The notes beneath the pieces were generated by a model. The model had not been told where the DNA came from. It saw only the letters and a list, made by a program, of their open reading frames with translations, and did not search any database. Positions 1 to 64,000 of a stretch of 64,000 nt of DNA are shown piece by piece; positions within the stretch are counted from its first letter, which is position 1; each line of letters starts with the position of its first letter. Location: contig CAWJAS010000002.1 in NCBI GenBank assembly GCA_963840935.1, positions 7,333 through 71,332 of the forward strand. The letters run 5' to 3'. Source of the DNA: Candidatus Magasanikiibacteriota bacterium. GTDB lineage: Bacteria; Patescibacteriota; Patescibacteriia; Magasanikbacterales; GWA2-37-8. The position numbers and the translations under genes are program-made.

Positions 1-608
1 ATCACCAGCCTCAGCGAAGCGAACTACGAGGGTGATGATTGTGCTGGCAACGCTGATGTCGCGCTTCCGCGACGTCGCGCGCGTCACGCTGTTGTCAAAC
101 GATTCTGATCTACTGCAGTTTGTATCACCAGCGGTCTCGGTGGCGACCTATGTTGGCGTTGGGAAAGGTCCCGGCGGTATGCGCATCAAGCCGTGGACAG
201 CCGACGACGTGAAAACACGCTTTGGTGTGCACCCTGACAATCTCTCGTCGTTCAAAGCGCTGTGCGGCGAAGAGGGCGACGACATTCCAGGCGTCAGGAT
301 ATCGGCAAAGGCACACTGTGAAGTTGCTGCGTCGCTGGCAAACATTGGAGAAGGCACTGGAAGCCAGCGAGTTTGTCAGTCATCGCGATGAAACGGCCAA
401 GCTCGCTGGGCAGCATGAGCATGTGCGACTGATGATGCAGCTCACCACTATTCGCCAAGACGCACCGATTCCTGTGTTCCCACTGGCGCAGTGCGCCGTC
501 AGCAACGTGCGATGGCCGGACGGGTCGGTGGCGCGTGGCGCATCAACACCGGGACAACAGTCGCACGCCGGGCCGGGGTTGGATGAGGTTCCATTCCCCG
601 AGTACTAA
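1..608 (+). pseudogene. 5'-3' exonuclease (DNA Pol I N-terminal/FEN-like) fragment, enters from upstream, interrupted by a frameshift near 295
   Basis: frame of ORF 32..391 gives ...FGVHPDNLSSFKALCGEEGDDIPGV, matching the Pol I 5'-exo motif (GD.sDNiPGV); the expected continuation GIG..TVKLL..LEKAL...LTTIRQDAPIP is in another frame (ORF 222..608); ~65% GC. Confidence 0.45.
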
Positions 609-708
609 GCCCTTCACGCTGCGTAAAAGGTCGGGCGCCAGCCGAGTCGCTCGCGTTGCTGTATACTAGGGCGTCGTTGAAACGCCGCCAGAGCGACGGC
701 GGAACCAA

Positions 709-1325
709 ATGTCCGTGGTCCGTCTATCTTCGCCATGCAGGCCCCGGCAACCGACACCTCCTTCGAACAGCGCGCTTCTTGCGTGCCTCCCGCATATTGC
801 CACCTTCGCGCTGTCGCTCACGCGCGAAACGGCCAGCGCGGACGACCTCGTTCAGGAAACGTTCCTTCGCGCGTTCCGCGCGCGGGAGACGTTCCGTCCC
901 GAGCTCGACATGCGGCGGTGGCTGTTCACGATCTGCAAGAACGTGTTTCTGCGCGAACAGGAGCGCGCGCAGCGTGAGCCGCTCGCGCTGGACGCCGAGG
1001 AGCCCACGGATGAAACCATGGGTGCCATTCGGCTACACATCGAGATCCGCGCTGCAGGCGAAAGCGTCATGTTCGACCATGCGGGACCTGGGCGATGCCC
1101 TCCGCAACGCGTTGCGTGCACTGCCAGAGACCATGCGCGTGGTGGTGGTGCTCGTCGACCAATTGGACTACGACTACGCCGACGCAGCCGCTCTGCTTGG
1201 AATCCCCGATCGGCACGGTCCGTTCACGACTTTTTCGGGCGCGCCGATTACTGCAGCGGTCGCTGATCCATCACGGACACGACGCAGGATTTACCGCATC
1301 CTTTGACCCGCGAGGTACCACCTAA
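709..1325 (+). pseudogene. ECF-type RNA polymerase sigma factor with at least two frameshifts
   Basis: sigma-70 region 2 (DDLVQETFLRAFRARETFRPE...WLFTICKNVFLRE) in frame of 709; region 4 (LPETMRVVVVLVDQLDYDYADAAALLGIP) in frame of ORF 656..1306; its end (IGTVRSRLFRARRLLQRSL) in frame of ORF 1095..1325. Confidence 0.5.
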
Positions 1326-1337
1326 TGTCTTCCTCGT

Positions 1338-1634
1338 TTGTGGACGCATCGCCCCATCGCACCGCTCGACTGTGAACAAACGGCGCGATGGCTGTGGGAT
1401 CATCTTGATGCTGAGCTTACGCCTGCGCAACATGCGGCCGTTGAGCAGCACCTCGCACGATGCCCCGAGTGCACGGCACACTTCGTGTTTGAAGAGCGTT
1501 TTCTTCGCGCGCTTGGGGTGTCGCTCACCATCGATGATGCTGTCGCCGGTCCGTTCGTCCAACATGCGTATGCGAGGGTCACGCAGTCGCTGCAATCCGC
1601 CGGCGTACTGCCAGCCACCTTCGAACACCCATGA
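1338..1634 (+). CDS. anti-sigma factor, zf-HC2 (ChrR-like) domain
   Basis: LDCEQTARWLWDHLDAEL...VEQHLARCPEC matches the HxxxCxxC putative zinc finger of anti-sigma factors; directly downstream of the ECF sigma gene. Confidence 0.5.
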   Translation: MWTHRPIAPLDCEQTARWLWDHLDAELTPAQHAAVEQHLARCPECTAHFVFEERFLRALGVSLTIDDAVAGPFVQHAYARVTQSLQSAGVLPATFEHP

Positions 1635-1907
1635 CAGCGCACGCCAAAACGCCGACTCGGCATCATTGGATTGTACGCAGTCACCCACTGGGTGAACGCG
1701 GTGGCCTTTACGATCATGGTCGGCAGTGGGTTGCGGATCTTTAACGCGTATCCGGCCTTTGCTCGAAAAGGAGAGACTTTCTGCTGTTATCCGTTTGAGG
1801 GACTTCGTATCCCCTCATGGCTCACCTTTGGTGCATGGCTGGGTGGCGCGCGCCATTGGCACTTCGCCATGATGTGGGTCCTCGTCGTCACGGGCCTCGT
1901 GTATCTA
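1631..1907 (+). pseudogene. cytochrome b561 / Ni-hydrogenase b-type cytochrome-like N-terminal fragment, truncated at the junction with the 16S gene; probable frameshift near 1650
   Basis: VTHWVNAVAFTIMVGSGLRIF and ARHWHFAMMWVLVVTGLVYLL resemble the HW...A....L.TG helices of PF01292-type cytochromes; ATG at 1631 is in a different frame from the conserved part; the track ORF only stays open into 1908-1955 by chance. Confidence 0.3.
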
Positions 1908-3190
<1,283 letters not shown>

Positions 3191-3625
3191 AGATATTTGA
3201 TTTTATTTTTTGACGCCTAAGCGCCAAAAAAGAATTTGTATTTTTTGTTTTTAGGAATAAACGATTATCTATGAACAAACCGAAATTTGTTCATGTGGTT
3301 TTTGTCACATTTATATTGTCAACGATCGTTCTTTTCGCTTTCACAATCGCGTACTCATACGATTCTTCGTATTTTTCGAGTTTGAATAAACTCGCGCGGA
3401 AAGAAAAAAGAGGAAGCCAAACTGACTTACTCTTTTCTCCTTCCAGTTTCCTCTTTTCGCAAAAATCAACGAGGACTTAGAAAAATATTTGATTTATTAA
3501 AGATGAAATTTTTGTCAGTATTTTTTTAGCTTGTTAAGCTTACCTCAAAGGCAAAATTTTGTCAAGAGCTAGCCAATATTTTCTTTTTGGATAAACTGTG
3601 GATAAATTCCAAACAATAATTTGGC

Positions 3626-4351
3626 TTATTTTACACGTTTTTTACGCCATTCCGCGATTTTTGCATGGTCTCCTTCAAGTAAAACCTTTGGAACTTTAAA
3701 GCCCATAAAATTTTCCGGACGAGTGTAAATAGGGTATTTGCCAGAAATTTTAGACTTGTCGTTCGCTAGCGACAGATTAGATTTTAATCCGCCGGCTGAC
3801 GGATTGATTTTAGATCGACTGTGAGTTTCGCCAATCAATGATTCTTCATTGCCCAATACTCCGGGCACCAATCGACTAACGGCTTCTACAATCGTGAGCG
3901 CCGGCAATTCACCACCGGACAAAACATAATCGCCGACAGATATTTTTTCATCCGCTAATTTATAGACACGTTCATCAAATCCTTCATATCTTCCGCAAAT
4001 TAAAATAATTCTTTCCAACTTGGAAAATTTTTCAGCCATACGCTGGTCAAATTTTTTTCCGGCCGGATCCATAATGATAATTCTTGTTTTTCTGTTTTTT
4101 CCTTTCCGGGCTTTGATTGCCTTAAGACAATCGTAAATCGGCTGAACTTGCAGAATCATACCGGCTCCCCCACCATACGGCCTATCATCAACGTGACGCT
4201 GTTTGTCTTTGGTTAAATCACGAAAATTATGAGCCAAAATATTAACCAAGCCGGCTTTTTGGGCCCGCTTCAAGATACTTTCCGAAGCATAGTCATAAAC
4301 AATGTCCGGAAAAAGAGTCAAAATATCAAATTTTATTTTTGGCCTCTTCAT
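3626..4351 (-). CDS. trmD: tRNA (guanine37-N1)-methyltransferase TrmD
   Basis: MKRPKIKFDILTLFPD...PYGGGAGMILQVQPIYDCL...RIILICGRYEGFDERV...VLSGGELPALTIVEAVSRLVPGVLG; start placed at internal ATG 4351 (the track ORF extends upstream to 4654). Confidence 0.9.
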   Translation of the reverse strand: MKRPKIKFDILTLFPDIVYDYASESILKRAQKAGLVNILAHNFRDLTKDKQRHVDDRPYGGGAGMILQVQPIYDCLKAIKARKGKNRKTRIIIMDPAGKKFDQRMAEKFSKLERIILICGRYEGFDERVYKLADEKISVGDYVLSGGELPALTIVEAVSRLVPGVLGNEESLIGETHSRSKINPSAGGLKSNLSLANDKSKISGKYPIYTRPENFMGFKVPKVLLEGDHAKIAEWRKKRVK

Positions 4352-4656
4352 ATTGACAAATTCTTGATTATGGTATAGGGTTAAGGTTAGCGGTAACTGG
4401 GCAAAATCCGCTCCCATCTGCAAGTAGTAGCGAAAGCGAAACGGCCGGATGGTTCTCTCAGATCGACCAAGGATTGACCTGACAAGCCCCAAACAGCCAC
4501 GTTCCTTTTGCCCAGCCATCGGCGTGCAAGCATATATTACGGCGAAGAAGAGTTCCCCCTCCTTTCTCTTCAATCGTAGTATCAAATGCTTGGCGCTGAT
4601 GGCTTCTTTTTTTATAAAAAAATAATCCCGCCAACATTTAGCTGACGGGATCAATT

Positions 4657-4971
4657 TTAGATATCCAAGTTATCAACTGCGCTGGTGTCAACCGCTTCTT
4701 CTCTGGCAGTGCTTCTGCCACGGCCACCTTCAGGTTCGTTAATTTTCAAATTAACGCGGGCGTTGTTCTTCGCTCCGACAATTTTGAGCAAAGTTCTGAT
4801 AGCCCTTGCGGTTTGACCGCTTCTTCCGATCACATAACCCATATCGCTCGGATTAACGTCAAGCGTGAGAAGTACTCCGCGCTCGTCAATCATGCGTTCT
4901 ACCTTCACATCGTTCGGATTGTTTACAATCGCTTTAACGACGGATTCCAAGAATTGCTGATCGCTATTCAT
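4657..4971 (-). CDS. KH-domain RNA-binding protein (YlqC/UPF0109 family) with acidic C-terminal tail
   Basis: VKAIVNNPNDVKVERMIDERGVLLTLDVNPSDMGYVIGRSGQTARAIRTLLKIVGAK; sits between rpsP and trmD as in the conserved rpsP-KH-rimM-trmD cluster; alternative upstream start at 5031. Confidence 0.7.
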   Translation of the reverse strand: MNSDQQFLESVVKAIVNNPNDVKVERMIDERGVLLTLDVNPSDMGYVIGRSGQTARAIRTLLKIVGAKNNARVNLKINEPEGGRGRSTAREEAVDTSAVDNLDI

Positions 4972-5103
4972 AATTAACAACTTAATTTTAAACGAACGAG
5001 ACAATTTGTCGACATGCGGTTTCCCGCCCAAATCATCTTCATTCTTAATATGTATATTATACCATTTTTTCGACTTTCAGTCAAGATCTTTCGCGCCGTT
5101 CAA

Positions 5104-5628
5104 TTAAACGGTCTCTTCACTAACCGCTTCAGGCTTTTTTTCTTCGGTGGCAACCGGCGTTTCCACAACCGTTTCCGGCGTTGTTTCCACAACCGTTTCG
5201 GCCGGTGAAGATACTTCCGCTTTTACTTCGGATTCTGCCGGAACCTCAGCGGGCTCTTCAACAGCAACCTCGACCGGCGGAGTTTGTTCGGCTTGCTTTT
5301 TGGCGTCAGCTTCTGCTTTTTGTTTTGTCTCTTCTTCCAATTTGGCTTTTCTTTTTTTAGACAAATAAACAGACTTCTTTTTTTTGCCTTCGATAATTCT
5401 GGCTGAAATCAATAAATTATTGACGGTTTCCGACAACTGAGCGCCTTTGGAAATCCAATATTTTATTCTATCGACTTTGGCCGACAATTGTTTTCCTTTG
5501 GAATGCGGGTCATAACTTCCAAGTTCTTCCAAACTTGTGCCCCAAGTATCTTTGGTTTTTTCGGAAATAATAAAACGATAGGTGGGCAATTTCTTTTTTC
5601 CTATTCTTTTTAATCTGATAGTTAACAT
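5104..5628 (-). CDS. rpsP: 30S ribosomal protein S16 with ~90-aa low-complexity (E/K/A/T/V/P) C-terminal extension
   Basis: MLTIRLKRIGKKKLPTYRFIISEKTKDTWGTSLEELGSYDPH...AKVDRIKYWISKGAQLSETV. Confidence 0.9.
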   Translation of the reverse strand: MLTIRLKRIGKKKLPTYRFIISEKTKDTWGTSLEELGSYDPHSKGKQLSAKVDRIKYWISKGAQLSETVNNLLISARIIEGKKKKSVYLSKKRKAKLEEETKQKAEADAKKQAEQTPPVEVAVEEPAEVPAESEVKAEVSSPAETVVETTPETVVETPVATEEKKPEAVSEETV

Positions 5629-5738
5629 AAAATATATTCAAAAATCAAAATCCGCCAGCTGGCGGTAAAAGTCAAAATTAATAAATTATGACTTTTTTCA
5701 TTTTGACGGGTTGGGCTTAAGGCCCAGAGAGCTTGATT

Positions 5739-5767
5739 AATATACATTAAAATAATATTGCTGTCAA
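5739..5767 (-). promoter_or_regulatory. sigma-70-like promoter for rpsP (TTGACA-17-TATATT on minus strand)
   Basis: minus strand reads TTGACAgcaatattattttaatgTATATT, ~105 nt upstream of the rpsP start. Confidence 0.4.
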
Positions 5768-5781
5768 CACCGCCCGTAGCC

Positions 5782-8700
5782 TCATTCTTGATTCGGCACA
5801 TCATCAATTTTAACGCTCAATAGCTTCGAAATTCCATCCGAGGCCATGGCCACTCCATAAAGCGCGTCAACTGCGTGCATCGTCACTCGATTATGAGTAA
5901 TCAAAATAAATTGAGCGTGCTTGGATAATTCGGAAATAATTTTGGTAAAACGAATTGTATTTGCTTCATCAAGAGCGGCTTCGACCTCGTCAAGCACCAC
6001 AAAAGGCGAAGGATTATAATTCAAAACAGCACAAATTAAAGCAATGGAGGTGAGAGTGCGCTCCCCTCCAGACAAAGAATTCAAACTTTTTATTTTTTTA
6101 CCCGGCGGATTGGCGGTCACTTCAATACCCATCAAAATCTTTTCTTTTTTATTTTTTAATCGAGTATTTTCCGCAGAAATAATTTGTTCTTGATTTTCAA
6201 AATCAATATTTTCGCCAACATTTTCCGGCACTTCTTCCTCGTACACTTCAACCAAATCCGCATTACCCCCTTCAAATAAAATATTAAAAAATCTGTTAAA
6301 TTCTTTGCGTATATTTCTAAAAGCGACCACTCGTTTTGATTTCATCAAATCATCAAGTTCAGCGGACATTTTGGTCAAATCGGCTGTCGCCTGACGCAAG
6401 TCAGTCAACTGATTAAACAAGAAGTTGAATCTTTCTTTGGTGGTTTCGTATTCGCTTATCACTTCTTCGTCAATGCCTCCGATTAAATTCAATTGGTATT
6501 TTAATTTTTGAATTTCTAGCGCCAATTTTTCATAATCTTCAACTTCCAAAATATCCTGGCGCCGGCCAATAATTGATTCCAAAGAAATATTCATGTCATT
6601 TCTCACTTCTTCATTCAGCGATTCCGCTCTGGTTTCAAGCCGAGCCAAAGCCACCCTCAGGTCATTGCGAACCGTGGCAATGCCGTTCAAATCGTTTTGT
6701 TTAATTTGCATTTGTTCTTGAAGAGAAAAAACATGTTGTTTCTTTTGTTCCTCGCGTTCATTAAAATCCCTCATTTCATTTTCGATTTTTTGGACTATGG
6801 CGACTTTGGCGTTCATCTCGGCCATCAATCTTTCTTTCTCGCGATTTAATTCCGATAATTTTATTCCATACTCTTCAGGGCTCATTTCCACAAACGATAA
6901 TTCGCGTTCAATTTGCGCCAACTCTTTGTCCAAATTTTGTTTTTCGGTTTCAACAAGCGCCCGTTTGGCAACATTTAACTCGCGCTTAACCTCCAAATCA
7001 GACAATTCTTTTTTGGATTGTTCAAGCATTTGTTCAATATCCAAAAGATTTTGCTGTTCCAGAGCAAGAGAACGTTGGCATTCTTTGATTCTATCTTCCG
7101 CCCCCATCATTATTTTTGTGGCAAAACTGATTGAACCAAAACGGTCTTTCCGCCACCCTCCTTTCATCACACCTCGCTTTTCAATCAAATCACCATTCAA
7201 GGTGACCATGCGCGCCCGACCAATGCCGATTAACTGGGCGGTTTTCATATCTTTCACCACCAATGTATTGCCAAGAACAAATTGAAAAATATTTTCAAAT
7301 TTTGAATCAAATTTTATCAAATCAACCGCCTTGCCGACAACACCCGGCTCGTTTACTAATTCGTTTAAAACCGCGTCTTCCTGCCTGGCGGTAATTTTGT
7401 TAATCGGTAAAAATGTGGCCACACCCAATTTGTTTTCTCGCAAATAATCAATCGCTCGCTTGGCAATATCATCCGTTTCCACCACCACCGAAGAAAGATT
7501 GCCTCCGGCAGCCACATCAAGAGCCAGCCGATTTACTTCGTCGGTCTCACCAAGCTCGGCGACAACACCGAATATTTTTCCAATTTGAGATTTGTTATTC
7601 AACACCGCTTTTATGGCCGTAAGCCCGGAAACCTGCAAAAAATTCTGCTCTGATTGGCCTTCAATCATCTCGCTCTGTAATCGAGATATCTTGACCATTC
7701 TTTCGGACTTTTCCGCCAAGCGATCCTCAATTTTCTTTTTTTGCTTCCATATTTCCTCACTCACGGAATCTTCTATCGAAGACAACCCCGCCACTTCACC
7801 TCCGATTTTTTCTTTTTGAAAACTTAACTCATTTGCTTTGTTTTGAAGCCAAGTAATATTTTGTTTACCTTCACGACCATATTCCGCGTGCATCTGCCCT
7901 TCGATAATGGCAATCTGGCGCTCCATTTCATTTTTTATTCGAACCGCTTCTTCATGTTTTTTTTGCAATTCGGAAAAAACTTCCTGCCTGCTGGCGCTAC
8001 GAGCGAATTCCGCCAATTCGGTCTGAATAATATTTAGCTCCTTAAAAATCAAAGCGTGTTTTTCATCAATTGATTTTAATTGGTCTTTTGTGGCATCCAA
8101 TTCTTTTTTATTTTTTAAATACTGGGAAGAATAAAATTTTTCTTGAGCATCGCGCAATTCCATTTCCACCACTTGCCGTTTTTCCAGTTTACGCACTTGT
8201 TTTTGCAAAAGCTTCAATCGCGGTTCAACTTCTTGAATTAACCGCTCCGCTTGAGTCATGTTATCCGTAGTGCGGGCTAATTTTAATTCAGCCTGATGCC
8301 TTTTGATTTTGAATTCTTTAATACCGGCCGCTTCATCCAAAAAATCTTTTCTTTCGGCCGGACTCAACAAAAGCATTTTATCAATCATCCCCTGACCAAC
8401 AATGCCGTATGAACCCTCGGCAAACTGCGCTTGCGCCAAAACCAAATGTATATCGAATAACCTGACATTATTATTGTTGATCAAATATTCGCTTTCACCC
8501 GAACGATACAGCCGGCGAGTAATGGCAATTTCCGGATAATCTTTCAAAACACGGCCATCGGAATTATCAATAATCATCGAGACCTCAGCCATGCCAAGTT
8601 GGCTTTTTGTTTCAGACCCGGAAAAAATCACGTCTTCGCTTTTTTTACCGCGCACCGCTTTCAAACTCTGTTCACCCATTACCCATCGAATCGCGTCCAC

Positions 8701-8838
8701 AATATTTGATTTACCGGCTCCATTCGGACCAACAATGGCGGTAACGCTAAAACGACCGTCTTTCGGCGGCATAAAATCAATGGTTGTTTTATTTGCAAAG
8801 GATTTGAATCCTTGAATTTCTAATCTTTTGAGATACAT
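5782..8838 (-). CDS. smc: chromosome segregation protein SMC (compact, 1,018 aa)
   Basis: N-terminal Walker A GPNGAGKSNIVDAIRWVMGEQS; long coiled coils; C-terminal signature LSGGERTLTSIALICAV...VVLDEVEAALDEAN. Confidence 0.9.
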   Translation of the reverse strand: MYLKRLEIQGFKSFANKTTIDFMPPKDGRFSVTAIVGPNGAGKSNIVDAIRWVMGEQSLKAVRGKKSEDVIFSGSETKSQLGMAEVSMIIDNSDGRVLKDYPEIAITRRLYRSGESEYLINNNNVRLFDIHLVLAQAQFAEGSYGIVGQGMIDKMLLLSPAERKDFLDEAAGIKEFKIKRHQAELKLARTTDNMTQAERLIQEVEPRLKLLQKQVRKLEKRQVVEMELRDAQEKFYSSQYLKNKKELDATKDQLKSIDEKHALIFKELNIIQTELAEFARSASRQEVFSELQKKHEEAVRIKNEMERQIAIIEGQMHAEYGREGKQNITWLQNKANELSFQKEKIGGEVAGLSSIEDSVSEEIWKQKKKIEDRLAEKSERMVKISRLQSEMIEGQSEQNFLQVSGLTAIKAVLNNKSQIGKIFGVVAELGETDEVNRLALDVAAGGNLSSVVVETDDIAKRAIDYLRENKLGVATFLPINKITARQEDAVLNELVNEPGVVGKAVDLIKFDSKFENIFQFVLGNTLVVKDMKTAQLIGIGRARMVTLNGDLIEKRGVMKGGWRKDRFGSISFATKIMMGAEDRIKECQRSLALEQQNLLDIEQMLEQSKKELSDLEVKRELNVAKRALVETEKQNLDKELAQIERELSFVEMSPEEYGIKLSELNREKERLMAEMNAKVAIVQKIENEMRDFNEREEQKKQHVFSLQEQMQIKQNDLNGIATVRNDLRVALARLETRAESLNEEVRNDMNISLESIIGRRQDILEVEDYEKLALEIQKLKYQLNLIGGIDEEVISEYETTKERFNFLFNQLTDLRQATADLTKMSAELDDLMKSKRVVAFRNIRKEFNRFFNILFEGGNADLVEVYEEEVPENVGENIDFENQEQIISAENTRLKNKKEKILMGIEVTANPPGKKIKSLNSLSGGERTLTSIALICAVLNYNPSPFVVLDEVEAALDEANTIRFTKIISELSKHAQFILITHNRVTMHAVDALYGVAMASDGISKLLSVKIDDVPNQE

Positions 8839-8916
8839 AACTGTATGCAGGCATTATTTTACCATATTTTACCTATTGCTCGCAAACTGTGAAAAGCGCC
8901 GATAAAAACCATGCCC

Positions 8917-8945
8917 TTGACGTGAATCGCAAATCAATATATAAT
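8917..8945 (+). promoter_or_regulatory. sigma-70-like promoter for nrnA (TTGACG-17-TATAAT)
   Basis: TTGACGtgaatcgcaaatcaataTATAAT, ~20 nt before the ATG at 8965. Confidence 0.4.
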
Positions 8946-8964
8946 CATCTGTTAAAACACCAAT

Positions 8965-9945
8965 ATGCTAAATGAAGCCAAAGCAATAGAAAGACAATTC
9001 AAAAACGCCAAAGGCATTGTTATTGTCCCCCATCCTCATCCTGATGGGGATGCTTTTGGTTCGGCGTCTGCGATAAGTGAATATTTGGCGCGCTTTGGAC
9101 ACACCCCGATTGTGTACTGTTCCACCCCGATCAACCAGCGTCTGACCAATTTGCCAAATACACCGGAAATAACCGACGACCCAAATATATTTACAGCTGA
9201 ACATATCGATACGATATTGGTTTTGGATTCAAGCGATTTGCGCTACGCCGGAATCGCGGAAATAGTCAAAATAATCGGACAAAAAAACAACGCGCCGATT
9301 ATTATTAATATCGACCATCACAACACCAATGAACATTACGGTCAATTTAACATGGTTGATGTGAATGCTTCGGCCACAACGGAAGTAATTTACAGATTTT
9401 TTGAATACAACAGACAAAAAATTTCACCGCACATGGCGACCAATCTGCTTACCGGATTAATCACCGATACCGATAATTTTTCCAACTCAGGCACCACCCC
9501 TTCGGCTTTGGGTATTGCCGGCGAACTCGTCCGGCTTGGCGCGAATTATAATTTAATAAATTATTTTACTCAAAAAGACAAAACCATCGGCCTTTTGAAA
9601 CTTTATGGCACCGCTTTGCTTCGACTTACAAAAAATGAAGAAAAAAATATGGCTTACACATATTTAAAAAAAGCTGATTTTGAAAATAACAATATTGGTG
9701 AAAATGAGGGCGATGGTTTGGCCAATTTTATGAACAATATCGACGAAGCAAAAATAATGTTAATTCTTAAAGAAACTTCTGATAATCGAGTTAAGGGAAG
9801 TTTTAGGACCACTGACGATAATATTGACGTGTCTGCATGGGCTAAAAAACTTGGCGGTGGAGGGCACAAAAAAGCCGCCGGATTCACAGTTGAAGGAACG
9901 GCCGAAGAAATCATAGAAAGAATTTTGACGATGGATAATAAATAA
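8965..9945 (+). CDS. nrnA: DHH/DHHA1 phosphoesterase (NrnA-like oligoribonuclease / pAp phosphatase)
   Basis: VIVPHPHPDGDAFGSASA, IDHHNTNEHYG (DHH motif), GGGGHKKAAGF (DHHA1 motif). Confidence 0.85.
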   Translation: MLNEAKAIERQFKNAKGIVIVPHPHPDGDAFGSASAISEYLARFGHTPIVYCSTPINQRLTNLPNTPEITDDPNIFTAEHIDTILVLDSSDLRYAGIAEIVKIIGQKNNAPIIINIDHHNTNEHYGQFNMVDVNASATTEVIYRFFEYNRQKISPHMATNLLTGLITDTDNFSNSGTTPSALGIAGELVRLGANYNLINYFTQKDKTIGLLKLYGTALLRLTKNEEKNMAYTYLKKADFENNNIGENEGDGLANFMNNIDEAKIMLILKETSDNRVKGSFRTTDDNIDVSAWAKKLGGGGHKKAAGFTVEGTAEEIIERILTMDNK

Positions 9946-9968
9946 GATATAATTAGAATTATCAAATT

Positions 9969-10580
9969 TTGTTAAAAAATATGACTTTAAAAAATCCAAC
10001 TGCGCAACACCTTATACCTATCGTGGTTGAAAAATCCCCATACGGCGAACGCTCTTATGATATTTATTCGCGTTTGCTTCAAGACAGAATTATTTTTTTG
10101 GGCGGACCGATTGATGATGCTTCGGCAAACACAATAATCGCTCAAATGCTGTTTCTAGATAATCAAAGTTCCGACAAAGACATAAAATTATATGTTAATT
10201 CACCGGGCGGGTCGGTCACAGCCGGCATGGCAATTTACGACACCATGCAATTTGTAAAATCCGATGTCTCCACAATTTGCATCGGCATGGCAGCGAGCAT
10301 GGGCGCGGTACTTTTGGCTTCCGGCGCCAAGGGCAAAAGGTTTGCTCTGCCAAATTCTGAAATCATGATTCACCAAGTAATGGGCGGTATGGAAGGCCAA
10401 GCGAGCGACATAAAAATCCACGCTGAACGAATAATCAAAATGAAAGACCGATTAAACAAAATTATTGCCAAGCATACGGGCGTACCGATCGATAAAGTTG
10501 ATAAAGACACAGATCGTGATAATTTTATGTCCGCTTTGGAAGCAAAAAAATATAATATCGTGGATAAAATCCTCGATTAG
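9969..10580 (+). CDS. clpP: ATP-dependent Clp protease proteolytic subunit ClpP
   Basis: [24 protein letters not shown]...[21 protein letters not shown]...[31 protein letters not shown]. Confidence 0.95.
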
Positions 10581-10605
10581 GCAATTAATCCAAATATTAA
10601 ACGTA

Positions 10606-10635
10606 AAAATCGCTAAGATTAGCGATTTTTTTGTA
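10606..10635 (+). terminator. rho-independent terminator after clpP
   Basis: aaaatcgct-aagatt-agcgatttt followed by a T run. Confidence 0.5.
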
Positions 10636-10652
10636 TTTCTTGGGCCTTACTA

Positions 10653-10681
10653 TTGACAAAAAGGTAAAAATGTGATATACT
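10653..10681 (+). promoter_or_regulatory. strong sigma-70 promoter with extended -10 (TTGACA-17-TGaTATACT) driving a non-coding transcript
   Basis: cTATTGACAaaaaggtaaaaaTGTGaTATACT; nearly the same motif recurs at 35914. Confidence 0.5.
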
Positions 10682-10687
10682 AATAAG

Positions 10688-10916
10688 TTCCATAAAAATT
10701 CTAGCTTGGAGTGCGGAAGAGTGGCCGTAAGAGAGAGGCGGTTACACTTCCGTATTCACACAAGCATGGGGATGTGTTAATGGCAAGTACAGGCTACGGC
10801 TCGTCTTCGCCCTTATCACATCTTCTTGAATACGGAAAACCCAAGGGGGGCAATATTCCCCCTAGAAAACAATACTCCCCGCGTACGCCTTTGGCAACGC
10901 GGGGAGTTTATTTTTA
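10688..10916 (+). ncRNA. candidate ~230-nt structured ncRNA (unknown family) with its own promoter and intrinsic terminator
   Basis: no plausible CDS; higher GC than surroundings; 5' UUCUAGCUUGG pairs with 3' CCAAGG...CUAGAA; internal hairpins (GGGGGCAAUAUUCCCCC, CGGAAG...CUUCCG); ends in ccccgcgtacgcctttggcaacgcgggg plus U tract. Confidence 0.4.
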
Positions 10917-10928
10917 TTCAAAAAATTA

Positions 10929-12977
10929 TTAAGTTGAGGTCGCGGAAGAACTCTCGTCAGGCAAAGTCGGAATAACTTCCGCCGGTTCCTCGCTCGCTGG
11001 CTCGCCATCAGGCGAAACAGGTTCTTCTGATTCTCCCGTTTCCACAGGTTCACAACCATTGGGGTCGGAACACCCATCTTCACTAATTCCCGCAACACAA
11101 ATTTTTGGCAAAGCCCTGTAGGTGCTTGTGAAAATTCGATCAATTTGTTCCGTGGTTGAAGTGAAACGCGTATAGGTAAAACTGGCCACCGCCCCCCTGA
11201 ACGCATTTTGGCATTTTTGCACTCCGGGCTCGAGGTTCGTGCTGTACGTAATAATCGGATCCCCTGCCGGAATCCACCTGCTAACCAAAGGACGGCTGTA
11301 ATAACCATAACGTCCATCCGGCTTGCCCCACAAAGTAAAAGTCAATAATTGTTTTTTATAATCAATATTGGTTTCCAAAAGCAAATACCCTCCGGTATCA
11401 TTCAAAAATTTAAAATCCAAAATCGGTTCATATATAGTGGCATCCGTTCCGGGGTTTTTATTCACCGGGTCCGCGTAATAACCAACGACAAGAGAATGAT
11501 TCGTACGCTCAGTAATCGGCATACCCGAATTCATCGCCATCCGAAAAAGTGTTGTGCCGATTTGGCACATTCCACCGCCGACTTCCTTTTTGATTTCATT
11601 TCCTTTAATTACTTCTTCAGGCAAATAACCATTTTCCGAAGTGAACGGGCCGGCATAACGAGTGGTGGAAAACTCCTCGCCCGGAGCAATAATCGTGCCG
11701 TTTAAAAGCGCTACCGCATGAGCAATGTTTTTTATGCGATTTGTGTGGCTGTCAAAAAAAGTGGAGGTACCGGCGCCGAGAATCGCAGTGATACCCAAAT
11801 TATTAATATCGGCTAATTTTATTTTTGGCTCTACTGTTTCCACAATCAAAGCCACCGTACCGGTTGCCCCGACAGCGCCAATATTCCTATCGCGCATTAC
11901 CGAATTTATGGCTTCAACGGTTTTTTCAATATTCAATTGCTGGCCGGCGGAACCGCTTCTGAATTCTTTAACTCGACCATCAACCATCACAAATTTTGAT
12001 TCATCAGTCGGACGGTCAAGAGTATATTTATAATTTTCAAGATATTTGGCGGTCTTTTCTGGGTCAAGCTCAAAGATGATTTCTTCTTGGTCGTTCTTAA
12101 CCGGAGTTAGCCACTCGGTAATATCTTTTTCTTTAATTTGCGCATTTTTGGACACCGCGCTTACAGGGTCCACATAAGACAAGCTAATATCGCCATAACT
12201 CAATACTTTTTCTATAATCTCATGCTTATCTTGTAAATCACTGGCAAAAACACTTGCTTCAACCCTTGTTTGCTTAATTTTTATCGCTTCCAAATCCAAA
12301 ACAGACAAACGAGCGGAAGTATCGTCCATTATTTTTTTATAATCAAAAACAACGCCCGATTGTTCACCAAGAACATCATATTCAACGGGGTTTTTGGCGG
12401 TAATTGCCACTTTGGCCTCCAATGGAGTAATTTCGTATTGTTCGAGAGAGGATTTTAATAATTCCAAAAACTGTTCCTCCCTGATGTTAACAGCCAATTT
12501 TATTTTTATCGGCGAAAAACGAAGGGCGATAATTTTCCAATATTTTTTTAGACCCTGAGTTTCTCGCCCATACTGAAAAACGGTTTGTTCAAAATTATCA
12601 CTGTCAACGGAAAAAATATCCAACACACTATCGCCATCCACAAACGACGCCGGAATGTGGGCTGTTTTCTCTTGCCCGTCAATTTCAAATTTATAAATAA
12701 TACCTTCTTTATTCAAGCGGTTATTCAAACCGAATATAAACGATTTAACTTCTTCTCCGGTCATCGCTTCAAGCGAATAATCGCCCAAAAAAACTCCGGG
12801 ATAAACCTTGTTGTCATATTTTTTGTCATAAGCATAAACACCGCCGGCCAGAATTGCGCTTAATATGATTAAACTGGCAAGTACAATTAAAAAAATACGC
12901 CAAAAAACACGAATTTTTGTTTTTCCGGTAAAATGATCAATGGCTGAATCAATTTTTTCTTTTATTTCTTCGGGCAT
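10929..12977 (-). CDS. VanW/YoaR-family membrane-anchored protein with PG-binding-like N-terminal region and acidic C-terminal tail
   Basis: VanW-like core GGGMCQIGTTLFRMAMNSGMPITERTNHSLVVGYYADP...DATIYEPILDFKFLNDTGGYLLLET; N-terminal TM helix; start moved to ATG 12977 to avoid overlap with hsp20. Confidence 0.8.
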   Translation of the reverse strand: MPEEIKEKIDSAIDHFTGKTKIRVFWRIFLIVLASLIILSAILAGGVYAYDKKYDNKVYPGVFLGDYSLEAMTGEEVKSFIFGLNNRLNKEGIIYKFEIDGQEKTAHIPASFVDGDSVLDIFSVDSDNFEQTVFQYGRETQGLKKYWKIIALRFSPIKIKLAVNIREEQFLELLKSSLEQYEITPLEAKVAITAKNPVEYDVLGEQSGVVFDYKKIMDDTSARLSVLDLEAIKIKQTRVEASVFASDLQDKHEIIEKVLSYGDISLSYVDPVSAVSKNAQIKEKDITEWLTPVKNDQEEIIFELDPEKTAKYLENYKYTLDRPTDESKFVMVDGRVKEFRSGSAGQQLNIEKTVEAINSVMRDRNIGAVGATGTVALIVETVEPKIKLADINNLGITAILGAGTSTFFDSHTNRIKNIAHAVALLNGTIIAPGEEFSTTRYAGPFTSENGYLPEEVIKGNEIKKEVGGGMCQIGTTLFRMAMNSGMPITERTNHSLVVGYYADPVNKNPGTDATIYEPILDFKFLNDTGGYLLLETNIDYKKQLLTFTLWGKPDGRYGYYSRPLVSRWIPAGDPIITYSTNLEPGVQKCQNAFRGAVASFTYTRFTSTTEQIDRIFTSTYRALPKICVAGISEDGCSDPNGCEPVETGESEEPVSPDGEPASEEPAEVIPTLPDESSSATST

Positions 12978-12978
12978 T

Positions 12979-13422
12979 TTATTCTTCAATAATGGTAATC
13001 GGTATTGTTTGATTAATGTGAATTTTTGGCAAACGAACAATCAGAAGTCCTCGTTTGTATTCGGCTTTAGCCATGGCAAAATGAACATCGGCTGGCAAAA
13101 CAATACTGCGAGAAAAACTTCCCCAATAACACTCGGCAAAATGAAATATTGAACCACTCTCTGCCGGTGAACGCCTGGCGCCTCTTATAGTCAAAAGGTC
13201 ATTGTGCAAATGCAGTTCGATATTATCGGGCGACGCTCCGGCCATTGGCGCTATCACAATAAACTCTGTCGGCGTTTCGGCCACATCAACCGCAAGTTGG
13301 CCTTCGTGGTGCTGTTCGATTTCGGCCGTATTTTTTAAACCGGTAAAAAAATCCAAATCAACCACGTCTTCATCCGGCCGGTCAATTGAGATGCTTAATT
13401 TTTGATTATTTATTACCGACAT
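12979..13422 (-). CDS. Hsp20/alpha-crystallin small heat-shock protein
   Basis: EFIVIAPMAGASPDNIELHLHNDLLTIRGARR...FSRSIVLPADVHFAMAKAEYKRGLLIVRLPK. Confidence 0.9.
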   Translation of the reverse strand: MSVINNQKLSISIDRPDEDVVDLDFFTGLKNTAEIEQHHEGQLAVDVAETPTEFIVIAPMAGASPDNIELHLHNDLLTIRGARRSPAESGSIFHFAECYWGSFSRSIVLPADVHFAMAKAEYKRGLLIVRLPKIHINQTIPITIIEE

Positions 13423-13471
13423 AAAATAGCATATTCTTTACTAAAAAGTATTATCTATATTATATCATTTG

Positions 13472-13516
13472 GCAAAAAAAAACAAAACCCGCCTTGAGTT
13501 CCAAGGACGGGTTTTT
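13472..13516 (-). terminator. rho-independent terminator after the coiled-coil protein gene
   Basis: minus strand aaaacccgtccttggaactcaaggcgggtttt followed by a T run. Confidence 0.5.
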
Positions 13517-13534
13517 AAATTCTTTCAATCCGAA

Positions 13535-14329
13535 TTATTCAGCAGTTACAACCGGAAAAGCACTTTTTAATGATGATTTGGCGGTAGCTAACGCGGTTTT
13601 AAAATCCTCAATCGCTTTTTGCACCGCGTCTTTATGCGCGCTGTTAATTTCTTTTATTGAATCACTAATAGGGGCAATCTCGCTTTTGCTCTGTTTGTAG
13701 CGATCACGAGCTTCTTTAACTTGAGCTTGCAATTGCGTACGCATTTGAGCAAAATCAACATCGCCAGCATTGCATTTTTCCTTCAAAGCTCCTTCCGCGT
13801 TTTGAACCTCCTCGCGAAAAGAATTGTTGCGCGCTTCAACTTGATTTTTATGCTCATTCATTAACTGCTCCATTTGGGTTTGACGAGCTGAGTTCGCCTC
13901 TTCAATATCCGTACGGCGCAGAGTTACGGCCGTTTCAACCGCTTCTTTGAACTCGGCAACCGCTTGTTTTTGTTCATCGGTTACGGCAGACGCGTTTAAT
14001 TTATCGTAACCGGCCAAACGCTTCGCGTCCAGGTCCGTTCTTTTTTGTTCCATTTTTTGCTCTGCCTCAGCACGCTTTTTTTCCATCTCTTGCGTTTTTT
14101 CTTGGCGTTTATTTTCCAATTTTTTATCCATTTCATTCAAGCGCGCTTCGCGATTAGCGGAAAATTCGCCTAATCTTGAACAAACGTTGGCCATTATTTT
14201 TTGGCCCATCGCTGAATTGGTGCTGGACTGCATCATCCTCGGCGCTTCCATCATTCCAAACGCCGGAGAAGCGACAAACGCTCCGATCACTACCGCGAAA
14301 ATCGCGGTCTTTATTTTTTTATTGTTCAT
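13535..14329 (-). CDS. secreted coiled-coil protein (signal peptide, charged heptad-rich), hypothetical
   Basis: N-terminal signal peptide MNNKKIKTAIFAVVIGAFVASPAFG; E/K/Q-rich remainder. Confidence 0.6.
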   Translation of the reverse strand: MNNKKIKTAIFAVVIGAFVASPAFGMMEAPRMMQSSTNSAMGQKIMANVCSRLGEFSANREARLNEMDKKLENKRQEKTQEMEKKRAEAEQKMEQKRTDLDAKRLAGYDKLNASAVTDEQKQAVAEFKEAVETAVTLRRTDIEEANSARQTQMEQLMNEHKNQVEARNNSFREEVQNAEGALKEKCNAGDVDFAQMRTQLQAQVKEARDRYKQSKSEIAPISDSIKEINSAHKDAVQKAIEDFKTALATAKSSLKSAFPVVTAE

Positions 14330-14816
14330 ATAGGTATGCGATATTTTCTATATTAACCAAGGCTTCGTTTTCGTAATCAACAAAATATAAATCCATAGAT
14401 TCGTCATCAAGCATTTCATCGCCATTAAAAGCGCTCTCAAACACTTCATCAACAGCTTGGTTGACTTCAGGCGAAGAAAAAACGATTGATTCAATTGACG
14501 CTACTTGTGTCTGTTTTGGAGCGATTATTTTACCGCCAAAATACCAATAGCCAAAAGCCAAAACAGCAACTGCGACAAGACCGACGGGTAATACTTTTTT
14601 TGTAAATTGACTCATAATATTATTAATATTAAATATATTATTTTTTCGACCTTTGTTATTTTCTGTGAAAGAATAACGGCTGTCTTTTTTAACTGTGACA
14701 GATTTAGGCAAGCGCGATAATAACGCTTTAAAATGTTCGGTCGAGGGTTTGATTTTTTCCCCTTCGGCAAATAGCATTTTTTCTAATTGTTCTTCTTTAA
14801 TTTCCATATTCTTCAA
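14319..14816 (-). CDS. membrane protein, putative anti-sigma factor partner of the upstream ECF sigma
   Basis: single TM helix (VLPVGLVAVAVLAFGYWYFGG); overlaps the sigma factor gene end by 20 nt. Confidence 0.45.
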   Translation of the reverse strand: MKNMEIKEEQLEKMLFAEGEKIKPSTEHFKALLSRLPKSVTVKKDSRYSFTENNKGRKNNIFNINNIMSQFTKKVLPVGLVAVAVLAFGYWYFGGKIIAPKQTQVASIESIVFSSPEVNQAVDEVFESAFNGDEMLDDESMDLYFVDYENEALVNIENIAYLYEQ

Positions 14817-15354
14817 TTATAATTCTTAATTTTTTTAGCGCCCTAGATTGCCTTTGGCGCACGGCGTCTTCGCTTAAATTTATAATCAAGGCTATTTCTT
14901 TGGCCGGTAAACCGCTAAAATATTTGAGCAATATCACTTCACGGTCTTCTTCTTCAAGGCGGGATATATATTTTTGAACATCGGCAGACAATTCTTTTTG
15001 CGCGCACTCGGCTTCTTGGTTAGGGCGATTATCCGGAATATTGCCAAAAACATCTGATTCTTCATCGCCTATAATTTTATCTTTTTTCTTTCGCCAATAA
15101 TCAATCAGAGTATTTCTGGCGACAGTAAAGAGCAAGCGCAATGGGGTACTATTCGGTTCAAGGCGATGGAGTGATTCATACACTTTCAAAAAAACCGTCT
15201 GAACAAAATCATCAGTCAAGTCCTTGTTTTTTGTCCGGCCGTAAATATAGCGATAAACTGGCGTGTACATTTCTTCATAAATTTGCCCGAAAGCCAAATT
15301 ATCTCCGTTTTTAGCGCGCGACATTAACTCTTTGTAATCTAAAATATCATCCAT
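14797..15354 (-). CDS. RNA polymerase sigma-70 family (ECF-type) sigma factor
   Basis: region 2 FVQTVFLKVYESLHRLEPNSTPLRLLFTVARNTLIDYWRKK; region 4 LPAKEIALIINLSEDAVRQRQSRALKKLR. Confidence 0.85.
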   Translation of the reverse strand: MDDILDYKELMSRAKNGDNLAFGQIYEEMYTPVYRYIYGRTKNKDLTDDFVQTVFLKVYESLHRLEPNSTPLRLLFTVARNTLIDYWRKKKDKIIGDEESDVFGNIPDNRPNQEAECAQKELSADVQKYISRLEEEDREVILLKYFSGLPAKEIALIINLSEDAVRQRQSRALKKLRIIIEEYGN

Positions 15355-15396
15355 AGTCTATCTGCTAAGGATAACGAATTATAAATAATTTTGTGA

Positions 15397-16467
15397 CTAA
15401 GGTTGAAGAGCTTCTTCAGTCCGACCGTTAACCGAGATTATCACTTCGTCAACAGTCGAAAATTGAGTCAAAGTTTTTGTTATTTGTGAACGGATGGCAG
15501 TCACACGGCATGAACCGCCAAGACCTTTTTCTATCGTATCGTCAAAATCAACAATAGCGGTTTTGCCCTCGATAATTAAAGAATTGATTTTTACGCCATC
15601 GTTAATCGAGGTCAAATAACCGGATTTTTTTTCCGCTTCTGTCGGACCCTTCAATAATTCTTCCAAAGCAAGTCTGCCGACAGCGGTTGATTTTTCAACT
15701 ACGCGGTCAACCGAATATACATTGGTGCAATCTATAAATTCCGGATCTTTAATATTATTGCTGTAAAACACTTTTACAGTTTGGCCAAAAATAATCGGAT
15801 ACGATTCTGATTTGTCATTTTCCGGCAAACCTGACGGATTGTCGTTTTTGAACACTATTGTGCCGGTCGCTGTTTCGGGAGCGATAAAACTTAATTCCGC
15901 TTTAAACGCGACCGAACTTGTGGTCATCCAATCCCCTTCGGCCTGAGCACTGGTGAACCCAAGCAATTTCCCGTTGGCATCATAAATTTCTATAATCGCG
16001 TTAGCCTCAAAATACCAGCTTCCGGGCATTTGACCGGTTACGGAAAGCGGGCTAGCGACTAACTGCTCGGATGCCGGCATAAGAAGTTTTGTTTCATAAA
16101 TTTTTTCTTCTTCAGCGGAACATTCACCCCTAAAAAACGCCCATTCTTCGCACTCTTTGCCATTTGGAAAAATGCACATTCCATGTTCCCCGCCTTCGGT
16201 GTCTTTTTTTATCTCAATCTGCCCGCCTTTTTCCAAACAATTAACAGATGCCGGATTCGCCAAAGCAGTGTTATTTTTTTGCTCTACCGGTTCGACGACG
16301 CCACATCCTGAACTTGGAGGCAAAACCGAGGGATTTCCTCGTTTTACCCATTGATTATTCTCACAAACCCAAGTATTTTTACTTTTATCAATGTAATAAA
16401 TAGCGACAAAAATACCGGCCACGCCGATCAAAAGAAAAATGATTAACCAGATTTTTTTACTTTCCAT
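15397..16467 (-). CDS. membrane-anchored protein with DUF333 (putative hemolysin-like), Ig-like and GerMN domains
   Basis: NPASVNCLEKGGQIEIKKDTEGGEHGMCIFPNGKECEEWAFFRGEC (DUF333-like); C-terminal LALEELLKGPTEAEKKSGYLTSINDGVKINSLIIEGKTAIVDF (GerMN-like); N-terminal TM. Confidence 0.65.
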   Translation of the reverse strand: MESKKIWLIIFLLIGVAGIFVAIYYIDKSKNTWVCENNQWVKRGNPSVLPPSSGCGVVEPVEQKNNTALANPASVNCLEKGGQIEIKKDTEGGEHGMCIFPNGKECEEWAFFRGECSAEEEKIYETKLLMPASEQLVASPLSVTGQMPGSWYFEANAIIEIYDANGKLLGFTSAQAEGDWMTTSSVAFKAELSFIAPETATGTIVFKNDNPSGLPENDKSESYPIIFGQTVKVFYSNNIKDPEFIDCTNVYSVDRVVEKSTAVGRLALEELLKGPTEAEKKSGYLTSINDGVKINSLIIEGKTAIVDFDDTIEKGLGGSCRVTAIRSQITKTLTQFSTVDEVIISVNGRTEEALQP

Positions 16468-16539
16468 AAAAATAATTAGATTAGTTATACAGATAAGTTA
16501 GCATAAATTACTAAAAATTGTAAATACACTGAATAATAA

Positions 16540-17121
16540 TCATTTTTTGATTTTAAACGCAACAAAACCGACAATAAATATACCTAGAATCGCCAAAAAA
16601 ACCAGCCCTCCGGTTGTTTTTGTTAATTTGCTTAGAATGGTTGTTTTATTTGTATCCTCATCAGAATCCAATTGATTGCTATGCGAAGAAATAATCTCGG
16701 CAATGGAATCCGGGCAATCTATCATCATACATTCCTTAATTCTATTTTCAATCTGAATCGGGGTCGCAAAATCAGCGTAACCGATAAATGCCTGGTCGCC
16801 AATAAACACAACCGGCACTCCATCAACTCTAACGATTAACTTCCCGGCAATCTCTTTTAGCATGTCGGCATTATTATTACTATTGTATACCTCAAAATCA
16901 TTGATCTTTAAAGCGCGGTATTTTGCCTGCATGTAATCAAGAAATTCCTTTTCTTTTTCACAGTGAGGACACCCATCGCCCCAAAAAAAATAGGCGTTTA
17001 TTTCGGTAACGGCATTGGCCGGTTCTGCAAAAATGAAATTTCCGAATACAAAAATAAAAAACAGCGCCAAAACGGCATTGAATATTTTTTTATAATGGAA
17101 AAAATTTCTGAATTTTAACAT
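16540..17121 (-). CDS. thioredoxin-fold thiol-disulfide oxidoreductase (CPHC motif) with N- and C-terminal TM anchors
   Basis: AYFFWGDGCPHCEKEKEFLDYMQ; start placed at ATG 17121, because the track ORF extension to 17241 runs into repeat R1. Confidence 0.7.
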   Translation of the reverse strand: MLKFRNFFHYKKIFNAVLALFFIFVFGNFIFAEPANAVTEINAYFFWGDGCPHCEKEKEFLDYMQAKYRALKINDFEVYNSNNNADMLKEIAGKLIVRVDGVPVVFIGDQAFIGYADFATPIQIENRIKECMMIDCPDSIAEIISSHSNQLDSDEDTNKTTILSKLTKTTGGLVFLAILGIFIVGFVAFKIKK

Positions 17122-17122
17122 G

Positions 17123-17524
17123 CGGTCGTTTTTGATTGATGTTCGAACTTTTTTTGAGCAAAACCCCCAATAAGGAAGCCAGCCCCGCCACTGCTCGACA
17201 AGCTCGCCACACCACAGAAAAATACTCTTTGCTCTTTTCATTTTGCGCGCGCCCGATTTTTTCTTCTTTTAATGAAAAGAGTATTTTTCTGCGGTGTTCT
17301 GCCCTCCAAGTATTCGGGCAGGTGGCGGGGCTGGCCTCAATTTGATTGAGAAAAGGAAAAGCGGAATTCCCCCCAAACCCCCCTTCCGCTTTTCCTTTTC
17401 TCAAACGGAACGGGAACGGAAGCAGGCGGGCAAAAATTCCTTCCCCCCAACCCCCTTCCTTTTTGCCCGCCTGCTTGGGCTTCGCCCCCAAAACTTTCGG
17501 ACGGACGGATTTTTCGGCGGACAA
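17123..17524. repeat. repeat R1, copy A (~400 bp; ~97% identical inverted copy at 21892..22294)
   Basis: direct comparison of 17123-17524 with the reverse complement of 21892-22294; contains 13-17 bp perfect hairpins with C-rich loops and a ~160 bp nested palindrome. Confidence 0.85.
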
Positions 17525-17525
17525 A

Positions 17526-18140
17526 CTACAAATCAATTAGGGTATTCAAAAATTGCTCACTTCCCCTTTTGTCAATTTTAGTATCAATAGGAGAAAGTAG
17601 CAATTTATGAATAACCTCTCCTTGAAATTGAGTTACACCTCTTGAATTTCTGCCAGACCAATGCTTCAACAAAATAGTTGATTTTAATAGATCGGTTTGA
17701 AACATTGATATAAGAATTTGGTTTATTATTTTGTTCGGCTCTATCCCAATGAAATAAAACATGAAAACTGACTTATCTTTGGCTAGAAATTCAAGAACTT
17801 TATCAATGTTGTACGCTTTCGGATTTGAATTTAATACCATGATTTTTGTCTTTACATCGGTTGCGGTATCAAAGTTATTGAAAATCTTTATATAGTCCCC
17901 AAGATTGTTTTGAGTTTGGAAATTGGGGATTATTCGGTTGCTGTTGTGGAGTGCTTGGACTAAACTCTCACGAAGTTTTTCATCTTCTCCTGCAATTAAA
18001 TACTCAATGATTCTTCCTCGGATATTTACATTCTCAATGAAGCCAGCTATCAGAATTTCAGTTTTGTATTGATTAACCTTTGCGTCTAATTCTGATTTGA
18101 GTTGTAAATAATCCTTTGAATTCAACAAATTCCATTGCAC
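17526..18140 (-). CDS. hypothetical protein, candidate nuclease/specificity component of the adjacent R-M-like operon
   Basis: no recognisable motif; overlaps the upstream ORF by 68 nt in another frame, so may be the C-terminal part of a frameshifted gene. Confidence 0.4.
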   Translation of the reverse strand: MQWNLLNSKDYLQLKSELDAKVNQYKTEILIAGFIENVNIRGRIIEYLIAGEDEKLRESLVQALHNSNRIIPNFQTQNNLGDYIKIFNNFDTATDVKTKIMVLNSNPKAYNIDKVLEFLAKDKSVFMFYFIGIEPNKIINQILISMFQTDLLKSTILLKHWSGRNSRGVTQFQGEVIHKLLLSPIDTKIDKRGSEQFLNTLIDL

Positions 18141-18690
18141 GAGAAGGAGCAGAAAGAATTATGTCTTTTGCCTTTTTTGATACTTCAAACTTTATACCCG
18201 ATGGACTGATATTATTTGTTGCCTCTACTAAACGAGCCAGATTTCCATCAAAACCAAGCTCGGCATGGATACTGAATAACTTCTCAAAATTTTCTGGCGA
18301 ATTAGTAAGGCCATCAAAAGTTTTGACAATATCGGAGCCGTTGATACTGCCCCTTATATTATCTACACGAAGCTGTTGTGAACTATGGCTAACTTTTTGC
18401 AGAAAGGTGCTATTCGCAATGTAAAGTATATTTTTCTTTGGAGTTACTAAACAAACAAAAAATGGTAGGTGGTCATATTTTTGAAGATTTGAAAGTGAAA
18501 TAACTGTATTTGAAAAACCGTTTGAGGAAGAATAACTAAAACGAACGGAGAAATTTTTTGAGTAGTAAACAGACCTGTCTTTTGTCAGATTAAAAGTTTT
18601 TTGAATTTCCTCTACAAGTACGGATTTATTACCAACTCCATCTTTGGAATTTACAAATTCAATAAATGATTTTATTTCTTTATTTATCAT
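18073..18690 (-). CDS. hypothetical protein, candidate restriction endonuclease (N-terminal part?) of the R-M-like operon
   Basis: position immediately downstream of the methyltransferase with a 4-nt overlap; no confident motif. Confidence 0.4.
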   Translation of the reverse strand: MINKEIKSFIEFVNSKDGVGNKSVLVEEIQKTFNLTKDRSVYYSKNFSVRFSYSSSNGFSNTVISLSNLQKYDHLPFFVCLVTPKKNILYIANSTFLQKVSHSSQQLRVDNIRGSINGSDIVKTFDGLTNSPENFEKLFSIHAELGFDGNLARLVEATNNISPSGIKFEVSKKAKDIILSAPSRAMEFVEFKGLFTTQIRIRRKG

Positions 18691-19700
18691 AATAGTTTTT
18701 TGCTAAATAAATCCGTAGAGTTATTTGCTTTTTCTTTTTTTCCGTTCCCATTCATCTGTTCATTAAGAGTGTTTCGTTCCCAAAATACACCATCAGAATA
18801 TCCCTGTATCTCTTTATTATCACCCATTGCTTCAAGGCGTTTTTCTGCAAGACAACAATACTGCTCATCAATCTCTATGCCGACATATCTACGACCAAGT
18901 TTTTTAGCCACCACCGAGGTTGTTCCTGAACCCAAAAATGGATCAAAAACCACATCATTTGGCTTTGAGCTTGCCAAAATGACCTTTGCAACCAATTTTT
19001 CTGGCTTTTGTGTTGGGTGGTCGGTATTTTCTGGCATTGACCAAAATGGAATAGTTATATCAGTCCAAACATTTGATGGAAAGGTTATCCTGTATTTTCC
19101 ATCAGCACTATCTTCCCAATCTTTCGCGTCTCCATTTTGGTCTTTGTATGGTGCGATTACTTTCCGCTTCATCTTTACAGAATCAACATCAAAGTGATAA
19201 TCGTCAGACAATGTGCAAAACCAAATATCTTCTGAGCAATTTTTCCAGTTACTTTTTGCTCCTCGCCCCTTTTCGCGTTCAAAAGTTATGCGATTCTGTA
19301 TTTTGAAATATTTTTTTGCAACATTAAAAATTGCTCCCGAAGATTTCCAATCGCCACAGATATAAATTGAAGCGTTTGGTTTTAATGTACGGATAAGTTT
19401 AGCAACCCACGAATTTAGCCATTCCTCATATTGCTCTGATTTCATTTCCTTAAATGATGTGGCGTTGAATGTTTTGTTGAGATTATACGGAGGATCAACA
19501 AAAACCAAATCAACAAAATTATCGGGTAGATATTCTAATGCCTCAAAAATATCTTGATGAATAGTTTTATTTTCAATATCTTTCAACGAAACTGGTTTGT
19601 TGATTTTGACCAGTCGTTTTTTCAAAACTGAAATTTCATCATCATTCAAATTGATGGTTCTATTTCTTGGTGCTCTTTGTTTTTGTAAAATTTTTGTCAT
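18687..19700 (-). CDS. beta-class N6-adenine/N4-cytosine DNA methyltransferase
   Basis: motif IV DLVFVDPPYN near the N-terminus and motif I VVFDPFLGSGTT near the C-terminus (beta-class order); HPTQKP. Confidence 0.85.
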   Translation of the reverse strand: MTKILQKQRAPRNRTINLNDDEISVLKKRLVKINKPVSLKDIENKTIHQDIFEALEYLPDNFVDLVFVDPPYNLNKTFNATSFKEMKSEQYEEWLNSWVAKLIRTLKPNASIYICGDWKSSGAIFNVAKKYFKIQNRITFEREKGRGAKSNWKNCSEDIWFCTLSDDYHFDVDSVKMKRKVIAPYKDQNGDAKDWEDSADGKYRITFPSNVWTDITIPFWSMPENTDHPTQKPEKLVAKVILASSKPNDVVFDPFLGSGTTSVVAKKLGRRYVGIEIDEQYCCLAEKRLEAMGDNKEIQGYSDGVFWERNTLNEQMNGNGKKEKANNSTDLFSKKLL

Positions 19701-19702
19701 AG

Positions 19703-21529
19703 CTATTTTTCGTTCAACTTATTTTGAAAATACTGCAAACACTCACTTGAAACATCTTTGAGTAACCCGTTCTTTTCAATCCCATCAAAAGCAATATTGT
19801 CAATTGTTTTTCTTTGGTTCTTTTTGATTGATAACTTTTTATTGACCTCTTTACTGACCTTCTTTTTTACCCACGCAAGGTTGGTATAAAGAGGATTAAA
19901 ATTTCGATCGTGTGTTTTTAAGGATAACTTCTTTAGTATATCAACAGTGATACTTTTTTCTTTTTCATTCAGTAAATTACGAGATGCCTTTCTTTTATCA
20001 ACTGGTTTTATTCGTTTTACCTTTTTCCCAACAGATAATTCCGTGTCTTCAACATTTATCCCAAATTTTTCAAAAAAACTCTTCTTTTCTTCTGGCGAAA
20101 GTTGTTTAACTTGCCCCACCAATTTTTCTATTCCGTGTTCTGGTGATAAAAATTGAGACTCGAAATTTACAACATCATCTCCAACTTCTCGAATTGATAA
20201 CTGTTCTTCTTCAGAATCCCTTTTCTCGCCTGACTTGTTTCCGTCTTTGACAAAACTATCGTCCGTATCTTTTTCTGTAAAAAGTTCCTCCAAAAATTTT
20301 TGATCTTCGTAATCAAACATCTTAAATTCTTGGAAGCGTTTAATTTGGTTTAATCCTATATGAGATACAACATAGCAATGGGAAGTTTCATCGTTTCGTC
20401 TAATAACTCGCCCAAGAAATTGAATGTAAGGATTTAAGCTCTTATATGGTCTAAAAATTGCGGCGACTCCAAGTGGTGGGTGATCAAAACCTTCACCAAG
20501 CATACCGATATGAATAATTACTTCAATTTTTCCATACTTCAAATCATCAAAAACTTTGTCATTCGTTGCCACATCTTGGGCATCCGAGCTTACCAGCCCA
20601 ACTTTCAAACCAAGTTTTTCAAAAGCGGGCTTAACAAATTCTCGCGCGTGGCGTTTGCTAATCGCTGAAGCGATTATTTGATGTTTGGTATTTGGAAACT
20701 CTGCTTTTAGTTCCTCTAATTTTTCTTTAGCTTTTTGAGCAATTGAGCCACAGCAATCTGGAGATAATGCGATACCTCTATTGAACCACGCTTCATCTTT
20801 GAGCTCTAAAATTTGTTCGAGAGAATAAATTTTAGAGCCATCGTCAGTAAAAGATAGTTCTACTTCTTGGGGGGAAACATTGATGATTTTTATATTTCGA
20901 ATTACACCATCCTTAATCGCTTCGTGAAAATGGTATTTATAAATAATATTACCCTCAACCTTTTTGCCGTCTGAACGAAAAGGGGTTGCTGTCAGACCAA
21001 TAATTTTTGACTTATCAAAGAACTTAATTATTTCTTGATAAGTATTTGCCTCTTGATGATGTGCTTCGTCAATGATAATTAAATCAACAGCTTCTTTCTC
21101 GTCCTTAAACCATTTTTCTATATCTTGTAACTGCTGATAATTAGCGATCAAAATTTGATGTTCGGCAATATCGCTTTGGCTAACTGTTCCCTCTAGTCTT
21201 AAAACATAGAGTTCAAGCGTACCCAAAGTATTCGTTTCTATCAAACTAAGTTTTTTATAAATATTTCCTGATGTGTTATTTATAATATCTAAATCTGATT
21301 CGATCTGTTTTGCGAGCTTAACATTTGGTGTCAGCACTAAAACTTTTTTCTTGGCTAGACCAAACGGGGCAATTGCAATAAGAGCACTTTTTCCTGTTCC
21401 AGTTGGTAATTGGACAAGTATGCTCCTTTCCGCTTGTGGCTTTGAAAAATGCTCAAGAATTTTGGAATATGCCTCCCTTTGGCATTTTCGTAGCTCATCA
21501 GTTTTAATTTGTTGCGAAAAATTATCCAT
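19703..21529 (-). CDS. SF2 DEAH-box helicase (ResIII / type III restriction res-subunit-like) with no recognisable nuclease domain
   Basis: motif I LPTGTGKS, motif II IIIDEAHH, motif III GLTATP, motif VI FLGRVIRR; lysine-rich C-terminal tail. Confidence 0.85.
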   Translation of the reverse strand: MDNFSQQIKTDELRKCQREAYSKILEHFSKPQAERSILVQLPTGTGKSALIAIAPFGLAKKKVLVLTPNVKLAKQIESDLDIINNTSGNIYKKLSLIETNTLGTLELYVLRLEGTVSQSDIAEHQILIANYQQLQDIEKWFKDEKEAVDLIIIDEAHHQEANTYQEIIKFFDKSKIIGLTATPFRSDGKKVEGNIIYKYHFHEAIKDGVIRNIKIINVSPQEVELSFTDDGSKIYSLEQILELKDEAWFNRGIALSPDCCGSIAQKAKEKLEELKAEFPNTKHQIIASAISKRHAREFVKPAFEKLGLKVGLVSSDAQDVATNDKVFDDLKYGKIEVIIHIGMLGEGFDHPPLGVAAIFRPYKSLNPYIQFLGRVIRRNDETSHCYVVSHIGLNQIKRFQEFKMFDYEDQKFLEELFTEKDTDDSFVKDGNKSGEKRDSEEEQLSIREVGDDVVNFESQFLSPEHGIEKLVGQVKQLSPEEKKSFFEKFGINVEDTELSVGKKVKRIKPVDKRKASRNLLNEKEKSITVDILKKLSLKTHDRNFNPLYTNLAWVKKKVSKEVNKKLSIKKNQRKTIDNIAFDGIEKNGLLKDVSSECLQYFQNKLNEK

Positions 21530-21533
21530 AACT

Positions 21534-21734
21534 TTATTTAAATAATTCCGCCGTCGGTACGCCGAGGGCTTTGGCTATTTTTTCTAATGTGTCCACAGTA
21601 GGATTCGGATTTTCGCCTGTTTCTATCTTAACAACAGTATTTAACGCTAAATCAGCGTCTTTCGAGAGGCGATCTTGCGAGATTCCTTTCTTGATTCGCA
21701 ATTTGCGAATATTTTCACTTACTGAATTTGCCAT
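21534..21734 (-). CDS. XRE-family HTH transcriptional regulator (controller-protein-like)
   Basis: IRKLRIKKGISQDRLSKDADLALNTVVKIETGENPNPTVDTLEKIAKALGV; first gene of the operon. Confidence 0.8.
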   Translation of the reverse strand: MANSVSENIRKLRIKKGISQDRLSKDADLALNTVVKIETGENPNPTVDTLEKIAKALGVPTAELFK

Positions 21735-21764
21735 ATTGTTTTGACTTTGATAAACTATTATAAT

Positions 21765-21792
21765 ATACTACTTATATTGAGTGTATATCAAA
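21765..21792 (-). promoter_or_regulatory. candidate promoter of the XRE-helicase-MTase operon (TTGATA-16-TAGTAT on minus strand)
   Basis: minus strand TTGATAtacactcaatataagTAGTAT upstream of the XRE gene. Confidence 0.3.
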
Positions 21793-21891
21793 TTGCTTAA
21801 TACAATGGTATCAAAAATATTAAAATTTGGCAAACAAAAAGGGAGTTCCTTAAACTTTTCCGCGCACGGGTGGTGGGGCAAGGAAAAGAAA

Positions 21892-22294
21892 TTGTCCGCC
21901 GAAAAATCCGTCCGTCCGAAAAGTTTTGGGGGCGAAGCCCAAGCAGGCGGGCAAAAAGGAAGGGGGTTGGGGGGAAGGAATTTTTGCCCGCCTGCTTCCG
22001 TTCCCGTTCCGTTTGAGCAAAGGAAAAGCGGAAGGGGGGTTTGGGGGGAATTCCGCTTTTCCTTTGCGAAATCAAATTGAGGCCAGCCCCGCCACCTGCC
22101 TGAATACTTGGAAGGCAGAACACCGCAGAAAAATACTCTTTTCATTAAAAGAAGAAAAAATCGGGCGCGCGCAAAATGAAAAGAGCAAAGAGTATTTTTC
22201 TGTGGTGTGGCGAGCTTGTCGAGCAGTGGCGGGGCTGGCTTCCTTATTGGGGGTTTTGCTCAAAAAAAGTTCGAACATCAATCAAAAAACACCG
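21892..22294. repeat. repeat R1, copy B (inverted relative to copy A)
   Basis: the reverse complement matches 17123-17524 with a few substitutions and one indel. Confidence 0.85.
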
Positions 22295-22425
22295 CCAATT
22301 TTCACTTTTTGTGAAATCGTAAGAAGCTGCCTCGGCGCAAAGCGCCTCGGCATGGTATTTTTCCGCTATTTTGAAGGCATTTTTGAAATCCAAAACCAAA
22401 GTGCGGTCGGCAATGCGGAAGTTCG
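22292..22425. repeat. repeat R2, copy A: inverted duplicate of the recombinase 3' end plus tRNA-Ser terminal CCGCCA
   Basis: 22292-22425 equals the reverse complement of 23910-24043 (~95%), including ccgcca that matches the tRNA 3' end; abuts R1 copy B. Confidence 0.85.
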
Positions 22426-22539
22426 CAGAGCGAAGCACTGGCAAAATGAAATTTTGCAAACCAATCTTTTTTCTTTCGCTTTCAGCGAAAGGTTGAGCGT
22501 ATTTTTCTTTGATTGCCCAAAAACTAATTTCAAAACAAT

Positions 22540-24133
<1,594 letters not shown>

Positions 24134-24154
24134 AAAACAAAAACTATATATTTG

Positions 24155-24163
24155 TGGTATAAT
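24155..24163 (+). promoter_or_regulatory. extended -10 promoter element TGgTATAAT upstream of the membrane protein gene
   Basis: tttGTGGTATAAT 33 nt before ATG 24197; the same TGTGGTATAAT motif precedes the gene starting at 35774. Confidence 0.4.
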
Positions 24164-24196
24164 TATAGCATAAATTATTGCTTTGTCAATCAGAAT

Positions 24197-25756
24197 ATGC
24201 CTCAAAAAATCGCAAAAATAGCTTTGATTATTCTTGGTTTTGTTATCGCTTTTTATTATGTATCCGCCACTTTTGACGGGGATTTTGGCTGGCATTTGCG
24301 ATTCGGCGAACAAGCGATGTCCGGTTCTTTCCCTTATTTGGATACCCAAACCTTCACTCACTTTAGTCAGCCGTGGACAAATCACGAATGGGGCGGGGAT
24401 ATCCTTTTTTGGACCCTGTACTCGGGAATCGGGTATTTTGCTATTGTGGCCGTCGTCGCCTTAATTATTTGGCTTTCTTTTCTTTTGGTAATAAAAACTT
24501 ATTGGAAAAGAATTTCCATTACTTCTCTGCTTGTCGCCATTGCCGGACTTTTATCTGTTAAATTTTTATTTTCACCGCGACTGACTTTGCTCTCGGTAAT
24601 TTTTTTCGTTCTTGTTTGGTACGCGATGAAAAATTTTACCAAAAAATTTTGGTACTTGCTACCCCCAGTTTTATGGCTATGGTCGACTGTCCACGGCAGT
24701 TGGGTTCTGGGTTTTATTGTCATAAATATCTATTTATTCGGATCGCTCTTTGCCGGGATTCTTCATAAACATGCGCCAAAATTAGCCGGCAGAGAAACAA
24801 ACTGGACAAAAAAAGAATATTTTTCGGCGATTTTCGCTCAAATATTTTCGCTCGGACTTATCGCCATAAATCCATATGGCTTGCAAATTTACGGCGAAAT
24901 ATCAAAATATCTTGAACCGTCATTTTTTAAACAAGTAATTAATGAATGGCTCCCGAGTTTTGTTTATCCGGTCTATGCCGGACCGCTTATTGTTATCGCC
25001 ATAACTTCGGTATTTGTAATAATCGGCTACATGAAAAAGAAAATTTCCCTGCCGGAATTGCTATTGTTTTTTGCCATGTCATATTCAGCATGGCAATACA
25101 AACGCTGTTCAATTTATGCCGTTCTGGTTTGTCTGCCTGTTCTTATTTTTATTGCGAATATTGTCAAACAAAAAATATTGTCGCTCGATATTTTTCAAAG
25201 ATATTTAAAAGCATTTGGAATAAAAATATTTATCATCTCTATCTTTTGCGCTGTTATTTTTTTGGTTAATATTCCTTCTTCAAATGATATCTGGAATAAT
25301 CGCCGGTTTATTTTGCGTCAAGGATTCCCCTATGACACAGCTAAATTCTTGAATGATGAAATCGGGGAAAATACCGTTGATTTATTCAATGAATTTCGAT
25401 GGGGTGGATATTTCAATTGGACGGTACCAAACGCCCGTTTGTTTTTGGATGGTCGCGGTACCGCCACTTGGACCGATGAATACGGCAATAATCTTCTCGA
25501 ATTATACAGAGAAATTAAATACGAAGAAGGTGGAATAGAAAAACTCGAAAACACCAGCGCAAAATATGCGCTCATTGCCAAAAATTCCGATAATTATCCA
25601 AAGCCGAATTTTATCAATCAACTGATTTTTGACCAAAGAAATTTTAATCAAATTTTTTCCGGAAAACCGTCGCAAATAGAAATTGAGCTTGAAAAAAGTG
25701 AGCAGTGGGAATTGATTTATGAAGACGCGCTTGCTCGCGTTTGGAAAAAATTATAA
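24197..25756 (+). CDS. polytopic integral membrane protein (>=10 TM; possible GT-C-type glycosyltransferase), hypothetical
   Basis: multiple hydrophobic helices; start moved to ATG 24197 because 24152 lies inside the -10 box. Confidence 0.6.
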   Translation: MPQKIAKIALIILGFVIAFYYVSATFDGDFGWHLRFGEQAMSGSFPYLDTQTFTHFSQPWTNHEWGGDILFWTLYSGIGYFAIVAVVALIIWLSFLLVIKTYWKRISITSLLVAIAGLLSVKFLFSPRLTLLSVIFFVLVWYAMKNFTKKFWYLLPPVLWLWSTVHGSWVLGFIVINIYLFGSLFAGILHKHAPKLAGRETNWTKKEYFSAIFAQIFSLGLIAINPYGLQIYGEISKYLEPSFFKQVINEWLPSFVYPVYAGPLIVIAITSVFVIIGYMKKKISLPELLLFFAMSYSAWQYKRCSIYAVLVCLPVLIFIANIVKQKILSLDIFQRYLKAFGIKIFIISIFCAVIFLVNIPSSNDIWNNRRFILRQGFPYDTAKFLNDEIGENTVDLFNEFRWGGYFNWTVPNARLFLDGRGTATWTDEYGNNLLELYREIKYEEGGIEKLENTSAKYALIAKNSDNYPKPNFINQLIFDQRNFNQIFSGKPSQIEIELEKSEQWELIYEDALARVWKKL

Positions 25757-25764
25757 AAAAAGGC

Positions 25765-25790
25765 CCGGGTAAATTCCCGGGCCAAACGGC
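25765..25790 (-). terminator. hairpin terminator (ggcccgggtaaattcccgggcc) for the minus-strand lipoprotein gene
   Basis: perfect 8-bp stem followed by a T run on the minus strand. Confidence 0.5.
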
Positions 25791-25800
25791 GTGAAAAGAG

Positions 25801-26328
25801 CTACGGCAGGAAAAATGATTCGGCGAGGCAGTCCGGCTCACCGTCGTTTTTGAGACAGCAAGCTACGACCGCCGGGTATTCGACGGGGCAAGTCGTGGGG
25901 CTTGAGGTGCAGGGCGGAGTTTCGTCAACTCCGTTCCAGGTGACCGGCGACCAATAGGCACAACCGCTTCCGGAAAAACCGGAACAGCTTCCTTCGTGGT
26001 CCCAGCAAAACAAAATCTGATTGTCTCCGGGTACCGGCACGTCATAGCATTCGTGTGTCTCCAAACCGCAAACCTGATTCGGTTCGCAGTCATCGACCGA
26101 GTAACAAGAGGTGTCGGTGTCGGTGCCTGCATCTGATTCTGAATCGGTCTGGGAATCGGTGTCCGAATCCGTGTCTGAGTCGGTATCGGCGTCGGTGTCG
26201 GAATCCGTGTCAGAATCCGTATCCGCGTCGGTGTCGGCATCCGTGTCGCTACCCGGAAAAAACGGCGACGGACCAGAATCGCACCCGAGAACCGCAAGAA
26301 AACCGAGCAAAACCCCCAAAACCTTCAT
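25801..26328 (-). CDS. secreted lipoprotein with (D-T/S)n acidic dipeptide repeats and Cys-rich C-terminal domain; GC-rich gene
   Basis: MKVLGVLLGFLAVLGC lipobox; SDTDADTDADTDSDTDSDTDADTDSDTDSDTDS; strong SD (AAGGAGG) before ATG 26328; ~58% GC. Confidence 0.75.
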   Translation of the reverse strand: MKVLGVLLGFLAVLGCDSGPSPFFPGSDTDADTDADTDSDTDSDTDADTDSDTDSDTDSQTDSESDAGTDTDTSCYSVDDCEPNQVCGLETHECYDVPVPGDNQILFCWDHEGSCSGFSGSGCAYWSPVTWNGVDETPPCTSSPTTCPVEYPAVVACCLKNDGEPDCLAESFFLP

Positions 26329-26424
26329 GTTTGCCTCCTTTTTCAAAGCCGAGCTGTTGTTGTAAAGAACGCTTGTTCGCGACTTTATACTATACCTCAA
26401 AAACGCATAATTGTCAACGCAAAT

Positions 26425-27135
26425 CTATACTGTCCGGGCCAAAGTAATTGCCCAGATTTTTTTTGCTCCATTTTGCTTTAACACTTTGGCACATTCGAAT
26501 AAAGTCGCGCCGGTAGTAAAAACATCATCAACCAAAAAAATATTTTCCGATGGTTTATCGTCACGCCAATCAAACGCGCCGAATACATTTTCGGCGCGTT
26601 CCAATTTATTTAATTTTGCTTGTTGGGCGGTGGCCCTTTGTCTTATTAATCTATTTTTTAAAACAAAATTTTTATTTCCAATTTCAAGCGACAATTTATC
26701 AACAATAATTTTTGCAATAAGTTCCGATTGGTTATACCCGCGTTCTCTTTCTCGTTTTTTGTGAAGCGGGACGGGAATAACCGACCATTCACCGTTTTCT
26801 CGCGATAATTTAATTATATCTAAAAAATTTTTTTTAATAATTTTTTGCCACAACGATAAAATATCCCGAGTATAATTATATTTAAAATCAGCAATCAATT
26901 TTGCCAAGACCGATTCTTCTTTGTATACAAAAAATGAAAATGATCCATCAAGCGGACATAAATTTTTGCAGACAAGACACGTTTCACCGTTATTTGGCAA
27001 TCCGCAGGAAGGGCATTTTTTTATCGGTTCCAATTGTTCTCGCGCTAAACAATCCGGGCAAAGCCAATCCCCTTCCCGCCCGCATTTTAAACAAAAAATC
27101 GGAAACAATAAATCTTTTATGTATTTAACAAGCAT
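26425..27135 (-). CDS. comFC: ComF family protein (ComFC-like phosphoribosyltransferase-fold competence protein)
   Basis: N-terminal Cys cluster CLKCGREGDWLCPDC...CPSCG...CLVCK; C-terminal PRTase motif IFLVDDVFTTGATL. Confidence 0.85.
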   Translation of the reverse strand: MLVKYIKDLLFPIFCLKCGREGDWLCPDCLAREQLEPIKKCPSCGLPNNGETCLVCKNLCPLDGSFSFFVYKEESVLAKLIADFKYNYTRDILSLWQKIIKKNFLDIIKLSRENGEWSVIPVPLHKKRERERGYNQSELIAKIIVDKLSLEIGNKNFVLKNRLIRQRATAQQAKLNKLERAENVFGAFDWRDDKPSENIFLVDDVFTTGATLFECAKVLKQNGAKKIWAITLARTV

Positions 27136-27196
27136 ATCATAAAGACGCTCATATGAGCGTCTTTTTATTTATAAAAATCTCGCAAACATTATTCTA

Positions 27197-27811
27197 TTAT
27201 TCAAAACTGTCAACAAGCCAAACATCGTTCGTTTTTACGAGTCTGACGGATGTTTTTTCACTTGTTTTTTCCGTGCTTGACCCTCTGGTAACGGTTCGCT
27301 GAACAGACATTTCAACCTTTGCGTTATCTGCAGAAAATTCAACCACATTTATAGCAACAACATTTGTAGTCACGCCAATAAAAGCCGCCGACGGCGGAGT
27401 ACCAATATGCTGGCTAATATCTTGCCACAGAGACATTGTAACAATCGACTGAACGGCGTAAATATTTTCACTGTTATTGTCGGTTGAATAAGTTCCGTAT
27501 CTTTCAATAAATATTTTGGCGGTTTGCTTGGCTGAGTTTTTCATCATTTCTTCGGTTGTCGGCGGTTTAACAGTGGCGCCCGGTGGGATTACCGTCGACG
27601 GTGTCATTATTTGAGACGGAAAATTTGTTTCATCAATTATATTTTCGTTTATCGGCGTCTCTTCGGCTACCGGTTCGCCCGACTTTTTTTTGAAAACAAT
27701 CAAGGAGATGCTAATGGCAAGAATAATAAAAACAGCCAAACTGATAATAATGAATATACGAGCTCGAAGTGTTATCATAATTTTTTTAATCAGCCGGCGC
27801 GACTGGCGCAC
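27197..27811 (-). CDS. hypothetical membrane-anchored protein
   Basis: N-terminal TM helix, no recognisable domain. Confidence 0.5.
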   Translation of the reverse strand: MRQSRRLIKKIMITLRARIFIIISLAVFIILAISISLIVFKKKSGEPVAEETPINENIIDETNFPSQIMTPSTVIPPGATVKPPTTEEMMKNSAKQTAKIFIERYGTYSTDNNSENIYAVQSIVTMSLWQDISQHIGTPPSAAFIGVTTNVVAINVVEFSADNAKVEMSVQRTVTRGSSTEKTSEKTSVRLVKTNDVWLVDSFE

Positions 27812-27820
27812 GGGTCGAAA

Positions 27821-29689
27821 TTATTTATTTGATTCGTCAAATTCTTTTTTGGCTTTTTCAATCGCCAGTAACTGCTCTGGATTGGTGGTAACAATCTGGT
27901 CCTCGGTATATGAAGCGACCACTTTTATGGCGGCATGTTTCAATCCGGCAAAAAATATTCCCTCGCCCACTCCGGACTCCAACAACAAATATTTTTCACT
28001 GTCGGTCAAAACAAAAATTTTCTGAATCAAGTCAATTGAAGCCGGAGATTGCCGCAATAATAATTGCAAAGCGGAATTTGTGACAATCGCCTGACCGTAC
28101 TGCGAACGCAAAAAGTCATTCACATCCTGAGTAATAGTCGTTACGCCCAAATAATATTTTCGGCATCTTTTGACAAGAGAAAAAATAAATCTGGCAGAAT
28201 CTTCATGCATCATCAACCACCAAGCTTCATCAATAACCAAAACTCTTTTCTTGCGTTCCGAACGAACGACATTCCAAATATAATTGACGATTGAATAAAT
28301 GGCAATCGGTCGCAATTCTTCTTCCAAATCGCGAACCGAGTAAATAACCAACTGATTATTCATGTCCACATTTGTTGGAGAATTAAAAAGTCCGGAAAAT
28401 GTGCCCTCGGTATATTTTTGCAGTTTCAAAACCAGCTCTTCACTGCCTTGCATTCCCTCCAAAATTTCTTGCAAATCCTGCACAATCGGCGGTTTAACCG
28501 TGGTTAAATCGGCATCGGGCGTAATATCTTTTTTGGCGTATGTTTCAATGAGCGCTCGGTCAATAATAGCGTCTTGTTCAACCGAAAGACCGCCAAGCAT
28601 GATGCGCAAAAGTCCTTTCATGGTAATAACCGCTCCCCTGATAACGTCTTCAGTGGATATTTCCATTCCAACCGGACGGGGCAAATCAAACGGATTAATT
28701 TTTGCCTCTGACGAAAGAGAAATATTTATATATGTTCCGCCGACCGCGTCGCTCAAATGTTTGTATTCCATTTCCGGGTCAATTACTATCACATCCACGC
28801 CCATCATCATGGTCCGCAAAATCTCCAATTTTATGGCATAACTTTTACCGGCACCCGAGGTGGCAAAAACAACCATATTGGCGTTTTGCAAAGAAAATCT
28901 ATCAAACAAAATCAAACTGTTATTGTGACGATTAATGCCGTAAAGAATTCCGTTGTCAGAGGTAAGCTCGGCCGAAATAAATGGAAACGAAGCGGCAATC
29001 GGCGAGCTGTTCATGTTGAAAGAAATGTACAGTTCATCGTTCCCCAAAGGCAAAGTGGAATTAAAACCCTGTTCGGCCTGATACAAAACCTTGCGAGTAA
29101 TAATTAATTTTCCGCCAAAAATATTTTCTATATCTTCGCTTACTTGATCCAATTTTTCTTTGTCTTTGGCGTAAACGGTGATGTAAAAACAAAATTGAAA
29201 AAAATGTTCCGTTCCTTGGGTGAGATTATCGCGCAGTTGTTCAATGTCGCGCAAGGCGGTTTCACGAATCGGGTCTCGCGGAGCGCCCTTCTCTGTGTCG
29301 GCGTTAATTTGCGCTTCCAACGCGCCCACCTTATTTTTGAGTTGTTTGAGTATTACGGCTGACTTAACCGGATAAAAAAACATGGAAATATCCATGGTGG
29401 TGGATAAATTAATCACCGGAGAAGCCCAACCGATGGAAATATATCGAGGATATGCCGTGACAAAAAGTGTCCGGCAAAAAACATCACCCAATTGAACAAA
29501 ACTCGACTCCACTCGAAAAGCGGACGGAGCGATTATGTCTCTTATGGTAACTACGCCTTCGCGATATATTTTTTCTTCTTCAAGAGTAACCAGTTCCTCG
29601 CCTGTCTTTCTTTGAATTTCAGAAGTCTCCGTTTTTAGACGGCTTGGCTCTTTAGTAATTTCTTTTGAAATTGTAGGTTTAAAAGCCAT
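27821..29689 (-). CDS. VirB4/TrbE-family type IV secretion ATPase (C-terminal ATPase portion)
   Basis: Walker A VFATSGAGKSY; Walker B RVLVIDEAWWLM (DEAW typical of VirB4). Confidence 0.8.
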   Translation of the reverse strand: MAFKPTISKEITKEPSRLKTETSEIQRKTGEELVTLEEEKIYREGVVTIRDIIAPSAFRVESSFVQLGDVFCRTLFVTAYPRYISIGWASPVINLSTTMDISMFFYPVKSAVILKQLKNKVGALEAQINADTEKGAPRDPIRETALRDIEQLRDNLTQGTEHFFQFCFYITVYAKDKEKLDQVSEDIENIFGGKLIITRKVLYQAEQGFNSTLPLGNDELYISFNMNSSPIAASFPFISAELTSDNGILYGINRHNNSLILFDRFSLQNANMVVFATSGAGKSYAIKLEILRTMMMGVDVIVIDPEMEYKHLSDAVGGTYINISLSSEAKINPFDLPRPVGMEISTEDVIRGAVITMKGLLRIMLGGLSVEQDAIIDRALIETYAKKDITPDADLTTVKPPIVQDLQEILEGMQGSEELVLKLQKYTEGTFSGLFNSPTNVDMNNQLVIYSVRDLEEELRPIAIYSIVNYIWNVVRSERKKRVLVIDEAWWLMMHEDSARFIFSLVKRCRKYYLGVTTITQDVNDFLRSQYGQAIVTNSALQLLLRQSPASIDLIQKIFVLTDSEKYLLLESGVGEGIFFAGLKHAAIKVVASYTEDQIVTTNPEQLLAIEKAKKEFDESNK

Positions 29690-29692
29690 ATT

Positions 29693-30379
29693 TTACGCGT
29701 CTTCTAAATTAAAATCCCCCAAAGGAGCAAGCGGTTCCGATAAAGCGATGTCGGGATTAAAAGTTGAATAAAACAATTCTATTAATGATTGTGTGTCAAG
29801 CCGAACCACCTCAAGCCCCATTCCGGTCAATCCAGACTCAACTTGGCGAACGCGCATATCCAAGTCATATTTTCGTTTAAAAAATCTTTCGTCTTTTAAT
29901 TTAATGGTTATGGCCGGATTAAAAACCTCGGAAGCTCTGGACCAAAAACCCTTTTTCTTATTAGTCAACGGGTCATATGGCACAATAACATAAAATTGCT
30001 TGCTCATAATTTTTCCCAAATCAACCAACTCGGAAACAAATGAACGATAATCGGCGATTTGCATGCGCAAAAGTTCATTGGGCTGTTCCCGTTCTTTTTT
30101 GGCCAAATTTTCCAAATATGGGCGAACATTTAACTGGCGTGATTGAATAACAATCTGCAAAGGATGGTCCAAGCTATTCAAAAAAGAAACATAGGAATTA
30201 ATTATCGCCTGCTGTTCATCGTCGTTTTTGAGCGCAAAATTGATGCTTGATACCATCAAGACCGACCTCAAAGTGCCGTCTTTCATCACAATAGTGTCAT
30301 TACGAACTTCGGAGATAGTTAAATTTTTTTGCGCCGACGGCTTATTCGCTCTGGATTGTACGGCTGATTTATTTTTCAT
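29693..30379 (-). CDS. VirB4-like N-terminal domain protein (split T4SS ATPase), hypothetical
   Basis: stop is 3 nt before the VirB4 ATPase start; N-terminal region pattern DGTLRSVLMVSSINFAL...QIVIQSRQLNV resembles VirB4 N-terminal domains. Confidence 0.45.
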   Translation of the reverse strand: MKNKSAVQSRANKPSAQKNLTISEVRNDTIVMKDGTLRSVLMVSSINFALKNDDEQQAIINSYVSFLNSLDHPLQIVIQSRQLNVRPYLENLAKKEREQPNELLRMQIADYRSFVSELVDLGKIMSKQFYVIVPYDPLTNKKKGFWSRASEVFNPAITIKLKDERFFKRKYDLDMRVRQVESGLTGMGLEVVRLDTQSLIELFYSTFNPDIALSEPLAPLGDFNLEDA

Positions 30380-30401
30380 AATTTACCATCTTGAAAATTA
30401 A

Positions 30402-30839
30402 TTATTCTTCCGCTTGATAATAACCGCCGGTATTAACTGTGAGCGACAGATCGCGGATACGGCTGTATGAATACCTTTTGATTGCTACGGCTTTTTCAGG
30501 CACAATCACTCTTCCTTCCCCGCGCAATCTTTTTATGTCTTCCGTGGTATATAATTTGTTCCAAATTCGAAGCGATGGACGACGCAGAGTTTGGATGATA
30601 TTAAGCAAAAAATAATGGAAGGCTTGGCCGTTTATTTTTACAAAAGCGACTACCAATGAGCCACCACCGATAACAATCAACAAAACAACAAACAAGGCGA
30701 AGTCCGCCAATTTGAAAGCGGCAAAAAGTGTTAAACCGGCGGCCAAAAGAATCACAAATTGACGGGCGGTTACCGGCCCAAATATTTTGTCTTCAACATC
30801 GATAAATTGCGGAACAACAAATTGTGATTCAACCGGCAT
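30402..30839 (-). CDS. PrgI-family (VirB3-like) small membrane protein
   Basis: VPQFIDVEDKIFGPVTARQFVILLAAGLTLFAAF plus two TM helices. Confidence 0.5.
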   Translation of the reverse strand: MPVESQFVVPQFIDVEDKIFGPVTARQFVILLAAGLTLFAAFKLADFALFVVLLIVIGGGSLVVAFVKINGQAFHYFLLNIIQTLRRPSLRIWNKLYTTEDIKRLRGEGRVIVPEKAVAIKRYSYSRIRDLSLTVNTGGYYQAEE

Positions 30840-30845
30840 AAAAAA

Positions 30846-31958
30846 TTATAACAAATCTTTTTCCATTTTAATTAAGGCGTTGATTTCATCTATGGATATT
30901 TTCTCGTTTTTGACTCTTTCTGTCAATTTTGATTTTGCGTTCAGAGCTTCAACCGAGGCATTAACATAGTCAATAAAAAGAGGACTCCCTCGCCAAGCTT
31001 CTAGCGCGTTAATAAAAAGCAAATATGATTCTTCTTTCAAATTAATAAACTTCTGTTTTAATCGGGCGGCGGCTTCTTCAGGATTTGTTGATAAACGACG
31101 AAAATCTGTCAATGTAAAAAATCTGATTTCATCAACCGGTCCCAAGTTCATCGGTTTGGCCGGAGTAATATCCTGCATTATCGGACGGGCTTGGCTGTTA
31201 TTTTTTGGCATTATATCCCCGCTTTCAATCACTCTGCCGGGTGAAGAAATATTTTTTGGCGCATGAATAAAAGGATTATTGGGAGTTGATACTGCCGGAA
31301 AAGGTTCACGGTCTTCTTTTGCTAATGCAGTCGGAGTACCAAGTGGTCTTTTGAGTACCGGCACATTCGTTTCAACCGGTTTTTTTCTTTTTTCTTCAAT
31401 TAATTTCAAAACTTTTTCAGTTTGTTCTTTGTTTAACCCGATTCCCATTTGATTTTCCGGCATCATCATCCAGTCGCGAGCTTCGTCTTCCGAGCGAATA
31501 TCTTTCAGACGCAATTGGACAAGACCGATCAAGCGCTTTTCCGTGTTAGGGTTTAATTTCAAACCGGATTTTTGCACAATTTCTTTTGCTTCAACCAAAC
31601 GGTCTTCAGACTTTGATTTGGTCCCACCCGCTGGCATTTCATCTTCCAAAAGGGATTTGGCGTCTTCTTTGCCAAAAGATACACTCGATTTTGGCGCAGG
31701 ACTCTCAATTTTTTTTACTTGCGGAGGAGTCATCGGCAAAATCTTTTTTATTTCCGGTTTTTTGGGTAGAATTTGTTTTGGCGGTTCGATTTTTTTGGGC
31801 GCTTGCGGAATGACGGTCGGTTTTTTTGGCGGTTCAGCCGGTACTGCCGGAACAACGCTCTTTTTCCCGCGAGCGCGAAACTCCTCGAGCGTTATTTTCT
31901 CGATTGTGCCGTCAGAATGTTTAATTGGAATCAAAGTCGCCATAATTATATATTCCAT
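30846..31958 (-). CDS. hypothetical Pro/Lys-rich protein in the T4SS-like cluster
   Basis: PKKPTVIPQAPKKIEPPKQILPKKPEIKK repeats; no domain recognised. Confidence 0.5.
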   Translation of the reverse strand: MEYIIMATLIPIKHSDGTIEKITLEEFRARGKKSVVPAVPAEPPKKPTVIPQAPKKIEPPKQILPKKPEIKKILPMTPPQVKKIESPAPKSSVSFGKEDAKSLLEDEMPAGGTKSKSEDRLVEAKEIVQKSGLKLNPNTEKRLIGLVQLRLKDIRSEDEARDWMMMPENQMGIGLNKEQTEKVLKLIEEKRKKPVETNVPVLKRPLGTPTALAKEDREPFPAVSTPNNPFIHAPKNISSPGRVIESGDIMPKNNSQARPIMQDITPAKPMNLGPVDEIRFFTLTDFRRLSTNPEEAAARLKQKFINLKEESYLLFINALEAWRGSPLFIDYVNASVEALNAKSKLTERVKNEKISIDEINALIKMEKDLL

Positions 31959-33013
31959 TTGAATTTGCCGGACTCTTCATCAAAATAATAAAGCTCGGCG
32001 ATTTTTGGGTCATTGTATTTTTTTGAAGCTTTTTCCAAAGCCATCATCACCGAATCCAAATCTTCATAATTACCATTCGTGTCTTTTTCAAAGACGGCGT
32101 CAATTTTTTGATAAATTTCGGAATATGAGGGTTTAACTAATTCTGGTTGCGAAGAAACATCGGGCATAACTGCGGGAATATTTTTTTGCGCTACAACCGA
32201 TGTAGTTTTGAAAACAGGCGCGAGTTTTACAGGTGTATTACCAATTTTATTTTCACTTAATATCAGTATTGAATTCGGTATTTCAGGCACTTCTGTCGGT
32301 GGGAAACTTTTTTCAAAAGAAGAAATATCAGCCACATATTCTTCTATGTCTTCAATATTGGACCGAGTATAACTCAAAACTTTTACAGCCATTTCCTCCG
32401 GCTTTGTCTCCAAGAAGAATTCTAGCAAATCAAACAATTCAGTATAAAAATCATTTGCTTCCGCCATAAAAAACTCTACAGCGAATTCGTCGTTATCCAA
32501 ATTAATTATTTTTCTTATTTTTTCGATAAACTGCGCCATCTCAATTGAGTCCCTGCCTTTACTGCGAATAAGTTTCATTTCTTGGACTGCGTCAGCTATT
32601 GTGTATTTTTTTTCTTCCCAATACCCGATAATGGCACCGGACTGGAGTAACGCGTCTTTGACTTGAATAAAAAGAGTGCGATACTCGTCAATGCGTATGC
32701 ATTTAGTGTTAAAAAACCAAATAATTTTTAAAAACACATCAAAATTCAAAAATAAAGCTTCGGCAATTTGTTTTTTAATCGCCAATTCGACAAATTCTTC
32801 TTTTGACAACCAAACCAAATCTTCCCATATCATTTCCGTGAGATGAGCAAAATTACCGTACCGGTCAGAATAATCTTCTTCATATGAAGTGGCTGTATAT
32901 TTGCCAAGCAAAGCGATTTTTAATTCGGTTTTTTGCTGTAAATTCAATTTATTAAAAAAATCGCGTTCTTCTTTTAACTTGGCCATGTCAAATTTTATCG
33001 ACACTGCGTTCAT
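31946..33013 (-). CDS. hypothetical protein in the T4SS-like cluster
   Basis: long ORF overlapping its downstream neighbour by 13 nt. Confidence 0.5.
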   Translation of the reverse strand: MNAVSIKFDMAKLKEERDFFNKLNLQQKTELKIALLGKYTATSYEEDYSDRYGNFAHLTEMIWEDLVWLSKEEFVELAIKKQIAEALFLNFDVFLKIIWFFNTKCIRIDEYRTLFIQVKDALLQSGAIIGYWEEKKYTIADAVQEMKLIRSKGRDSIEMAQFIEKIRKIINLDNDEFAVEFFMAEANDFYTELFDLLEFFLETKPEEMAVKVLSYTRSNIEDIEEYVADISSFEKSFPPTEVPEIPNSILILSENKIGNTPVKLAPVFKTTSVVAQKNIPAVMPDVSSQPELVKPSYSEIYQKIDAVFEKDTNGNYEDLDSVMMALEKASKKYNDPKIAELYYFDEESGKFKWNI

Positions 33014-33050
33014 AATTATTAATTACTTTTATATTTCTCAATTTAATACA

Positions 33051-35774
33051 TTAATAATTGGGACTGATAATTGGCTCATATTCTTCACCACCTTGATATT
33101 CATCTATTCTAGAAAATAACGGAACAGGCTCTTTACCTTTAACCGGAACTTTAATACCATCGCCTAATGCATCTTTTATCTTTTCATCAAGACGCGCGAA
33201 CAAGGCTTTCACGCCTTTGTCATTATCCGGATTAGCTTTTATCATACCATTAACAACAAGCTGAAGATTTTGTTTTATTTGGCCCTTTCTCTCGTCACTC
33301 GCCGTTAATACTTCTGAGAATATTTCATTCAAATCAGCGACATCTTGAAACGCGACATTAGCCGCCCGTGGAGGCGTAATTCCTCGATACCTGCTAACCA
33401 AATTATCTCTGGCCGCTTCGCTGTCGCAGCTTAATCTCACTTTGCCATCAGCGTGGTCACGATCAACCATGCCTCTCAAACCTCTCGCCCTACCGGCTGA
33501 AGCTTGGCTGCGCGCTTGTATTACTTTATTCTCGCGAAATCTATTATCATCATCATTGGTTGGGTCAACCAATTTCCAAGAACCATCACGATTTGTCCTC
33601 ATTAAACCGGCAAAAGAAATTGCGCCATTATCGGCCATATTTTCAAAAGAATTTGCGAGCACTGTCATCGCGCCTTCAAATTGTCCTCCCATTTTTGTCT
33701 TTAATTCATCAAACGCAGTTCTGACAGCATCGGTTGAAGCATCGACTTGTCTATCAAGATGAGCCGATAAAAAATCGGCTTGTTGAGCAACAACATCGCC
33801 CGCTTCTCTAACGCCTTGAGTCGGGCTAACAATTGCCATAGCTTTGACACCCAGCGAAGCGCTTCGTGACATAGCCGCCTGCATCATATCAGTCAAATCT
33901 TCAGTCAAAGCCTCTCTCTTTGTTGAGCCAACTTCACTCTGATCGCGCGCTGTCTTAATTCTCTCCATTTCACTTAAAAATAAATCCGCGTTTTGCGTAT
34001 TCCAAAATTCCATATCTTCTTTTTTATGTCTGGCTGCCAAATCTTGGGTATAACGAGTTGTCGCAACACCCCTTCTGTGTTCATACTCAGTATTTCTTGC
34101 TTCAGCCACTCTACCTTGCTCGGCTCGTTCTCCTTCAATTTTTAAACGCGCTGTTTGCGCTTCTCGAAAATACAACCCTTCTTCACCTTTAAACATTCCG
34201 GGTTCTTGCTTGATTAATTTCTCAATGGCTTCGTTAGAACGTTTTGTTTTTACATATTCTTTACCTTTTCCCAACGCCTTAATTTTCGCCTCTAGATAAG
34301 CGGTTTCATCCTTCATTTTGGGCGGAGCGCCAACTGTTGAAGCACCGGTAATTTGTTGTCGCAACTCAATTTGTTTTTTTAATTCATCCATTCTACCTTT
34401 TCTGCCACCAACTTGAAGCCTTTGTCTTATTCCGCCGGCCTTATACCCTCCCATTACTTTTTCATTCCAAAACCCAACTGCTTCGCCTGCTTTCTTTTTC
34501 ATTCTCAAACCCCTTTCTTGCCACGCCTCACCCCCAACAATTGGAGCTTTCATCGCCGCAAACTTACCCGCTTTTTTTGCTCCGCTCACTGCCGCGCGCC
34601 CGGCCGTCCTTGCCCCCCATTTAACCGCTGCCACACCACTCATCATCGCCGCGCCCTTCATGGCAAACGCGCCGGCTTGACCCATAATTTCTGAACCGGC
34701 CGCACCGAGTTTTGTGGCAACTTTAACACCGGCCATAAGCATAAAAAAAGCGATTAGAAAACTGGCCAACTGTTCGCTTTCCAAAAATTTATTCAAATTA
34801 GACCCGCCCTCCTCCTCGCCTTCTCGTGAAACAGTTTCCATCTCTGCCTTGTAATTATCGCCCATCGGGTATGAGCTTTCAGCAAACTCACTATGCGCCA
34901 TTCCCCCGCCGGCCACGGCAAAAGCCAACCATAAGAAAAAAGCCAAAACCGGTCCGATAATAACGTTATTGGAAAATTCACTCCACCATTGACTGGAATA
35001 TGTTTGAAATTTTGGAATAATTCCAAGGATAAAAGCAAGGGGAGAAAGTATTATTAAAATCCACAAAGCAATTACGCGCGATAAAAGAACGATTAAATAA
35101 CCACCCATAACCAACATGGTGCCAAAAGCAAAAATCATTGCCATCATGGCCGAGGCCACCATATTCCCGGAACTCATTTCTGTTGGACTGACATTTTTAG
35201 AAAAAGAAACTATGTCGTTTAATTGCAAGGCATTGAATATATTGCCACCGGCTGTAGCCGCGACTCCACTAATAAAAGTCATCATAAAAACCTGCGCCGC
35301 ATCAATTATCACTCCGCAAATTACGCGTGAAAAATTAACCAAAATTGCGGCCAGCACAAATTTTACCAATAATTTTTTCCATTCATATTGCTCAATGCCA
35401 AGAACCGTGACAAACGCGATAAGCATTAAAATGATTACAAAAAACATGTTCGTGATATCGCGCACCAAAATCCAACCCAAACCCACCGCGTTTGAATTAA
35501 TATAACCGTTGTAACTGGCAATTTCTATGACAAATTTCAAAATAAAAATAGTCAAACCCATGAACTTTGAAGCAATCCACAAAAACAAATCACCAATAGC
35601 CATTAATATTGAATCACCTATACTGCCGTCTTCGCCACGCGCAATATCTCCGACAACAAAAAGGAAGAAAAGGCAAAGGCCGGCAACAAAAATTCCGGAC
35701 ATCAAACCCAGCCGAGTTTTCGGTTTGATTATATTCAAAAATTGTTTTCCCTTCTGAACCAGGGAATTTACCAT
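33051..35774 (-). CDS. large polytopic membrane protein (VirB6/TrbL-like channel candidate) with coiled-coil C-terminal region
   Basis: ~10 TM helices in the first 450 aa, then charged coiled-coil; start at ATG 35774 downstream of TTGTGC-17-TGTGGTATAAT. Confidence 0.55.
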   Translation of the reverse strand: MVNSLVQKGKQFLNIIKPKTRLGLMSGIFVAGLCLFFLFVVGDIARGEDGSIGDSILMAIGDLFLWIASKFMGLTIFILKFVIEIASYNGYINSNAVGLGWILVRDITNMFFVIILMLIAFVTVLGIEQYEWKKLLVKFVLAAILVNFSRVICGVIIDAAQVFMMTFISGVAATAGGNIFNALQLNDIVSFSKNVSPTEMSSGNMVASAMMAMIFAFGTMLVMGGYLIVLLSRVIALWILIILSPLAFILGIIPKFQTYSSQWWSEFSNNVIIGPVLAFFLWLAFAVAGGGMAHSEFAESSYPMGDNYKAEMETVSREGEEEGGSNLNKFLESEQLASFLIAFFMLMAGVKVATKLGAAGSEIMGQAGAFAMKGAAMMSGVAAVKWGARTAGRAAVSGAKKAGKFAAMKAPIVGGEAWQERGLRMKKKAGEAVGFWNEKVMGGYKAGGIRQRLQVGGRKGRMDELKKQIELRQQITGASTVGAPPKMKDETAYLEAKIKALGKGKEYVKTKRSNEAIEKLIKQEPGMFKGEEGLYFREAQTARLKIEGERAEQGRVAEARNTEYEHRRGVATTRYTQDLAARHKKEDMEFWNTQNADLFLSEMERIKTARDQSEVGSTKREALTEDLTDMMQAAMSRSASLGVKAMAIVSPTQGVREAGDVVAQQADFLSAHLDRQVDASTDAVRTAFDELKTKMGGQFEGAMTVLANSFENMADNGAISFAGLMRTNRDGSWKLVDPTNDDDNRFRENKVIQARSQASAGRARGLRGMVDRDHADGKVRLSCDSEAARDNLVSRYRGITPPRAANVAFQDVADLNEIFSEVLTASDERKGQIKQNLQLVVNGMIKANPDNDKGVKALFARLDEKIKDALGDGIKVPVKGKEPVPLFSRIDEYQGGEEYEPIISPNY

Positions 35775-35913
35775 ATAATCTTTATTTGCATAGATTACTT
35801 TAATATTATACCACATAATAACAGCGCGCACAAAGTAAAATATGACGCATTTTTATCCACAGAAATTTAGTATTTTATTTATAAAAAATAATTATTATTG
35901 CGAGGGCTGACTA

Positions 35914-35942
35914 TTGACAAAACCGTCAAAATGTGCTATTAT
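35914..35942 (+). promoter_or_regulatory. strong sigma-70 promoter (TTGACA-17-TATTAT with TGTG) for the second DTDS lipoprotein
   Basis: cTATTGACAaaaccgtcaaaaTGTGcTATTAT, near-identical to the promoter at 10653. Confidence 0.45.
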
Positions 35943-36070
35943 ATCTTGTTTAGTGCCAGAAAATGGCCTAAAATATAAATAATAATAGGTTCTTTACAAT
36001 ATAGGCAGGAAAAACAAACAAAAGACGCAGGGCGTCTCTATGAAGGACGCTGAGCGTCCGGGAGGATACC

Positions 36071-36649
36071 ATGGAAAAGAAGATGGACCTGAAGCGTCTG
36101 TTCGTGGTTTTCGTCATGACCGCCGGCCTCATCGCCTACGGCATGCTCACGAACGGTTGCGACGAGGGCGACGACGACTGCGCGGACACCGACTGCGACT
36201 CGGACAGCGATACCGACGGCGACACCGACTCGGATACGGATTCGGACACGGATTCCGATACCGACTCCGACACCGACTCGGATACGGACACCGACACCGA
36301 GGTCGACCCGCACGCCTGCGACTGTTTGAACGGCGAGTCGGACGAGGAAGGGTGCGTGGACATCGAGGGTGATTGGTACGTTTACGACTTCTGCTGTGAG
36401 GCAGACGAATTGATGACTGTGGTATTGACTCCGCTCGAAGACAACTGCAAGATCGAGTTTTCGGGTGACGGCGCATGGTTTATTAACTTACATTTCGAGA
36501 CCACCGAACTGCCGACCGAGCTGCACGACGAGGATGAGGACGCAACATACGAGCTGTTGATTGATGAGTATGGCAGACTCATCCAAAAAAAAACCTGGAA
36601 TGCATCGGGTGATGATGATTTCATCGCCTACGAAAGATGTGATTGCTGA
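36071..36649 (+). CDS. secreted lipoprotein with (DTDS)n repeats and Cys-rich acidic C-terminal domain; GC-rich gene
   Basis: LIAYGMLTNGC lipobox; DTDGDTDSDTDSDTDSDTDSDTDSDTDTDTE; GGAGG before the ATG. Confidence 0.75.
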   Translation: MEKKMDLKRLFVVFVMTAGLIAYGMLTNGCDEGDDDCADTDCDSDSDTDGDTDSDTDSDTDSDTDSDTDSDTDTDTEVDPHACDCLNGESDEEGCVDIEGDWYVYDFCCEADELMTVVLTPLEDNCKIEFSGDGAWFINLHFETTELPTELHDEDEDATYELLIDEYGRLIQKKTWNASGDDDFIAYERCDC

Positions 36650-36710
36650 CCTGCCTATTGCCTTGGCACCACGCCAAGGTCCTGCCCTTCGGAGCATCCT
36701 GCTCCAGACA

Positions 36711-36737
36711 CCCGCGATTTCATCGCGGGTTTTTATT
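36711..36737 (+). terminator. rho-independent terminator after the lipoprotein gene
   Basis: cccgcgat-ttc-atcgcggg followed by tttttatt. Confidence 0.55.
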
Positions 36738-36940
36738 CCCGTCAGTCGCGACTGACGGGATTTTATTATGTCATTCTGAGACGTAGCCGAAGAATTTTTT
36801 ACTTGTCATTCCCGTGTCCCGAAGGGATCACTTTGGGAAAGACGGGAATCCAGACAATAGATCCTTCACTCCGTTCAGGATGACAAAATGGGATTGCTTC
36901 GTCACTGCGTTCCTCGCAATGACAAGGTGATGGAATGACA

Positions 36941-36972
36941 AAACCCGTCAGTCGTGACTGACGGGTTTAATT
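36941..36972. terminator. bidirectional hairpin terminator (22-bp palindrome cccgtcagtcgtgactgacggg) for the giant gene and the plus-strand transcript
   Basis: perfect palindrome flanked by A run upstream and T run downstream; nearly identical palindrome at 36738..36759. Confidence 0.5.
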
Positions 36973-37016
36973 TGGATTTAATTGGAAATTTGAAATTTTA
37001 ATTTTGGAATTTACGA

Positions 37017-40000
37017 TTAGCTTCCTGCCATCGGCACAACCACCACCCAGCCATCATAATATATCCAAGGTCTCACCTTATTTATTTCACAATCATTAAC
37101 AGTCATCTCACTATAACACCCTTTCCCATCTACTTGTGGATTTGAAGAATATGTACAACTCCCCGTGCACCAACCCCAATTATCAAGCACATGAACTTTT
37201 GGCCGGGCAACGCAAACATATGGGGCATTATAAAAATTCTGACGGATATAATTCCAATCAATTGACCTGCCGGAAATCGGAGTATCCGGCTGTTCGTTGC
37301 TCATCACAATCTCCATTGTGCCATAAGGGCAATTATAGTCCATTACAAAATCCCAAGGTTTATCTTTGCAACCGGTGTCTGTGGTGTTGCCGAAAGTTCG
37401 CTCCTCGGCGCTTTGCGGATAACAAGATGAACCACCGCAATCGGCATTAGTATTGCACGTAAAAGGCCAATCTTCTTCGTCGTTACCGCATGTACTATCA
37501 GTGCACAAAGGTTTTCTATTACCTATTGAATCGCTAATTTCCGAATCAACTTGTGTATCATTATCATCACCTTTATTAACAACCACTCTGCGTAAGGGCA
37601 TTTGATTGCCATGCGCCCAAGCATAAAATTTAATTCGCGTCTGCGAACCGGAAAATAAATAAATATTCCCACTGGTGGTGCCATTGACAGAAATTTTGTC
37701 TAACTCCCAAGAACTGCCTGATGGCGCGGCAACTTGAGGCGGATAAATATCCATTTGTCCAATTCTACTTGCATTTGTTGGATTCGCAGCATCAACTTCT
37801 TGATAATACGATACATACCCGATATCAAAACCGTTTTCCACGTCATTATAATAATAATCATAGACTTTTGCGAACATGCTTTTCATCAACACTTTTTCAA
37901 AAGGCCCTTGTTGCATTGAAGTAGTATCTTCCATGGCATCCAAACTATATTTAAAATATTCGGGAAGACAATAAGACCCAGTACAATCATTTTTACGCTT
38001 ACCGCTCCAAGCAACAGACAGCGGGGTGCCAGCCTTATAATTTGTAAACGCATAATTATTATCTTGACTTCCGTTTTGCGAAAAAGGAATATTCTTTGTA
38101 TCTAAATTTAAATTAAAAACAAATGGGTTAATAAAAGCTGCGGTGGTAATACCTGTGATATCCACTAATCCGGATTCTGTACTGTAAGCAAGGCCGTATT
38201 TTCCGCCATTCAACGTCTCTTCTCGAGGAGAAACTTGCGCGGTCGTTGGATAATTACTACTAAAACTGACGACCTTATCTGTATTTAATCGATTGGTAAA
38301 CGGTTTGGCCAAGAAGTCGCTCGTGCTACTAACCATTGAGACCTGAGCGAACTTTTGACATTTACCGGGAGCAAAATGAATAACAAAGAAATAGCCTAAA
38401 CCGGAGTTGCCAGAATGTAAACCATTTTCAACATTCAACCAAATACCGCGGAAATAGTATTGATCATCAAATACTATCCTAACTCCGATACTTTCTTTTT
38501 CATCTTCAAAAGCATGATAAACCATTCTGTCTTTATCTTCACAAATTCCCTCAATAGCTATTTTTTCCTTACCTAAATCAGTGCTACTTCCATCAGACCA
38601 TTGATTCAACCAATTCGGACTGCCACTGTTTTTTGCATACCAAGTCCAGGCGCGCCAATCTTTACCGTCTTTACACAAATTATCCAACGAAGCGGTTGAA
38701 ATACTTGTTTCACCTTCATTGGTTATCCAACCACCGTCTTCTGTAATAAAAGCTCTGTTTGATTCTTCCTCTGCGTCCGCATCGACTGAATCTCTTATGA
38801 AACTGACCCACCCTCCTCCTTTTGGCATATTGGTCGCGCTGTCAAGAAATACATCTATTCTTTCTATTTCATCGCGATGAATATATTTTCCGCTTTCAGT
38901 GTTCAACCATTTTCTATCTGTATACCACCAACCCTCGTTGTCCCTGCACCCTTCCGGTGTCTCATAGCAACCCCTTTGTGTCAATTCATCAACATCTGTA
39001 ATGTCAACATTTACAGGACAGTACCAGCCATTAGAATCATTACTATCGGTAGACTGATAGTAACGCATATCCCAACCCCAATCACTACTAACTTCATATG
39101 AACAACCGATTAATATCGCGTTATCCGGAACACCTTTTATGCCCATACCGGCTGACAAACTTAAATCAGAAATCATTGAATCGTCTCTCATCATTCCTTT
39201 GGGCCAATTACCTCCGAAATCTTTTGCATTAGAATTACCCATGGCAATGCCGACATTTTGATATGAATCTTGTATAGTAGGCTCATTTTCCAAACACATA
39301 AATCTATCCTGCGCGCCTTCAAGAATTTCATATCCGGCATTCGGGTCTTGCTCCCAATAATTGGGAATACCCGGCGGATATTCGAGTGGGAACCAAGTCA
39401 AACAAGCATTGGAAGTTGAACCGTAAATTCTTTGGCGTTCGTCTCGTTCGGTGCAATAGCCAAGCCAGCCATTCATCACTTGAAAACTATTTATTTTGGA
39501 GCAGATTCCACCTTCTCCGCATTGAGTGGTTGTTTCCGGGTCAGTGCAAAATTTGCCTTTGTACGGGCCGGATGAACAAATATAATTACCGGACATTGAT
39601 TCTGTTTTGCTTATACGCTTGTAAACATCGCCACTGCCGGTTTTTAATTTTCGATATGAACAATAATAATCATAATCGCAAGAAACCGGATTGCCATTAT
39701 CACTATAACATAAGTTCACATTTTCAAATCCCGTTTTGTATTGAAGCGGTTTATCTCTTTCATAATCAATAAGCACGCTCGACCTGAAAGGACTGACTTC
39801 TTCGGCATATGCCCGGCAAGTCAATACTCTTGATTGCGCCGGATTTGTGGCGCTGTATCCTTTCAAACATTCGCCGTTATAACAATAACCCCAAGTACCA
39901 CCGGGCCCGCACTGGTCGCCATCGTCTTTTTGTCCATAAAGAAGATCTGCGGAATCATAACAGCTATTGATATCGTCTTCATTCAAAAAACTATATTGAT

Positions 40001-43000
40001 TGTTCACATAAACCAAACGATAAGTGTCATCAATTTTTCTGGCTGTAAGGTCGGGCACTTGATAAGTGTTAAAAAGCGAATAACCGGAAAAATCCCAGGA
40101 ATCCCAAGAGGTCATCAAATCCTGATAATAATCTTTTGACAATGTTTCACCTTTTGTATCCCAATCGGTCGCCGGTTCGGCGCAATCCTTGACCACTCGA
40201 CCGGCGACAGTGTCAACCGCGCCGGCGCGATTACAAACACCAAGATGATAGCAACGATTTTTTATTTCACCGGAATCTTCATCTTCAAATTCTTGTTTAA
40301 GGTCGCAATAGGCCCACTCTCCGCAAACACGGTCTTGAGTCACTTTAATAATAATATTGGCGTCATTACTACCAGTAAGAGAAACCGGCGCGACAAGAGC
40401 GTCGTTTAATTCACGCGATGTTTCATATGATGAAGTGGTGTGCCAAAATTTATTTGGATTGCCGGTTTTATCAAGCAAAACACATCCTTCCGCTCGGCTG
40501 ATTTGGCCGTTACACTTGCTTTGAGCTTCACTTAATTTTGTATTATCAATTAAATAATAGGCGTTGCTCGTATTAACCACGCAATATCCGTCAGTTTCCG
40601 GAACACAGTCACTATCGGCATTGCACTTTTTACCGCTAATGGAACATTTTTTGTTTTCTTGCGTACTACTCCAATCAATAAATTCATTACAACCCGACTG
40701 TTCTTCGGGGCAAAGACCGACAAAACCGGTATATTTTTCTGTGTTGCCGAATGACCAAAGACCATACACTCCAAAAGATTTATTTTCCGCGTAACAAGGA
40801 AGTTGATTTTTGAACATACATTTACCTATGCCAATATGGTTCTCACAGTCGGTGTCAGCGGTACAGGCTCGACCCATATATAATCCGGCGTCTTCCAAAA
40901 TACAAATTCCGGTATCTTTCCATATCCACCCGGTTGAGTTAGGATGCGCGGATAATTTCGAAGTTGAAGTTGGTTGCATTTGCAATGTTGCCGGCAAATG
41001 GATAGCGATAAAGGCTTCTGTCTTGTATTCACAAATCAAACCGCCGTTTGTTACCGGGTCTTTAAAGTAATAATTGCTCTGGCTTGAAGACCATGATTTG
41101 CAGGATTCGGCCTCGGAGAAACAAGACATTGATTCATAAAGAGCCGGGTCATTTTTTATGCCCACGGCCTCAAATGTTTCATAGTGAGTGAACAGCGTGG
41201 TTGGATTGCCAAAAAAATCAAAATTATAACTCTTTCCGCTTATGTTTGTTGTGGCGCGCCCCACAACTTGGCAACCCATATTTTCGGATTTGCATGTGGC
41301 TGATTTATTGGCCACCAAATATATGGGCGTGCTTGACGGAGTATCCGCCGGAATAAATATGGTTGAATCAACCAACTTTGGCTTTGCGTTATCACCGACA
41401 GTTTCCCCGCCGTTAAATATTTGCTCCGCGGTTTTATCAAAAACATCAACATAACAACCTGTCTGGCCGGTCGGGGCAAAACATTCAAAAAGTTCACCAT
41501 CTATTGTTGCTTTTGCTTGCATCCCCGGAGTTAAACTGGGTTCATACATAAGCAATTCCAATCGCACATTATAAGCGCGGGAAGTCGTATCTTCCGGAGT
41601 GTTAAATGTGTCAATCAAAGCGGTGCAACCAACCGCCGCTTCACGGCATAAATAATTAAAATTGGTAAGATAGTAATTGGTTTGTGTCGGGTCAGTGTAT
41701 GCCGAACAACCCAAGGCCTCGCCCGGTAAATTATCATTTGTGTTACTGTCGCAAATCGGGTCAACACTCAAAGAATTTTTTACCAAATACAGGTAATCAT
41801 CAACTTCCGTCAAAATAATATTATCTATATAAATCTGCCCGACACTATTCCCGAAAGTAAAACGCAATTCACCGCTCAAGGTATCTTCTCCGTTGTATTC
41901 AACCGGTCCCAAGGAATAATAGCGCCAAACATCCGATAAAACTAAAGTGTTGTCAGATAATGATTGCTCTGTCATGGTGGAATTATCCAACAAAGCAATT
42001 TTGTTTATCGCTAAATTGCCTTTCGCCCAAAATGACAAAACGTAATTCTTGCCTTTTTTAAATGATAAATTAATTTTACCGGCCAGACTATTAGCAGATG
42101 CCGATTCGGCTGTAATTTTGAGAGAATGACCTTCGAGCTGAGTCGATTCCGTGGAAATTATCTCGCTCATGCTAGCCGTAGTTTTCCAATCAATCGTTGT
42201 GGTTGAATATTCAAAATCCTCTTCAACAATCTTGCGAACATTGTATCCGGCGTTACCTTTGAAGGACCGGCATGAATTTGATTCGGCAGAACAGGCAATA
42301 CTATCGCCGGCGCCATTTGTGTTGCCGGTAAAGCCCATATAGAAACAAGCATTGCTTCGGAATTCAACCGTGGCATCACCGGTGTGGTTGTCAACTTCAC
42401 CATTATCAAAATCAAACGGACAGCGAGGGGCCTCGCTTTCATAAGAAATCAATTCAGTGTTATTAAGCCGGTACGGAGTGCACTGGTCGGTGACAATTAA
42501 TGTTTTTGAAAGCATGGCATAATGCGTGTCGCCAAATTCATCAATAAATTGATGACAATCTGGTTCGGCCGTTTTGTTAGCGTAGCTCTCTTCCGAGCAA
42601 TAATCATTATCCGGCGCGGTATATTTATTCATCTCATCTCCATCGCGATAAATTTGTTTAGGCCCGTTTGATTTGTCGCTCTTCGCCAAAGTATATGTTT
42701 TAATTTCATAGCCTTTTGTTTCGGAACGCTCATAGACAGTGTAATTTCTTTGCAAATTTTGGTCAGGCAAAATGCACGGACGCAAATAAGTGAAGTATTC
42801 GTTTTGTTCCAATCCGCCGACCGTGGTGGATAAATTTGTGAACGAACTGCAACCGGCTTCTTCGGCCGAGCAAGTTTTTCCGGATGATGGAATAATGTAT
42901 GTTATTAATTCACCATTGGTGTAGTTACTTGGCATTTCACGATAAGCATCATAACCAACGCATTTGTAATCGCATTGGTCGTTCCATGTGACAATTCCCC

Positions 43001-45293
43001 CTTCAACAACCGCCGGCGTAAACTTGCCCGGAATCACTTCACGGGTCAATGCCGAGGTATAAAAATTACAATTTTCTTCTTCAGGCAAACAAACTTGGGC
43101 GTATTGATTGCAAGCTTCTTTGTTTTGCGGATTAATCAAATTTAAATCAGAAAAAGTCAAAGGCCATTGAATGCCGTTTTTTAATTTTTTATTTATTAAA
43201 TCAACCTTATTAACGCCGGTTGAGCTATCAGCATCATAACAACCCAAATAATCCGGAGCTTTTCGCAAATATATTAATGTATCCGTATTTGAGGCGAGTT
43301 TAAACGCGCTACAACCATCATCGGCCGAATTACATGTCGCCACTTTTTTGTTAAAAAATAAACTGGTGTTAAAAAATATATCGTGAGCCACTTGGTATTC
43401 CGCTATGGCCGGGAACCAATCCGTGCTCGTTGCCGTATCGTAATATTCTACTTGCGAATACCGCCGGCATCCGTCATTTTCTTCATTGCAACTTACCGTG
43501 TCCAAAGTGCGTAATAAATATGAACCGGTTGTTTTGTCGGAAGCAGTGAAAGCCAGACAACTATTGTATTGTTCGTCACAATAATCCGCGTCAAAACTCC
43601 AAATCGGCTTTTCTCTCAAGCAATAACCCCAATTGGCGCAAGAGCCATCGGAGTTAAATTTAACGCAATGCTGAATATCGGCGCAATATTGCAAACGCAC
43701 CGGACTATCGGTGTAATTAACGGCGCTGTAAGCAAGCGACCCGCATCTGGTTTTTGGATATTTAATAATCCAATACGGATTTACCAAATGATAAAATTTT
43801 GAGGTTTCATCATAATAAGCGTCCACCACTTCTTTGAGTGTCGCTTCATTGCCTTCAGTCGAATATGAAGAAGCAATCTCGAGTCCCAAAGGCATTATTC
43901 GCAACAATCTGAGCATCCGAAGATTGCGATTGCAATACGCTTCCAAAGCGCAATCACGCTTTTGATTCATGGCTTCATTATTCGCGGAATAGAGTTTCCA
44001 ATCACCGTGCAAAAGACCCTGTTCAATCGCCTGCTTGATGGTTAAGGCTTGACCATAACTGGCTTGGCTCAATATTTGCAAAAATGATTGGTCAACCACG
44101 CAGGCATCAGGCGCAAAATTATCCGGCGAACATTCCGCCAAATTGCCGGTCGGGTCATAATTTTCAATCGTGCTGATTTTTGGCATTAACAATTCCGAAA
44201 ACATTTCTTGCGCCGCTCGTCTTTGGCCGGATGTTCCGCCGGCTGAACCGGCTGAGTAATAATCTCCGGCCACTGATTCATCGTCAAGACACATATTCCA
44301 ACCCAAACCGGAAATACTTAATCCGGGATTGCATATTACCTTTCCTCCGGGCAACATCCCTTTGGTGATAAAGTTATCAATTACCGTGCCCAATAAAGTG
44401 TTAACAAAAGTGGCGGCAGTATTGGTTAAAAGTTGAATTCCACCTTTTTGCACCGCCATACCCATGGCGGCCGTGTTCACATCTGAATCATCTTTTTTCT
44501 TTGTTGAGGGGGCTTGTGCCTGAAATTCTTGCGCCATTACGGTAGCTGGTACTTTTGTTTTTCCGGAAATAATATCTTTCAAAGGGTTAACACCATCTCC
44601 CTCTTGACGATCTAAGGACTTACCACCTTCAACTTCAACCGCGTAATTATCAACTTTTTGTTTGGCGGAAAACCAAATCCCAAAATCAGTATCTTTAACC
44701 GAAATCCCGCCTTCAAGTCTGTTCATCAACCCTTCTTGGCTGGCATACTGGCTCCGAATATTATCTATATTATATGCTTCGCGCAATTGTTGCCATGTAC
44801 ACCTTGGCTCTGGCGGGTCAGCGCCAAAATGAAAACCAAGTTGTAAAGCCAATTGCAAACGCAAATCCGGCAAATTACACAAATCCATGCCCAGCATATC
44901 ACCCATTGAACCGATAATTTCACCAAGAGCGTCACCGGCGGTTTGGGCCAGATAATCCTTAAAACTTTTTGTTTCCGCAAAGGGTCCTTGCCCCAAATCA
45001 CCGGAGGCAAGCCACACCCCCATATCATAAGCGATTTTATTGGCAAAATAGTTCAAGCCATTGGTCACGGCACCAATAGCCAAAAGAAGCATTTTTTCTT
45101 TTGCGTTCATTTTTACTTCAGTGACTCCCTGTTTTACCAACCAAGCTTCCATGTTGGGGGATTGAAGAGGTATCGACACTGTCATTTGCGCTTTTGCGAT
45201 ATTTGGCACCAAAAATAATGACCCAAAAACAGAAATAAAAACAAAAACAATCGTCATCGTTAATAATCTGAATTTTGTATTCCCAAAAATCAT
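37017..45293 (-). CDS. giant secreted/cell-surface protein (2,758 aa), Cys-rich
   Basis: uninterrupted 8.3 kb ORF with N-terminal signal peptide MIFGNTKFRLLTMTIVFVFISVFGSLFLVPNIAKA. Confidence 0.8.
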   Translation of the reverse strand: MIFGNTKFRLLTMTIVFVFISVFGSLFLVPNIAKAQMTVSIPLQSPNMEAWLVKQGVTEVKMNAKEKMLLLAIGAVTNGLNYFANKIAYDMGVWLASGDLGQGPFAETKSFKDYLAQTAGDALGEIIGSMGDMLGMDLCNLPDLRLQLALQLGFHFGADPPEPRCTWQQLREAYNIDNIRSQYASQEGLMNRLEGGISVKDTDFGIWFSAKQKVDNYAVEVEGGKSLDRQEGDGVNPLKDIISGKTKVPATVMAQEFQAQAPSTKKKDDSDVNTAAMGMAVQKGGIQLLTNTAATFVNTLLGTVIDNFITKGMLPGGKVICNPGLSISGLGWNMCLDDESVAGDYYSAGSAGGTSGQRRAAQEMFSELLMPKISTIENYDPTGNLAECSPDNFAPDACVVDQSFLQILSQASYGQALTIKQAIEQGLLHGDWKLYSANNEAMNQKRDCALEAYCNRNLRMLRLLRIMPLGLEIASSYSTEGNEATLKEVVDAYYDETSKFYHLVNPYWIIKYPKTRCGSLAYSAVNYTDSPVRLQYCADIQHCVKFNSDGSCANWGYCLREKPIWSFDADYCDEQYNSCLAFTASDKTTGSYLLRTLDTVSCNEENDGCRRYSQVEYYDTATSTDWFPAIAEYQVAHDIFFNTSLFFNKKVATCNSADDGCSAFKLASNTDTLIYLRKAPDYLGCYDADSSTGVNKVDLINKKLKNGIQWPLTFSDLNLINPQNKEACNQYAQVCLPEEENCNFYTSALTREVIPGKFTPAVVEGGIVTWNDQCDYKCVGYDAYREMPSNYTNGELITYIIPSSGKTCSAEEAGCSSFTNLSTTVGGLEQNEYFTYLRPCILPDQNLQRNYTVYERSETKGYEIKTYTLAKSDKSNGPKQIYRDGDEMNKYTAPDNDYCSEESYANKTAEPDCHQFIDEFGDTHYAMLSKTLIVTDQCTPYRLNNTELISYESEAPRCPFDFDNGEVDNHTGDATVEFRSNACFYMGFTGNTNGAGDSIACSAESNSCRSFKGNAGYNVRKIVEEDFEYSTTTIDWKTTASMSEIISTESTQLEGHSLKITAESASANSLAGKINLSFKKGKNYVLSFWAKGNLAINKIALLDNSTMTEQSLSDNTLVLSDVWRYYSLGPVEYNGEDTLSGELRFTFGNSVGQIYIDNIILTEVDDYLYLVKNSLSVDPICDSNTNDNLPGEALGCSAYTDPTQTNYYLTNFNYLCREAAVGCTALIDTFNTPEDTTSRAYNVRLELLMYEPSLTPGMQAKATIDGELFECFAPTGQTGCYVDVFDKTAEQIFNGGETVGDNAKPKLVDSTIFIPADTPSSTPIYLVANKSATCKSENMGCQVVGRATTNISGKSYNFDFFGNPTTLFTHYETFEAVGIKNDPALYESMSCFSEAESCKSWSSSQSNYYFKDPVTNGGLICEYKTEAFIAIHLPATLQMQPTSTSKLSAHPNSTGWIWKDTGICILEDAGLYMGRACTADTDCENHIGIGKCMFKNQLPCYAENKSFGVYGLWSFGNTEKYTGFVGLCPEEQSGCNEFIDWSSTQENKKCSISGKKCNADSDCVPETDGYCVVNTSNAYYLIDNTKLSEAQSKCNGQISRAEGCVLLDKTGNPNKFWHTTSSYETSRELNDALVAPVSLTGSNDANIIIKVTQDRVCGEWAYCDLKQEFEDEDSGEIKNRCYHLGVCNRAGAVDTVAGRVVKDCAEPATDWDTKGETLSKDYYQDLMTSWDSWDFSGYSLFNTYQVPDLTARKIDDTYRLVYVNNQYSFLNEDDINSCYDSADLLYGQKDDGDQCGPGGTWGYCYNGECLKGYSATNPAQSRVLTCRAYAEEVSPFRSSVLIDYERDKPLQYKTGFENVNLCYSDNGNPVSCDYDYYCSYRKLKTGSGDVYKRISKTESMSGNYICSSGPYKGKFCTDPETTTQCGEGGICSKINSFQVMNGWLGYCTERDERQRIYGSTSNACLTWFPLEYPPGIPNYWEQDPNAGYEILEGAQDRFMCLENEPTIQDSYQNVGIAMGNSNAKDFGGNWPKGMMRDDSMISDLSLSAGMGIKGVPDNAILIGCSYEVSSDWGWDMRYYQSTDSNDSNGWYCPVNVDITDVDELTQRGCYETPEGCRDNEGWWYTDRKWLNTESGKYIHRDEIERIDVFLDSATNMPKGGGWVSFIRDSVDADAEEESNRAFITEDGGWITNEGETSISTASLDNLCKDGKDWRAWTWYAKNSGSPNWLNQWSDGSSTDLGKEKIAIEGICEDKDRMVYHAFEDEKESIGVRIVFDDQYYFRGIWLNVENGLHSGNSGLGYFFVIHFAPGKCQKFAQVSMVSSTSDFLAKPFTNRLNTDKVVSFSSNYPTTAQVSPREETLNGGKYGLAYSTESGLVDITGITTAAFINPFVFNLNLDTKNIPFSQNGSQDNNYAFTNYKAGTPLSVAWSGKRKNDCTGSYCLPEYFKYSLDAMEDTTSMQQGPFEKVLMKSMFAKVYDYYYNDVENGFDIGYVSYYQEVDAANPTNASRIGQMDIYPPQVAAPSGSSWELDKISVNGTTSGNIYLFSGSQTRIKFYAWAHGNQMPLRRVVVNKGDDNDTQVDSEISDSIGNRKPLCTDSTCGNDEEDWPFTCNTNADCGGSSCYPQSAEERTFGNTTDTGCKDKPWDFVMDYNCPYGTMEIVMSNEQPDTPISGRSIDWNYIRQNFYNAPYVCVARPKVHVLDNWGWCTGSCTYSSNPQVDGKGCYSEMTVNDCEINKVRPWIYYDGWVVVVPMAGS

Positions 45294-45295
45294 AA

Positions 45296-45967
45296 TTAAT
45301 CTTCAGCTTCTTCAGCCATTAATTTATTGATATATTCAATCGCTTTTAAAGTGTCTTCGTTGCCCACTTCTTCTTCGGTCGTTAAGTCCTCTGAGGCAAG
45401 AATATCTGTAACCATTTGATTCAATTCTTCATCACTGATTTGGTCAACAACACTTTTGTCCAAACCGGAATCAATCAAAATTTGGCGCATTGTCGCAGGG
45501 TCATATAATTCGCCCAGATCATCAAGCGAGGTCGGTATTATACTGTCATCCGCCACAAAAAGATCGCTTTGGTCCGGTTTGTCTGGCAAGGTCGAGGCAG
45601 TGTCCACCACGCTTCCACAAACTTGCCCTTCCGGGCAGTTTGGATTCTTACCTTGTCTGACTTCGTCGTAATCGGATATGCCGTCCGAATCGGTATCGGC
45701 CAAATAAGGGCTCGTGCTATAAACAAACAATTCATCGTAATCGCTAAGACCATCATTGTCCGTATCGCGATATCGCAGAACCTCTGAAGTGTTGACTTCT
45801 TTCCCAATTAAAGGAGGAACGGAGGTATTCAGCGCAAACGGTTTATAAAGAGTGTTCCTGACTTGAATCAAGCCCAGAGTTACGGCAAGCAAAACAAAAA
45901 CAGACAGCAAAACCAAGCCGATTTTCTGCTCCTTTGAGTAGCGGTTAGCTTGTTCATCCATAATCAA
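45296..45967 (-). CDS. membrane-anchored protein with thrombospondin type-3-like Ca-binding repeats
   Basis: N-terminal TM; DTDNDGLSDYDE and DTDSDGISDYDE (DxDxDGxxDxxE); 2-nt spacing to the giant gene. Confidence 0.7.
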   Translation of the reverse strand: MIMDEQANRYSKEQKIGLVLLSVFVLLAVTLGLIQVRNTLYKPFALNTSVPPLIGKEVNTSEVLRYRDTDNDGLSDYDELFVYSTSPYLADTDSDGISDYDEVRQGKNPNCPEGQVCGSVVDTASTLPDKPDQSDLFVADDSIIPTSLDDLGELYDPATMRQILIDSGLDKSVVDQISDEELNQMVTDILASEDLTTEEEVGNEDTLKAIEYINKLMAEEAED

Positions 45968-46077
45968 AAATGTTCCTAATTATTATATCACAAACAACAA
46001 AAAGGCGAAATAATAAATAGTGGATAAACCGGGCTCGCAATACTCAAAATGCCGATGGCGTTGCTTTTTAAAAAAAA

Positions 46078-46896
46078 CTACAATTCTTTGGCCAAAAAAC
46101 CCCACTGCTCAATGCTTAATTCCTGCGCCCTGGCCGTTTGTTTGATATTTATTTTTTCAAACGCTTCCCTAATTTTTTGCTTATTTTTTTTACCGAAAAT
46201 CGGTTCCAAATTTTTTATCAGTAATTTACGACGACTGGAAAATCCGGCTTTTACCAATTGAAAAAACTTTTGAGTTTTTTCGGCCGTTATTTGTTTTTTG
46301 CTTAATGACAATTTTATTATAGCCGAATCTACTCTTGGTTCCGGCCAAAAATTTGAACGCAAAACTTTGGCTATAATTTTTGGCTCGGCATAATATTGCA
46401 CCGCTACCGATAAAACCGACATGTCCCCGGGCCTGGCGCAAATTCGCTCGGCTACTTCTTTTTGTACCATTAATATCATTTGCGCGGGCGGATTATTTGT
46501 TTCCAAAAAAGCGCGAATAATGGGCGAGGTAATTTGATATGGCAAATTGGCGACGACTTTATATTTTTTATCCGGCATATTATCAAGATGCTTAAGCGCG
46601 TTGCCCCAAACAATTTCCACATTGCCTGGCTTTTTATCACTCCAATAATCCGCCAATTTTTTTTCTATTTCAAACGCGATAATTTTTTGAGCGCGCTCAG
46701 ATAAGGCAAAAGTTAGTGGGCCAAAACCCGGACCGATTTCCACAATCGTATCTGTTTTTTTTATCTCCGCCGATTCAACTATTTGTTCAATCACTTCTTC
46801 GTTAATTAAAAAATTTTGACCGTATTTTTTACTCGGCCGAAGATTGTATTTTTGACAAAGGAATTTTAGATGGTCGATGTTAAAAAGTTTTGACAT
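46078..46896 (-). CDS. rsmA: 16S rRNA (adenine1518/1519-N6)-dimethyltransferase RsmA/KsgA
   Basis: KKYGQNFLINEEVIEQIV...IVEIGPGFGPLTFALS...NLPYQITSPI. Confidence 0.9.
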   Translation of the reverse strand: MSKLFNIDHLKFLCQKYNLRPSKKYGQNFLINEEVIEQIVESAEIKKTDTIVEIGPGFGPLTFALSERAQKIIAFEIEKKLADYWSDKKPGNVEIVWGNALKHLDNMPDKKYKVVANLPYQITSPIIRAFLETNNPPAQMILMVQKEVAERICARPGDMSVLSVAVQYYAEPKIIAKVLRSNFWPEPRVDSAIIKLSLSKKQITAEKTQKFFQLVKAGFSSRRKLLIKNLEPIFGKKNKQKIREAFEKINIKQTARAQELSIEQWGFLAKEL

Positions 46897-46913
46897 TTAA
46901 AAAATGTTAATTA

Positions 46914-47027
46914 TTATCAATAAGTATTGAAGGCAGTCGCGGACCCCGATTCAATCGGGAATCGGGGGAGCGTTAGAGCGACGCGTCTTCAGACGCGGAG
47001 ACTCGTGCCTGAAATGCTTGTTGATAA
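46914..47027. mobile_element. 114-bp MITE-like intergenic repeat, copy 1 (22-bp terminal inverted repeats TTATCAATAAGCATTGAAGGCA)
   Basis: four near-identical copies in the window with TIRs and an internal GC-rich hairpin. Confidence 0.7.
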
Positions 47028-47054
47028 TAAATAAATAATTCTAAAAATATTAAA

Positions 47055-48200
47055 TTATTTTCTAAGCCCCGCATCTGTATAGCGGTTGCTTGCATTCCAC
47101 AAAAACCAACCGGCATCCGAATATTTTTCCGTCACTTCAATTTGGTCTCTAATTTTTTCCGCCCCATAAACCGCGCCAAGGTCAAAAGCCTGAATCCAAG
47201 GCCGAAGCATTGCCCGCCTGCCTTCAAAACGATCCGCTCCAAGCTTCATTCCATTTTCAAAAACCAAACGCGGATAATCGGCCGGATTATTAAGACCCAA
47301 ATGACCGGGCGGATAATGAGAAGGATACATCATCGGGCAAACATAATCGGAAAAATCAAGTGCATCTTCCAAACGCTGACCGATATTCATGTCGTCTTCA
47401 CCGGATTTTTCCATCACAAAACCAAACATATCAAGCGACAGCCATACCGGTTCAGCAGACAAACCGCGACTTAAAAAATCAAAAAATTCTCGCATCACTT
47501 CATATTTTTTCTTATCTCCCACCGTGTACACAACCTCACTCATCCTGCCGTCGGACGGAAACCTGACATAATCAAAATTTATTTCATCAAAACCGAGTTT
47601 TGCCACTTCTTTGGCTATGGCCAAATTGTATTGCCAAACTTCAATGTTCGTCGGGTCAACCCAAGCAAGGCCCTTGTGATCACGCCACAATCCCCCGTTT
47701 TTATTTTTTATCGCCCATTCCGGTTTTTTCTCGGCCAAAATCGGGTCCTGAAAAACAGTTTGCCTGGCAATAACATAAATATTTTCTTCTTTTAATTTTT
47801 TAACAAGCTCCTTCGCGTCGCCCAAACGATTGTCTTTTGTTTTTAATTGAATAACCGCTGGAATTTGGCTGTCATACAAAACAAGTCCGCTGTAATCTTT
47901 AATATCAATAATGACCGCGTTTAATTCCGTTCTTTTTATGAGAGCGATTATTTCATTCAATTTTTTGGCGCTCCCGGCGCTGTAAGCGGTCAAATACAAT
48001 CCTTTTACTTTGATCAACGGATTTTTTTGACCATAAATTAATCTATGAAAATTATTTGAAGAAGTTAACCAAGTATTATTTTCAATATCAATCAAAGTGA
48101 TTTTCCAAAAAAATAAAATTGATATGGCGGATAAAATTGCCACAGCGCACATCAAAAAAACTCCCAAACTACCAAATTGTTTATTTGAAATCTGATTCAT
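47055..48200 (-). CDS. putative glycoside-hydrolase-like TIM-barrel protein (DUF4015-like), N-terminal TM
   Basis: conserved core IIDIKDYSG...FDEINFDYVRFP...CPMMYPSHY; start at ATG 48200 because the upstream extension lies inside MITE copy 2. Confidence 0.5.
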   Translation of the reverse strand: MNQISNKQFGSLGVFLMCAVAILSAISILFFWKITLIDIENNTWLTSSNNFHRLIYGQKNPLIKVKGLYLTAYSAGSAKKLNEIIALIKRTELNAVIIDIKDYSGLVLYDSQIPAVIQLKTKDNRLGDAKELVKKLKEENIYVIARQTVFQDPILAEKKPEWAIKNKNGGLWRDHKGLAWVDPTNIEVWQYNLAIAKEVAKLGFDEINFDYVRFPSDGRMSEVVYTVGDKKKYEVMREFFDFLSRGLSAEPVWLSLDMFGFVMEKSGEDDMNIGQRLEDALDFSDYVCPMMYPSHYPPGHLGLNNPADYPRLVFENGMKLGADRFEGRRAMLRPWIQAFDLGAVYGAEKIRDQIEVTEKYSDAGWFLWNASNRYTDAGLRK

Positions 48201-48222
48201 GATAAATGTTTTATATTTTTTA

Positions 48223-48336
48223 TTATCAATAAGTATTGAAGGCAGTCGCGGACCCCAATTCAATCGGGAATCGGGGGAGCGTTAGAGCGCCACGCCTTCA
48301 GGCGTGGCGACTCGTGCCTGAAATGCTTATTGATAA
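48223..48336. mobile_element. 114-bp MITE-like repeat, copy 2 (central stem carries compensatory substitutions)
   Basis: tatcaataagtattgaaggcagtcgcggacccc...gcgccacgccttcaggcgtggcgactcgtgcctgaaatgcttattgataa. Confidence 0.7.
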
Positions 48337-48344
48337 TAAAAAAA

Positions 48345-48941
48345 TTACAAAATTTTTAAGCCTCCTTGTCTGATCAATTTTATATCCCTTCCCGATGCTT
48401 CAACAATGGTAGTGGGCGAATTTTTTGGCAAATCTCTTCCATCGACCAAAACATCAGGCGGATTATCGCTCAAAGAAAATATTTCATTTATTTCAGCAAA
48501 ATTATACAATGACTCCTCGCCGGAAATATTGGCCGAAGTCGCCACGAGCGGACCATTCATTTTTTGGCATAATTCTTTCAGCCACAGATCATCGGGCACT
48601 CTAACCGCCACTGTATTATTTTTTGACACTACTCCACGAGTCAAAGAAAGCCCGGAATACTCGCCGATAACCGTCAAAGGACCGGGCCAATATTTTTTGG
48701 CCAGTTCATCTATATTTTTATTCCAAACCAAATAATTTCTTGCGCTTTGAATATCGGGCACAATAATCAAAAGCGGTTTGTTATAATCACGTTTTTTTAT
48801 ATCAAAAATTCTGTCCACCGCTTGTTGATTTGAAGCATCGCAACCGAGGGCGTAAGAAGTTTCGGCCGGAAAAATTATAACATCTCCCCTTTTAAAACGC
48901 TCCGCCAAAATATCAATATCTTTCTTAGATAAAATATCCAT
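48345..48941 (-). CDS. tsaC: L-threonylcarbamoyladenylate synthase TsaC/YrdC
   Basis: IIFPAETSYALGCDASNQQAVDRIFDIKKRDYNKPLLIIV...GPLVATSANISG. Confidence 0.85.
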   Translation of the reverse strand: MDILSKKDIDILAERFKRGDVIIFPAETSYALGCDASNQQAVDRIFDIKKRDYNKPLLIIVPDIQSARNYLVWNKNIDELAKKYWPGPLTVIGEYSGLSLTRGVVSKNNTVAVRVPDDLWLKELCQKMNGPLVATSANISGEESLYNFAEINEIFSLSDNPPDVLVDGRDLPKNSPTTIVEASGRDIKLIRQGGLKIL

Positions 48942-48991
48942 GATTATATAATTTTTAACCTGTCACTCGCGAGCGACGAGTTTCATTTTTA

Positions 48992-49104
48992 TTAGCGATA
49001 AGCATTGAAGGCAGTCGCGGACCCCAATTCAATCGGGAATCGGGGGAGCGTTAGAGCGACGCGTCATCAGACACGGAGACTCGTGCCTGAAATGCTTATT
49101 GACA
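48992..49104. mobile_element. MITE-like repeat, copy 3 (ends slightly degenerate)
   Basis: gcgataagcattgaaggcagtcgcggaccccaattcaatcgggaatcgggggagcg...gtgcctgaaatgcttattgaca. Confidence 0.65.
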
Positions 49105-49147
49105 AACAAATATTTATGCGGTGGGTAATATTTTTTGAAATTTACTC

Positions 49148-50221
49148 TTATTTCTTGATCCACTTCAAATACGCCTCGCACAAAGGCATCAAATCCCCTT
49201 CCAAAACAGACTCCGGGTCAGCCGATTCATAATCAGTGCGGTGGTCTTTAACCATATGATATGGGTGCAAAACATAAGAACGAATCTGATTCCCCCATTC
49301 AGCTGATTTGTATTCTCCACGCAAATCTTTTTTTTCTTTTGCGATTCTTTCTTGTTCCAATCTGAATAATTTTGCCCGTAAGATTTTCATCGCCGTTTCT
49401 TTGTTTTGTTGTTGCGAACGCTCATTCTGGCATGAAACGCTGATACCGGTCGGAGTATGGACAATGCGAACGGCGGAGTAAGTGGTGTTAACGCTTTGTC
49501 CGCCGTGGCCACCGGACATAAAAGTATCAATTCGCAAATCTTCCGGCTTAATTTCAATTTGGACGCTTTCGTCAATCTCCGGCAAAACTTCAATCAAAGC
49601 AAAAGATGTATGGCGCATTTTTTCGGCGTCAAAAGGCGAAATTCTGACCAATCGGTGAACGCCATGCTCGGATTTTAAATAACCAAAAGCATACAGTCCT
49701 TTAATTTCAACTGTAACGGATTTATAACCGGCTTCAGCACCGCGAGATTCATCAATCACGCGAACACGCCAATTCATTTTCTCCGCGAACCGCAAAATCA
49801 TCCGCAAAAGCATTTCCGCCCAGTCCTGCGCCTCGGTACCGCCCGAACCGGCATGTATGGCGACAACGGCATTATTTTTGTCGTACGGCCCATTAAGCAA
49901 AAGAAAAAATTCATAATCAGCAAACTTATTTTCCAATTCACTAATTTGTTTTTCGATTTCTTCTTTAATATTTTCTCCCTCGGAAGATGAAAGCTCTTCC
50001 AAATCGCGCGCCTCTTTTTCCAAATCACACCATTTATCAACTTCTTTTCTTATATCATTATAATCGGCGGAAATAGACTGGGCCCTTTCTTGATTACTCC
50101 AAAAATCCGGCTCGTTCATTTCTTTGCCAAGCTGTTCCATCTTTTTTTTGAGTTCATCAATATGAAGCAATTCCATTGTCGCTTTTATTTTTTGTTGTAA
50201 ATTTTTCAACTTCTCAGTCAT
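49148..50221 (-). CDS. prfB: peptide chain release factor 2 (contiguous ORF, no programmed frameshift)
   Basis: SPF tripeptide (RISPFDAEK) and GGQ motif (SGGHGGQSVNTT); start at ATG 50221 because the upstream TTG extension lies in MITE copy 4. Confidence 0.9.
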   Translation of the reverse strand: MTEKLKNLQQKIKATMELLHIDELKKKMEQLGKEMNEPDFWSNQERAQSISADYNDIRKEVDKWCDLEKEARDLEELSSSEGENIKEEIEKQISELENKFADYEFFLLLNGPYDKNNAVVAIHAGSGGTEAQDWAEMLLRMILRFAEKMNWRVRVIDESRGAEAGYKSVTVEIKGLYAFGYLKSEHGVHRLVRISPFDAEKMRHTSFALIEVLPEIDESVQIEIKPEDLRIDTFMSGGHGGQSVNTTYSAVRIVHTPTGISVSCQNERSQQQNKETAMKILRAKLFRLEQERIAKEKKDLRGEYKSAEWGNQIRSYVLHPYHMVKDHRTDYESADPESVLEGDLMPLCEAYLKWIKK

Positions 50222-50238
50222 AATAAGTGTAATTTTAA

Positions 50239-50352
50239 TTATCAATAAGCATTGAAGGCAGTCGCGGACCCCAATTCAATCGGGAATCGGGGGAGCGTTA
50301 GAGCGACGCGTCTTCAGACGCGGAGACTCGTGCCTGAAATGCTTGTTGATAA
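50239..50352. mobile_element. 114-bp MITE-like repeat, copy 4
   Basis: ttatcaataagcattgaaggcagtcgcggaccccaattcaatcgggaatcgggggagcgttagagcgacgcgtcttcagacgcggagactcgtgcctgaaatgcttgttgataa. Confidence 0.7.
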
Positions 50353-50417
50353 TAAAATAGATTGATTCGAAAAGTAATAATTCTGAAAAAGATGTGTTTT
50401 ATTAAAAAAGATCACTT

Positions 50418-51797
50418 CTACCATCCAAACATCTTCCCGATTTCTTCCGGCGTCTCACGTCGGCGAATTAGCTTTATTTCTCCGTTCGTGGCCACTAATT
50501 TTGCCGGGCTTGAAAGCAAACAATGGTGCGATGACAACGGATCTTGATAAGCGCCGGTGTCAAAAACGGCGACATATAAATCCTGACAATCATCAATTCT
50601 CGGAAGCATTATACAATCGCCCGCGGTATAGCGGTCGTCGCTGTCGCAACTGGAACCGGCCAGCCAAACTTTCTTTAATTTGGTTCGGTTCATATTATTC
50701 ACGGGCACAATATGCCACTTCTGGTGAATTGCCCAGGTGTCAGACAAGTCATTAATAAAACTTCCGTCAATGGAATACCAATATGTGTCTGTTTTATTTT
50801 CCACTAATTTTTCCGACAATACATTATATATGGTAATCTGAGTCGGCGCGACTACATAGCGCCCCCATTCAACAATAATATTCGGATGTTTGATGCCAAG
50901 TCGCTCGCTGTGTTTTTTACACGCCCGCACCACATGGCTAATAAGACTTTTGGCGGTATAATATCTTTTCTTTTTTTCATAAGGCACACCGGCTCCTCCG
51001 CCCAGATCAAGAGTATCCAAACCGGGATTTTTTTCTTTCAACTGGGCATATAAATTAATCGCTCGATGCAGAGGGCGAAGCATGCCTTCAATGCTATCAA
51101 TCTGGCTGGAAATGTGATAATGAAGAATTGATAAATTGCGGACGCGCCCAATTTTTACAAGTTCCTCTTCGGTAAAACCATAGCGATTATATTTTTTATC
51201 CCAACGACTGGGAACGCGCACATTCAAATTAACTCTGATACCAACAGGTCCGTTAAACTTTTTCATTCTTTCAAGTTCCACATAATCTTCAATAATCGGG
51301 ATTATAACCATGCCTTTACCCCTCAGCTCCTCAATTAATTTCATGTATTTTTCCGTCTTTGGGCCGTTGCAAATAACGCGGATTTTGGCGTGAAATTTTT
51401 CTTGTTCCAGCATTCTTTTGACCAAAAAAAGTTCATTTGCAGACGACACTTCCAAATTTGCTTTTTCGGCTACCGCCGGCAAAACCATTTCGCGATTCTG
51501 ATTTACCTTCATGGCGTAATGATAAAAAAATTTTCCTTTATATCCCGATATCTTTATATAGGCGTTAAATGTCTCAATCAAATCACGAACGCGATTTTCT
51601 ATTAAAGTGGGAAAAACAATTTCCGTCGGTGTGCCGAATTTTTTTACAATATCATATATATTGTATTGATAATTTCCTTCACGCACCGTGAGCTCTCCGT
51701 CATGGCTCAAATCAAACTGTTCGGTATTGTATTCCTCAAAACCGAGTTTCCATAATTTTTTGAACCGCGTGTATGACCGGTTTTTTGATTTTTTCAT
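50418..51797 (-). CDS. PLP-dependent fold-III decarboxylase, arginine decarboxylase (SpeA)-like short form
   Basis: FYHYAMKVNQNREMV (PLP-lysine motif), LHYHISSQIDS, DLGGGAGVPY, GSSCDSDD. Confidence 0.65.
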   Translation of the reverse strand: MKKSKNRSYTRFKKLWKLGFEEYNTEQFDLSHDGELTVREGNYQYNIYDIVKKFGTPTEIVFPTLIENRVRDLIETFNAYIKISGYKGKFFYHYAMKVNQNREMVLPAVAEKANLEVSSANELFLVKRMLEQEKFHAKIRVICNGPKTEKYMKLIEELRGKGMVIIPIIEDYVELERMKKFNGPVGIRVNLNVRVPSRWDKKYNRYGFTEEELVKIGRVRNLSILHYHISSQIDSIEGMLRPLHRAINLYAQLKEKNPGLDTLDLGGGAGVPYEKKKRYYTAKSLISHVVRACKKHSERLGIKHPNIIVEWGRYVVAPTQITIYNVLSEKLVENKTDTYWYSIDGSFINDLSDTWAIHQKWHIVPVNNMNRTKLKKVWLAGSSCDSDDRYTAGDCIMLPRIDDCQDLYVAVFDTGAYQDPLSSHHCLLSSPAKLVATNGEIKLIRRRETPEEIGKMFGW

Positions 51798-52891
51798 AAA
51801 TTATTTTTTTTGTTAAGACACTCAATAATACCGATTAAAATCATATTGGCAAGGAGCGATGAACCGCCAGAACTGACAAAAGGCAAAGTGACACCTGTCA
51901 CTGGCATGATGCCAATATTAGCTCCAATGTTAATGAATAATTGCGAAAAAAACAAGATGGCTGCACCCATGGCGCAAAGAGCGGTAAAGTCGTCTTTTGT
52001 CCGTCTGGCAATCAAAACCAGGCGCCAAATAATAAGCATAAATAAAAATAAAATGACAGCCACTCCGGCCAAGCCAAGCTCTTCGCTGATAACCGAAAAA
52101 ATAAAGTCAGTCTGTGTTTCCGGCAAAAAACGCAACTGACTTTGCGAACCAAAACCCAAACCGCGTCCGAATACTCCACCCGAACCGACGGCAATTACCG
52201 ATTGAATCGTGTTGTAACCGGAACCCAATGGGTCGCGTGAAGGGTCCATAAAATTTAAAACCCGGTCTTTTTGGTATGGAGCAAGCAAATACATCCAAGC
52301 AAAAACCGAAATAGCGCAAAAAAGCGCGACAAAAGCGATTAAATATAATTTTCTAACACCAACAATCCACATCAGGCCAAACCAAATAGCCCCGAGCAAT
52401 ATCGCCGAACCCAAATCAGGCTGAAGCAATGTTAAAAAAATAGGTATTAATGTAATGACTCCCGTGCCCAAAAAAAACAAAGGCCTGTCAAAACGACGAC
52501 CGAAGTTGGAAGCAACATAGGCAAGCATTAATATCAGACCGACTTTTGCAAACTCAACCGGCTGAATGGAAAAACCGGGAAAAGCAAACCAACCGGTTGT
52601 GCCACGAATATTATCCCCAAAAAATAAAACAGCGACAAGAAACAAAACAGTTATGGTATAAAACCACTTGGCGTAGGCCCGAAAAATTGTCGGCGCGGCA
52701 AAGGCCGATAAAAATAAAAAAACCGCTCCAACACCAAAAGCGGCCAATTGTTTTTTACTATAAATCAAAGCCGAGCCTCGAGACAAGTCAACGCTGTAAA
52801 TAGCGGCAAAACCGATCGCGCATAACAAAAAAATCGCCGCCAAAAGAGGCCAATCAAACTCGCGCCATGAAACTCTGTTAAAAATCCTCAT
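51794..52891 (-). CDS. SEDS-family peptidoglycan polymerase RodA/FtsW
   Basis: 10-TM protein with ...PETQTDFIFSVISEELGLAGV... and C-terminal PFVSSGGSSLLANMILIGIIE. Confidence 0.85.
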   Translation of the reverse strand: MRIFNRVSWREFDWPLLAAIFLLCAIGFAAIYSVDLSRGSALIYSKKQLAAFGVGAVFLFLSAFAAPTIFRAYAKWFYTITVLFLVAVLFFGDNIRGTTGWFAFPGFSIQPVEFAKVGLILMLAYVASNFGRRFDRPLFFLGTGVITLIPIFLTLLQPDLGSAILLGAIWFGLMWIVGVRKLYLIAFVALFCAISVFAWMYLLAPYQKDRVLNFMDPSRDPLGSGYNTIQSVIAVGSGGVFGRGLGFGSQSQLRFLPETQTDFIFSVISEELGLAGVAVILFLFMLIIWRLVLIARRTKDDFTALCAMGAAILFFSQLFINIGANIGIMPVTGVTLPFVSSGGSSLLANMILIGIIECLNKKNNL

Positions 52892-52896
52892 AATGC

Positions 52897-53862
52897 CTAT
52901 CTTCTCGGCAAAAGATACACTTCTTTCTTATAAAGGTCAATAACCGGATAAAGGATAATTTCGTTAACCGACAAACCCTCGGCATAATTGCGCAAATCAA
53001 TCATTTTCTTTTCCAAAGAACCAAAATCAACCAAATCAAAACGCATTATGCCAACCATATTTTGATTTTGAAAAAGTCCCAAATAAAATAACGGATTTCT
53101 ATAGCCGTAGGCGCTGTTATTAAAAATTTCAAAACTGATGGCGTGAGCCAAAGAACCGCCTTCGCCGGCATAACTAAAAGTAAAATTATTAATCGAAAAA
53201 TTTATTCTTTCATCTTGCCAGGCAACCGGTTCGGTGATTTCATGAGCCGAAATTCTTTGCCAGTGCACATTTTCAATAACCACGCTTGGCGCTCCGACAA
53301 AATCATAACTATCAAGACCAAAGCTCACAATCGGGCGCGATTGCATGGGTAATAAAAAATCACTTTGCTTTTCGGTCGAATTTCCGCCAAAAATAAAATA
53401 GTAATCAAAATAAACCGCGTATCTTTCGTTTGGGTTGCGAACCTCCGCCAAAGCGTCAACTATATTTTTTCCGCTCATTAAAGATTGCGAGTTCAAAATT
53501 TCCAATGGCTCGGGGCTAAACCCGGGGTGCAGGGCCGAATAATTAACAGACATGGTTAATTGACGATCCATCTCATTGCCGGCTGTAAGATCAAAATATA
53601 AAATATTAAACGCTCGCCAAAGTGAAAAACCGATAGTTAAAGAGCACAGCAAAATTAAAGACCCGACTCCGAGCCGATAAAGAAGCAATTTATTTTTGAC
53701 AAACCAAACCGCCCAAGTAAATTGGCCGGCGTCAAACCCCCCGCTTAAATCAACATACTTTTTAATATTCGGTTTGACGGTTTTACTCTCTGGCACAGGC
53801 TTCGTGGCATCGATTTTTTCTTCGCCGTTTTGGCGATTCATTTGACTATAAAAATTTACCAT
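52897..53862 (-). CDS. hypothetical membrane protein (single TM) downstream-coupled to rodA
   Basis: long ORF, TM helix near residue 60, no domain recognised. Confidence 0.5.
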   Translation of the reverse strand: MVNFYSQMNRQNGEEKIDATKPVPESKTVKPNIKKYVDLSGGFDAGQFTWAVWFVKNKLLLYRLGVGSLILLCSLTIGFSLWRAFNILYFDLTAGNEMDRQLTMSVNYSALHPGFSPEPLEILNSQSLMSGKNIVDALAEVRNPNERYAVYFDYYFIFGGNSTEKQSDFLLPMQSRPIVSFGLDSYDFVGAPSVVIENVHWQRISAHEITEPVAWQDERINFSINNFTFSYAGEGGSLAHAISFEIFNNSAYGYRNPLFYLGLFQNQNMVGIMRFDLVDFGSLEKKMIDLRNYAEGLSVNEIILYPVIDLYKKEVYLLPRR

Positions 53863-54001
53863 AAAATTATTACTTTTTTGTTAATATATTATACCCTATT
53901 TTTACACCTTTGCCAAAATATCAATCAGCCAGAGCCTTGCCAGCGGGGATATAAATATGATAAAATTAAGCCACTGTTAAATGTTATTTTATATTTATTG
54001 A

Positions 54002-56257
<2,256 letters not shown>

Positions 56258-56285
56258 AGATATTTTTAACATATCCACCCACCTC

Positions 56286-56314
56286 TTGACATTTCTCAAG
56301 CTTTCATATATAGT
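56286..56314 (+). promoter_or_regulatory. sigma-70 promoter (TTGACA-17-TATAGT) for secE-nusG-rplK
   Basis: cTTGACAtttctcaagctttcataTATAGT. Confidence 0.45.
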
Positions 56315-56323
56315 AGCCTCATA

Positions 56324-56343
56324 ACGGCCCGAGGCCGTTTTTA
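56324..56343 (+). terminator. short hairpin plus T5 immediately downstream of the promoter (gyrB terminator and/or leader attenuator)
   Basis: acggcc-cga-ggccgt-ttttt. Confidence 0.35.
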
Positions 56344-56365
56344 AATCCAAAAAAATAACAATTTT

Positions 56366-56551
56366 ATGAACAAAATCATCGATTACATTAAAAGCTCTTA
56401 CGCTGAAATGCGAAAAGTATCGTGGCCGACAAAAAAACAAACTTTTAACTATTCACTTTTGGTTATCGGTTTATCAGTCGGAACTGCATTGTTTTTTGTG
56501 GTTCTTGATTACGTATTCAACCTCGGATTCGAGGTTTTAATTTCTCGCTAA
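56366..56551 (+). CDS. secE: preprotein translocase subunit SecE
   Basis: 61 aa with single C-terminal TM, KSSYAEMRKVSWPTKKQTFNYSLLVIGLSVGTALFFVVLD; directly precedes nusG. Confidence 0.8.
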   Translation: MNKIIDYIKSSYAEMRKVSWPTKKQTFNYSLLVIGLSVGTALFFVVLDYVFNLGFEVLISR

Positions 56552-56562
56552 TATAGGAGGAT

Positions 56563-57108
56563 ATGGCTAAACAAACATTAAACTTGGGTCGCCGATGGTA
56601 TGTTCTTCACACATACAGCGGTTATGAAGAAAACGTCAAAAGCAATTTGGAACAAAGAATTGAGTCGTTCGATATGGGCGACAAAATTTTTAACGTAATG
56701 GTGCCGAAAGAGAAAAAAATAAAAATCAAAAACGGCAAAAGAACAACTATCGAAGAGAAAATATTTCCCGGCTATGTACTAGTAGAAATGATGGTAACGG
56801 ACGATTCGTGGTATATGGTCAGAAACACGCCAAATGTGACCGGTTTTATCGGCTCAGGCACTACTCCGACCCCGATTGATAACAAAGAAGTCGAAACTTT
56901 AATGAAACGCGTATCGGCCGACGAACCGCAACACACAATTGACGTGGAAGAAAATGATGTGGTCAAAATTTCCGACGGACCTTTCAAAAATTTTGAAGGA
57001 AAAGTCAGCGCCATTGACCATGAACGCGGAAAAATAAAAGTAATGGTGACAATGTTTGGCAGAGAAACTCCGGTAGAGCTGGACGCCTTGCAGGTTAAAA
57101 AGATTTAA
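56563..57108 (+). CDS. nusG: transcription termination/antitermination factor NusG
   Basis: RWYVLHTYSGYEENVKSNL...FPGYVLVEM...KOW VKISDGPFKNFEGKVSAIDHERGKIKVMVTMFGRETPVEL. Confidence 0.95.
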   Translation: MAKQTLNLGRRWYVLHTYSGYEENVKSNLEQRIESFDMGDKIFNVMVPKEKKIKIKNGKRTTIEEKIFPGYVLVEMMVTDDSWYMVRNTPNVTGFIGSGTTPTPIDNKEVETLMKRVSADEPQHTIDVEENDVVKISDGPFKNFEGKVSAIDHERGKIKVMVTMFGRETPVELDALQVKKI

Positions 57109-57167
57109 CGAACTAACTCGTTGCCTCGTTCACGAGGGCTTCTCAGCGAGAAATTAAAAATAATTTT

Positions 57168-57590
57168 ATGGCAAAAAAAGTAGTAACACAAATCAAATTA
57201 CAAATTGTCGGTGGATCGGCTAACCCGGCCCCGCCGGTCGGTCCGGCGCTCGGCCAACACGGCTTGAATATTGCCGGATTCTGCAAAGAATTCAACGACA
57301 AAACCCAAGACAAAAAAGGCGAAGTGGTACCGGTGATTATCACCGTTTACGAAGACAGAACTTTTGACTTTATCATGAAAGCGGCGCCGGTGGCAGAAAT
57401 GATAAAAAAAGCGGCCGGCATCCAAAAAGGTTCCGCCAAACCGCTTCAAGAGAAGGTTGGCAAAATAACAAAAACGCAAGTTAAAGAAATCGCCGAAAAG
57501 AAAATGCAAGATATGAACGCCAAAGACGTTGAAGGCGCGATGAAAATGGTGGAAGGCACGGCAAAGCAAATGGGAGTGACCGTTGAATAA
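57168..57590 (+). CDS. rplK: 50S ribosomal protein L11
   Basis: [43 protein letters not shown]...[13 protein letters not shown]. Confidence 0.95.
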
Positions 57591-57600
57591 GAGTAAAATA

Positions 57601-57636
57601 AAAACGCCTCTGAAATAACAGAGGCGTTTTTTATTT
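57601..57636. terminator. bidirectional rho-independent terminator between rplK and queA
   Basis: aaaacgcctctg-aaataa-cagaggcgtttttt. Confidence 0.6.
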
Positions 57637-58725
57637 TATAAACATGGCGTCGCCGAAAGAATAAAATCTATATTTTTGATTAACCGCTTCCTCATAACAT
57701 CGCAACAAAAATTCTCGGTCGCCGGCAAAAGCCGAGGTCAACATTATCAGTGTTGATTTTGGCAAATGAAAATTGGTGATTAGGGCATCGATTATTTTAA
57801 ATTCAAACCCCGGATAAATAAAAATATTAATATCTCCATTGTAAGGACGCAATTCACCTTTGTGAAGTTCGGCAATTCCTTCAAGCGCCCGGGCGGTAGT
57901 TGTACCAACGGCAATCACTCGCCTATTTTCCGCCTTGGCCGACCTAATCAAACTAACGTTCTTGTCGGTTAGCTCAACCCATTCCGAATGCATATTATGC
58001 TCTTCAACTTTTTTTTCTTTTACCGGCTGAAAGGTTCCGAGCCCGACATGCAATGTTATTTCGGCAAACTCCACTCCGATTGATTTTATTTTTTGGATCA
58101 ACTCATTGGTAAAATGAAATCCGGCAGTTGGCGCGGCCACCGAACCTTCTTTTTGCGCATACACAGTCTGATATTTTTCGGACAAATCACCTGAAGGATT
58201 TTCAATTTTAATATAGGGAGGAGTCGGCACTTCGCCATAACGATTGGCCTTTTCTCTAACCACCACATCTTCTTCATCAAATTGAACCAAAACCGTGCCA
58301 TCCGATTCTTTAACAATTACCTCGCAAGAAAAATCTTCGGCAAAAACAACTTTCATTCCCAAACGAAGTTTTTTTGCCGGTTTGGCCAGGGCCTTCCAAA
58401 CGCCATGATTTTCCATCGGACGCAAAAGAAATATTTCAACTTTCGGTGCGTTAAAAATTACTTCCGATGAATTCGATAAATCTATTCCGGCGACAACGGG
58501 ATTGGCCATAACCAACCCACGCAAACGAGCCTTAAAAACTTTTGAATTATTCCAAACCAATAAGTCCCCTTTTCGCAAATACTCAATAATATCATAAAAA
58601 TGCCGATGCTCAATCGTTTTATTTTTTTTATCAATCACCATCAATCGTGAATGGTCGCGTGGTTCAATCGGCATTTGAGCGATGGCTTCCTTTGGTAAAT
58701 TGTAATCAAAATCGGAAGTAAACAT
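57631..58725 (-). CDS. queA: S-adenosylmethionine:tRNA ribosyltransferase-isomerase QueA
   Basis: MFTSDFDYNLPKEAIAQMPIEPRDHSRLMV...ELHKGELRPYNGDINIFIYPGFEFKIIDALITNFHLPKSTL. Confidence 0.9.
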   Translation of the reverse strand: MFTSDFDYNLPKEAIAQMPIEPRDHSRLMVIDKKNKTIEHRHFYDIIEYLRKGDLLVWNNSKVFKARLRGLVMANPVVAGIDLSNSSEVIFNAPKVEIFLLRPMENHGVWKALAKPAKKLRLGMKVVFAEDFSCEVIVKESDGTVLVQFDEEDVVVREKANRYGEVPTPPYIKIENPSGDLSEKYQTVYAQKEGSVAAPTAGFHFTNELIQKIKSIGVEFAEITLHVGLGTFQPVKEKKVEEHNMHSEWVELTDKNVSLIRSAKAENRRVIAVGTTTARALEGIAELHKGELRPYNGDINIFIYPGFEFKIIDALITNFHLPKSTLIMLTSAFAGDREFLLRCYEEAVNQKYRFYSFGDAMFIK

Positions 58726-58732
58726 AATTTTT

Positions 58733-59605
58733 TTACCTCAAATACCTATAAACATTCGCGTTGTGTTCGTCGAGTGTTTCGGCATAGCGAGTGATACCAT
58801 CTTTCCCACTCATAAAATACCAATAGCTGTTCGCTTTGGGATAAACCACGGCTTCAATGGCGGTAATACCCGGATTACTGATGGCCCCATAAGGCAAACC
58901 CGGATATTTATATGTATTAAAAGGAGAATCCAACTGCTTGTCATTAGATGAAATTCCCGGATCGTTTTTTCCGGTAATATAATTAACGGTAGCGCAAGAT
59001 TGAAGCGCCCAATCTCTTTTATACCGGCGCCAAAAAATATCAGCCACCATAGACATATCTTCTTTGTGTGCCGCTTCTTTTTCCACGACCGAAGCCATGG
59101 TCAAAATTTCATAAATTGTTTTGCCTTGGCGCTTTATTTCTTCTCGCATCTCTGAAGTAATTTTTTTATTCAAATTGGCGAATATTTTTTTCAAAATATC
59201 CTCGGGCGTTGCGTCGGCATAAACCCGATAAGTATCCGGAAATAAATAACCTTCATATGAAGCGTAACCGGGCTTATCTTCAAACAGGAAGGCCCATTCT
59301 TCATCTTTGGCCAAATCCAAAACAGGGGCTTTTTCTTTGTTTGATTTATAATCATAAGCCGGTTCGCCAAGCAAATCAAAAAGTTCTTCCGGTTTTTCAA
59401 TTATTTTATTTTTTACCCAATCATCGGCAACCTGTCTCAAATTCCAACCGGGAATAATGGTTATATTAATTTCCTCTTTCGGCTCAATCGGCGGCGGAAT
59501 GTATTTTGGATGCGTCTTTTTGTAATAAACATAACCACCCGCTCCCAAAATAATAATAAGGACGATTAAAAAACAATTAATTTTACCTGTTATAGACATA
59601 AGCAT
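58733..59605 (-). CDS. mltG: YceG/MltG-family endolytic murein transglycosylase
   Basis: N-terminal TM, ITIIPGWNLRQVADDW..., GLPYGAISNPG, EHNANVYRYL. Confidence 0.85.
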   Translation of the reverse strand: MLMSITGKINCFLIVLIIILGAGGYVYYKKTHPKYIPPPIEPKEEINITIIPGWNLRQVADDWVKNKIIEKPEELFDLLGEPAYDYKSNKEKAPVLDLAKDEEWAFLFEDKPGYASYEGYLFPDTYRVYADATPEDILKKIFANLNKKITSEMREEIKRQGKTIYEILTMASVVEKEAAHKEDMSMVADIFWRRYKRDWALQSCATVNYITGKNDPGISSNDKQLDSPFNTYKYPGLPYGAISNPGITAIEAVVYPKANSYWYFMSGKDGITRYAETLDEHNANVYRYLR

Positions 59606-59614
59606 TTAAAATTA

Positions 59615-60301
59615 TTAATCAGGCCAATTATCACGCGCCCAGGCCAAACGCTCGGGCACGCCGATATCAATCCAAGATTCTTCCGATGCGTAAACATCCA
59701 AATCTTTTATTTTTGGAAAAACATCGTACTCAATGCTAAACGAATTTTCCGCGGGAAAATATTTTAAAGCGCTTTGATTGAACAAATAAATTCCGCCGTT
59801 AATATATCCCGGCTGTGCCAGCCCTTCTTTTTCTTTGAATTCAAGCAAGCGATTATTTTTATCAAAATACAAAGTACCATAATTTGAAGCATCTTCGACT
59901 TTGGCGCCAAAAATTACCCCATCGCTTTCAGAGCGCAAACTTCGTAACATCTCGTCCAAACCGGCGGTAGTCAAAACATCGCCATTTAAAACGATAACCG
60001 GTTTTTTATTTTGCAAATATTGCGTCCACGCGCGCTTAATAGCGCCACCGGTTCCCAATTTTTCTTCTTCAATTGAATAAACTAATTTCACGCCGTTTAA
60101 TTCACACCCAACTTTGGCGCGCAGTTCATCGGATAAGTGCCCTGCCGCCAGAACAACCTCGCTTACTCCTATTTTTTTTAATTTTTCCAATTGGCAACTT
60201 AAAACACTTTTATTTTTTATTTCCAAAAGAATTTTTGGGATTTTTTTTGTAATGTCGCCCAATCTGGTCGACAACCCTCCACAAAGAATAATCGCATTCA
60301 T
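59615..60301 (-). CDS. sugar-phosphate nucleotidyltransferase (NTP_transferase family)
   Basis: MNAIILCGGLSTRLGDITKKIPKILLEIKNKSVL...LGTGGAIKRA. Confidence 0.8.
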   Translation of the reverse strand: MNAIILCGGLSTRLGDITKKIPKILLEIKNKSVLSCQLEKLKKIGVSEVVLAAGHLSDELRAKVGCELNGVKLVYSIEEEKLGTGGAIKRAWTQYLQNKKPVIVLNGDVLTTAGLDEMLRSLRSESDGVIFGAKVEDASNYGTLYFDKNNRLLEFKEKEGLAQPGYINGGIYLFNQSALKYFPAENSFSIEYDVFPKIKDLDVYASEESWIDIGVPERLAWARDNWPD

Positions 60302-60825
60302 AAAAATAACATTATATATTTTGTCCAGATAGCGACAACGCCGGCTATTGCAATCCCACCAACAATATCAATCGGATAATGAATTCCCGAAAATAAACGG
60401 CCAAAAGATATCCAAACAGCCAAAACGCCAAGTGCCCAAGCTCCGGGAAAACCAAAAATAATTGCCAAAAAATAAATTAAAAAAGCCGACATAGCATGGT
60501 CTGAAGGAAAAGATTTCCAATTCATTAAAGGTGAAAATAGTTTTTTAATGAAAGGCTGATTAACAAACGGGCGAGGTTCTTTAACAAAAAAACCGGCTAC
60601 AATATCAATAACCCAAGCAATAACCCAGGCGATAGCAAAAATAATAAAATGAAAAAATAATGCGTTTCTATCCGGCCAAAATATAATAATGGCGGAGGAA
60701 ATAAACCAGGCCAAAGAAGCGACAATAACCCATTCGGCGCCCGCTCTGGCAAAAGCGTCCAAAATGTAAAAACGCCCTTGATAAGCGTTGATTTTGTCAA
60801 ATAATATTTTATTGTAATCCTTCAT
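60298..60825 (-). CDS. PAP2-family phosphatase (undecaprenyl-diphosphatase-like) membrane protein
   Basis: KEPRPF, SFPSDHAMSAF, GIHYPIDIVGG (PAP2 motifs 1-3). Confidence 0.8.
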   Translation of the reverse strand: MKDYNKILFDKINAYQGRFYILDAFARAGAEWVIVASLAWFISSAIIIFWPDRNALFFHFIIFAIAWVIAWVIDIVAGFFVKEPRPFVNQPFIKKLFSPLMNWKSFPSDHAMSAFLIYFLAIIFGFPGAWALGVLAVWISFGRLFSGIHYPIDIVGGIAIAGVVAIWTKYIMLFL

Positions 60826-60897
60826 AAATAATCTAGGCTTTTAATTTTGATATTTTAGCAATTAAATATTGTTTTAGCAAATGAATATGGGGATTTC

Positions 60898-60926
60898 TTG
60901 CCAAAATCAATGAAAAATGCTATTCT
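60898..60926 (+). promoter_or_regulatory. sigma-70 promoter (TTGCCA-17-TATTCT) for tRNA-Ile
   Basis: TTGCCAaaatcaatgaaaaatgcTATTCT, 10 nt before the tRNA 5' end. Confidence 0.45.
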
Positions 60927-60936
60927 ATGCCCATTC

Positions 60937-61009
60937 GCGCCTGTAGCTCAGGGGTTAGAGCGAACGGCTTATAACCGTTAGGTCGATGGTTCAAATCCAT
61001 CCAGGCGCA
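60937..61009 (+). tRNA. tRNA-Ile with anticodon UAU (reads AUA), CCA not encoded
   Basis: GCGCCUG-UA-GCUC-AGGGGUUA-GAGC-G-AACGG-CUUAUAA-CCGUU-AGGUC-GAUGG-UUCAAAU-CCAUC-CAGGCGC-A. Confidence 0.75.
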
Positions 61010-61057
61010 CAACGCTTAGCGCCACACAAAGCTTAGTGTTCCATATAAGATTAGTAT

Positions 61058-62035
61058 ATGAAATCAGAAAAAATAATTATTGTGAAAAAAATATCCAACG
61101 GCGAACGACTGGATGTTTTTTTATCAAACAAATTAAAAATAACCCGCTCACAAGCGCAAAAAATGATTGATAATGAACAAATTGTAATTAATAATAAAAA
61201 ACCGAAAAAATACGGAGAAGTAGTTAAAGAAAATGACGAGATAAAATTTTGCACAAAAAAAGGTGAAAACAAAAAAATAAATATAAAAAAAGAAACTTCA
61301 CCGATTAAAACAAGCGAACCGATTTTGCCGGTTAAAATTATCGCGGAAACTCCGGATTATTTGATTGTTGAAAAACCATCCGGCATGCTTACTCACCCGA
61401 CGCAGGCCGAAGAAAAAACCACTTTGGTTGATTGGTTAATAAAAAAATATCCAAAAATAAAAAATGTGGGTGAAGATAAAATCAGGCCCGGCATTGTACA
61501 TCGCTTAGACAAAGAAGCATCCGGACTTTTGGTTATTGCCAAAACACAAAAAATGTTTAATCATTTGAAAGAACAATTCAAAAACCGCGAAGTAAAAAAA
61601 GAATATATTGTGCTGGTTCACGGCAGAATTGCCAAAGACTGGGATGAAATAAATTTTCCGATTGGCCGGTCAGAAACAGCCGATAAAATGGCGGCAACTC
61701 CCAAAACAATAAAAGGCTTGCAAAGCGACGTTGGAAAAGAGGCAAGAACCGAATTTTTTATTGAAAAAAGATTTGTTAATTTTGTATTACTGCGCGTTAC
61801 AATTCATACCGGAAGAATGCACCAAATCCGAGCTCATATGCTCGCCTATAATAATCCGGTGGTCGGCGACCCGATATATTTTCAAAAAAAACAAAAAAGA
61901 ATTTGGGATGAAAAATGCGGGCGCCTTTTTTTGCACAGCGCCAAACTGGGATTCAATGATTTGGAAGGAAAATTTGTTGAATTTGAATCTCCCCTGCCGG
62001 AACAATTGCAAAAATTTTTGAAAATTATTAAGTAA
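61058..62035 (+). CDS. rluD: RluA-family 23S rRNA pseudouridine synthase (RluD-like, S4 domain)
   Basis: ERLDVFLSNKLKITRSQAQKMI (S4); catalytic GIVHRLDKEASGLLVIAKT; HQIRAHM. Confidence 0.9.
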   Translation: MKSEKIIIVKKISNGERLDVFLSNKLKITRSQAQKMIDNEQIVINNKKPKKYGEVVKENDEIKFCTKKGENKKINIKKETSPIKTSEPILPVKIIAETPDYLIVEKPSGMLTHPTQAEEKTTLVDWLIKKYPKIKNVGEDKIRPGIVHRLDKEASGLLVIAKTQKMFNHLKEQFKNREVKKEYIVLVHGRIAKDWDEINFPIGRSETADKMAATPKTIKGLQSDVGKEARTEFFIEKRFVNFVLLRVTIHTGRMHQIRAHMLAYNNPVVGDPIYFQKKQKRIWDEKCGRLFLHSAKLGFNDLEGKFVEFESPLPEQLQKFLKIIK

Positions 62036-62065
62036 ATATTTTTTGAAAATTATTAAGATAGAAAT

Positions 62066-62190
62066 TTTTCGGGACTTATTATCTCTCGCAAACAGCGTCG
62101 ACTGTTTCCAGCGAACAGTCGCGCTTCTCGCTCGCCACACGGCTCCTTCGGAGACCGAGCCCGTGTGGCTCCGCGACGTTGCTCAAGACA
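62066..62190. ncRNA. GC-rich (~60%) highly structured 125-nt intergenic element (candidate ncRNA or cis-regulatory RNA; strand uncertain)
   Basis: 11-bp outer stem cgggacttatt...aataagtcccg enclosing aaacag-cgtcga-ctgttt, gcga-acag-tcgc, gccacacgg...ccgtgtggc with UUCG tetraloop, and long-range GUCGCG/CGCGAC pairing. Confidence 0.3.
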
Positions 62191-62254
62191 ATAAGTCCCG
62201 AAAAAAACCATAATTATTTGAAATTTGAAATTTTAATTTTGACATTAATATTAT

Positions 62255-62815
62255 ATGGGCCTACTCGTCATAATTTCTTCTCCCTCGGGCGGTGGTAAGG
62301 ATTCGGTCATTCGCGGACTGATTGAAAAAATTCCGAATGCCTTAAAATTTTTAACCACCACCACTCGCCCGCCAAGGCCGGGTGAAAAAAATGGCATTGA
62401 TTACCATTTTGTATCACGCGAAGATTTTGAAAAAATGATAAAAAACAATGAAATGGTAGAATACAATGTATATGCCGACAATTATTACGGCACGGAAAAA
62501 ACTCGTCTTGATGAATTGTTAAGCAATAATTCTGTTGTTTTTTCCAACATCGAAATAAACGGCAAGCGTAATTTTGATAAAGCCGGTCGAGAAAATTTAT
62601 CTATTTTTTTACTGCCTGAAAGTTTGGAAATTCTTAGGCAAAGAATTGAAGCGCGCGGAGGTTTAACGCCGGATATTATTGAAAAACGCCTGGAAACGGC
62701 AAAAAAAGAAATTGCCGAGTCAGACATTTATGACTTTAAAATTGTGAATTATCAAGGAAAATTAGATGAAACAATAGAAAAAACCGTCAAAATTATTAAC
62801 GACCGCTTATCATAA
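62255..62815 (+). CDS. gmk: guanylate kinase
   Basis: GLLVIISSPSGGGKDSVIRGL...TTTRPPRPGEKNGIDYHFVSREDF. Confidence 0.95.
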   Translation: MGLLVIISSPSGGGKDSVIRGLIEKIPNALKFLTTTTRPPRPGEKNGIDYHFVSREDFEKMIKNNEMVEYNVYADNYYGTEKTRLDELLSNNSVVFSNIEINGKRNFDKAGRENLSIFLLPESLEILRQRIEARGGLTPDIIEKRLETAKKEIAESDIYDFKIVNYQGKLDETIEKTVKIINDRLS

Positions 62816-62868
62816 TCCCGTCTATTGACAATTAACCGCAAATAAGCTAAAATAAGCCGGCAATTATT

Positions 62869-63210
62869 ATGAATCAATTCAATATGGATAATGAAAAAAC
62901 AACCGTATATAAACCGGGCATGGTGGTAAAAGTTCACCAAATAATCAAGGAGCTTAACGCCAAAGGCGAAGAAAAAGAGCGTATCCAGATTTATGAAGGA
63001 ACAATCATCGCCGTCAAGCACGGGCTTGAAAAAGGCGCGACCATCACCGTAAGAAAAATTTCAGATGGAGTGGGAGTAGAAAAAATATTCCCAATTCATT
63101 CGCCGGTAGTGGCAAAAATTGAAGTGGCGCGGGAGCTCGCCGTGAGAAGAGCGAAACTGCATTACTTGCGCGATCCAAAATTCAAACGAAAAATGAAAGA
63201 AAAGAAATAA
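62869..63210 (+). CDS. rplS: 50S ribosomal protein L19
   Basis: [65 protein letters not shown]. Confidence 0.95.
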
Positions 63211-63211
63211 A

Positions 63212-63246
63212 AAAATCGTCCCGCTATTGGGACGATTTTTTTATTT
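63212..63246. terminator. bidirectional rho-independent terminator after rplS / uvrA
   Basis: aatcgtccc-gctatt-gggacgatt followed by T7. Confidence 0.6.
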
Positions 63247-64000
63247 GAGAAACTTTGCCGTCCAGCTTTTTTTATTTTTTAATAATTTTTCCAGCGGGCC
63301 CTCGGCAATCAATTCTCCGCCGTGTTTGCCTCCATCCGGCCCAAGTTCAATAATCCAATCACAGTTTTTTATTACATCGGCATTGTGTTCAATAATAAGA
63401 ACGGTATTGCCTTTGCTAACCAACTGCTCAAGCACCTGTAGCAAACGCCCAATGTCTTCAAAATGAAGGCCTGTGGTCGGCTCATCCAAAATATATAATG
63501 TTGAGCCGGTTGAAGCGCGCGCCAGCTCAGTGGCTAATTTTATTCTTTGCGCTTCTCCACCGGACAATGTAGTTGCCGGTTGCCCCAATCGCAAATAGCC
63601 CAAACCAACATCACGCAACACATTTAATTTTTGTGAAACCTGCCTGTCGCTGGCAAAAAATTTGTAGGCTTCCTCCACCGTCATATTAAGCACATCGGCA
63701 ATATTTTTTCCTTTATAATGAATTTCTAAAGCCTCTTGATTATAGCGCGAGCCATTACACTCATCGCAAACCACAAAAACATCAGCCAAAAATTGCATCG
63801 GGATCCGCACATACCCTTCGCCGGCACAAGCTTCACAGCGTCCTCCGCCTTTCACATTGAAACTGAATTTACCGGCGTCAAAACGGCGCATCTTCGCTTC
63901 CGGCAAACCGGCAAATAAATCTCTAATGATGGTGAATACTCCGGTGTATGTGGCCGGATTTGATCTGGGAGTGCGCCCTATCGGCAATTGGTCGATAGCA
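63241..64000 (-). CDS. uvrA: excinuclease ABC subunit A, C-terminal ~250 aa (gene continues beyond the window)
   Basis: [90 protein letters not shown]; upstream Cys ribbon [12 protein letters not shown]...[10 protein letters not shown]. Confidence 0.9.

What the first reader, a model, noticed from the sequence alone, without database searches (positions are those of the whole stretch)
26425..35774. T4SS-like gene cluster: PrgI/VirB3-like, split VirB4 ATPase, VirB6-like 908-aa membrane protein, with ComFC
A minus-strand array encodes a large polytopic membrane protein, two unknown proteins (one Pro/Lys-rich), a PrgI-family protein, a VirB4 N-domain ORF separated from the VirB4 ATPase ORF by a stop and 3 nt, a small membrane protein, and ComFC. 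A split VirB4 and a minimal component set resemble Gram-positive-type conjugation or DNA-uptake machinery. In an episymbiotic CPR bacterium this could be a DNA-uptake or host-interaction apparatus. No VirD4/relaxase is in the window.
Basis: partly seen in the sequence, partly recalled or inferred. Interest (0 to 1): 0.6.

Follow-up and report, generated by a model that had tools for sequence, protein, structure and literature searches.

The report
Known CPR type IV secretion cluster
This is the chromosomal, non-conjugative type IV secretion gene cluster that nearly all CPR/Patescibacteria carry, here in its Magasanikbacteria (ABY1) form with the competence gene comFC attached; it is real, and the 'split VirB4' is the normal two-gene TrsD + VirB4 arrangement, but the system was already described in 2023-2025.

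Summary
Eight co-directional minus-strand genes at 26425-35774 encode:
- an extended VirB6/TrbL-like membrane protein
- two unknown soluble proteins
- PrgI/VirB3
- a TrsD-like protein
- a VirB4 ATPase
- a small bitopic protein, which I assign to the VirB8 fold
- ComFC

**The split VirB4.** It is neither an error nor recoding. In 76 of 76 related species genomes the two ORFs are separate, in all three relative frames. The stand-alone N-domain protein is a large family whose 150 best representatives are all 91-443 aa. A Firmicute megaplasmid shows the same VirB6-like/PrgI/TrsD/VirB4 order.

**Context.** The block lies among housekeeping genes in a Candidatus Magasanikbacteria genome. It keeps its order across the 80 species genomes retrieved. 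No relaxase or coupling protein is in the window.

**Prior work.** Quinonero-Coronel et al. 2025 and Wang et al. 2023 already describe this system. That includes TrsD, PrgI, VirB6, rare VirB8 homologues found mostly in ABY1, the comF co-location in ABY1, and essentiality in Saccharibacteria.

**What this adds.** The additions are small: the VirB8-fold assignment, an extended VirB6 with a confidently folded C-terminal domain, two conserved unknown genes, and the fact that synteny ends exactly at comFC.

**Verdict.** The substrate is unknown. DNA import through ComFC remains possible but unproven. Interest is low to moderate.

The parts
33051..35774 (-). Extended VirB6/TrbL-like polytopic membrane protein. 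It is 907 aa from the ATG at 35774; alternative starts are 35816 (921 aa) and 35831 (926 aa). About 8 hydrophobic helices lie in the N-terminal ~370 residues, followed by a disordered charged linker and a folded C-terminal domain (~545-905).
   Evidence: The window protein has no direct Pfam hit. Of 41 homologues, 8 hit Pfam TrbL PF04610, best E 2.1e-6, the only recurrent family. Homologue P0072 is named a T4SS protein by NCBI. The AF2 model has pLDDT 70.7 overall, ~80-89 in the TM core and ~90 in the C-terminal domain. The top 5 PDB matches are TrwI/VirB6 of R388 (E 0.02-0.1, prob >=0.99, TM-score normalised to target length 0.44-0.47). BFVD matches include proteins annotated TrbL/VirB6 (E 2.6e-4). 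TM scan.
31946..33013 (-). Unknown acidic soluble protein (355 aa, pI 4.7), fast-evolving, with a conserved C-terminal ~60-aa motif (KIAELYYFDE..GKF.WN).
   Evidence: No hits in Pfam, NCBIfam, PHROGs or PDB sequences. Only 7 database homologues. Found in the same slot in 24 of 71 assessable loci at ~28% identity. No relative in the Pontibacillus T4SS cluster.
30846..31958 (-). Unknown basic Pro/Lys-rich soluble protein (370 aa, pI 9.4) with a conserved C-terminal ~110-aa helical domain. Homologue length ranges from 250 to 1020 aa.
   Evidence: No family or PDB hits. Present in the same slot in 70 of 72 assessable loci. Length spread. No TM segment.
30402..30839 (-). PrgI/VirB3-like small membrane protein (145 aa, 2 TM helices).
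   Evidence: Pfam PF12666 PrgI E 6.7e-10, 39.8 bits, above the gathering score of 27. TM scan. Present in 73 of 74 loci at median 55% identity. BLASTP E 2e-4 to the equivalent Pontibacillus gene.
29693..30379 (-). TrsD-like protein (228 aa): a stand-alone homologue of the VirB4 N-terminal domain.
   Evidence: NCBIfam TrsD/TraD E 8.5e-10. It matches positions 3-94 of 752, 98-233 of 894 and 10-149 of 792 in three VirB4 models. It is a separate ORF in 76 of 76 loci. The family has 2194 representatives, and the best 150 are 91-443 aa long. BLASTP E 2e-28 to the gene just upstream of virB4 in Pontibacillus.
27821..29689 (-). VirB4 ATPase (622 aa) with Walker A and Walker B motifs.
   Evidence: NCBIfam NF045971 (VirB4-like, CD1110 family) 364.8 bits, above the cutoff of 325. 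Pfam P-loop_TraG 1.8e-28, AAA_10, DUF87 and CagE_TrbE_VirB. Identity is 68-91% to 80 CPR species genomes but at most 35% to any plasmid VirB4.
27197..27778 (-). VirB8-like bitopic membrane protein (193 aa): N-terminal TM helix, disordered linker, NTF2-like domain.
   Evidence: AF2 model pLDDT 84.4. The Foldseek PDB search is led by the PrgL VirB8 domain 7aed (E 2.3e-5), followed by TcpC 3ub1, CagV 6iqt, TraH 5aiw, OrfG 8s7l, Rickettsia VirB8 and TrwG/VirB8 7q1v. Sequence searches found only a weak SnoaL_4/NTF2 hint. Present in 63 of 74 loci.
26425..27135 (-). ComFC/ComF-family protein (236 aa): double zinc ribbon plus PRTase domain. It is the last gene of the conserved block.
   Evidence: TIGR00201 comF E 4.5e-29 and GntX E 6.8e-29 over their full lengths, both below the curated cutoffs. 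Pfam zinc ribbon and Pribosyltran hits. It lies directly downstream on the same strand in 65 of 70 assessable loci. A 10-bp-stem hairpin lies between it and the VirB8-like gene.
37017..45293 (-). Giant (2758 aa) Cys-rich secreted or anchored protein with a CBM_4_9 domain, upstream and co-directional. It is a possible accessory or adhesin; its membership of the system is not established.
   Evidence: One N-terminal TM/signal segment. Pfam CBM_4_9 E 8.3e-7. A homologue was detected upstream of the VirB6-like gene in only 15 of 50 assessable loci.

Best explanation
This is the chromosomal, vertically inherited type IV secretion system of the Patescibacteria clade, derived from the monoderm MPF_FATA class. 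It appears here in the arrangement typical of Magasanikbacteria and other ABY1 lineages.

**Shown here.**
- The block encodes the cytoplasmic-membrane core of a monoderm T4SS: VirB4 ATPase, its separately encoded N-domain homologue TrsD, VirB3/PrgI, an extended VirB6, and a VirB8-fold protein.
- It also encodes two lineage-specific soluble proteins and ComFC.
- The two-gene TrsD + VirB4 state is the ancestral, conserved condition, not a broken gene.
- The block sits among housekeeping genes and has no relaxase or coupling protein nearby.

**Inferred from established T4SS knowledge.**
- A VirB4 hexamer is anchored by VirB3.
- It docks onto a VirB6/VirB8 channel and powers movement of a macromolecule across the single membrane.

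**Inferred from published work on Saccharibacteria.**
- The machine is not a conjugation apparatus.
- It serves the epibiont-host interface, where it is essential for growth.

The substrate and the direction of transport are unknown. The tight operon-like linkage to ComFC in this lineage makes nucleic acid the leading candidate here, but this is not shown.
For: **Component identities.**

**Organism and conservation.**
- VirB4 is 68-91% identical across 80 CPR species genomes.
- The order VirB6-like/g7/g6/PrgI/TrsD/VirB4/VirB8-like/ComFC is kept wherever it can be assessed: TrsD 74/74, PrgI 73/74, g6 70/72, ComFC 65/70.

**Split VirB4.**
- The two ORFs are separate in 76 of 76 loci.
- Relative frames are spread 22/31/23 and stop codons vary, so neither readthrough nor a frameshift fits.
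- The stand-alone family has 2194 representatives, none of the top 150 longer than 443 aa.
- The same TrsD-VirB4 adjacency occurs on a Pontibacillus megaplasmid.

**Chromosomal context.** Neighbours include KsgA, RF1, Sua5, FtsW, GyrB, SMC, ClpP, TrmD and NusG. No relaxase or VirD4 was found.

**Literature.**
- The Patescibacteria VirB4 clade is nested in MPF_FATA. TrsD, PrgI, VirB6 and rare VirB8 homologues (nearly all ABY1) have been reported, relaxase is absent, and comF/recG/radA are co-located with the T4SS in ABY1 (PMC12102498).
- The T4SS is essential in Southlakia while comEC, comF and dprA are dispensable (PMC10633639; PMC12857230).
Against: - Function was not tested. The window shows only part of the genome, so a coupling protein, relaxase, VirB1-like hydrolase or VirB2-like pilins could be encoded elsewhere. 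PMC12102498 reports VirD4 homologues mostly far from virB4.
- The VirB6 assignment rests on weak scores: no direct Pfam hit, and PDB fold E-values of 0.02-0.1.
- The NTF2 fold of the VirB8-like protein is widespread. Non-T4SS NTF2 proteins (ARC6, CaMKII hub) also appear among the fold matches.
- No VirB4 phylogeny was built here, so clade membership is inferred from identity levels only.
- Essentiality is known only for Saccharibacteria, a different class.
Confidence: 0.82

Rival explanations
1. The cluster is specifically a DNA (or nucleic-acid) import machine. The T4SS core takes up host or environmental DNA and hands single strands to the co-encoded ComFC. This would be analogous to Helicobacter ComB plus ComFC, or to the archaeal Ced system.
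For: - ComFC is the last gene of the conserved block in 65 of 70 assessable genomes.
- The next gene (534-aa membrane protein) is retained in only about 10 loci, so synteny ends exactly after comFC.
- There is no relaxase or coupling protein, as expected for an importer.
- PMC12102498 notes comF, recG and radA near ABY1 T4SS loci.
Against: - In Southlakia the T4SS is essential but ComEC, ComF and DprA are not. Competence depends on ComEC, so the essential role of the T4SS there is not transformation.
- No ComEC, DprA, RecG or RadA is in this window.
- The CedB match is only generic VirB4 homology: 55.9 bits against a cutoff of 700.
- A hairpin between the VirB8-like gene and comFC may partly uncouple their transcription.
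- Adjacency alone does not show function.
Confidence: 0.22
2. It is, or is a remnant of, a conjugative element (ICE or plasmid) that moves DNA out of the cell.
For: - VirB4 passes the cutoff of a family named for conjugal transfer.
- The closest non-CPR relatives are on Firmicute and Actinobacterial plasmids.
- A serine-recombinase ORF and tRNA-Ser lie 2.3 kb beyond comFC.
Against: - No relaxase or coupling protein is in 64 kb.
- The flanks are housekeeping genes.
- The block is fixed at the same chromosomal position across 80 species, with VirB4 at 68-91% identity.
- The recombinase ORF lacks its catalytic N-domain. It belongs to a separate low-GC restriction-modification islet that the related loci do not share.
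- PMC12102498 finds relaxases in only 103 of 3,035 genomes.
Confidence: 0.03
3. The VirB4 split is a sequencing or assembly error, or a recent pseudogenising mutation (possibly rescued by readthrough of the in-frame TAA).
For: In this window the stop is in frame with the downstream ORF, and only 3 nt separate the stop from the ATG.
Against: - The ORFs are separate in 76 of 76 independent genomes.
- Relative frames are evenly spread (22/31/23).
- Gaps range from a few nt to about 300 nt, and four loci have 5.5-7.4 kb between the two genes.
- The downstream ORF always starts at a conserved ATG that aligns to residue 1.
- TrsD-like proteins form a large stand-alone family (PMC12102498).
Confidence: 0.01

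Closest known systems
Patescibacteria-clade T4SS (Quinonero-Coronel et al. 2025, PMC12102498), including the essential Southlakia epibionticum locus SEML1_0006-0019 (Wang et al. 2023, PMC10633639)
   Same: - VirB4 with an adjacent stand-alone TrsD, PrgI/VirB3 and VirB6.
- Chromosomal location near housekeeping genes such as ksgA.
- No relaxase.
- The ABY1-specific co-location with comF and the ABY1-biased VirB8 homologues are both reported there.
   Different: - The Saccharibacteria locus carries an essential array of VirB2-like pilins and peptidase/lysozyme genes next to virB4. No such genes were seen in this cluster.
- This locus instead has two unknown soluble proteins between VirB6 and PrgI, and comFC at the end.
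Staphylococcus aureus pGO1/pSK41 Trs system (MPF_FATA subclass with TrsC, TrsD, TrsE)
   Same: A separate TrsD gene, remotely homologous to the VirB4 N-terminus, lies upstream of the VirB4 ATPase, together with a VirB3-like protein (PMC12102498; NCBIfam TrsD/TraD hit).
   Different: - pGO1 is a conjugative plasmid with a relaxase and a coupling protein, and the paper says its subclass lacks a recognisable VirB6.
- Here the TrsD match is far below the family cutoff (38.8 bits against 200), and the locus is chromosomal and relaxase-free.
Enterococcus faecalis pCF10 Prg/Pcf channel (PrgH VirB6, PrgI VirB3, PrgJ VirB4, PrgL VirB8)
   Same: - The PrgI family match passes the Pfam threshold.
- The best structural match of the 193-aa protein is the PrgL VirB8 domain.
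- Both have monoderm architecture without outer-membrane core proteins.
   Different: - pCF10 has a single full-length VirB4, a ~300-aa VirB6, the PrgK hydrolase, the PrgB adhesin, a relaxase and a coupling protein.
- This locus has a TrsD + VirB4 pair, a ~900-aa extended VirB6, and none of the others.
T4SS-like cluster on the Pontibacillus sp. ALD_SL1 megaplasmid NZ_CP062975
   Same: - It is the closest plasmid VirB4 (33.7% identity, E 7e-116).
- It has the same order: 779-aa membrane protein, PrgI-like, TrsD-like, VirB4.
   Different: - It has a pilin-like Mbov_0395-family gene upstream and a 1050-aa peptidoglycan endopeptidase downstream.
- It has no g6 or g7 homologues and no ComFC.
- It is typed non-mobilizable.
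DNA-uptake T4SSs: Helicobacter pylori ComB (with ComFC acting downstream) and archaeal Ced
   Same: These are relaxase-free T4SS-derived machines that import DNA. ComFC is a downstream ssDNA handler in H. pylori (Damke et al. 2022, as cited in PMC10633639).
   Different: - ComB is a diderm VirB2-B10 system.
- Ced uses CedA/A1/A2 plus CedB.
- Only generic VirB4 similarity to CedB is seen (55.9 bits against a cutoff of 700).
- Nothing here shows import.

Membership tests
Type IV secretion system, monoderm MPF_FATA class / Patescibacteria clade | VirB4-family ATPase with intact Walker A and B motifs | tested here: met
   NF045971, 364.8 bits against a cutoff of 325. Pfam P-loop_TraG, AAA_10 and CagE_TrbE_VirB. 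GAGKS and VLVIDEAW motifs are in the translation.
Type IV secretion system, monoderm MPF_FATA class / Patescibacteria clade | VirB4 belongs to the Patescibacteria-specific clade nested in MPF_FATA | tested here: inconclusive
   Identity is 68-91% to 80 CPR genomes but at most 35% to the best plasmid VirB4s, which are Firmicute or Actinobacterial CD1110-type. This is consistent with the clade, but no tree with reference sequences was built.
Type IV secretion system, monoderm MPF_FATA class / Patescibacteria clade | VirB3/PrgI-like small membrane protein next to virB4 | tested here: met
   PF12666, 39.8 bits against 27. Two TM segments.
Type IV secretion system, monoderm MPF_FATA class / Patescibacteria clade | Stand-alone TrsD-like protein (VirB4 N-domain homologue) associated with virB4 | tested here: met
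   TrsD/TraD E 8.5e-10, below the family cutoff, plus matches to VirB4 N-terminal model positions. Separate in 76 of 76 loci. Family lengths 91-443 aa.
Type IV secretion system, monoderm MPF_FATA class / Patescibacteria clade | VirB6/TrbL-family polytopic membrane protein | tested here: met
   The support is indirect but comes from three independent lines: TrbL Pfam hits in 8 of 41 homologues, TrwI/VirB6 as the top PDB fold matches, and TrbL/VirB6-annotated matches in BFVD. There are 8 hydrophobic helices. The window protein itself has no Pfam hit at E<0.1.
Type IV secretion system, monoderm MPF_FATA class / Patescibacteria clade | VirB8-like bitopic protein with an NTF2-like domain | tested here: met
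   AF2 pLDDT 84. Top fold matches are PrgL, TcpC, CagV, TraH, OrfG and TrwG. There is no sequence-level match.
Type IV secretion system, monoderm MPF_FATA class / Patescibacteria clade | VirB2-like pilins and a VirB1-like hydrolase near virB4 (frequent but not universal in Patescibacteria) | tested here: inconclusive
   No hydrolase family was hit in the cluster. A crude hydrophobicity scan found no unannotated small two-TM ORF. The CONJscan pilin profiles were not available.
Conjugative element (ICE or plasmid transfer system) | Relaxase and VirD4/TcpA-type coupling protein associated with the mating-pair genes | tested here: not met
   No such family was hit among any window ORF of 200 aa or more. 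The rest of the genome could not be examined.
Conjugative element (ICE or plasmid transfer system) | Mobile context: variable location, integration module, patchy distribution | tested here: not met
   The synteny block and chromosomal neighbours are the same in related species. The flanks are housekeeping genes. The nearby recombinase is truncated and not shared by relatives.
ComF/ComFC competence protein family | N-terminal Cys4 zinc ribbon(s) plus a C-terminal PRTase domain with a PRPP-loop motif | tested here: met
   Pfam zf-tcix and DZR_2 hits at residues 8-59 and Pribosyltran at 167-233. CxxC pairs and VFLVDDVFTTGAT are in the translation.
ComF/ComFC competence protein family | Score above the curated family cutoff | tested here: not met
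   TIGR00201 scores 101.7 bits against a cutoff of 233.55, and GntX 100.9 against 304. The protein is clearly homologous over the full length but divergent.
DNA-import T4SS (archaeal Ced / Helicobacter ComB) | Family-specific components (CedA/A1/A2 with CedB, or ComB2-B10) | tested here: not met
   CedB scores 55.9 bits against a cutoff of 700, and CedD E 6.6e-5 against a cutoff of 600. No other Ced or ComB family was hit.

The most novel reading that the evidence does not exclude
In Magasanikbacteria and other ABY1 lineages, the ancestral CPR type IV secretion core may have been wired to ComFC to form a T4SS-dependent route for importing host nucleic acid. It might use the two lineage-specific soluble proteins and the folded C-terminal domain of the extended VirB6 as cytoplasmic adaptors. 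That would be a monoderm bacterial counterpart of archaeal Ced and Helicobacter ComB, and would feed a nucleotide-auxotrophic epibiont.
Probability: 0.18. Interest if true: 0.7.

Novelty: already known. Interest (0 to 1): 0.28.

Why it matters
The CPR T4SS is one of the few machines shown to be essential for the epibiotic lifestyle of these ultrasmall bacteria, and its substrate is still unknown. This locus adds no new kind of system.

It does document the ABY1 arrangement cleanly:
- a complete membrane core: TrsD, VirB4, VirB3, extended VirB6 and a VirB8-fold protein
- two conserved unknown cytoplasmic proteins
- a synteny block that ends exactly at comFC

If the ComFC link is functional, it would point to nucleic acid as the cargo in this lineage. 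That is a testable lead on how CPR bacteria obtain nucleotides from their hosts.

Tried and rejected
1. **Readthrough or recoding of the in-frame TAA.** Rejected. Relatives use all three relative frames and all three stop codons, with gaps from about 1 nt to 7.4 kb.

2. **Sequence-profile searches of the g2, g6, g7 and g8 families against PDB chains.** Nothing meaningful came back. The g8 hits were only coiled-coil or low-complexity matches.

3. **g6 and g7.** Neither has hits in Pfam, NCBIfam or PHROGs. g7 has too few database homologues (7) for a good model. hhalign against every protein of the Pontibacillus T4SS cluster gave nothing. Both remain unknown.

4. **Inserts between the trsD-like and virB4 genes in L048, L050, L051 and L052.** The 5.5-7.4 kb inserts were examined in L048 only. 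That insert has higher GC and no Pfam hits, so it is unexplained.

6. **The giant upstream protein as a fixed partner of the cluster.** Support is weak: it was detected in 15 of 50 assessable loci.

7. **The recombinase/tRNA-Ser neighbourhood as an ICE boundary.** Rejected. It is not shared by relatives, the recombinase is truncated, and it lies in a separate low-GC islet.

Full report
**1. What is in the sequence**

Eight genes are packed on the minus strand between 26425 and 35831:

| Coordinates (minus strand) | Size | Call |
|---|---|---|
| 33051-35831 | 907-926 aa, depending on start | polytopic membrane protein |
| 31946-33013 | 355 aa, pI 4.7 | unknown, acidic |
| 30846-31958 | 370 aa, pI 9.4 | unknown, Pro/Lys-rich |
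| 30402-30839 | 145 aa | two-TM protein |
| 29693-30379 | 228 aa | VirB4 N-domain-like |
| 27821-29689 | 622 aa | ATPase |
| 27197-27811 | 204-aa ORF; 193 aa from the ATG at 27778, as in homologues | single-TM protein |
| 26425-27135 | 236 aa | ComFC |

**2. Organism and setting**

- The VirB4 protein finds 190 relatives in species-representative genomes. The best 80 share 68-91% identity.
- Those that carry an informative name are Candidatus Magasanikbacteria, Uhrbacteria or Patescibacteria. Several records carry an obviously wrong 'Gammaproteobacteria' label.
- The window is therefore CPR, in the ABY1-type lineage.
- The neighbouring genes are housekeeping:
  - KsgA, RF1, Sua5, FtsW/RodA, GyrB, SMC and ClpP
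  - TrmD, S16, NusG, QueA, MltG and guanylate kinase
- No ORF of 200 aa or more in the 64 kb hits a relaxase or a VirD4/TcpA coupling-protein family.

**3. Component identities**

- **VirB4.** It passes the curated cutoff of NCBIfam NF045971, 'VirB4-like conjugal transfer ATPase, CD1110 family' (364.8 bits against 325). It aligns to model positions 172-728 of 752. Walker A and B motifs are present.
- **The 228-aa protein.**
  - It aligns to positions 3-94 of the same model, to the N-terminal regions of two other VirB4 models, and to the TrsD/TraD family at E 8.5e-10.
  - Together the two ORFs tile a full-length VirB4.
- **The 145-aa protein.** It passes Pfam PrgI (39.8 bits against 27).
- **ComFC.** It matches TIGR00201 and GntX end to end at E about 5e-29 and has the zinc-ribbon plus PRTase architecture. 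It scores below the curated cutoffs.
- **The large membrane protein.**
  - It has no direct family hit.
  - Eight of 41 homologues hit Pfam TrbL/VirB6, best E 2.1e-6, the only recurrent family. One homologue is named a T4SS protein by NCBI.
  - Its AlphaFold model has pLDDT 70.7 overall and 80-89 in the helical membrane core.
  - The five best PDB matches are TrwI/VirB6 of the R388 T4SS (E 0.02-0.1, probability at least 0.99).
  - The viral-model library returns proteins annotated TrbL/VirB6 (E 2.6e-4).
  - With about 8 hydrophobic helices followed by some 550 hydrophilic residues, it fits the 'extended VirB6' type described in PMC12857230.
  - Its C-terminal ~360 residues fold confidently (pLDDT about 90), and no informative fold match was obtained for them.
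- **The 193-aa single-TM protein.**
  - It models at pLDDT 84 as a TM helix, a linker and an NTF2-like domain.
  - Its best structural matches are the VirB8 domain of PrgL (E 2.3e-5), then TcpC, CagV, TraH, OrfG, Rickettsia VirB8, DotI and TrwG/VirB8.
  - I call it VirB8-like. The caveat is that other NTF2-fold proteins also appear in the list.
- **The 355-aa and 370-aa proteins.** They have no TM helix that looks real, and no family, PDB-sequence or PHROG match.

**4. The 'split VirB4'**

I extracted both ORFs from every related locus that contains them.

- In 76 of 76 loci they are separate.
- The upstream ORF ends in TAA (49 loci), TAG (21) or TGA (6).
- The downstream ORF begins at a conserved ATG.
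- The relative frame is 0, 1 or 2 in 22, 31 and 23 loci respectively. The gap is usually 1-30 nt, reaches about 300 nt, and is 5.5-7.4 kb in four loci.

The in-frame arrangement in this window is therefore coincidence. Frameshift, sequencing error and readthrough are all excluded.

Two further results agree:
- A full HMMER scan of 1.84 billion representatives found 2194 relatives of the 228-aa protein. The best 150 are 91-443 aa long, and none is fused to an ATPase.
- The closest plasmid VirB4, on a Pontibacillus megaplasmid (33.7% identity), is preceded by a 274-aa protein that matches the 228-aa protein at E 2e-28. Before that come a PrgI-like gene and a 779-aa membrane protein with a weak profile match to the VirB6-like family.

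The two-gene state is thus inherited from monoderm MPF_FATA systems. It corresponds to TrsD + TrsE of the pGO1 subclass, as PMC12102498 states.

**5. Conservation of the block**

Across the 80 loci the order is VirB6-like, g7, g6, PrgI, TrsD, VirB4, VirB8-like, ComFC, kept on one strand. Where the flank is long enough to judge:

| Gene | Loci with the gene in its slot | Median identity |
|---|---|---|
| TrsD | 74/74 | 60% |
| PrgI | 73/74 | 55% |
| g6 | 70/72 | 30% |
| VirB8-like | 63/74 | 32% |
| VirB6-like | 47/56 | 37% |
| ComFC | 65/70 | 37% |
| g7 | 24/71 | 28% |
| VirB4 | 80/80 | 75% |

- The next gene beyond ComFC, a 534-aa membrane protein on the other strand, is retained in only about ten loci. 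The conserved block therefore ends at comFC.
- The giant 2758-aa secreted protein upstream was detected in 15 of 50 assessable loci. It is at most a lineage-restricted neighbour.
- A strong terminator-like hairpin follows the Asp/Thr-repeat gene at 25762-25783. A 10-bp hairpin lies between the VirB8-like gene and comFC. Whether comFC is co-transcribed is therefore open.

**6. What is already known**

Quinonero-Coronel et al. 2025 (PMC12102498) surveyed 3,035 Patescibacteria genomes and reported the following:
- VirB4 is present in about 80% of them and forms a monophyletic clade nested in MPF_FATA.
- TrsD is the most abundant accessory component, with 2,272 homologues, mostly next to virB4.
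- PrgI/VirB3 and VirB6 are common.
- VirB8 homologues are few and nearly all in ABY1.
- Relaxases are almost absent.
- KsgA and replication genes are often nearby.
- In ABY1, T4SS loci commonly include comF, recG and radA.

Wang et al. 2023 (PMC10633639) showed by Tn-seq that the T4SS of Southlakia epibionticum is essential for epibiotic growth, whereas comEC, comF and dprA are not. ComEC mediates transformation there (summarised in PMC12857230). A 2026 preprint reports tubular structures that may be T4SS pili at the interface between another CPR parasite and its host, and discusses RNA acquisition.

**7. How it most likely works**

Shown:
- The full cytoplasmic-membrane core of a monoderm T4SS is present and under strong constraint.
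- It is chromosomal.
- It has no relaxase or coupling protein within 64 kb.

Inferred from established T4SS biology:
- VirB4 hexamers are anchored through VirB3/PrgI.
- They dock on a VirB6/VirB8 assembly and power assembly and substrate passage.
- TrsD probably supplies the membrane-proximal N-domain function in trans.

Inferred from the Saccharibacteria genetics: the role is at the host interface and is not conjugation.

The substrate is not known. In this lineage the ComFC linkage makes single-stranded nucleic acid a reasonable candidate, with Helicobacter ComB plus ComFC and archaeal Ced as precedents. Against that, the Southlakia data separate T4SS essentiality from competence, and no other com or rec gene is in the window. 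I put the specific DNA-import reading at about 0.2.

**8. Verdict**

- The system is already known.
- My increments are:
  - a structural VirB8 assignment
  - three lines of support for the extended VirB6
  - proof that the split is ancestral
  - the definition of the synteny block
  - two conserved unknown proteins worth modelling with ComFC and VirB4
- Interest is low to moderate.

Noticed in passing
window 1-1850 and 1852-3183: The first ~1850 bases are 60% GC, against ~40% elsewhere. They carry an ECF sigma region-2 ORF (709-1266) and a zf-HC2 anti-sigma ORF (1338-1634). They abut a 16S rRNA gene that stops at model position 1335 of 1533 at base 1852. This looks like a chimeric join or foreign DNA at the 3' end of the 16S. 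The 16S match is also broken in two pieces between 2253 and 2309.
   Followed up: partly
window 25801-26400 (-) and 36071-36649 (+): Two paralogous lipoprotein-like genes flank the T4SS block in opposite orientation. Each has a signal peptide ending in Cys, a (Asp-Thr-Asp-Ser)n repeat and a Cys-rich domain. Their repeats form a 144-nt imperfect inverted repeat (74-84% complementary) 9.9 kb apart. Homologues occur at the same positions in only a few related loci (L002, L003, L005).
   Followed up: partly
window 36733-36763 and 36940-36970: A 25-31 nt GC-rich palindromic element (CCCGTCAGTCGCGACTGACGGG) occurs twice, 206 nt apart, in the spacer between the Asp/Thr-repeat gene and the giant gene. 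Both copies score as terminator-like hairpins.
   Followed up: no
window 17526-24133: A low-GC (34-37%) islet carries a ResIII/DEAD helicase (19703-21529), an N6/N4 DNA methylase (18687-19700) and a small HTH-like ORF (21534-21734). It also carries a serine-recombinase ORF (22841-24097) that lacks the catalytic N-domain and runs into tRNA-Ser(GCT) at 24038-24133 on the other strand. It is probably a decayed integrated element, and it is not shared by the related loci.
   Followed up: partly
L048 2291-9734; also L050, L051, L052: In four related genomes, 5.5-7.4 kb separates the trsD-like gene from virB4. In L048, the only insert examined, the DNA has higher GC (~60% against ~50%) and its ORFs have no Pfam hits. 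The content and origin are unknown.
   Followed up: partly
window 33051-34440 (C-terminal ~360 residues of the VirB6-like protein): This part of the extended VirB6 is predicted with pLDDT about 90 as a mostly helical globular domain with small beta hairpins. No informative match for it was found among solved structures or viral models, and it is poorly conserved in sequence among homologues.
   Followed up: partly
window 37017-45293 (-) and 45296-45967 (-): A 2758-aa Cys-rich protein has one N-terminal hydrophobic segment and a CBM_4_9 carbohydrate-binding domain. It is followed by a 223-aa protein with bacterial TSP3 (calcium-binding) repeats. Both lie just upstream of the T4SS block and downstream of ksgA. 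They are candidate surface or adhesion proteins.
   Followed up: partly
L003, L007-L010 and many other loci (record titles): Many of the closest relatives are deposited as 'uncultured Gammaproteobacteria bacterium', although they carry this CPR-specific block at 70-89% VirB4 identity. These are evidently mislabelled MAG records.
   Followed up: no

Follow-up and report, generated by a model that had tools for sequence, protein, structure and literature searches.

An undescribed family of intergenic repeat elements with a conserved fold and variable ends in a Magasanikbacteria-like CPR bacterium

Genomes of CPR bacteria (Patescibacteria) are about 1 Mb in size and tightly packed, and they are thought to hold few mobile elements. 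The window studied here, a stretch of 64,000 nucleotides from a tiny-genome CPR bacterium that is Magasanikbacteria-like, contains small, GC-rich, non-coding, repeated elements in a neighbourhood of housekeeping genes, which raises the question of what these elements are, whether they have moved and which of their features is conserved.

Copies in the window and in related contigs

Four copies of 114 nt (c1 to c4), all in the same orientation, occupy consecutive spacers of a minus-strand operon, at the positions given in an earlier note on this DNA except for the end of the third copy, which was corrected from 49104 to 49105. A fifth, divergent copy (c5) was found in the window with a covariance model.

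46914..47027, minus strand: c1 (alpha subfamily), spacer between the DUF4015/GH-like gene and rsmA; 154.6 bits
48223..48336, minus strand: c2 (alpha), inside an ancestral tsaC-DUF4015 fusion gene; 154.9 bits
48992..49105, minus strand: c3 (alpha), spacer between prfB and the tsaC-like gene; 141.7 bits
50239..50352, minus strand: c4 (alpha), spacer between the decarboxylase gene and prfB; 153.2 bits
62063..62207, plus strand: c5 (gamma subfamily), between an rluD-like pseudouridine synthase gene and the guanylate kinase gene; 49.6 bits, E=3e-11

The Pfam domains of the genes flanking c1 to c4 agree with the identities first proposed, being RrnaAD (rsmA), DUF4015/GHL6, Sua5_yciO_yrdC (tsaC-like), PCRF+RF-1 (prfB) and Orn_Arg_deC_N. 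The four alpha copies are 89.5-98.2% identical in pairwise comparisons, c3 being the most degenerate, and have a GC content of 52% versus 41% for the window. A 32-nt pattern of the core has four matches in the window against 0.00 expected (100 shuffles), a 22-nt arm pattern matches both arms of c1 to c4 and nothing else in the window, and a signature pattern matches exactly c1 to c5, with 0 expected. The architecture of c5 is that of the alpha copies with different stem sequences (z=-8.0), and its homologues lie in related metagenome contigs that were compared with the window (labelled L0xx), namely at 281-428 and 3998-4140 of L009, both on the minus strand, and at the end of L004. What was inserted extends beyond these 114 nt, and c4 has a 5' extension in which an outer stem strand, a UC loop and the start of an inner stem can be likened to those of gamma copies:

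50354..50390 (approximate), minus strand: 5' extension of c4, TTTTTCAGAATTATTACTTTTCGAATCAATCTATTTTA, resembling the 5' end of a gamma element

Comparable gamma-like pieces precede c3 (~49106-49143), c1 (~47028-47047) and the beta copy of L004, and such mosaics, with fragments of gamma copies in front of alpha and beta copies, exist alongside truncated and nested copies. Three subfamilies were distinguished (alpha, beta and gamma), with a core of ~115-150 nt (114-145 nt in the members) and a density of roughly one copy per 13-20 kb.

Further copies, which the earlier note had proposed to look for in relatives, were found in related contigs with the covariance model. The occupied sites include the unrelated loci dnaB|ybaB (L002, L021, L022 and L023), gyrB|secE (L009) and rluD|gmk (c5), and the family is thus not restricted to the operon of c1 to c4. 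At least six independent contigs end inside an element, three of them (L004, L005 and L006) at the same base, which points to multi-copy status; the elements repeatedly break metagenome assemblies. The clustering of four alpha copies, 89-98% identical, within 3.4 kb might suggest a local duplication or gene conversion within the operon, or an assembly artefact, with no real family behind it. This is very improbable, being contradicted by the presence of copies in independent assemblies from other samples at unrelated loci, and by c5, which is 12 kb distant and on the opposite strand.

A search of Rfam 15, all known ribozyme classes included, gave no family match even at E<=10: on the alpha copies only fragmentary chance-level matches were obtained, to STnc150, RAGATH-27, mir-1542 and SCARNA7, and on c5 the match to c-di-GMP-II-GAG was likewise at chance level (23 bits versus a threshold of 40). 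A full-text literature search returned no relevant description of repeat families in CPR genomes. The elements form a family of bacterial intergenic repeats that had not been described.

Filled and empty sites in relatives

In the more distant relatives L009, L010, L011 and L013 the operon is compact and element-free: its spacers measure 1-8 nt, and tsaC and DUF4015 make up one fused gene. The window copies are therefore insertions. Within operons of essential translation genes the elements widen spacers of 1-18 nt to 140-210 nt and would break translational coupling. L004 is without copies at the c2, c3 and c4 sites, and L003 at the c2 and c3 sites. The c1 site is empty in L009 and L011, whereas L004 has a gamma-type copy there and L003 a gamma copy that is truncated. 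The c3 spacer measures 206 nt in the window versus 32 nt in L003, 14 nt in L006, an overlap of the called genes in L004 and 1 nt in L009. At the c4 site L003 carries an orthologous copy, and L004 and L009 have none, their spacers being 18 nt and 3 nt long, respectively. Between yceG and queA, L004 has a 207-nt insert with a beta copy where the window is empty (yceG TAA, AAAAATT, queA ATG), the flanks being 98-99% identical between the two.

One of the insertions separated the two halves of a gene:

48345..48941, minus strand: free-standing tsaC-like gene (Sua5_yciO_yrdC), 5' half of the ancestral fusion gene
47055..48200, minus strand: DUF4015/GHL6 gene, 3' half of the ancestral fusion gene

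Since every relative examined carries tsaC and DUF4015 as a single fusion gene (573-583 aa in L003, L004, L009, L011 and L013), c2 has split a conserved two-domain gene in two, and protein alignment places the insertion point between ..QKII and DFFGF.... The tsaC-like stop codon lies 8 nt before c2 and the new ATG of the DUF4015/GHL6 gene 22 nt after it; the intervening sequence is 164 nt long, which is not a multiple of three, so that c2 is not read through and two ORFs result. The mechanical ORFs 47055-48263 and 49148-50245 reach into elements (48263 is inside c2), whereas the true starts, as judged from homologues, are at 48200 and 50221. The advice of the earlier note to exclude the elements from gene-start calls was thus sound, as gene callers over-extend N-termini into them.

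Orthologous copies are 98-100% identical, versus 82-88% for the genes that flank them (P ~8e-12, both pairs combined). The element shared by L002 and L021 is identical at 116 of 116 positions (ybaB 85.8%, recR 82.0%), and c4 and its L003 counterpart agree at 112 of 114 (flanking genes 85.5-87.8%). This near-identity may be due to purifying selection on some function in the host, which would favour the view, taken up below, that the elements are RNA modules of benefit to the host. As the window below ~52.8 kb differs in ancestry from L004, the pattern of filled and empty sites could in part be due to recombination between lineages and not to transposition in place. The elements are mobile, or at least subject to rapid turnover, they are non-autonomous, they entered an operon that was ancestrally compact, in one case inside a gene, they are active on the timescale of strain divergence, and they mark strain-level variation.

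Conserved fold and variable termini

Each of c1 to c4 folds, on either strand, into the same three-way junction, with RNA z-scores of -5.2 to -9.8 and equally good folds in 0 of 200 shuffles. In the template common to all ten members, a variable closing stem is followed by an asymmetric UC/UC internal loop, which is invariant, and then by a short inner stem that leads to a three-way junction bearing two variable hairpins. All ten contain the invariant motif CRC-UC...UCC-GYG-A; the subfamilies have about ten invariant unpaired nucleotides in common, and their stems share almost no sequence. Covariation of the stem, which had been claimed from the alpha copies, was borne out: both sides were changed in 19 of 46 pairs, versus 7.2 +/- 1.8 in shuffles (reached by 0 of 500), and a control in which the 3' partners were slid gave 2-6 such pairs. 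The compensatory change noticed in c2 is real as well, its hairpin A being a compensated variant with CCACGCC-UGAA-GGCGUGG in place of CCGCGUC-UGAA-GACGCGU. Counts of G-U versus A-C singled out neither strand as the functional one, and the strand antisense to the genes gives the more stable fold in silico.

The 22-bp terminal inverted repeats of the earlier note, by comparison, do not hold as conserved termini, because the sequence of the outer stem differs from one subfamily to the next around a conserved interior. The termini are the least conserved part of the element and differ among alpha, alpha-prime, beta and gamma copies; even L009a and L009b, two gamma copies of one genome, have different outer stems in which the pairing is kept. 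No consistent target-site duplication was seen at five positions where filled and empty sites were compared, AT-rich flanks blurring those of 2 bp; duplication was absent at c4, in L002 and at the beta copy of L004, and the comparisons revealed no defined ends. TA stands on both sides of c1 and c2, and TA flanks are inconsistent across copies. The conserved feature of the family is its fold and not its termini, with a closing stem of arbitrary sequence.

These observations bear on whether the elements are classical MITEs, i.e. remnants of an insertion sequence that arose by deletion and depend for their movement on a DDE transposase, supplied in trans, which binds to the 22-bp repeats. By their general description (PMC3184786) MITEs are small and multicopy, lack an ORF, have long inverted ends and show insertion polymorphism, and the present elements share these traits (<400 bp, no transposase ORF, multiple copies, a long stem-loop fold), in addition to the TA at c1 and c2. 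However, a transposase-bound repeat would predict conserved ends and a variable interior, which is the opposite of the pattern seen, and TA is self-complementary and common in AT-rich flanks. Elsewhere in the window the arm sequence is not found beside any transposase gene. As the closing stems differ within one genome and no consistent target-site duplication is seen, the hallmarks of a transposase-driven MITE are absent; the label of MITE with terminal inverted repeats is not supported, and a classical MITE is distinctly unlikely. That the fold is conserved and the ends are variable suggests that recognition works otherwise than by a classical transposase acting on terminal repeats.

The invariant unpaired nucleotides and the strong structure z-scores might also be expected of a multicopy functional RNA, for instance a family of small RNA genes, a guide-like RNA or a self-cleaving ribozyme of a new class, with the invariant nucleotides as its active or recognition core. 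There is precedent for this, several small ribozyme classes having first been noticed as repeated intergenic motifs. However, the strands of the junction vary and are short (J23 reads UAA, UCU or UCG), promoters and terminators do not accompany the copies consistently, Rfam gave no match and no partner gene was seen nearby, and we regard this explanation as highly unlikely.

In the folded bottom strand of an integron attC site, an asymmetric bubble stays unpaired and the distal structure varies. The elements resemble it in both respects and keep structure over sequence. They are also imperfect palindromes, ~115 nt long, that share one orientation and separate consecutive co-directional genes, as would recombination sites between gene cassettes. 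However, attC sites have conserved R-box cores and an integrase, whereas the ends of the elements are not conserved and lack RYYYAAC/GTTRRRY cores, no integrase gene adjoins the cluster, and the intervening genes are essential housekeeping genes that relatives keep in the same order without elements. The probability that they are attC sites is close to nil.

Transcription and likeness to known repeat families

Of the ten inferred insertions, nine have the sense orientation relative to their flanking genes (binomial P=0.011), L009a being antisense; with c1 to c4 counted as one event the bias is weaker, at 6 of 7 (P=0.06). While c1 to c4 are on the minus strand and c5 is on the plus strand, the GC skew stays negative throughout the window. 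In most cases a start codon follows the copy at a distance of 17-27 nt (the ATGs of rsmA and prfB are both 17 nt beyond the ends of c1 and c4, respectively), and at dnaB|ybaB the element has a conserved extended -10 box (TTGATATAAT) on one side and the start codon of ybaB on the other. The sense orientation within operons and 5' UTRs suggests that the element is co-transcribed. Once transcribed, it would form a very stable intercistronic RNA structure, which would uncouple neighbouring cistrons and could be a processing or stability site. The elements had also been proposed as terminators; they are not canonical intrinsic ones, since no U-tract follows the stem, and terminator-like sites on the minus strand were found at no copy, their regional total being at shuffle level. 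They may have a role in RNA stability.

Such a role leads to the possibility, in our opinion rather improbable, that the elements are host-beneficial cis-acting RNA modules, in which the junction is an mRNA binding or processing site (for RNase III acting on a closing stem of >=20 bp, for example, or for an unknown protein) that sets the relative stability or translation of neighbouring cistrons, and which spread by recombination because they are useful, and not by transposition. The conservation of orthologous copies far beyond that of the flanking coding sequence, the invariant loops between covarying stems, a sense bias that follows transcription and not the DNA strand, and the placement of most copies shortly before start codons, one of them within a 5' UTR whose promoter is conserved, are all in line with it, and the Correia elements offer a precedent, as they are cut by RNase III and change the expression of adjacent genes (PMC2649163). 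However, the elements are dispensable, close and distant relatives running the essential genes prfB, tsaC, rsmA and queA without them; no coherent regulon emerges from the genes downstream, a single copy has the antisense orientation, and the truncated and nested copies look like decay and not like maintenance.

We consider it probable that the elements represent an undescribed superfamily, in Magasanikbacteria-like CPR, of mobile intergenic repeats that are non-autonomous and depend on structure, and that can be compared with REP, ERIC and Correia elements. Against this reading, no mobilising gene was found in ~64 kb of this genome and short stretches of relatives. A trans-acting factor may recognise the folded single-stranded element, as DNA or RNA, and copy or maintain it; such recognition would be nearer to that of REP/REPIN by RAYT transposases than to that of MITEs with terminal inverted repeats by DDE transposases. 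The effect at the RNA level is regarded as a consequence of the element's presence and not as the reason for its existence. A more doubtful proposal is that the invariant loops and the three-way-junction core define a new CPR-specific class of functional structured nucleic acid, either an operon-rewiring mobile RNA module (processing site, protein-binding platform or ribozyme) or the substrate of a structure-specific single-strand mobilisation system. The invariant unpaired nucleotides, the near-perfect conservation of orthologues and the orientation bias with respect to transcription are compatible with it.

Like the present elements, REP/BIME/REPIN sequences are GC-rich, structured extragenic repeats without terminal inverted repeats or duplications, which form mosaics or clusters; REP-type sequences are recognised as folded single strands and affect mRNA stability (PMC3116915, PMC3184786). 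However, REPs are simple hairpins of 20-40 nt and REPINs doublets of these, whereas the element is a three-way junction of 114-145 nt with two internal hairpins and thus not a member; its copy density is lower than in typical REP-rich genomes, and no RAYT (Y1/HUH) transposase was seen in Pfam listings of ~250 kb of loci. The enterobacterial ERIC/IRU elements are likewise imperfect palindromes (~127 bp) in transcribed intergenic regions, with strain-variable presence. In Yersinia, orientation-dependent effects of ERIC on mRNA decay have been reported. They occur in both orientations, however, and form a single long hairpin, and blastn in distant mode against 5,426 complete E. coli genomes gave no match to the present family. 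The Correia elements of Neisseria (CREE/NEMIS) share a size of ~100-150 bp, an intergenic location, long inverted ends and presence that varies by strain; Correia elements are co-transcribed, their ends form a double-stranded RNA stem, and their effects on neighbours include RNase III cleavage and promoter creation (PMC2649163). Their conserved 26-bp terminal inverted repeats, TA duplication and IHF site differ from the variable ends, conserved three-way junction and lack of duplication seen here, and membership is ruled out by the variable ends and inconsistent TA flanks, in addition to the absence of sequence similarity and the different phylum. Rickettsia palindromic elements are also small palindromic repeats of a reduced genome that can enter protein-coding genes (PMC3184786). 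They are inserted in frame and translated, whereas c2 follows a stop codon, precedes a new ATG and is part of an intervening stretch whose length is not a multiple of three, so that an element of this type is ruled out.

A small, separate hairpin repeat, named delta, was also detected in the operon:

48950..48988, minus strand: delta repeat (..CTCGTCGCTCGCGAGTGACAGG..), between c3 and the tsaC-like start codon

A copy of delta that is ~90% identical is present in L024 at 14875-14910, where it adjoins a gamma copy.

Repeat copies in one operon and their relatives

Our reading of the sequence from 46700 to 50600 agrees with the description in the earlier note of four GC-rich blocks between co-directional genes. 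These copies, c1 to c4, form a single direct-repeat family (spacings of 1309, 769 and 1247 nt), and the repeat finder detected inverted arms of 25-41 nt, 70 nt apart, in each of them. They belong to one subfamily, alpha, of a structured intergenic repeat superfamily; their pairwise identity is 89.5-98.2% and their GC content 52%, versus 41% for the window, and every flanking gene is encoded on the minus strand. A 32-nt core pattern has exactly four matches in the window and none in shuffled sequences, and a 22-nt arm pattern matches only the arms of the four copies.

Copies of the repeat and flanking genes (genes from Pfam matches)
46078-46896, minus: RrnaAD (rsmA)
46914-47027, minus: c1, alpha
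47055-48200, minus: DUF4015/GHL6, start from homologues
48223-48336, minus: c2, alpha
48345-48941, minus: Sua5_yciO_yrdC (tsaC-like)
48992-49105, minus: c3, alpha
49148-50221, minus: PCRF+RF-1 (prfB), start from homologues
50239-50352, minus: c4, alpha
50418-51797, minus: Orn_Arg_deC_N (decarboxylase)
62063-62207, plus: c5, gamma

The elements were said to overlap the called N-termini of flanking genes, and this is indeed the case: mechanically called ORFs starting at 48263 and 50245 extend into elements, and the true starts, judged from homologues, are 48200 and 50221. A further small hairpin repeat, distinct from the element (AAACYCGTMGCTCGCGAGTGACRGGTWAAAAA) and terminator-like on the strand antisense to the genes, lies beside an element copy at 48950-48988, and a second one is likewise found beside an element copy at 14875-14910 of the related contig L024. 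Directly 3' of the operon lies a giant ORF of 2758 aa (37017-45293, minus strand), whose length is kept in relatives (2758-2849 aa), their versions giving weak CBM_4_9 matches. A weak Rfam match to PhotoRC-I at 45595-45637 on the plus strand (28.8 bits, threshold 45, E=2e-4), within a TSP3-repeat ORF on the opposite strand, is probably due to chance.

An exact 20-mer scan of the GTDB representative genomes, which do not include the source genome, gave only one match, a chance one in a Treponema coding sequence, and the same type of scan of metagenomes gave one true copy, upstream of ybaB-recR in L002 (subfamily alpha-prime). Exact look-ups of the window proteins returned nothing on record. The prfB protein places the lineage as Magasanikbacteria-like, and syntenic contigs were found with prfB identities of 91% (L003), 89% (L004-L008) and 79% (L009-L010, assembly GCA_026396515.1, and L011-L020). 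The search for further copies that had been proposed was carried out with a covariance model built from five copies, and recovered three copies beyond the window: at the decarboxylase|prfB site of L003, the same as that of c4; between yceG and queA in L004, where the copy is divergent (87.7 bits; subfamily beta); and at dnaB|ybaB in L021 and L022, the same site as in L002. A second covariance model, in which the beta copy was included and which was run without filters, detected c5 (49.6 bits) between a pseudouridine synthase gene and the guanylate kinase gene. Its homologues are found in L009 at 281-428 and 3998-4140 (both minus strand), as a partial copy ending L004, L005 and L006 at the DUF4015|rsmA site, and at the end of L024; c5 and these homologues make up the gamma subfamily. 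No copy was detected in collections of viral contigs (two patterns), phages, plasmids or E. coli, no match to a chimera of element-encoded peptides was found among 5.8 billion proteins by a route via spurious ORFs, and no superfamily member was found in the more distant relatives L011, L033 and L035.

Immediately upstream of c5, an 18-nt direct repeat, TTTTTGAAAATTATTAAG, occurs twice: its first unit (62015-62032) supplies the final codons of the pseudouridine synthase gene, and its second (62040-62057) lies just past the stop codon of that gene. L024 has a single TTTTTGAAAATTATTAAG and a different spacer, though it is 97-100% identical to the window over 52.8-60.2 kb.

A conserved fold with covarying stems

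Each of c1 to c4 folds, on either strand, to one three-way junction consisting of a long closing stem with a 2x2 internal loop and two hairpins. The RNA folding z-scores range from -5.2 to -9.8, none of 200 shuffled sequences folding equally well, and z is about -6.4 under DNA parameters. The gamma members all fold like the alpha copies. As a MAFFT alignment of all subfamilies was misaligned, a template parse was used across them, and all ten alpha, beta and gamma sequences fit one scheme.

Template of the superfamily, from the 5' end
Outer stem of at least 12 bp, sequence arbitrary; then UC loop
Inner stem AGGCA/UGCCU or GCAA/UUGC; then J12
P2 stem of 4 bp (GAGU/GCUC, AGCG/CGCU or AGUG/CACU), bearing hairpin A of 21-24 nt
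J23 of 3 nt; then P3 stem of 3 bp (CGC/GCG or CAC/GUG)
UC loop, hairpin B of 22-59 nt, UCC
3' side: P3', A(C/U), inner stem 3' strand, UC loop, outer stem 3' strand

A DNA signature derived from this template finds exactly c1 to c5 in the window, with 0 expected, and in the related loci the known copies and a 5'-truncated gamma remnant at DUF4015|rsmA in L003.

The compensatory changes reported for c2 are true double substitutions in hairpin A, and covariation extends to the stems in general. In an alignment of the seven distinct alpha and beta sequences, pairing holds in 94.7% of cells and 19 of the 46 pairs have changes on both sides, versus 7.2 +/- 1.8 in column shuffles, none of 500 reaching 19, and the count falls to 2-6 pairs when the 3' partners are slid; this alignment is model-fitted and so biased towards the structure. 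The template parse, an independent one that spans the subfamilies, agrees with it. The repeats constitute a real superfamily with a conserved fold and covarying stems. Rfam 15 gave nothing credible on the window region, c5, L009, L004 or L002, at gathering thresholds or at E<=10. Comparison of junction and loop sequences by eye led us to reject hammerhead-type and other ribozyme cores, K-turns and attC cores.

The sequence itself is unusually well conserved. L002 and L021 are identical at 116 of 116 element positions, compared with 90-97% in the spacer, 85.8% in ybaB and 82.0% in recR; between c4 and its L003 counterpart, 112 of 114 element positions and 96.5% of the whole unit are identical, compared with 85.5-87.8% of the flanking genes. 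That orthologous copies are so much better conserved than the sequence around them implies purifying selection, or else homogenisation in the recent past. One explanation is a host RNA module, the cell using the RNA structure in processing or stability as it does that of Correia elements (PMC2649163). We consider this unlikely; the structure may instead be merely tolerated.

Insertion of copies into compact operons

The more distant relatives L009, L010, L011 and L013 have a compact operon, its spacers 1-8 nt long, in which tsaC-DUF4015 is a single gene (576-578 aa). A fused tsaC-DUF4015 (573-583 aa) occurs in L003 and L004 as well; neither contig has a copy at the c2 or the c3 site, and the c4 site of L004, with an 18-nt spacer, lacks a copy too. 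In the window, the tsaC-like and DUF4015/GHL6 genes are two separate intact ORFs (47055-48941, minus strand), split exactly at c2. In a protein alignment, c2 falls between ..QKII and DFFGF.. of the fusion protein; in the window a stop codon precedes c2 by 8 nt and a new ATG follows it by 22 nt. Because of the compact operon and fused gene of the relatives, and of the position of c2 with this stop codon and ATG, the element-free, fused state is ancestral and that of the window derived. The split looks like a gene fission caused by insertion of the repeat. The fused gene (L003 11107-12828; L009 11076-12806) has a transmembrane-like linker, and the fusion is present in all five related lineages examined.

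The cleanest pair of filled and empty sites is yceG|queA, where L004 has a 207-nt insert holding the beta copy and the window has only TAA-AAAAATT-ATG, the flanks being 98-99% identical. This spacer (window 58724-58733) is also empty in L003 and L011; it holds beta in sense orientation in L004 (1466-1672) and gamma in antisense orientation in L009 (281-428), two independent insertions at one site. The copies are recent insertions into compact operons, one of which splits a gene. The dnaB|ybaB spacer of L035 (about 9470-9620) contains another structured, GC-rich element, different from those above, which the covariance model misses and whose closing stem is GTCATTGCGAGAAG...CTTCTCGCAATGAC. It takes up the 5' UTR position filled by alpha-prime in L021 and left empty in L033, suggesting that the clade has more families of like kind and that dnaB|ybaB is an insertion hotspot.

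The window contains five copies in 64 kb, and related loci 0-2 per 20 kb. Several contigs of independent assemblies begin or end within the element, L004, L005 and L006 stopping at the same base and L024, L010 and L023 breaking inside copies, as multi-copy repeats do to short-read assemblies.

Identity between the window and L004 is about 97-100% above about 52.8 kb and drops to 79-92% below that point, which indicates a recombination breakpoint between lineages. A break at c4 was considered and rejected; the breakpoint lies inside ftsW (51794-52891), so that all four clustered copies belong to a segment whose ancestry differs. Exchange between lineages by recombination may have helped to shape the pattern of copies now seen. 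L024 is likewise 97-100% identical to the window above about 52.8 kb, and L003 uniformly about 87%.

Orientation, ends and nature of the element

Of the ten inferred insertions, two are at DUF4015|rsmA (gamma and alpha) and two at yceG|queA (beta and gamma); the window sites of c2, c3 and c4 each received an alpha copy, dnaB|ybaB an alpha-prime copy, and rluD|gmk and gyrB|secE a gamma copy each. Nine are in sense orientation to both flanking genes and one (L009a, of the two gamma copies in that genome) is antisense, a sense bias with a binomial P=0.011, or P=0.06 if c1 to c4 are counted as a single event. Given that c1 to c4 and c5 occupy opposite strands (minus and plus, respectively) while the GC skew is negative over the whole window, the bias follows transcription rather than the direction of replication. 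An extended -10 box (TTGATATAAT) at dnaB|ybaB is kept in three lineages; alpha-prime lies between it and the ybaB start codon and thus in the 5' UTR. Wobble counts point to neither strand: G-U and A-C counts are 12 against 8, one invariant pair supplying 7 of the 12. The orientation statistics favour a constraint on the sense strand, whereas predicted folding energies favour the antisense strand, whose fold is predicted to be the more stable one since its loops are GA/GA in place of UC/UC.

A terminator role, as had been proposed, finds no backing, as neither a terminator nor a promoter consensus is consistently linked to the elements. Nor is there support for an intrinsic terminator or a sigma-70 promoter within the element itself; the sole near-consensus promoter-like site (46890-46917, plus strand) takes its -35 box from the rsmA start region.

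MITEs are defined by terminal inverted repeats and flanking target duplications (PMC3184786), and the element had been described as MITE-like. However, its ends are its least conserved part: the 5' strand of the outer stem (as DNA) is TTATCAAYAAGC in alpha, TTAGCGAATATGC in alpha-prime (L002) and TTTTGTGGCATGC in beta, and gamma has four different outer stems, two of them within one genome. As comparisons of filled and empty sites also gave no consistent duplication, the assignment as a classical MITE is abandoned. The inserted unit exceeds 114 nt, a gamma-like 5' end (GAATTATTAC-CTTTCGCAA..) preceding alpha or beta copies at three sites, and at DUF4015|rsmA there is a gamma copy in L004, a remnant of one in L003, and an alpha copy in the window. 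This nested, mosaic pattern of alpha and beta copies behind gamma pieces is like that of BIME/REP clusters.

We lean towards a selfish, structure-dependent mobile repeat, in preference to the host RNA module. Such an element would be co-transcribed into a stable intercistronic structure and recognised by some factor as a folded single strand. A literature search on such elements in CPR bacteria yielded nothing relevant.

Two other features of the window were observed. A 16S rRNA match (1852-3183, minus strand) ends at model position 1335 of 1533, and the last ~200 nt, including the anti-Shine-Dalgarno end, were not detected downstream; in their place, 1-1851 contains ORFs that weakly match sigma-70 region 4 and 5'-3' exonuclease. 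Either an insertion or a rearranged rRNA gene may be present here. In addition, a 400-bp inverted repeat, 98% complementary (17122-17524 / 21892-22295), flanks a 4.4-kb segment encoding an N6_N4 DNA methylase and a ResIII/DEAD helicase, which, with an adjoining large serine recombinase gene (22841-24097) and tRNA (24041-24133), looks like a mobile or invertible restriction-modification island.
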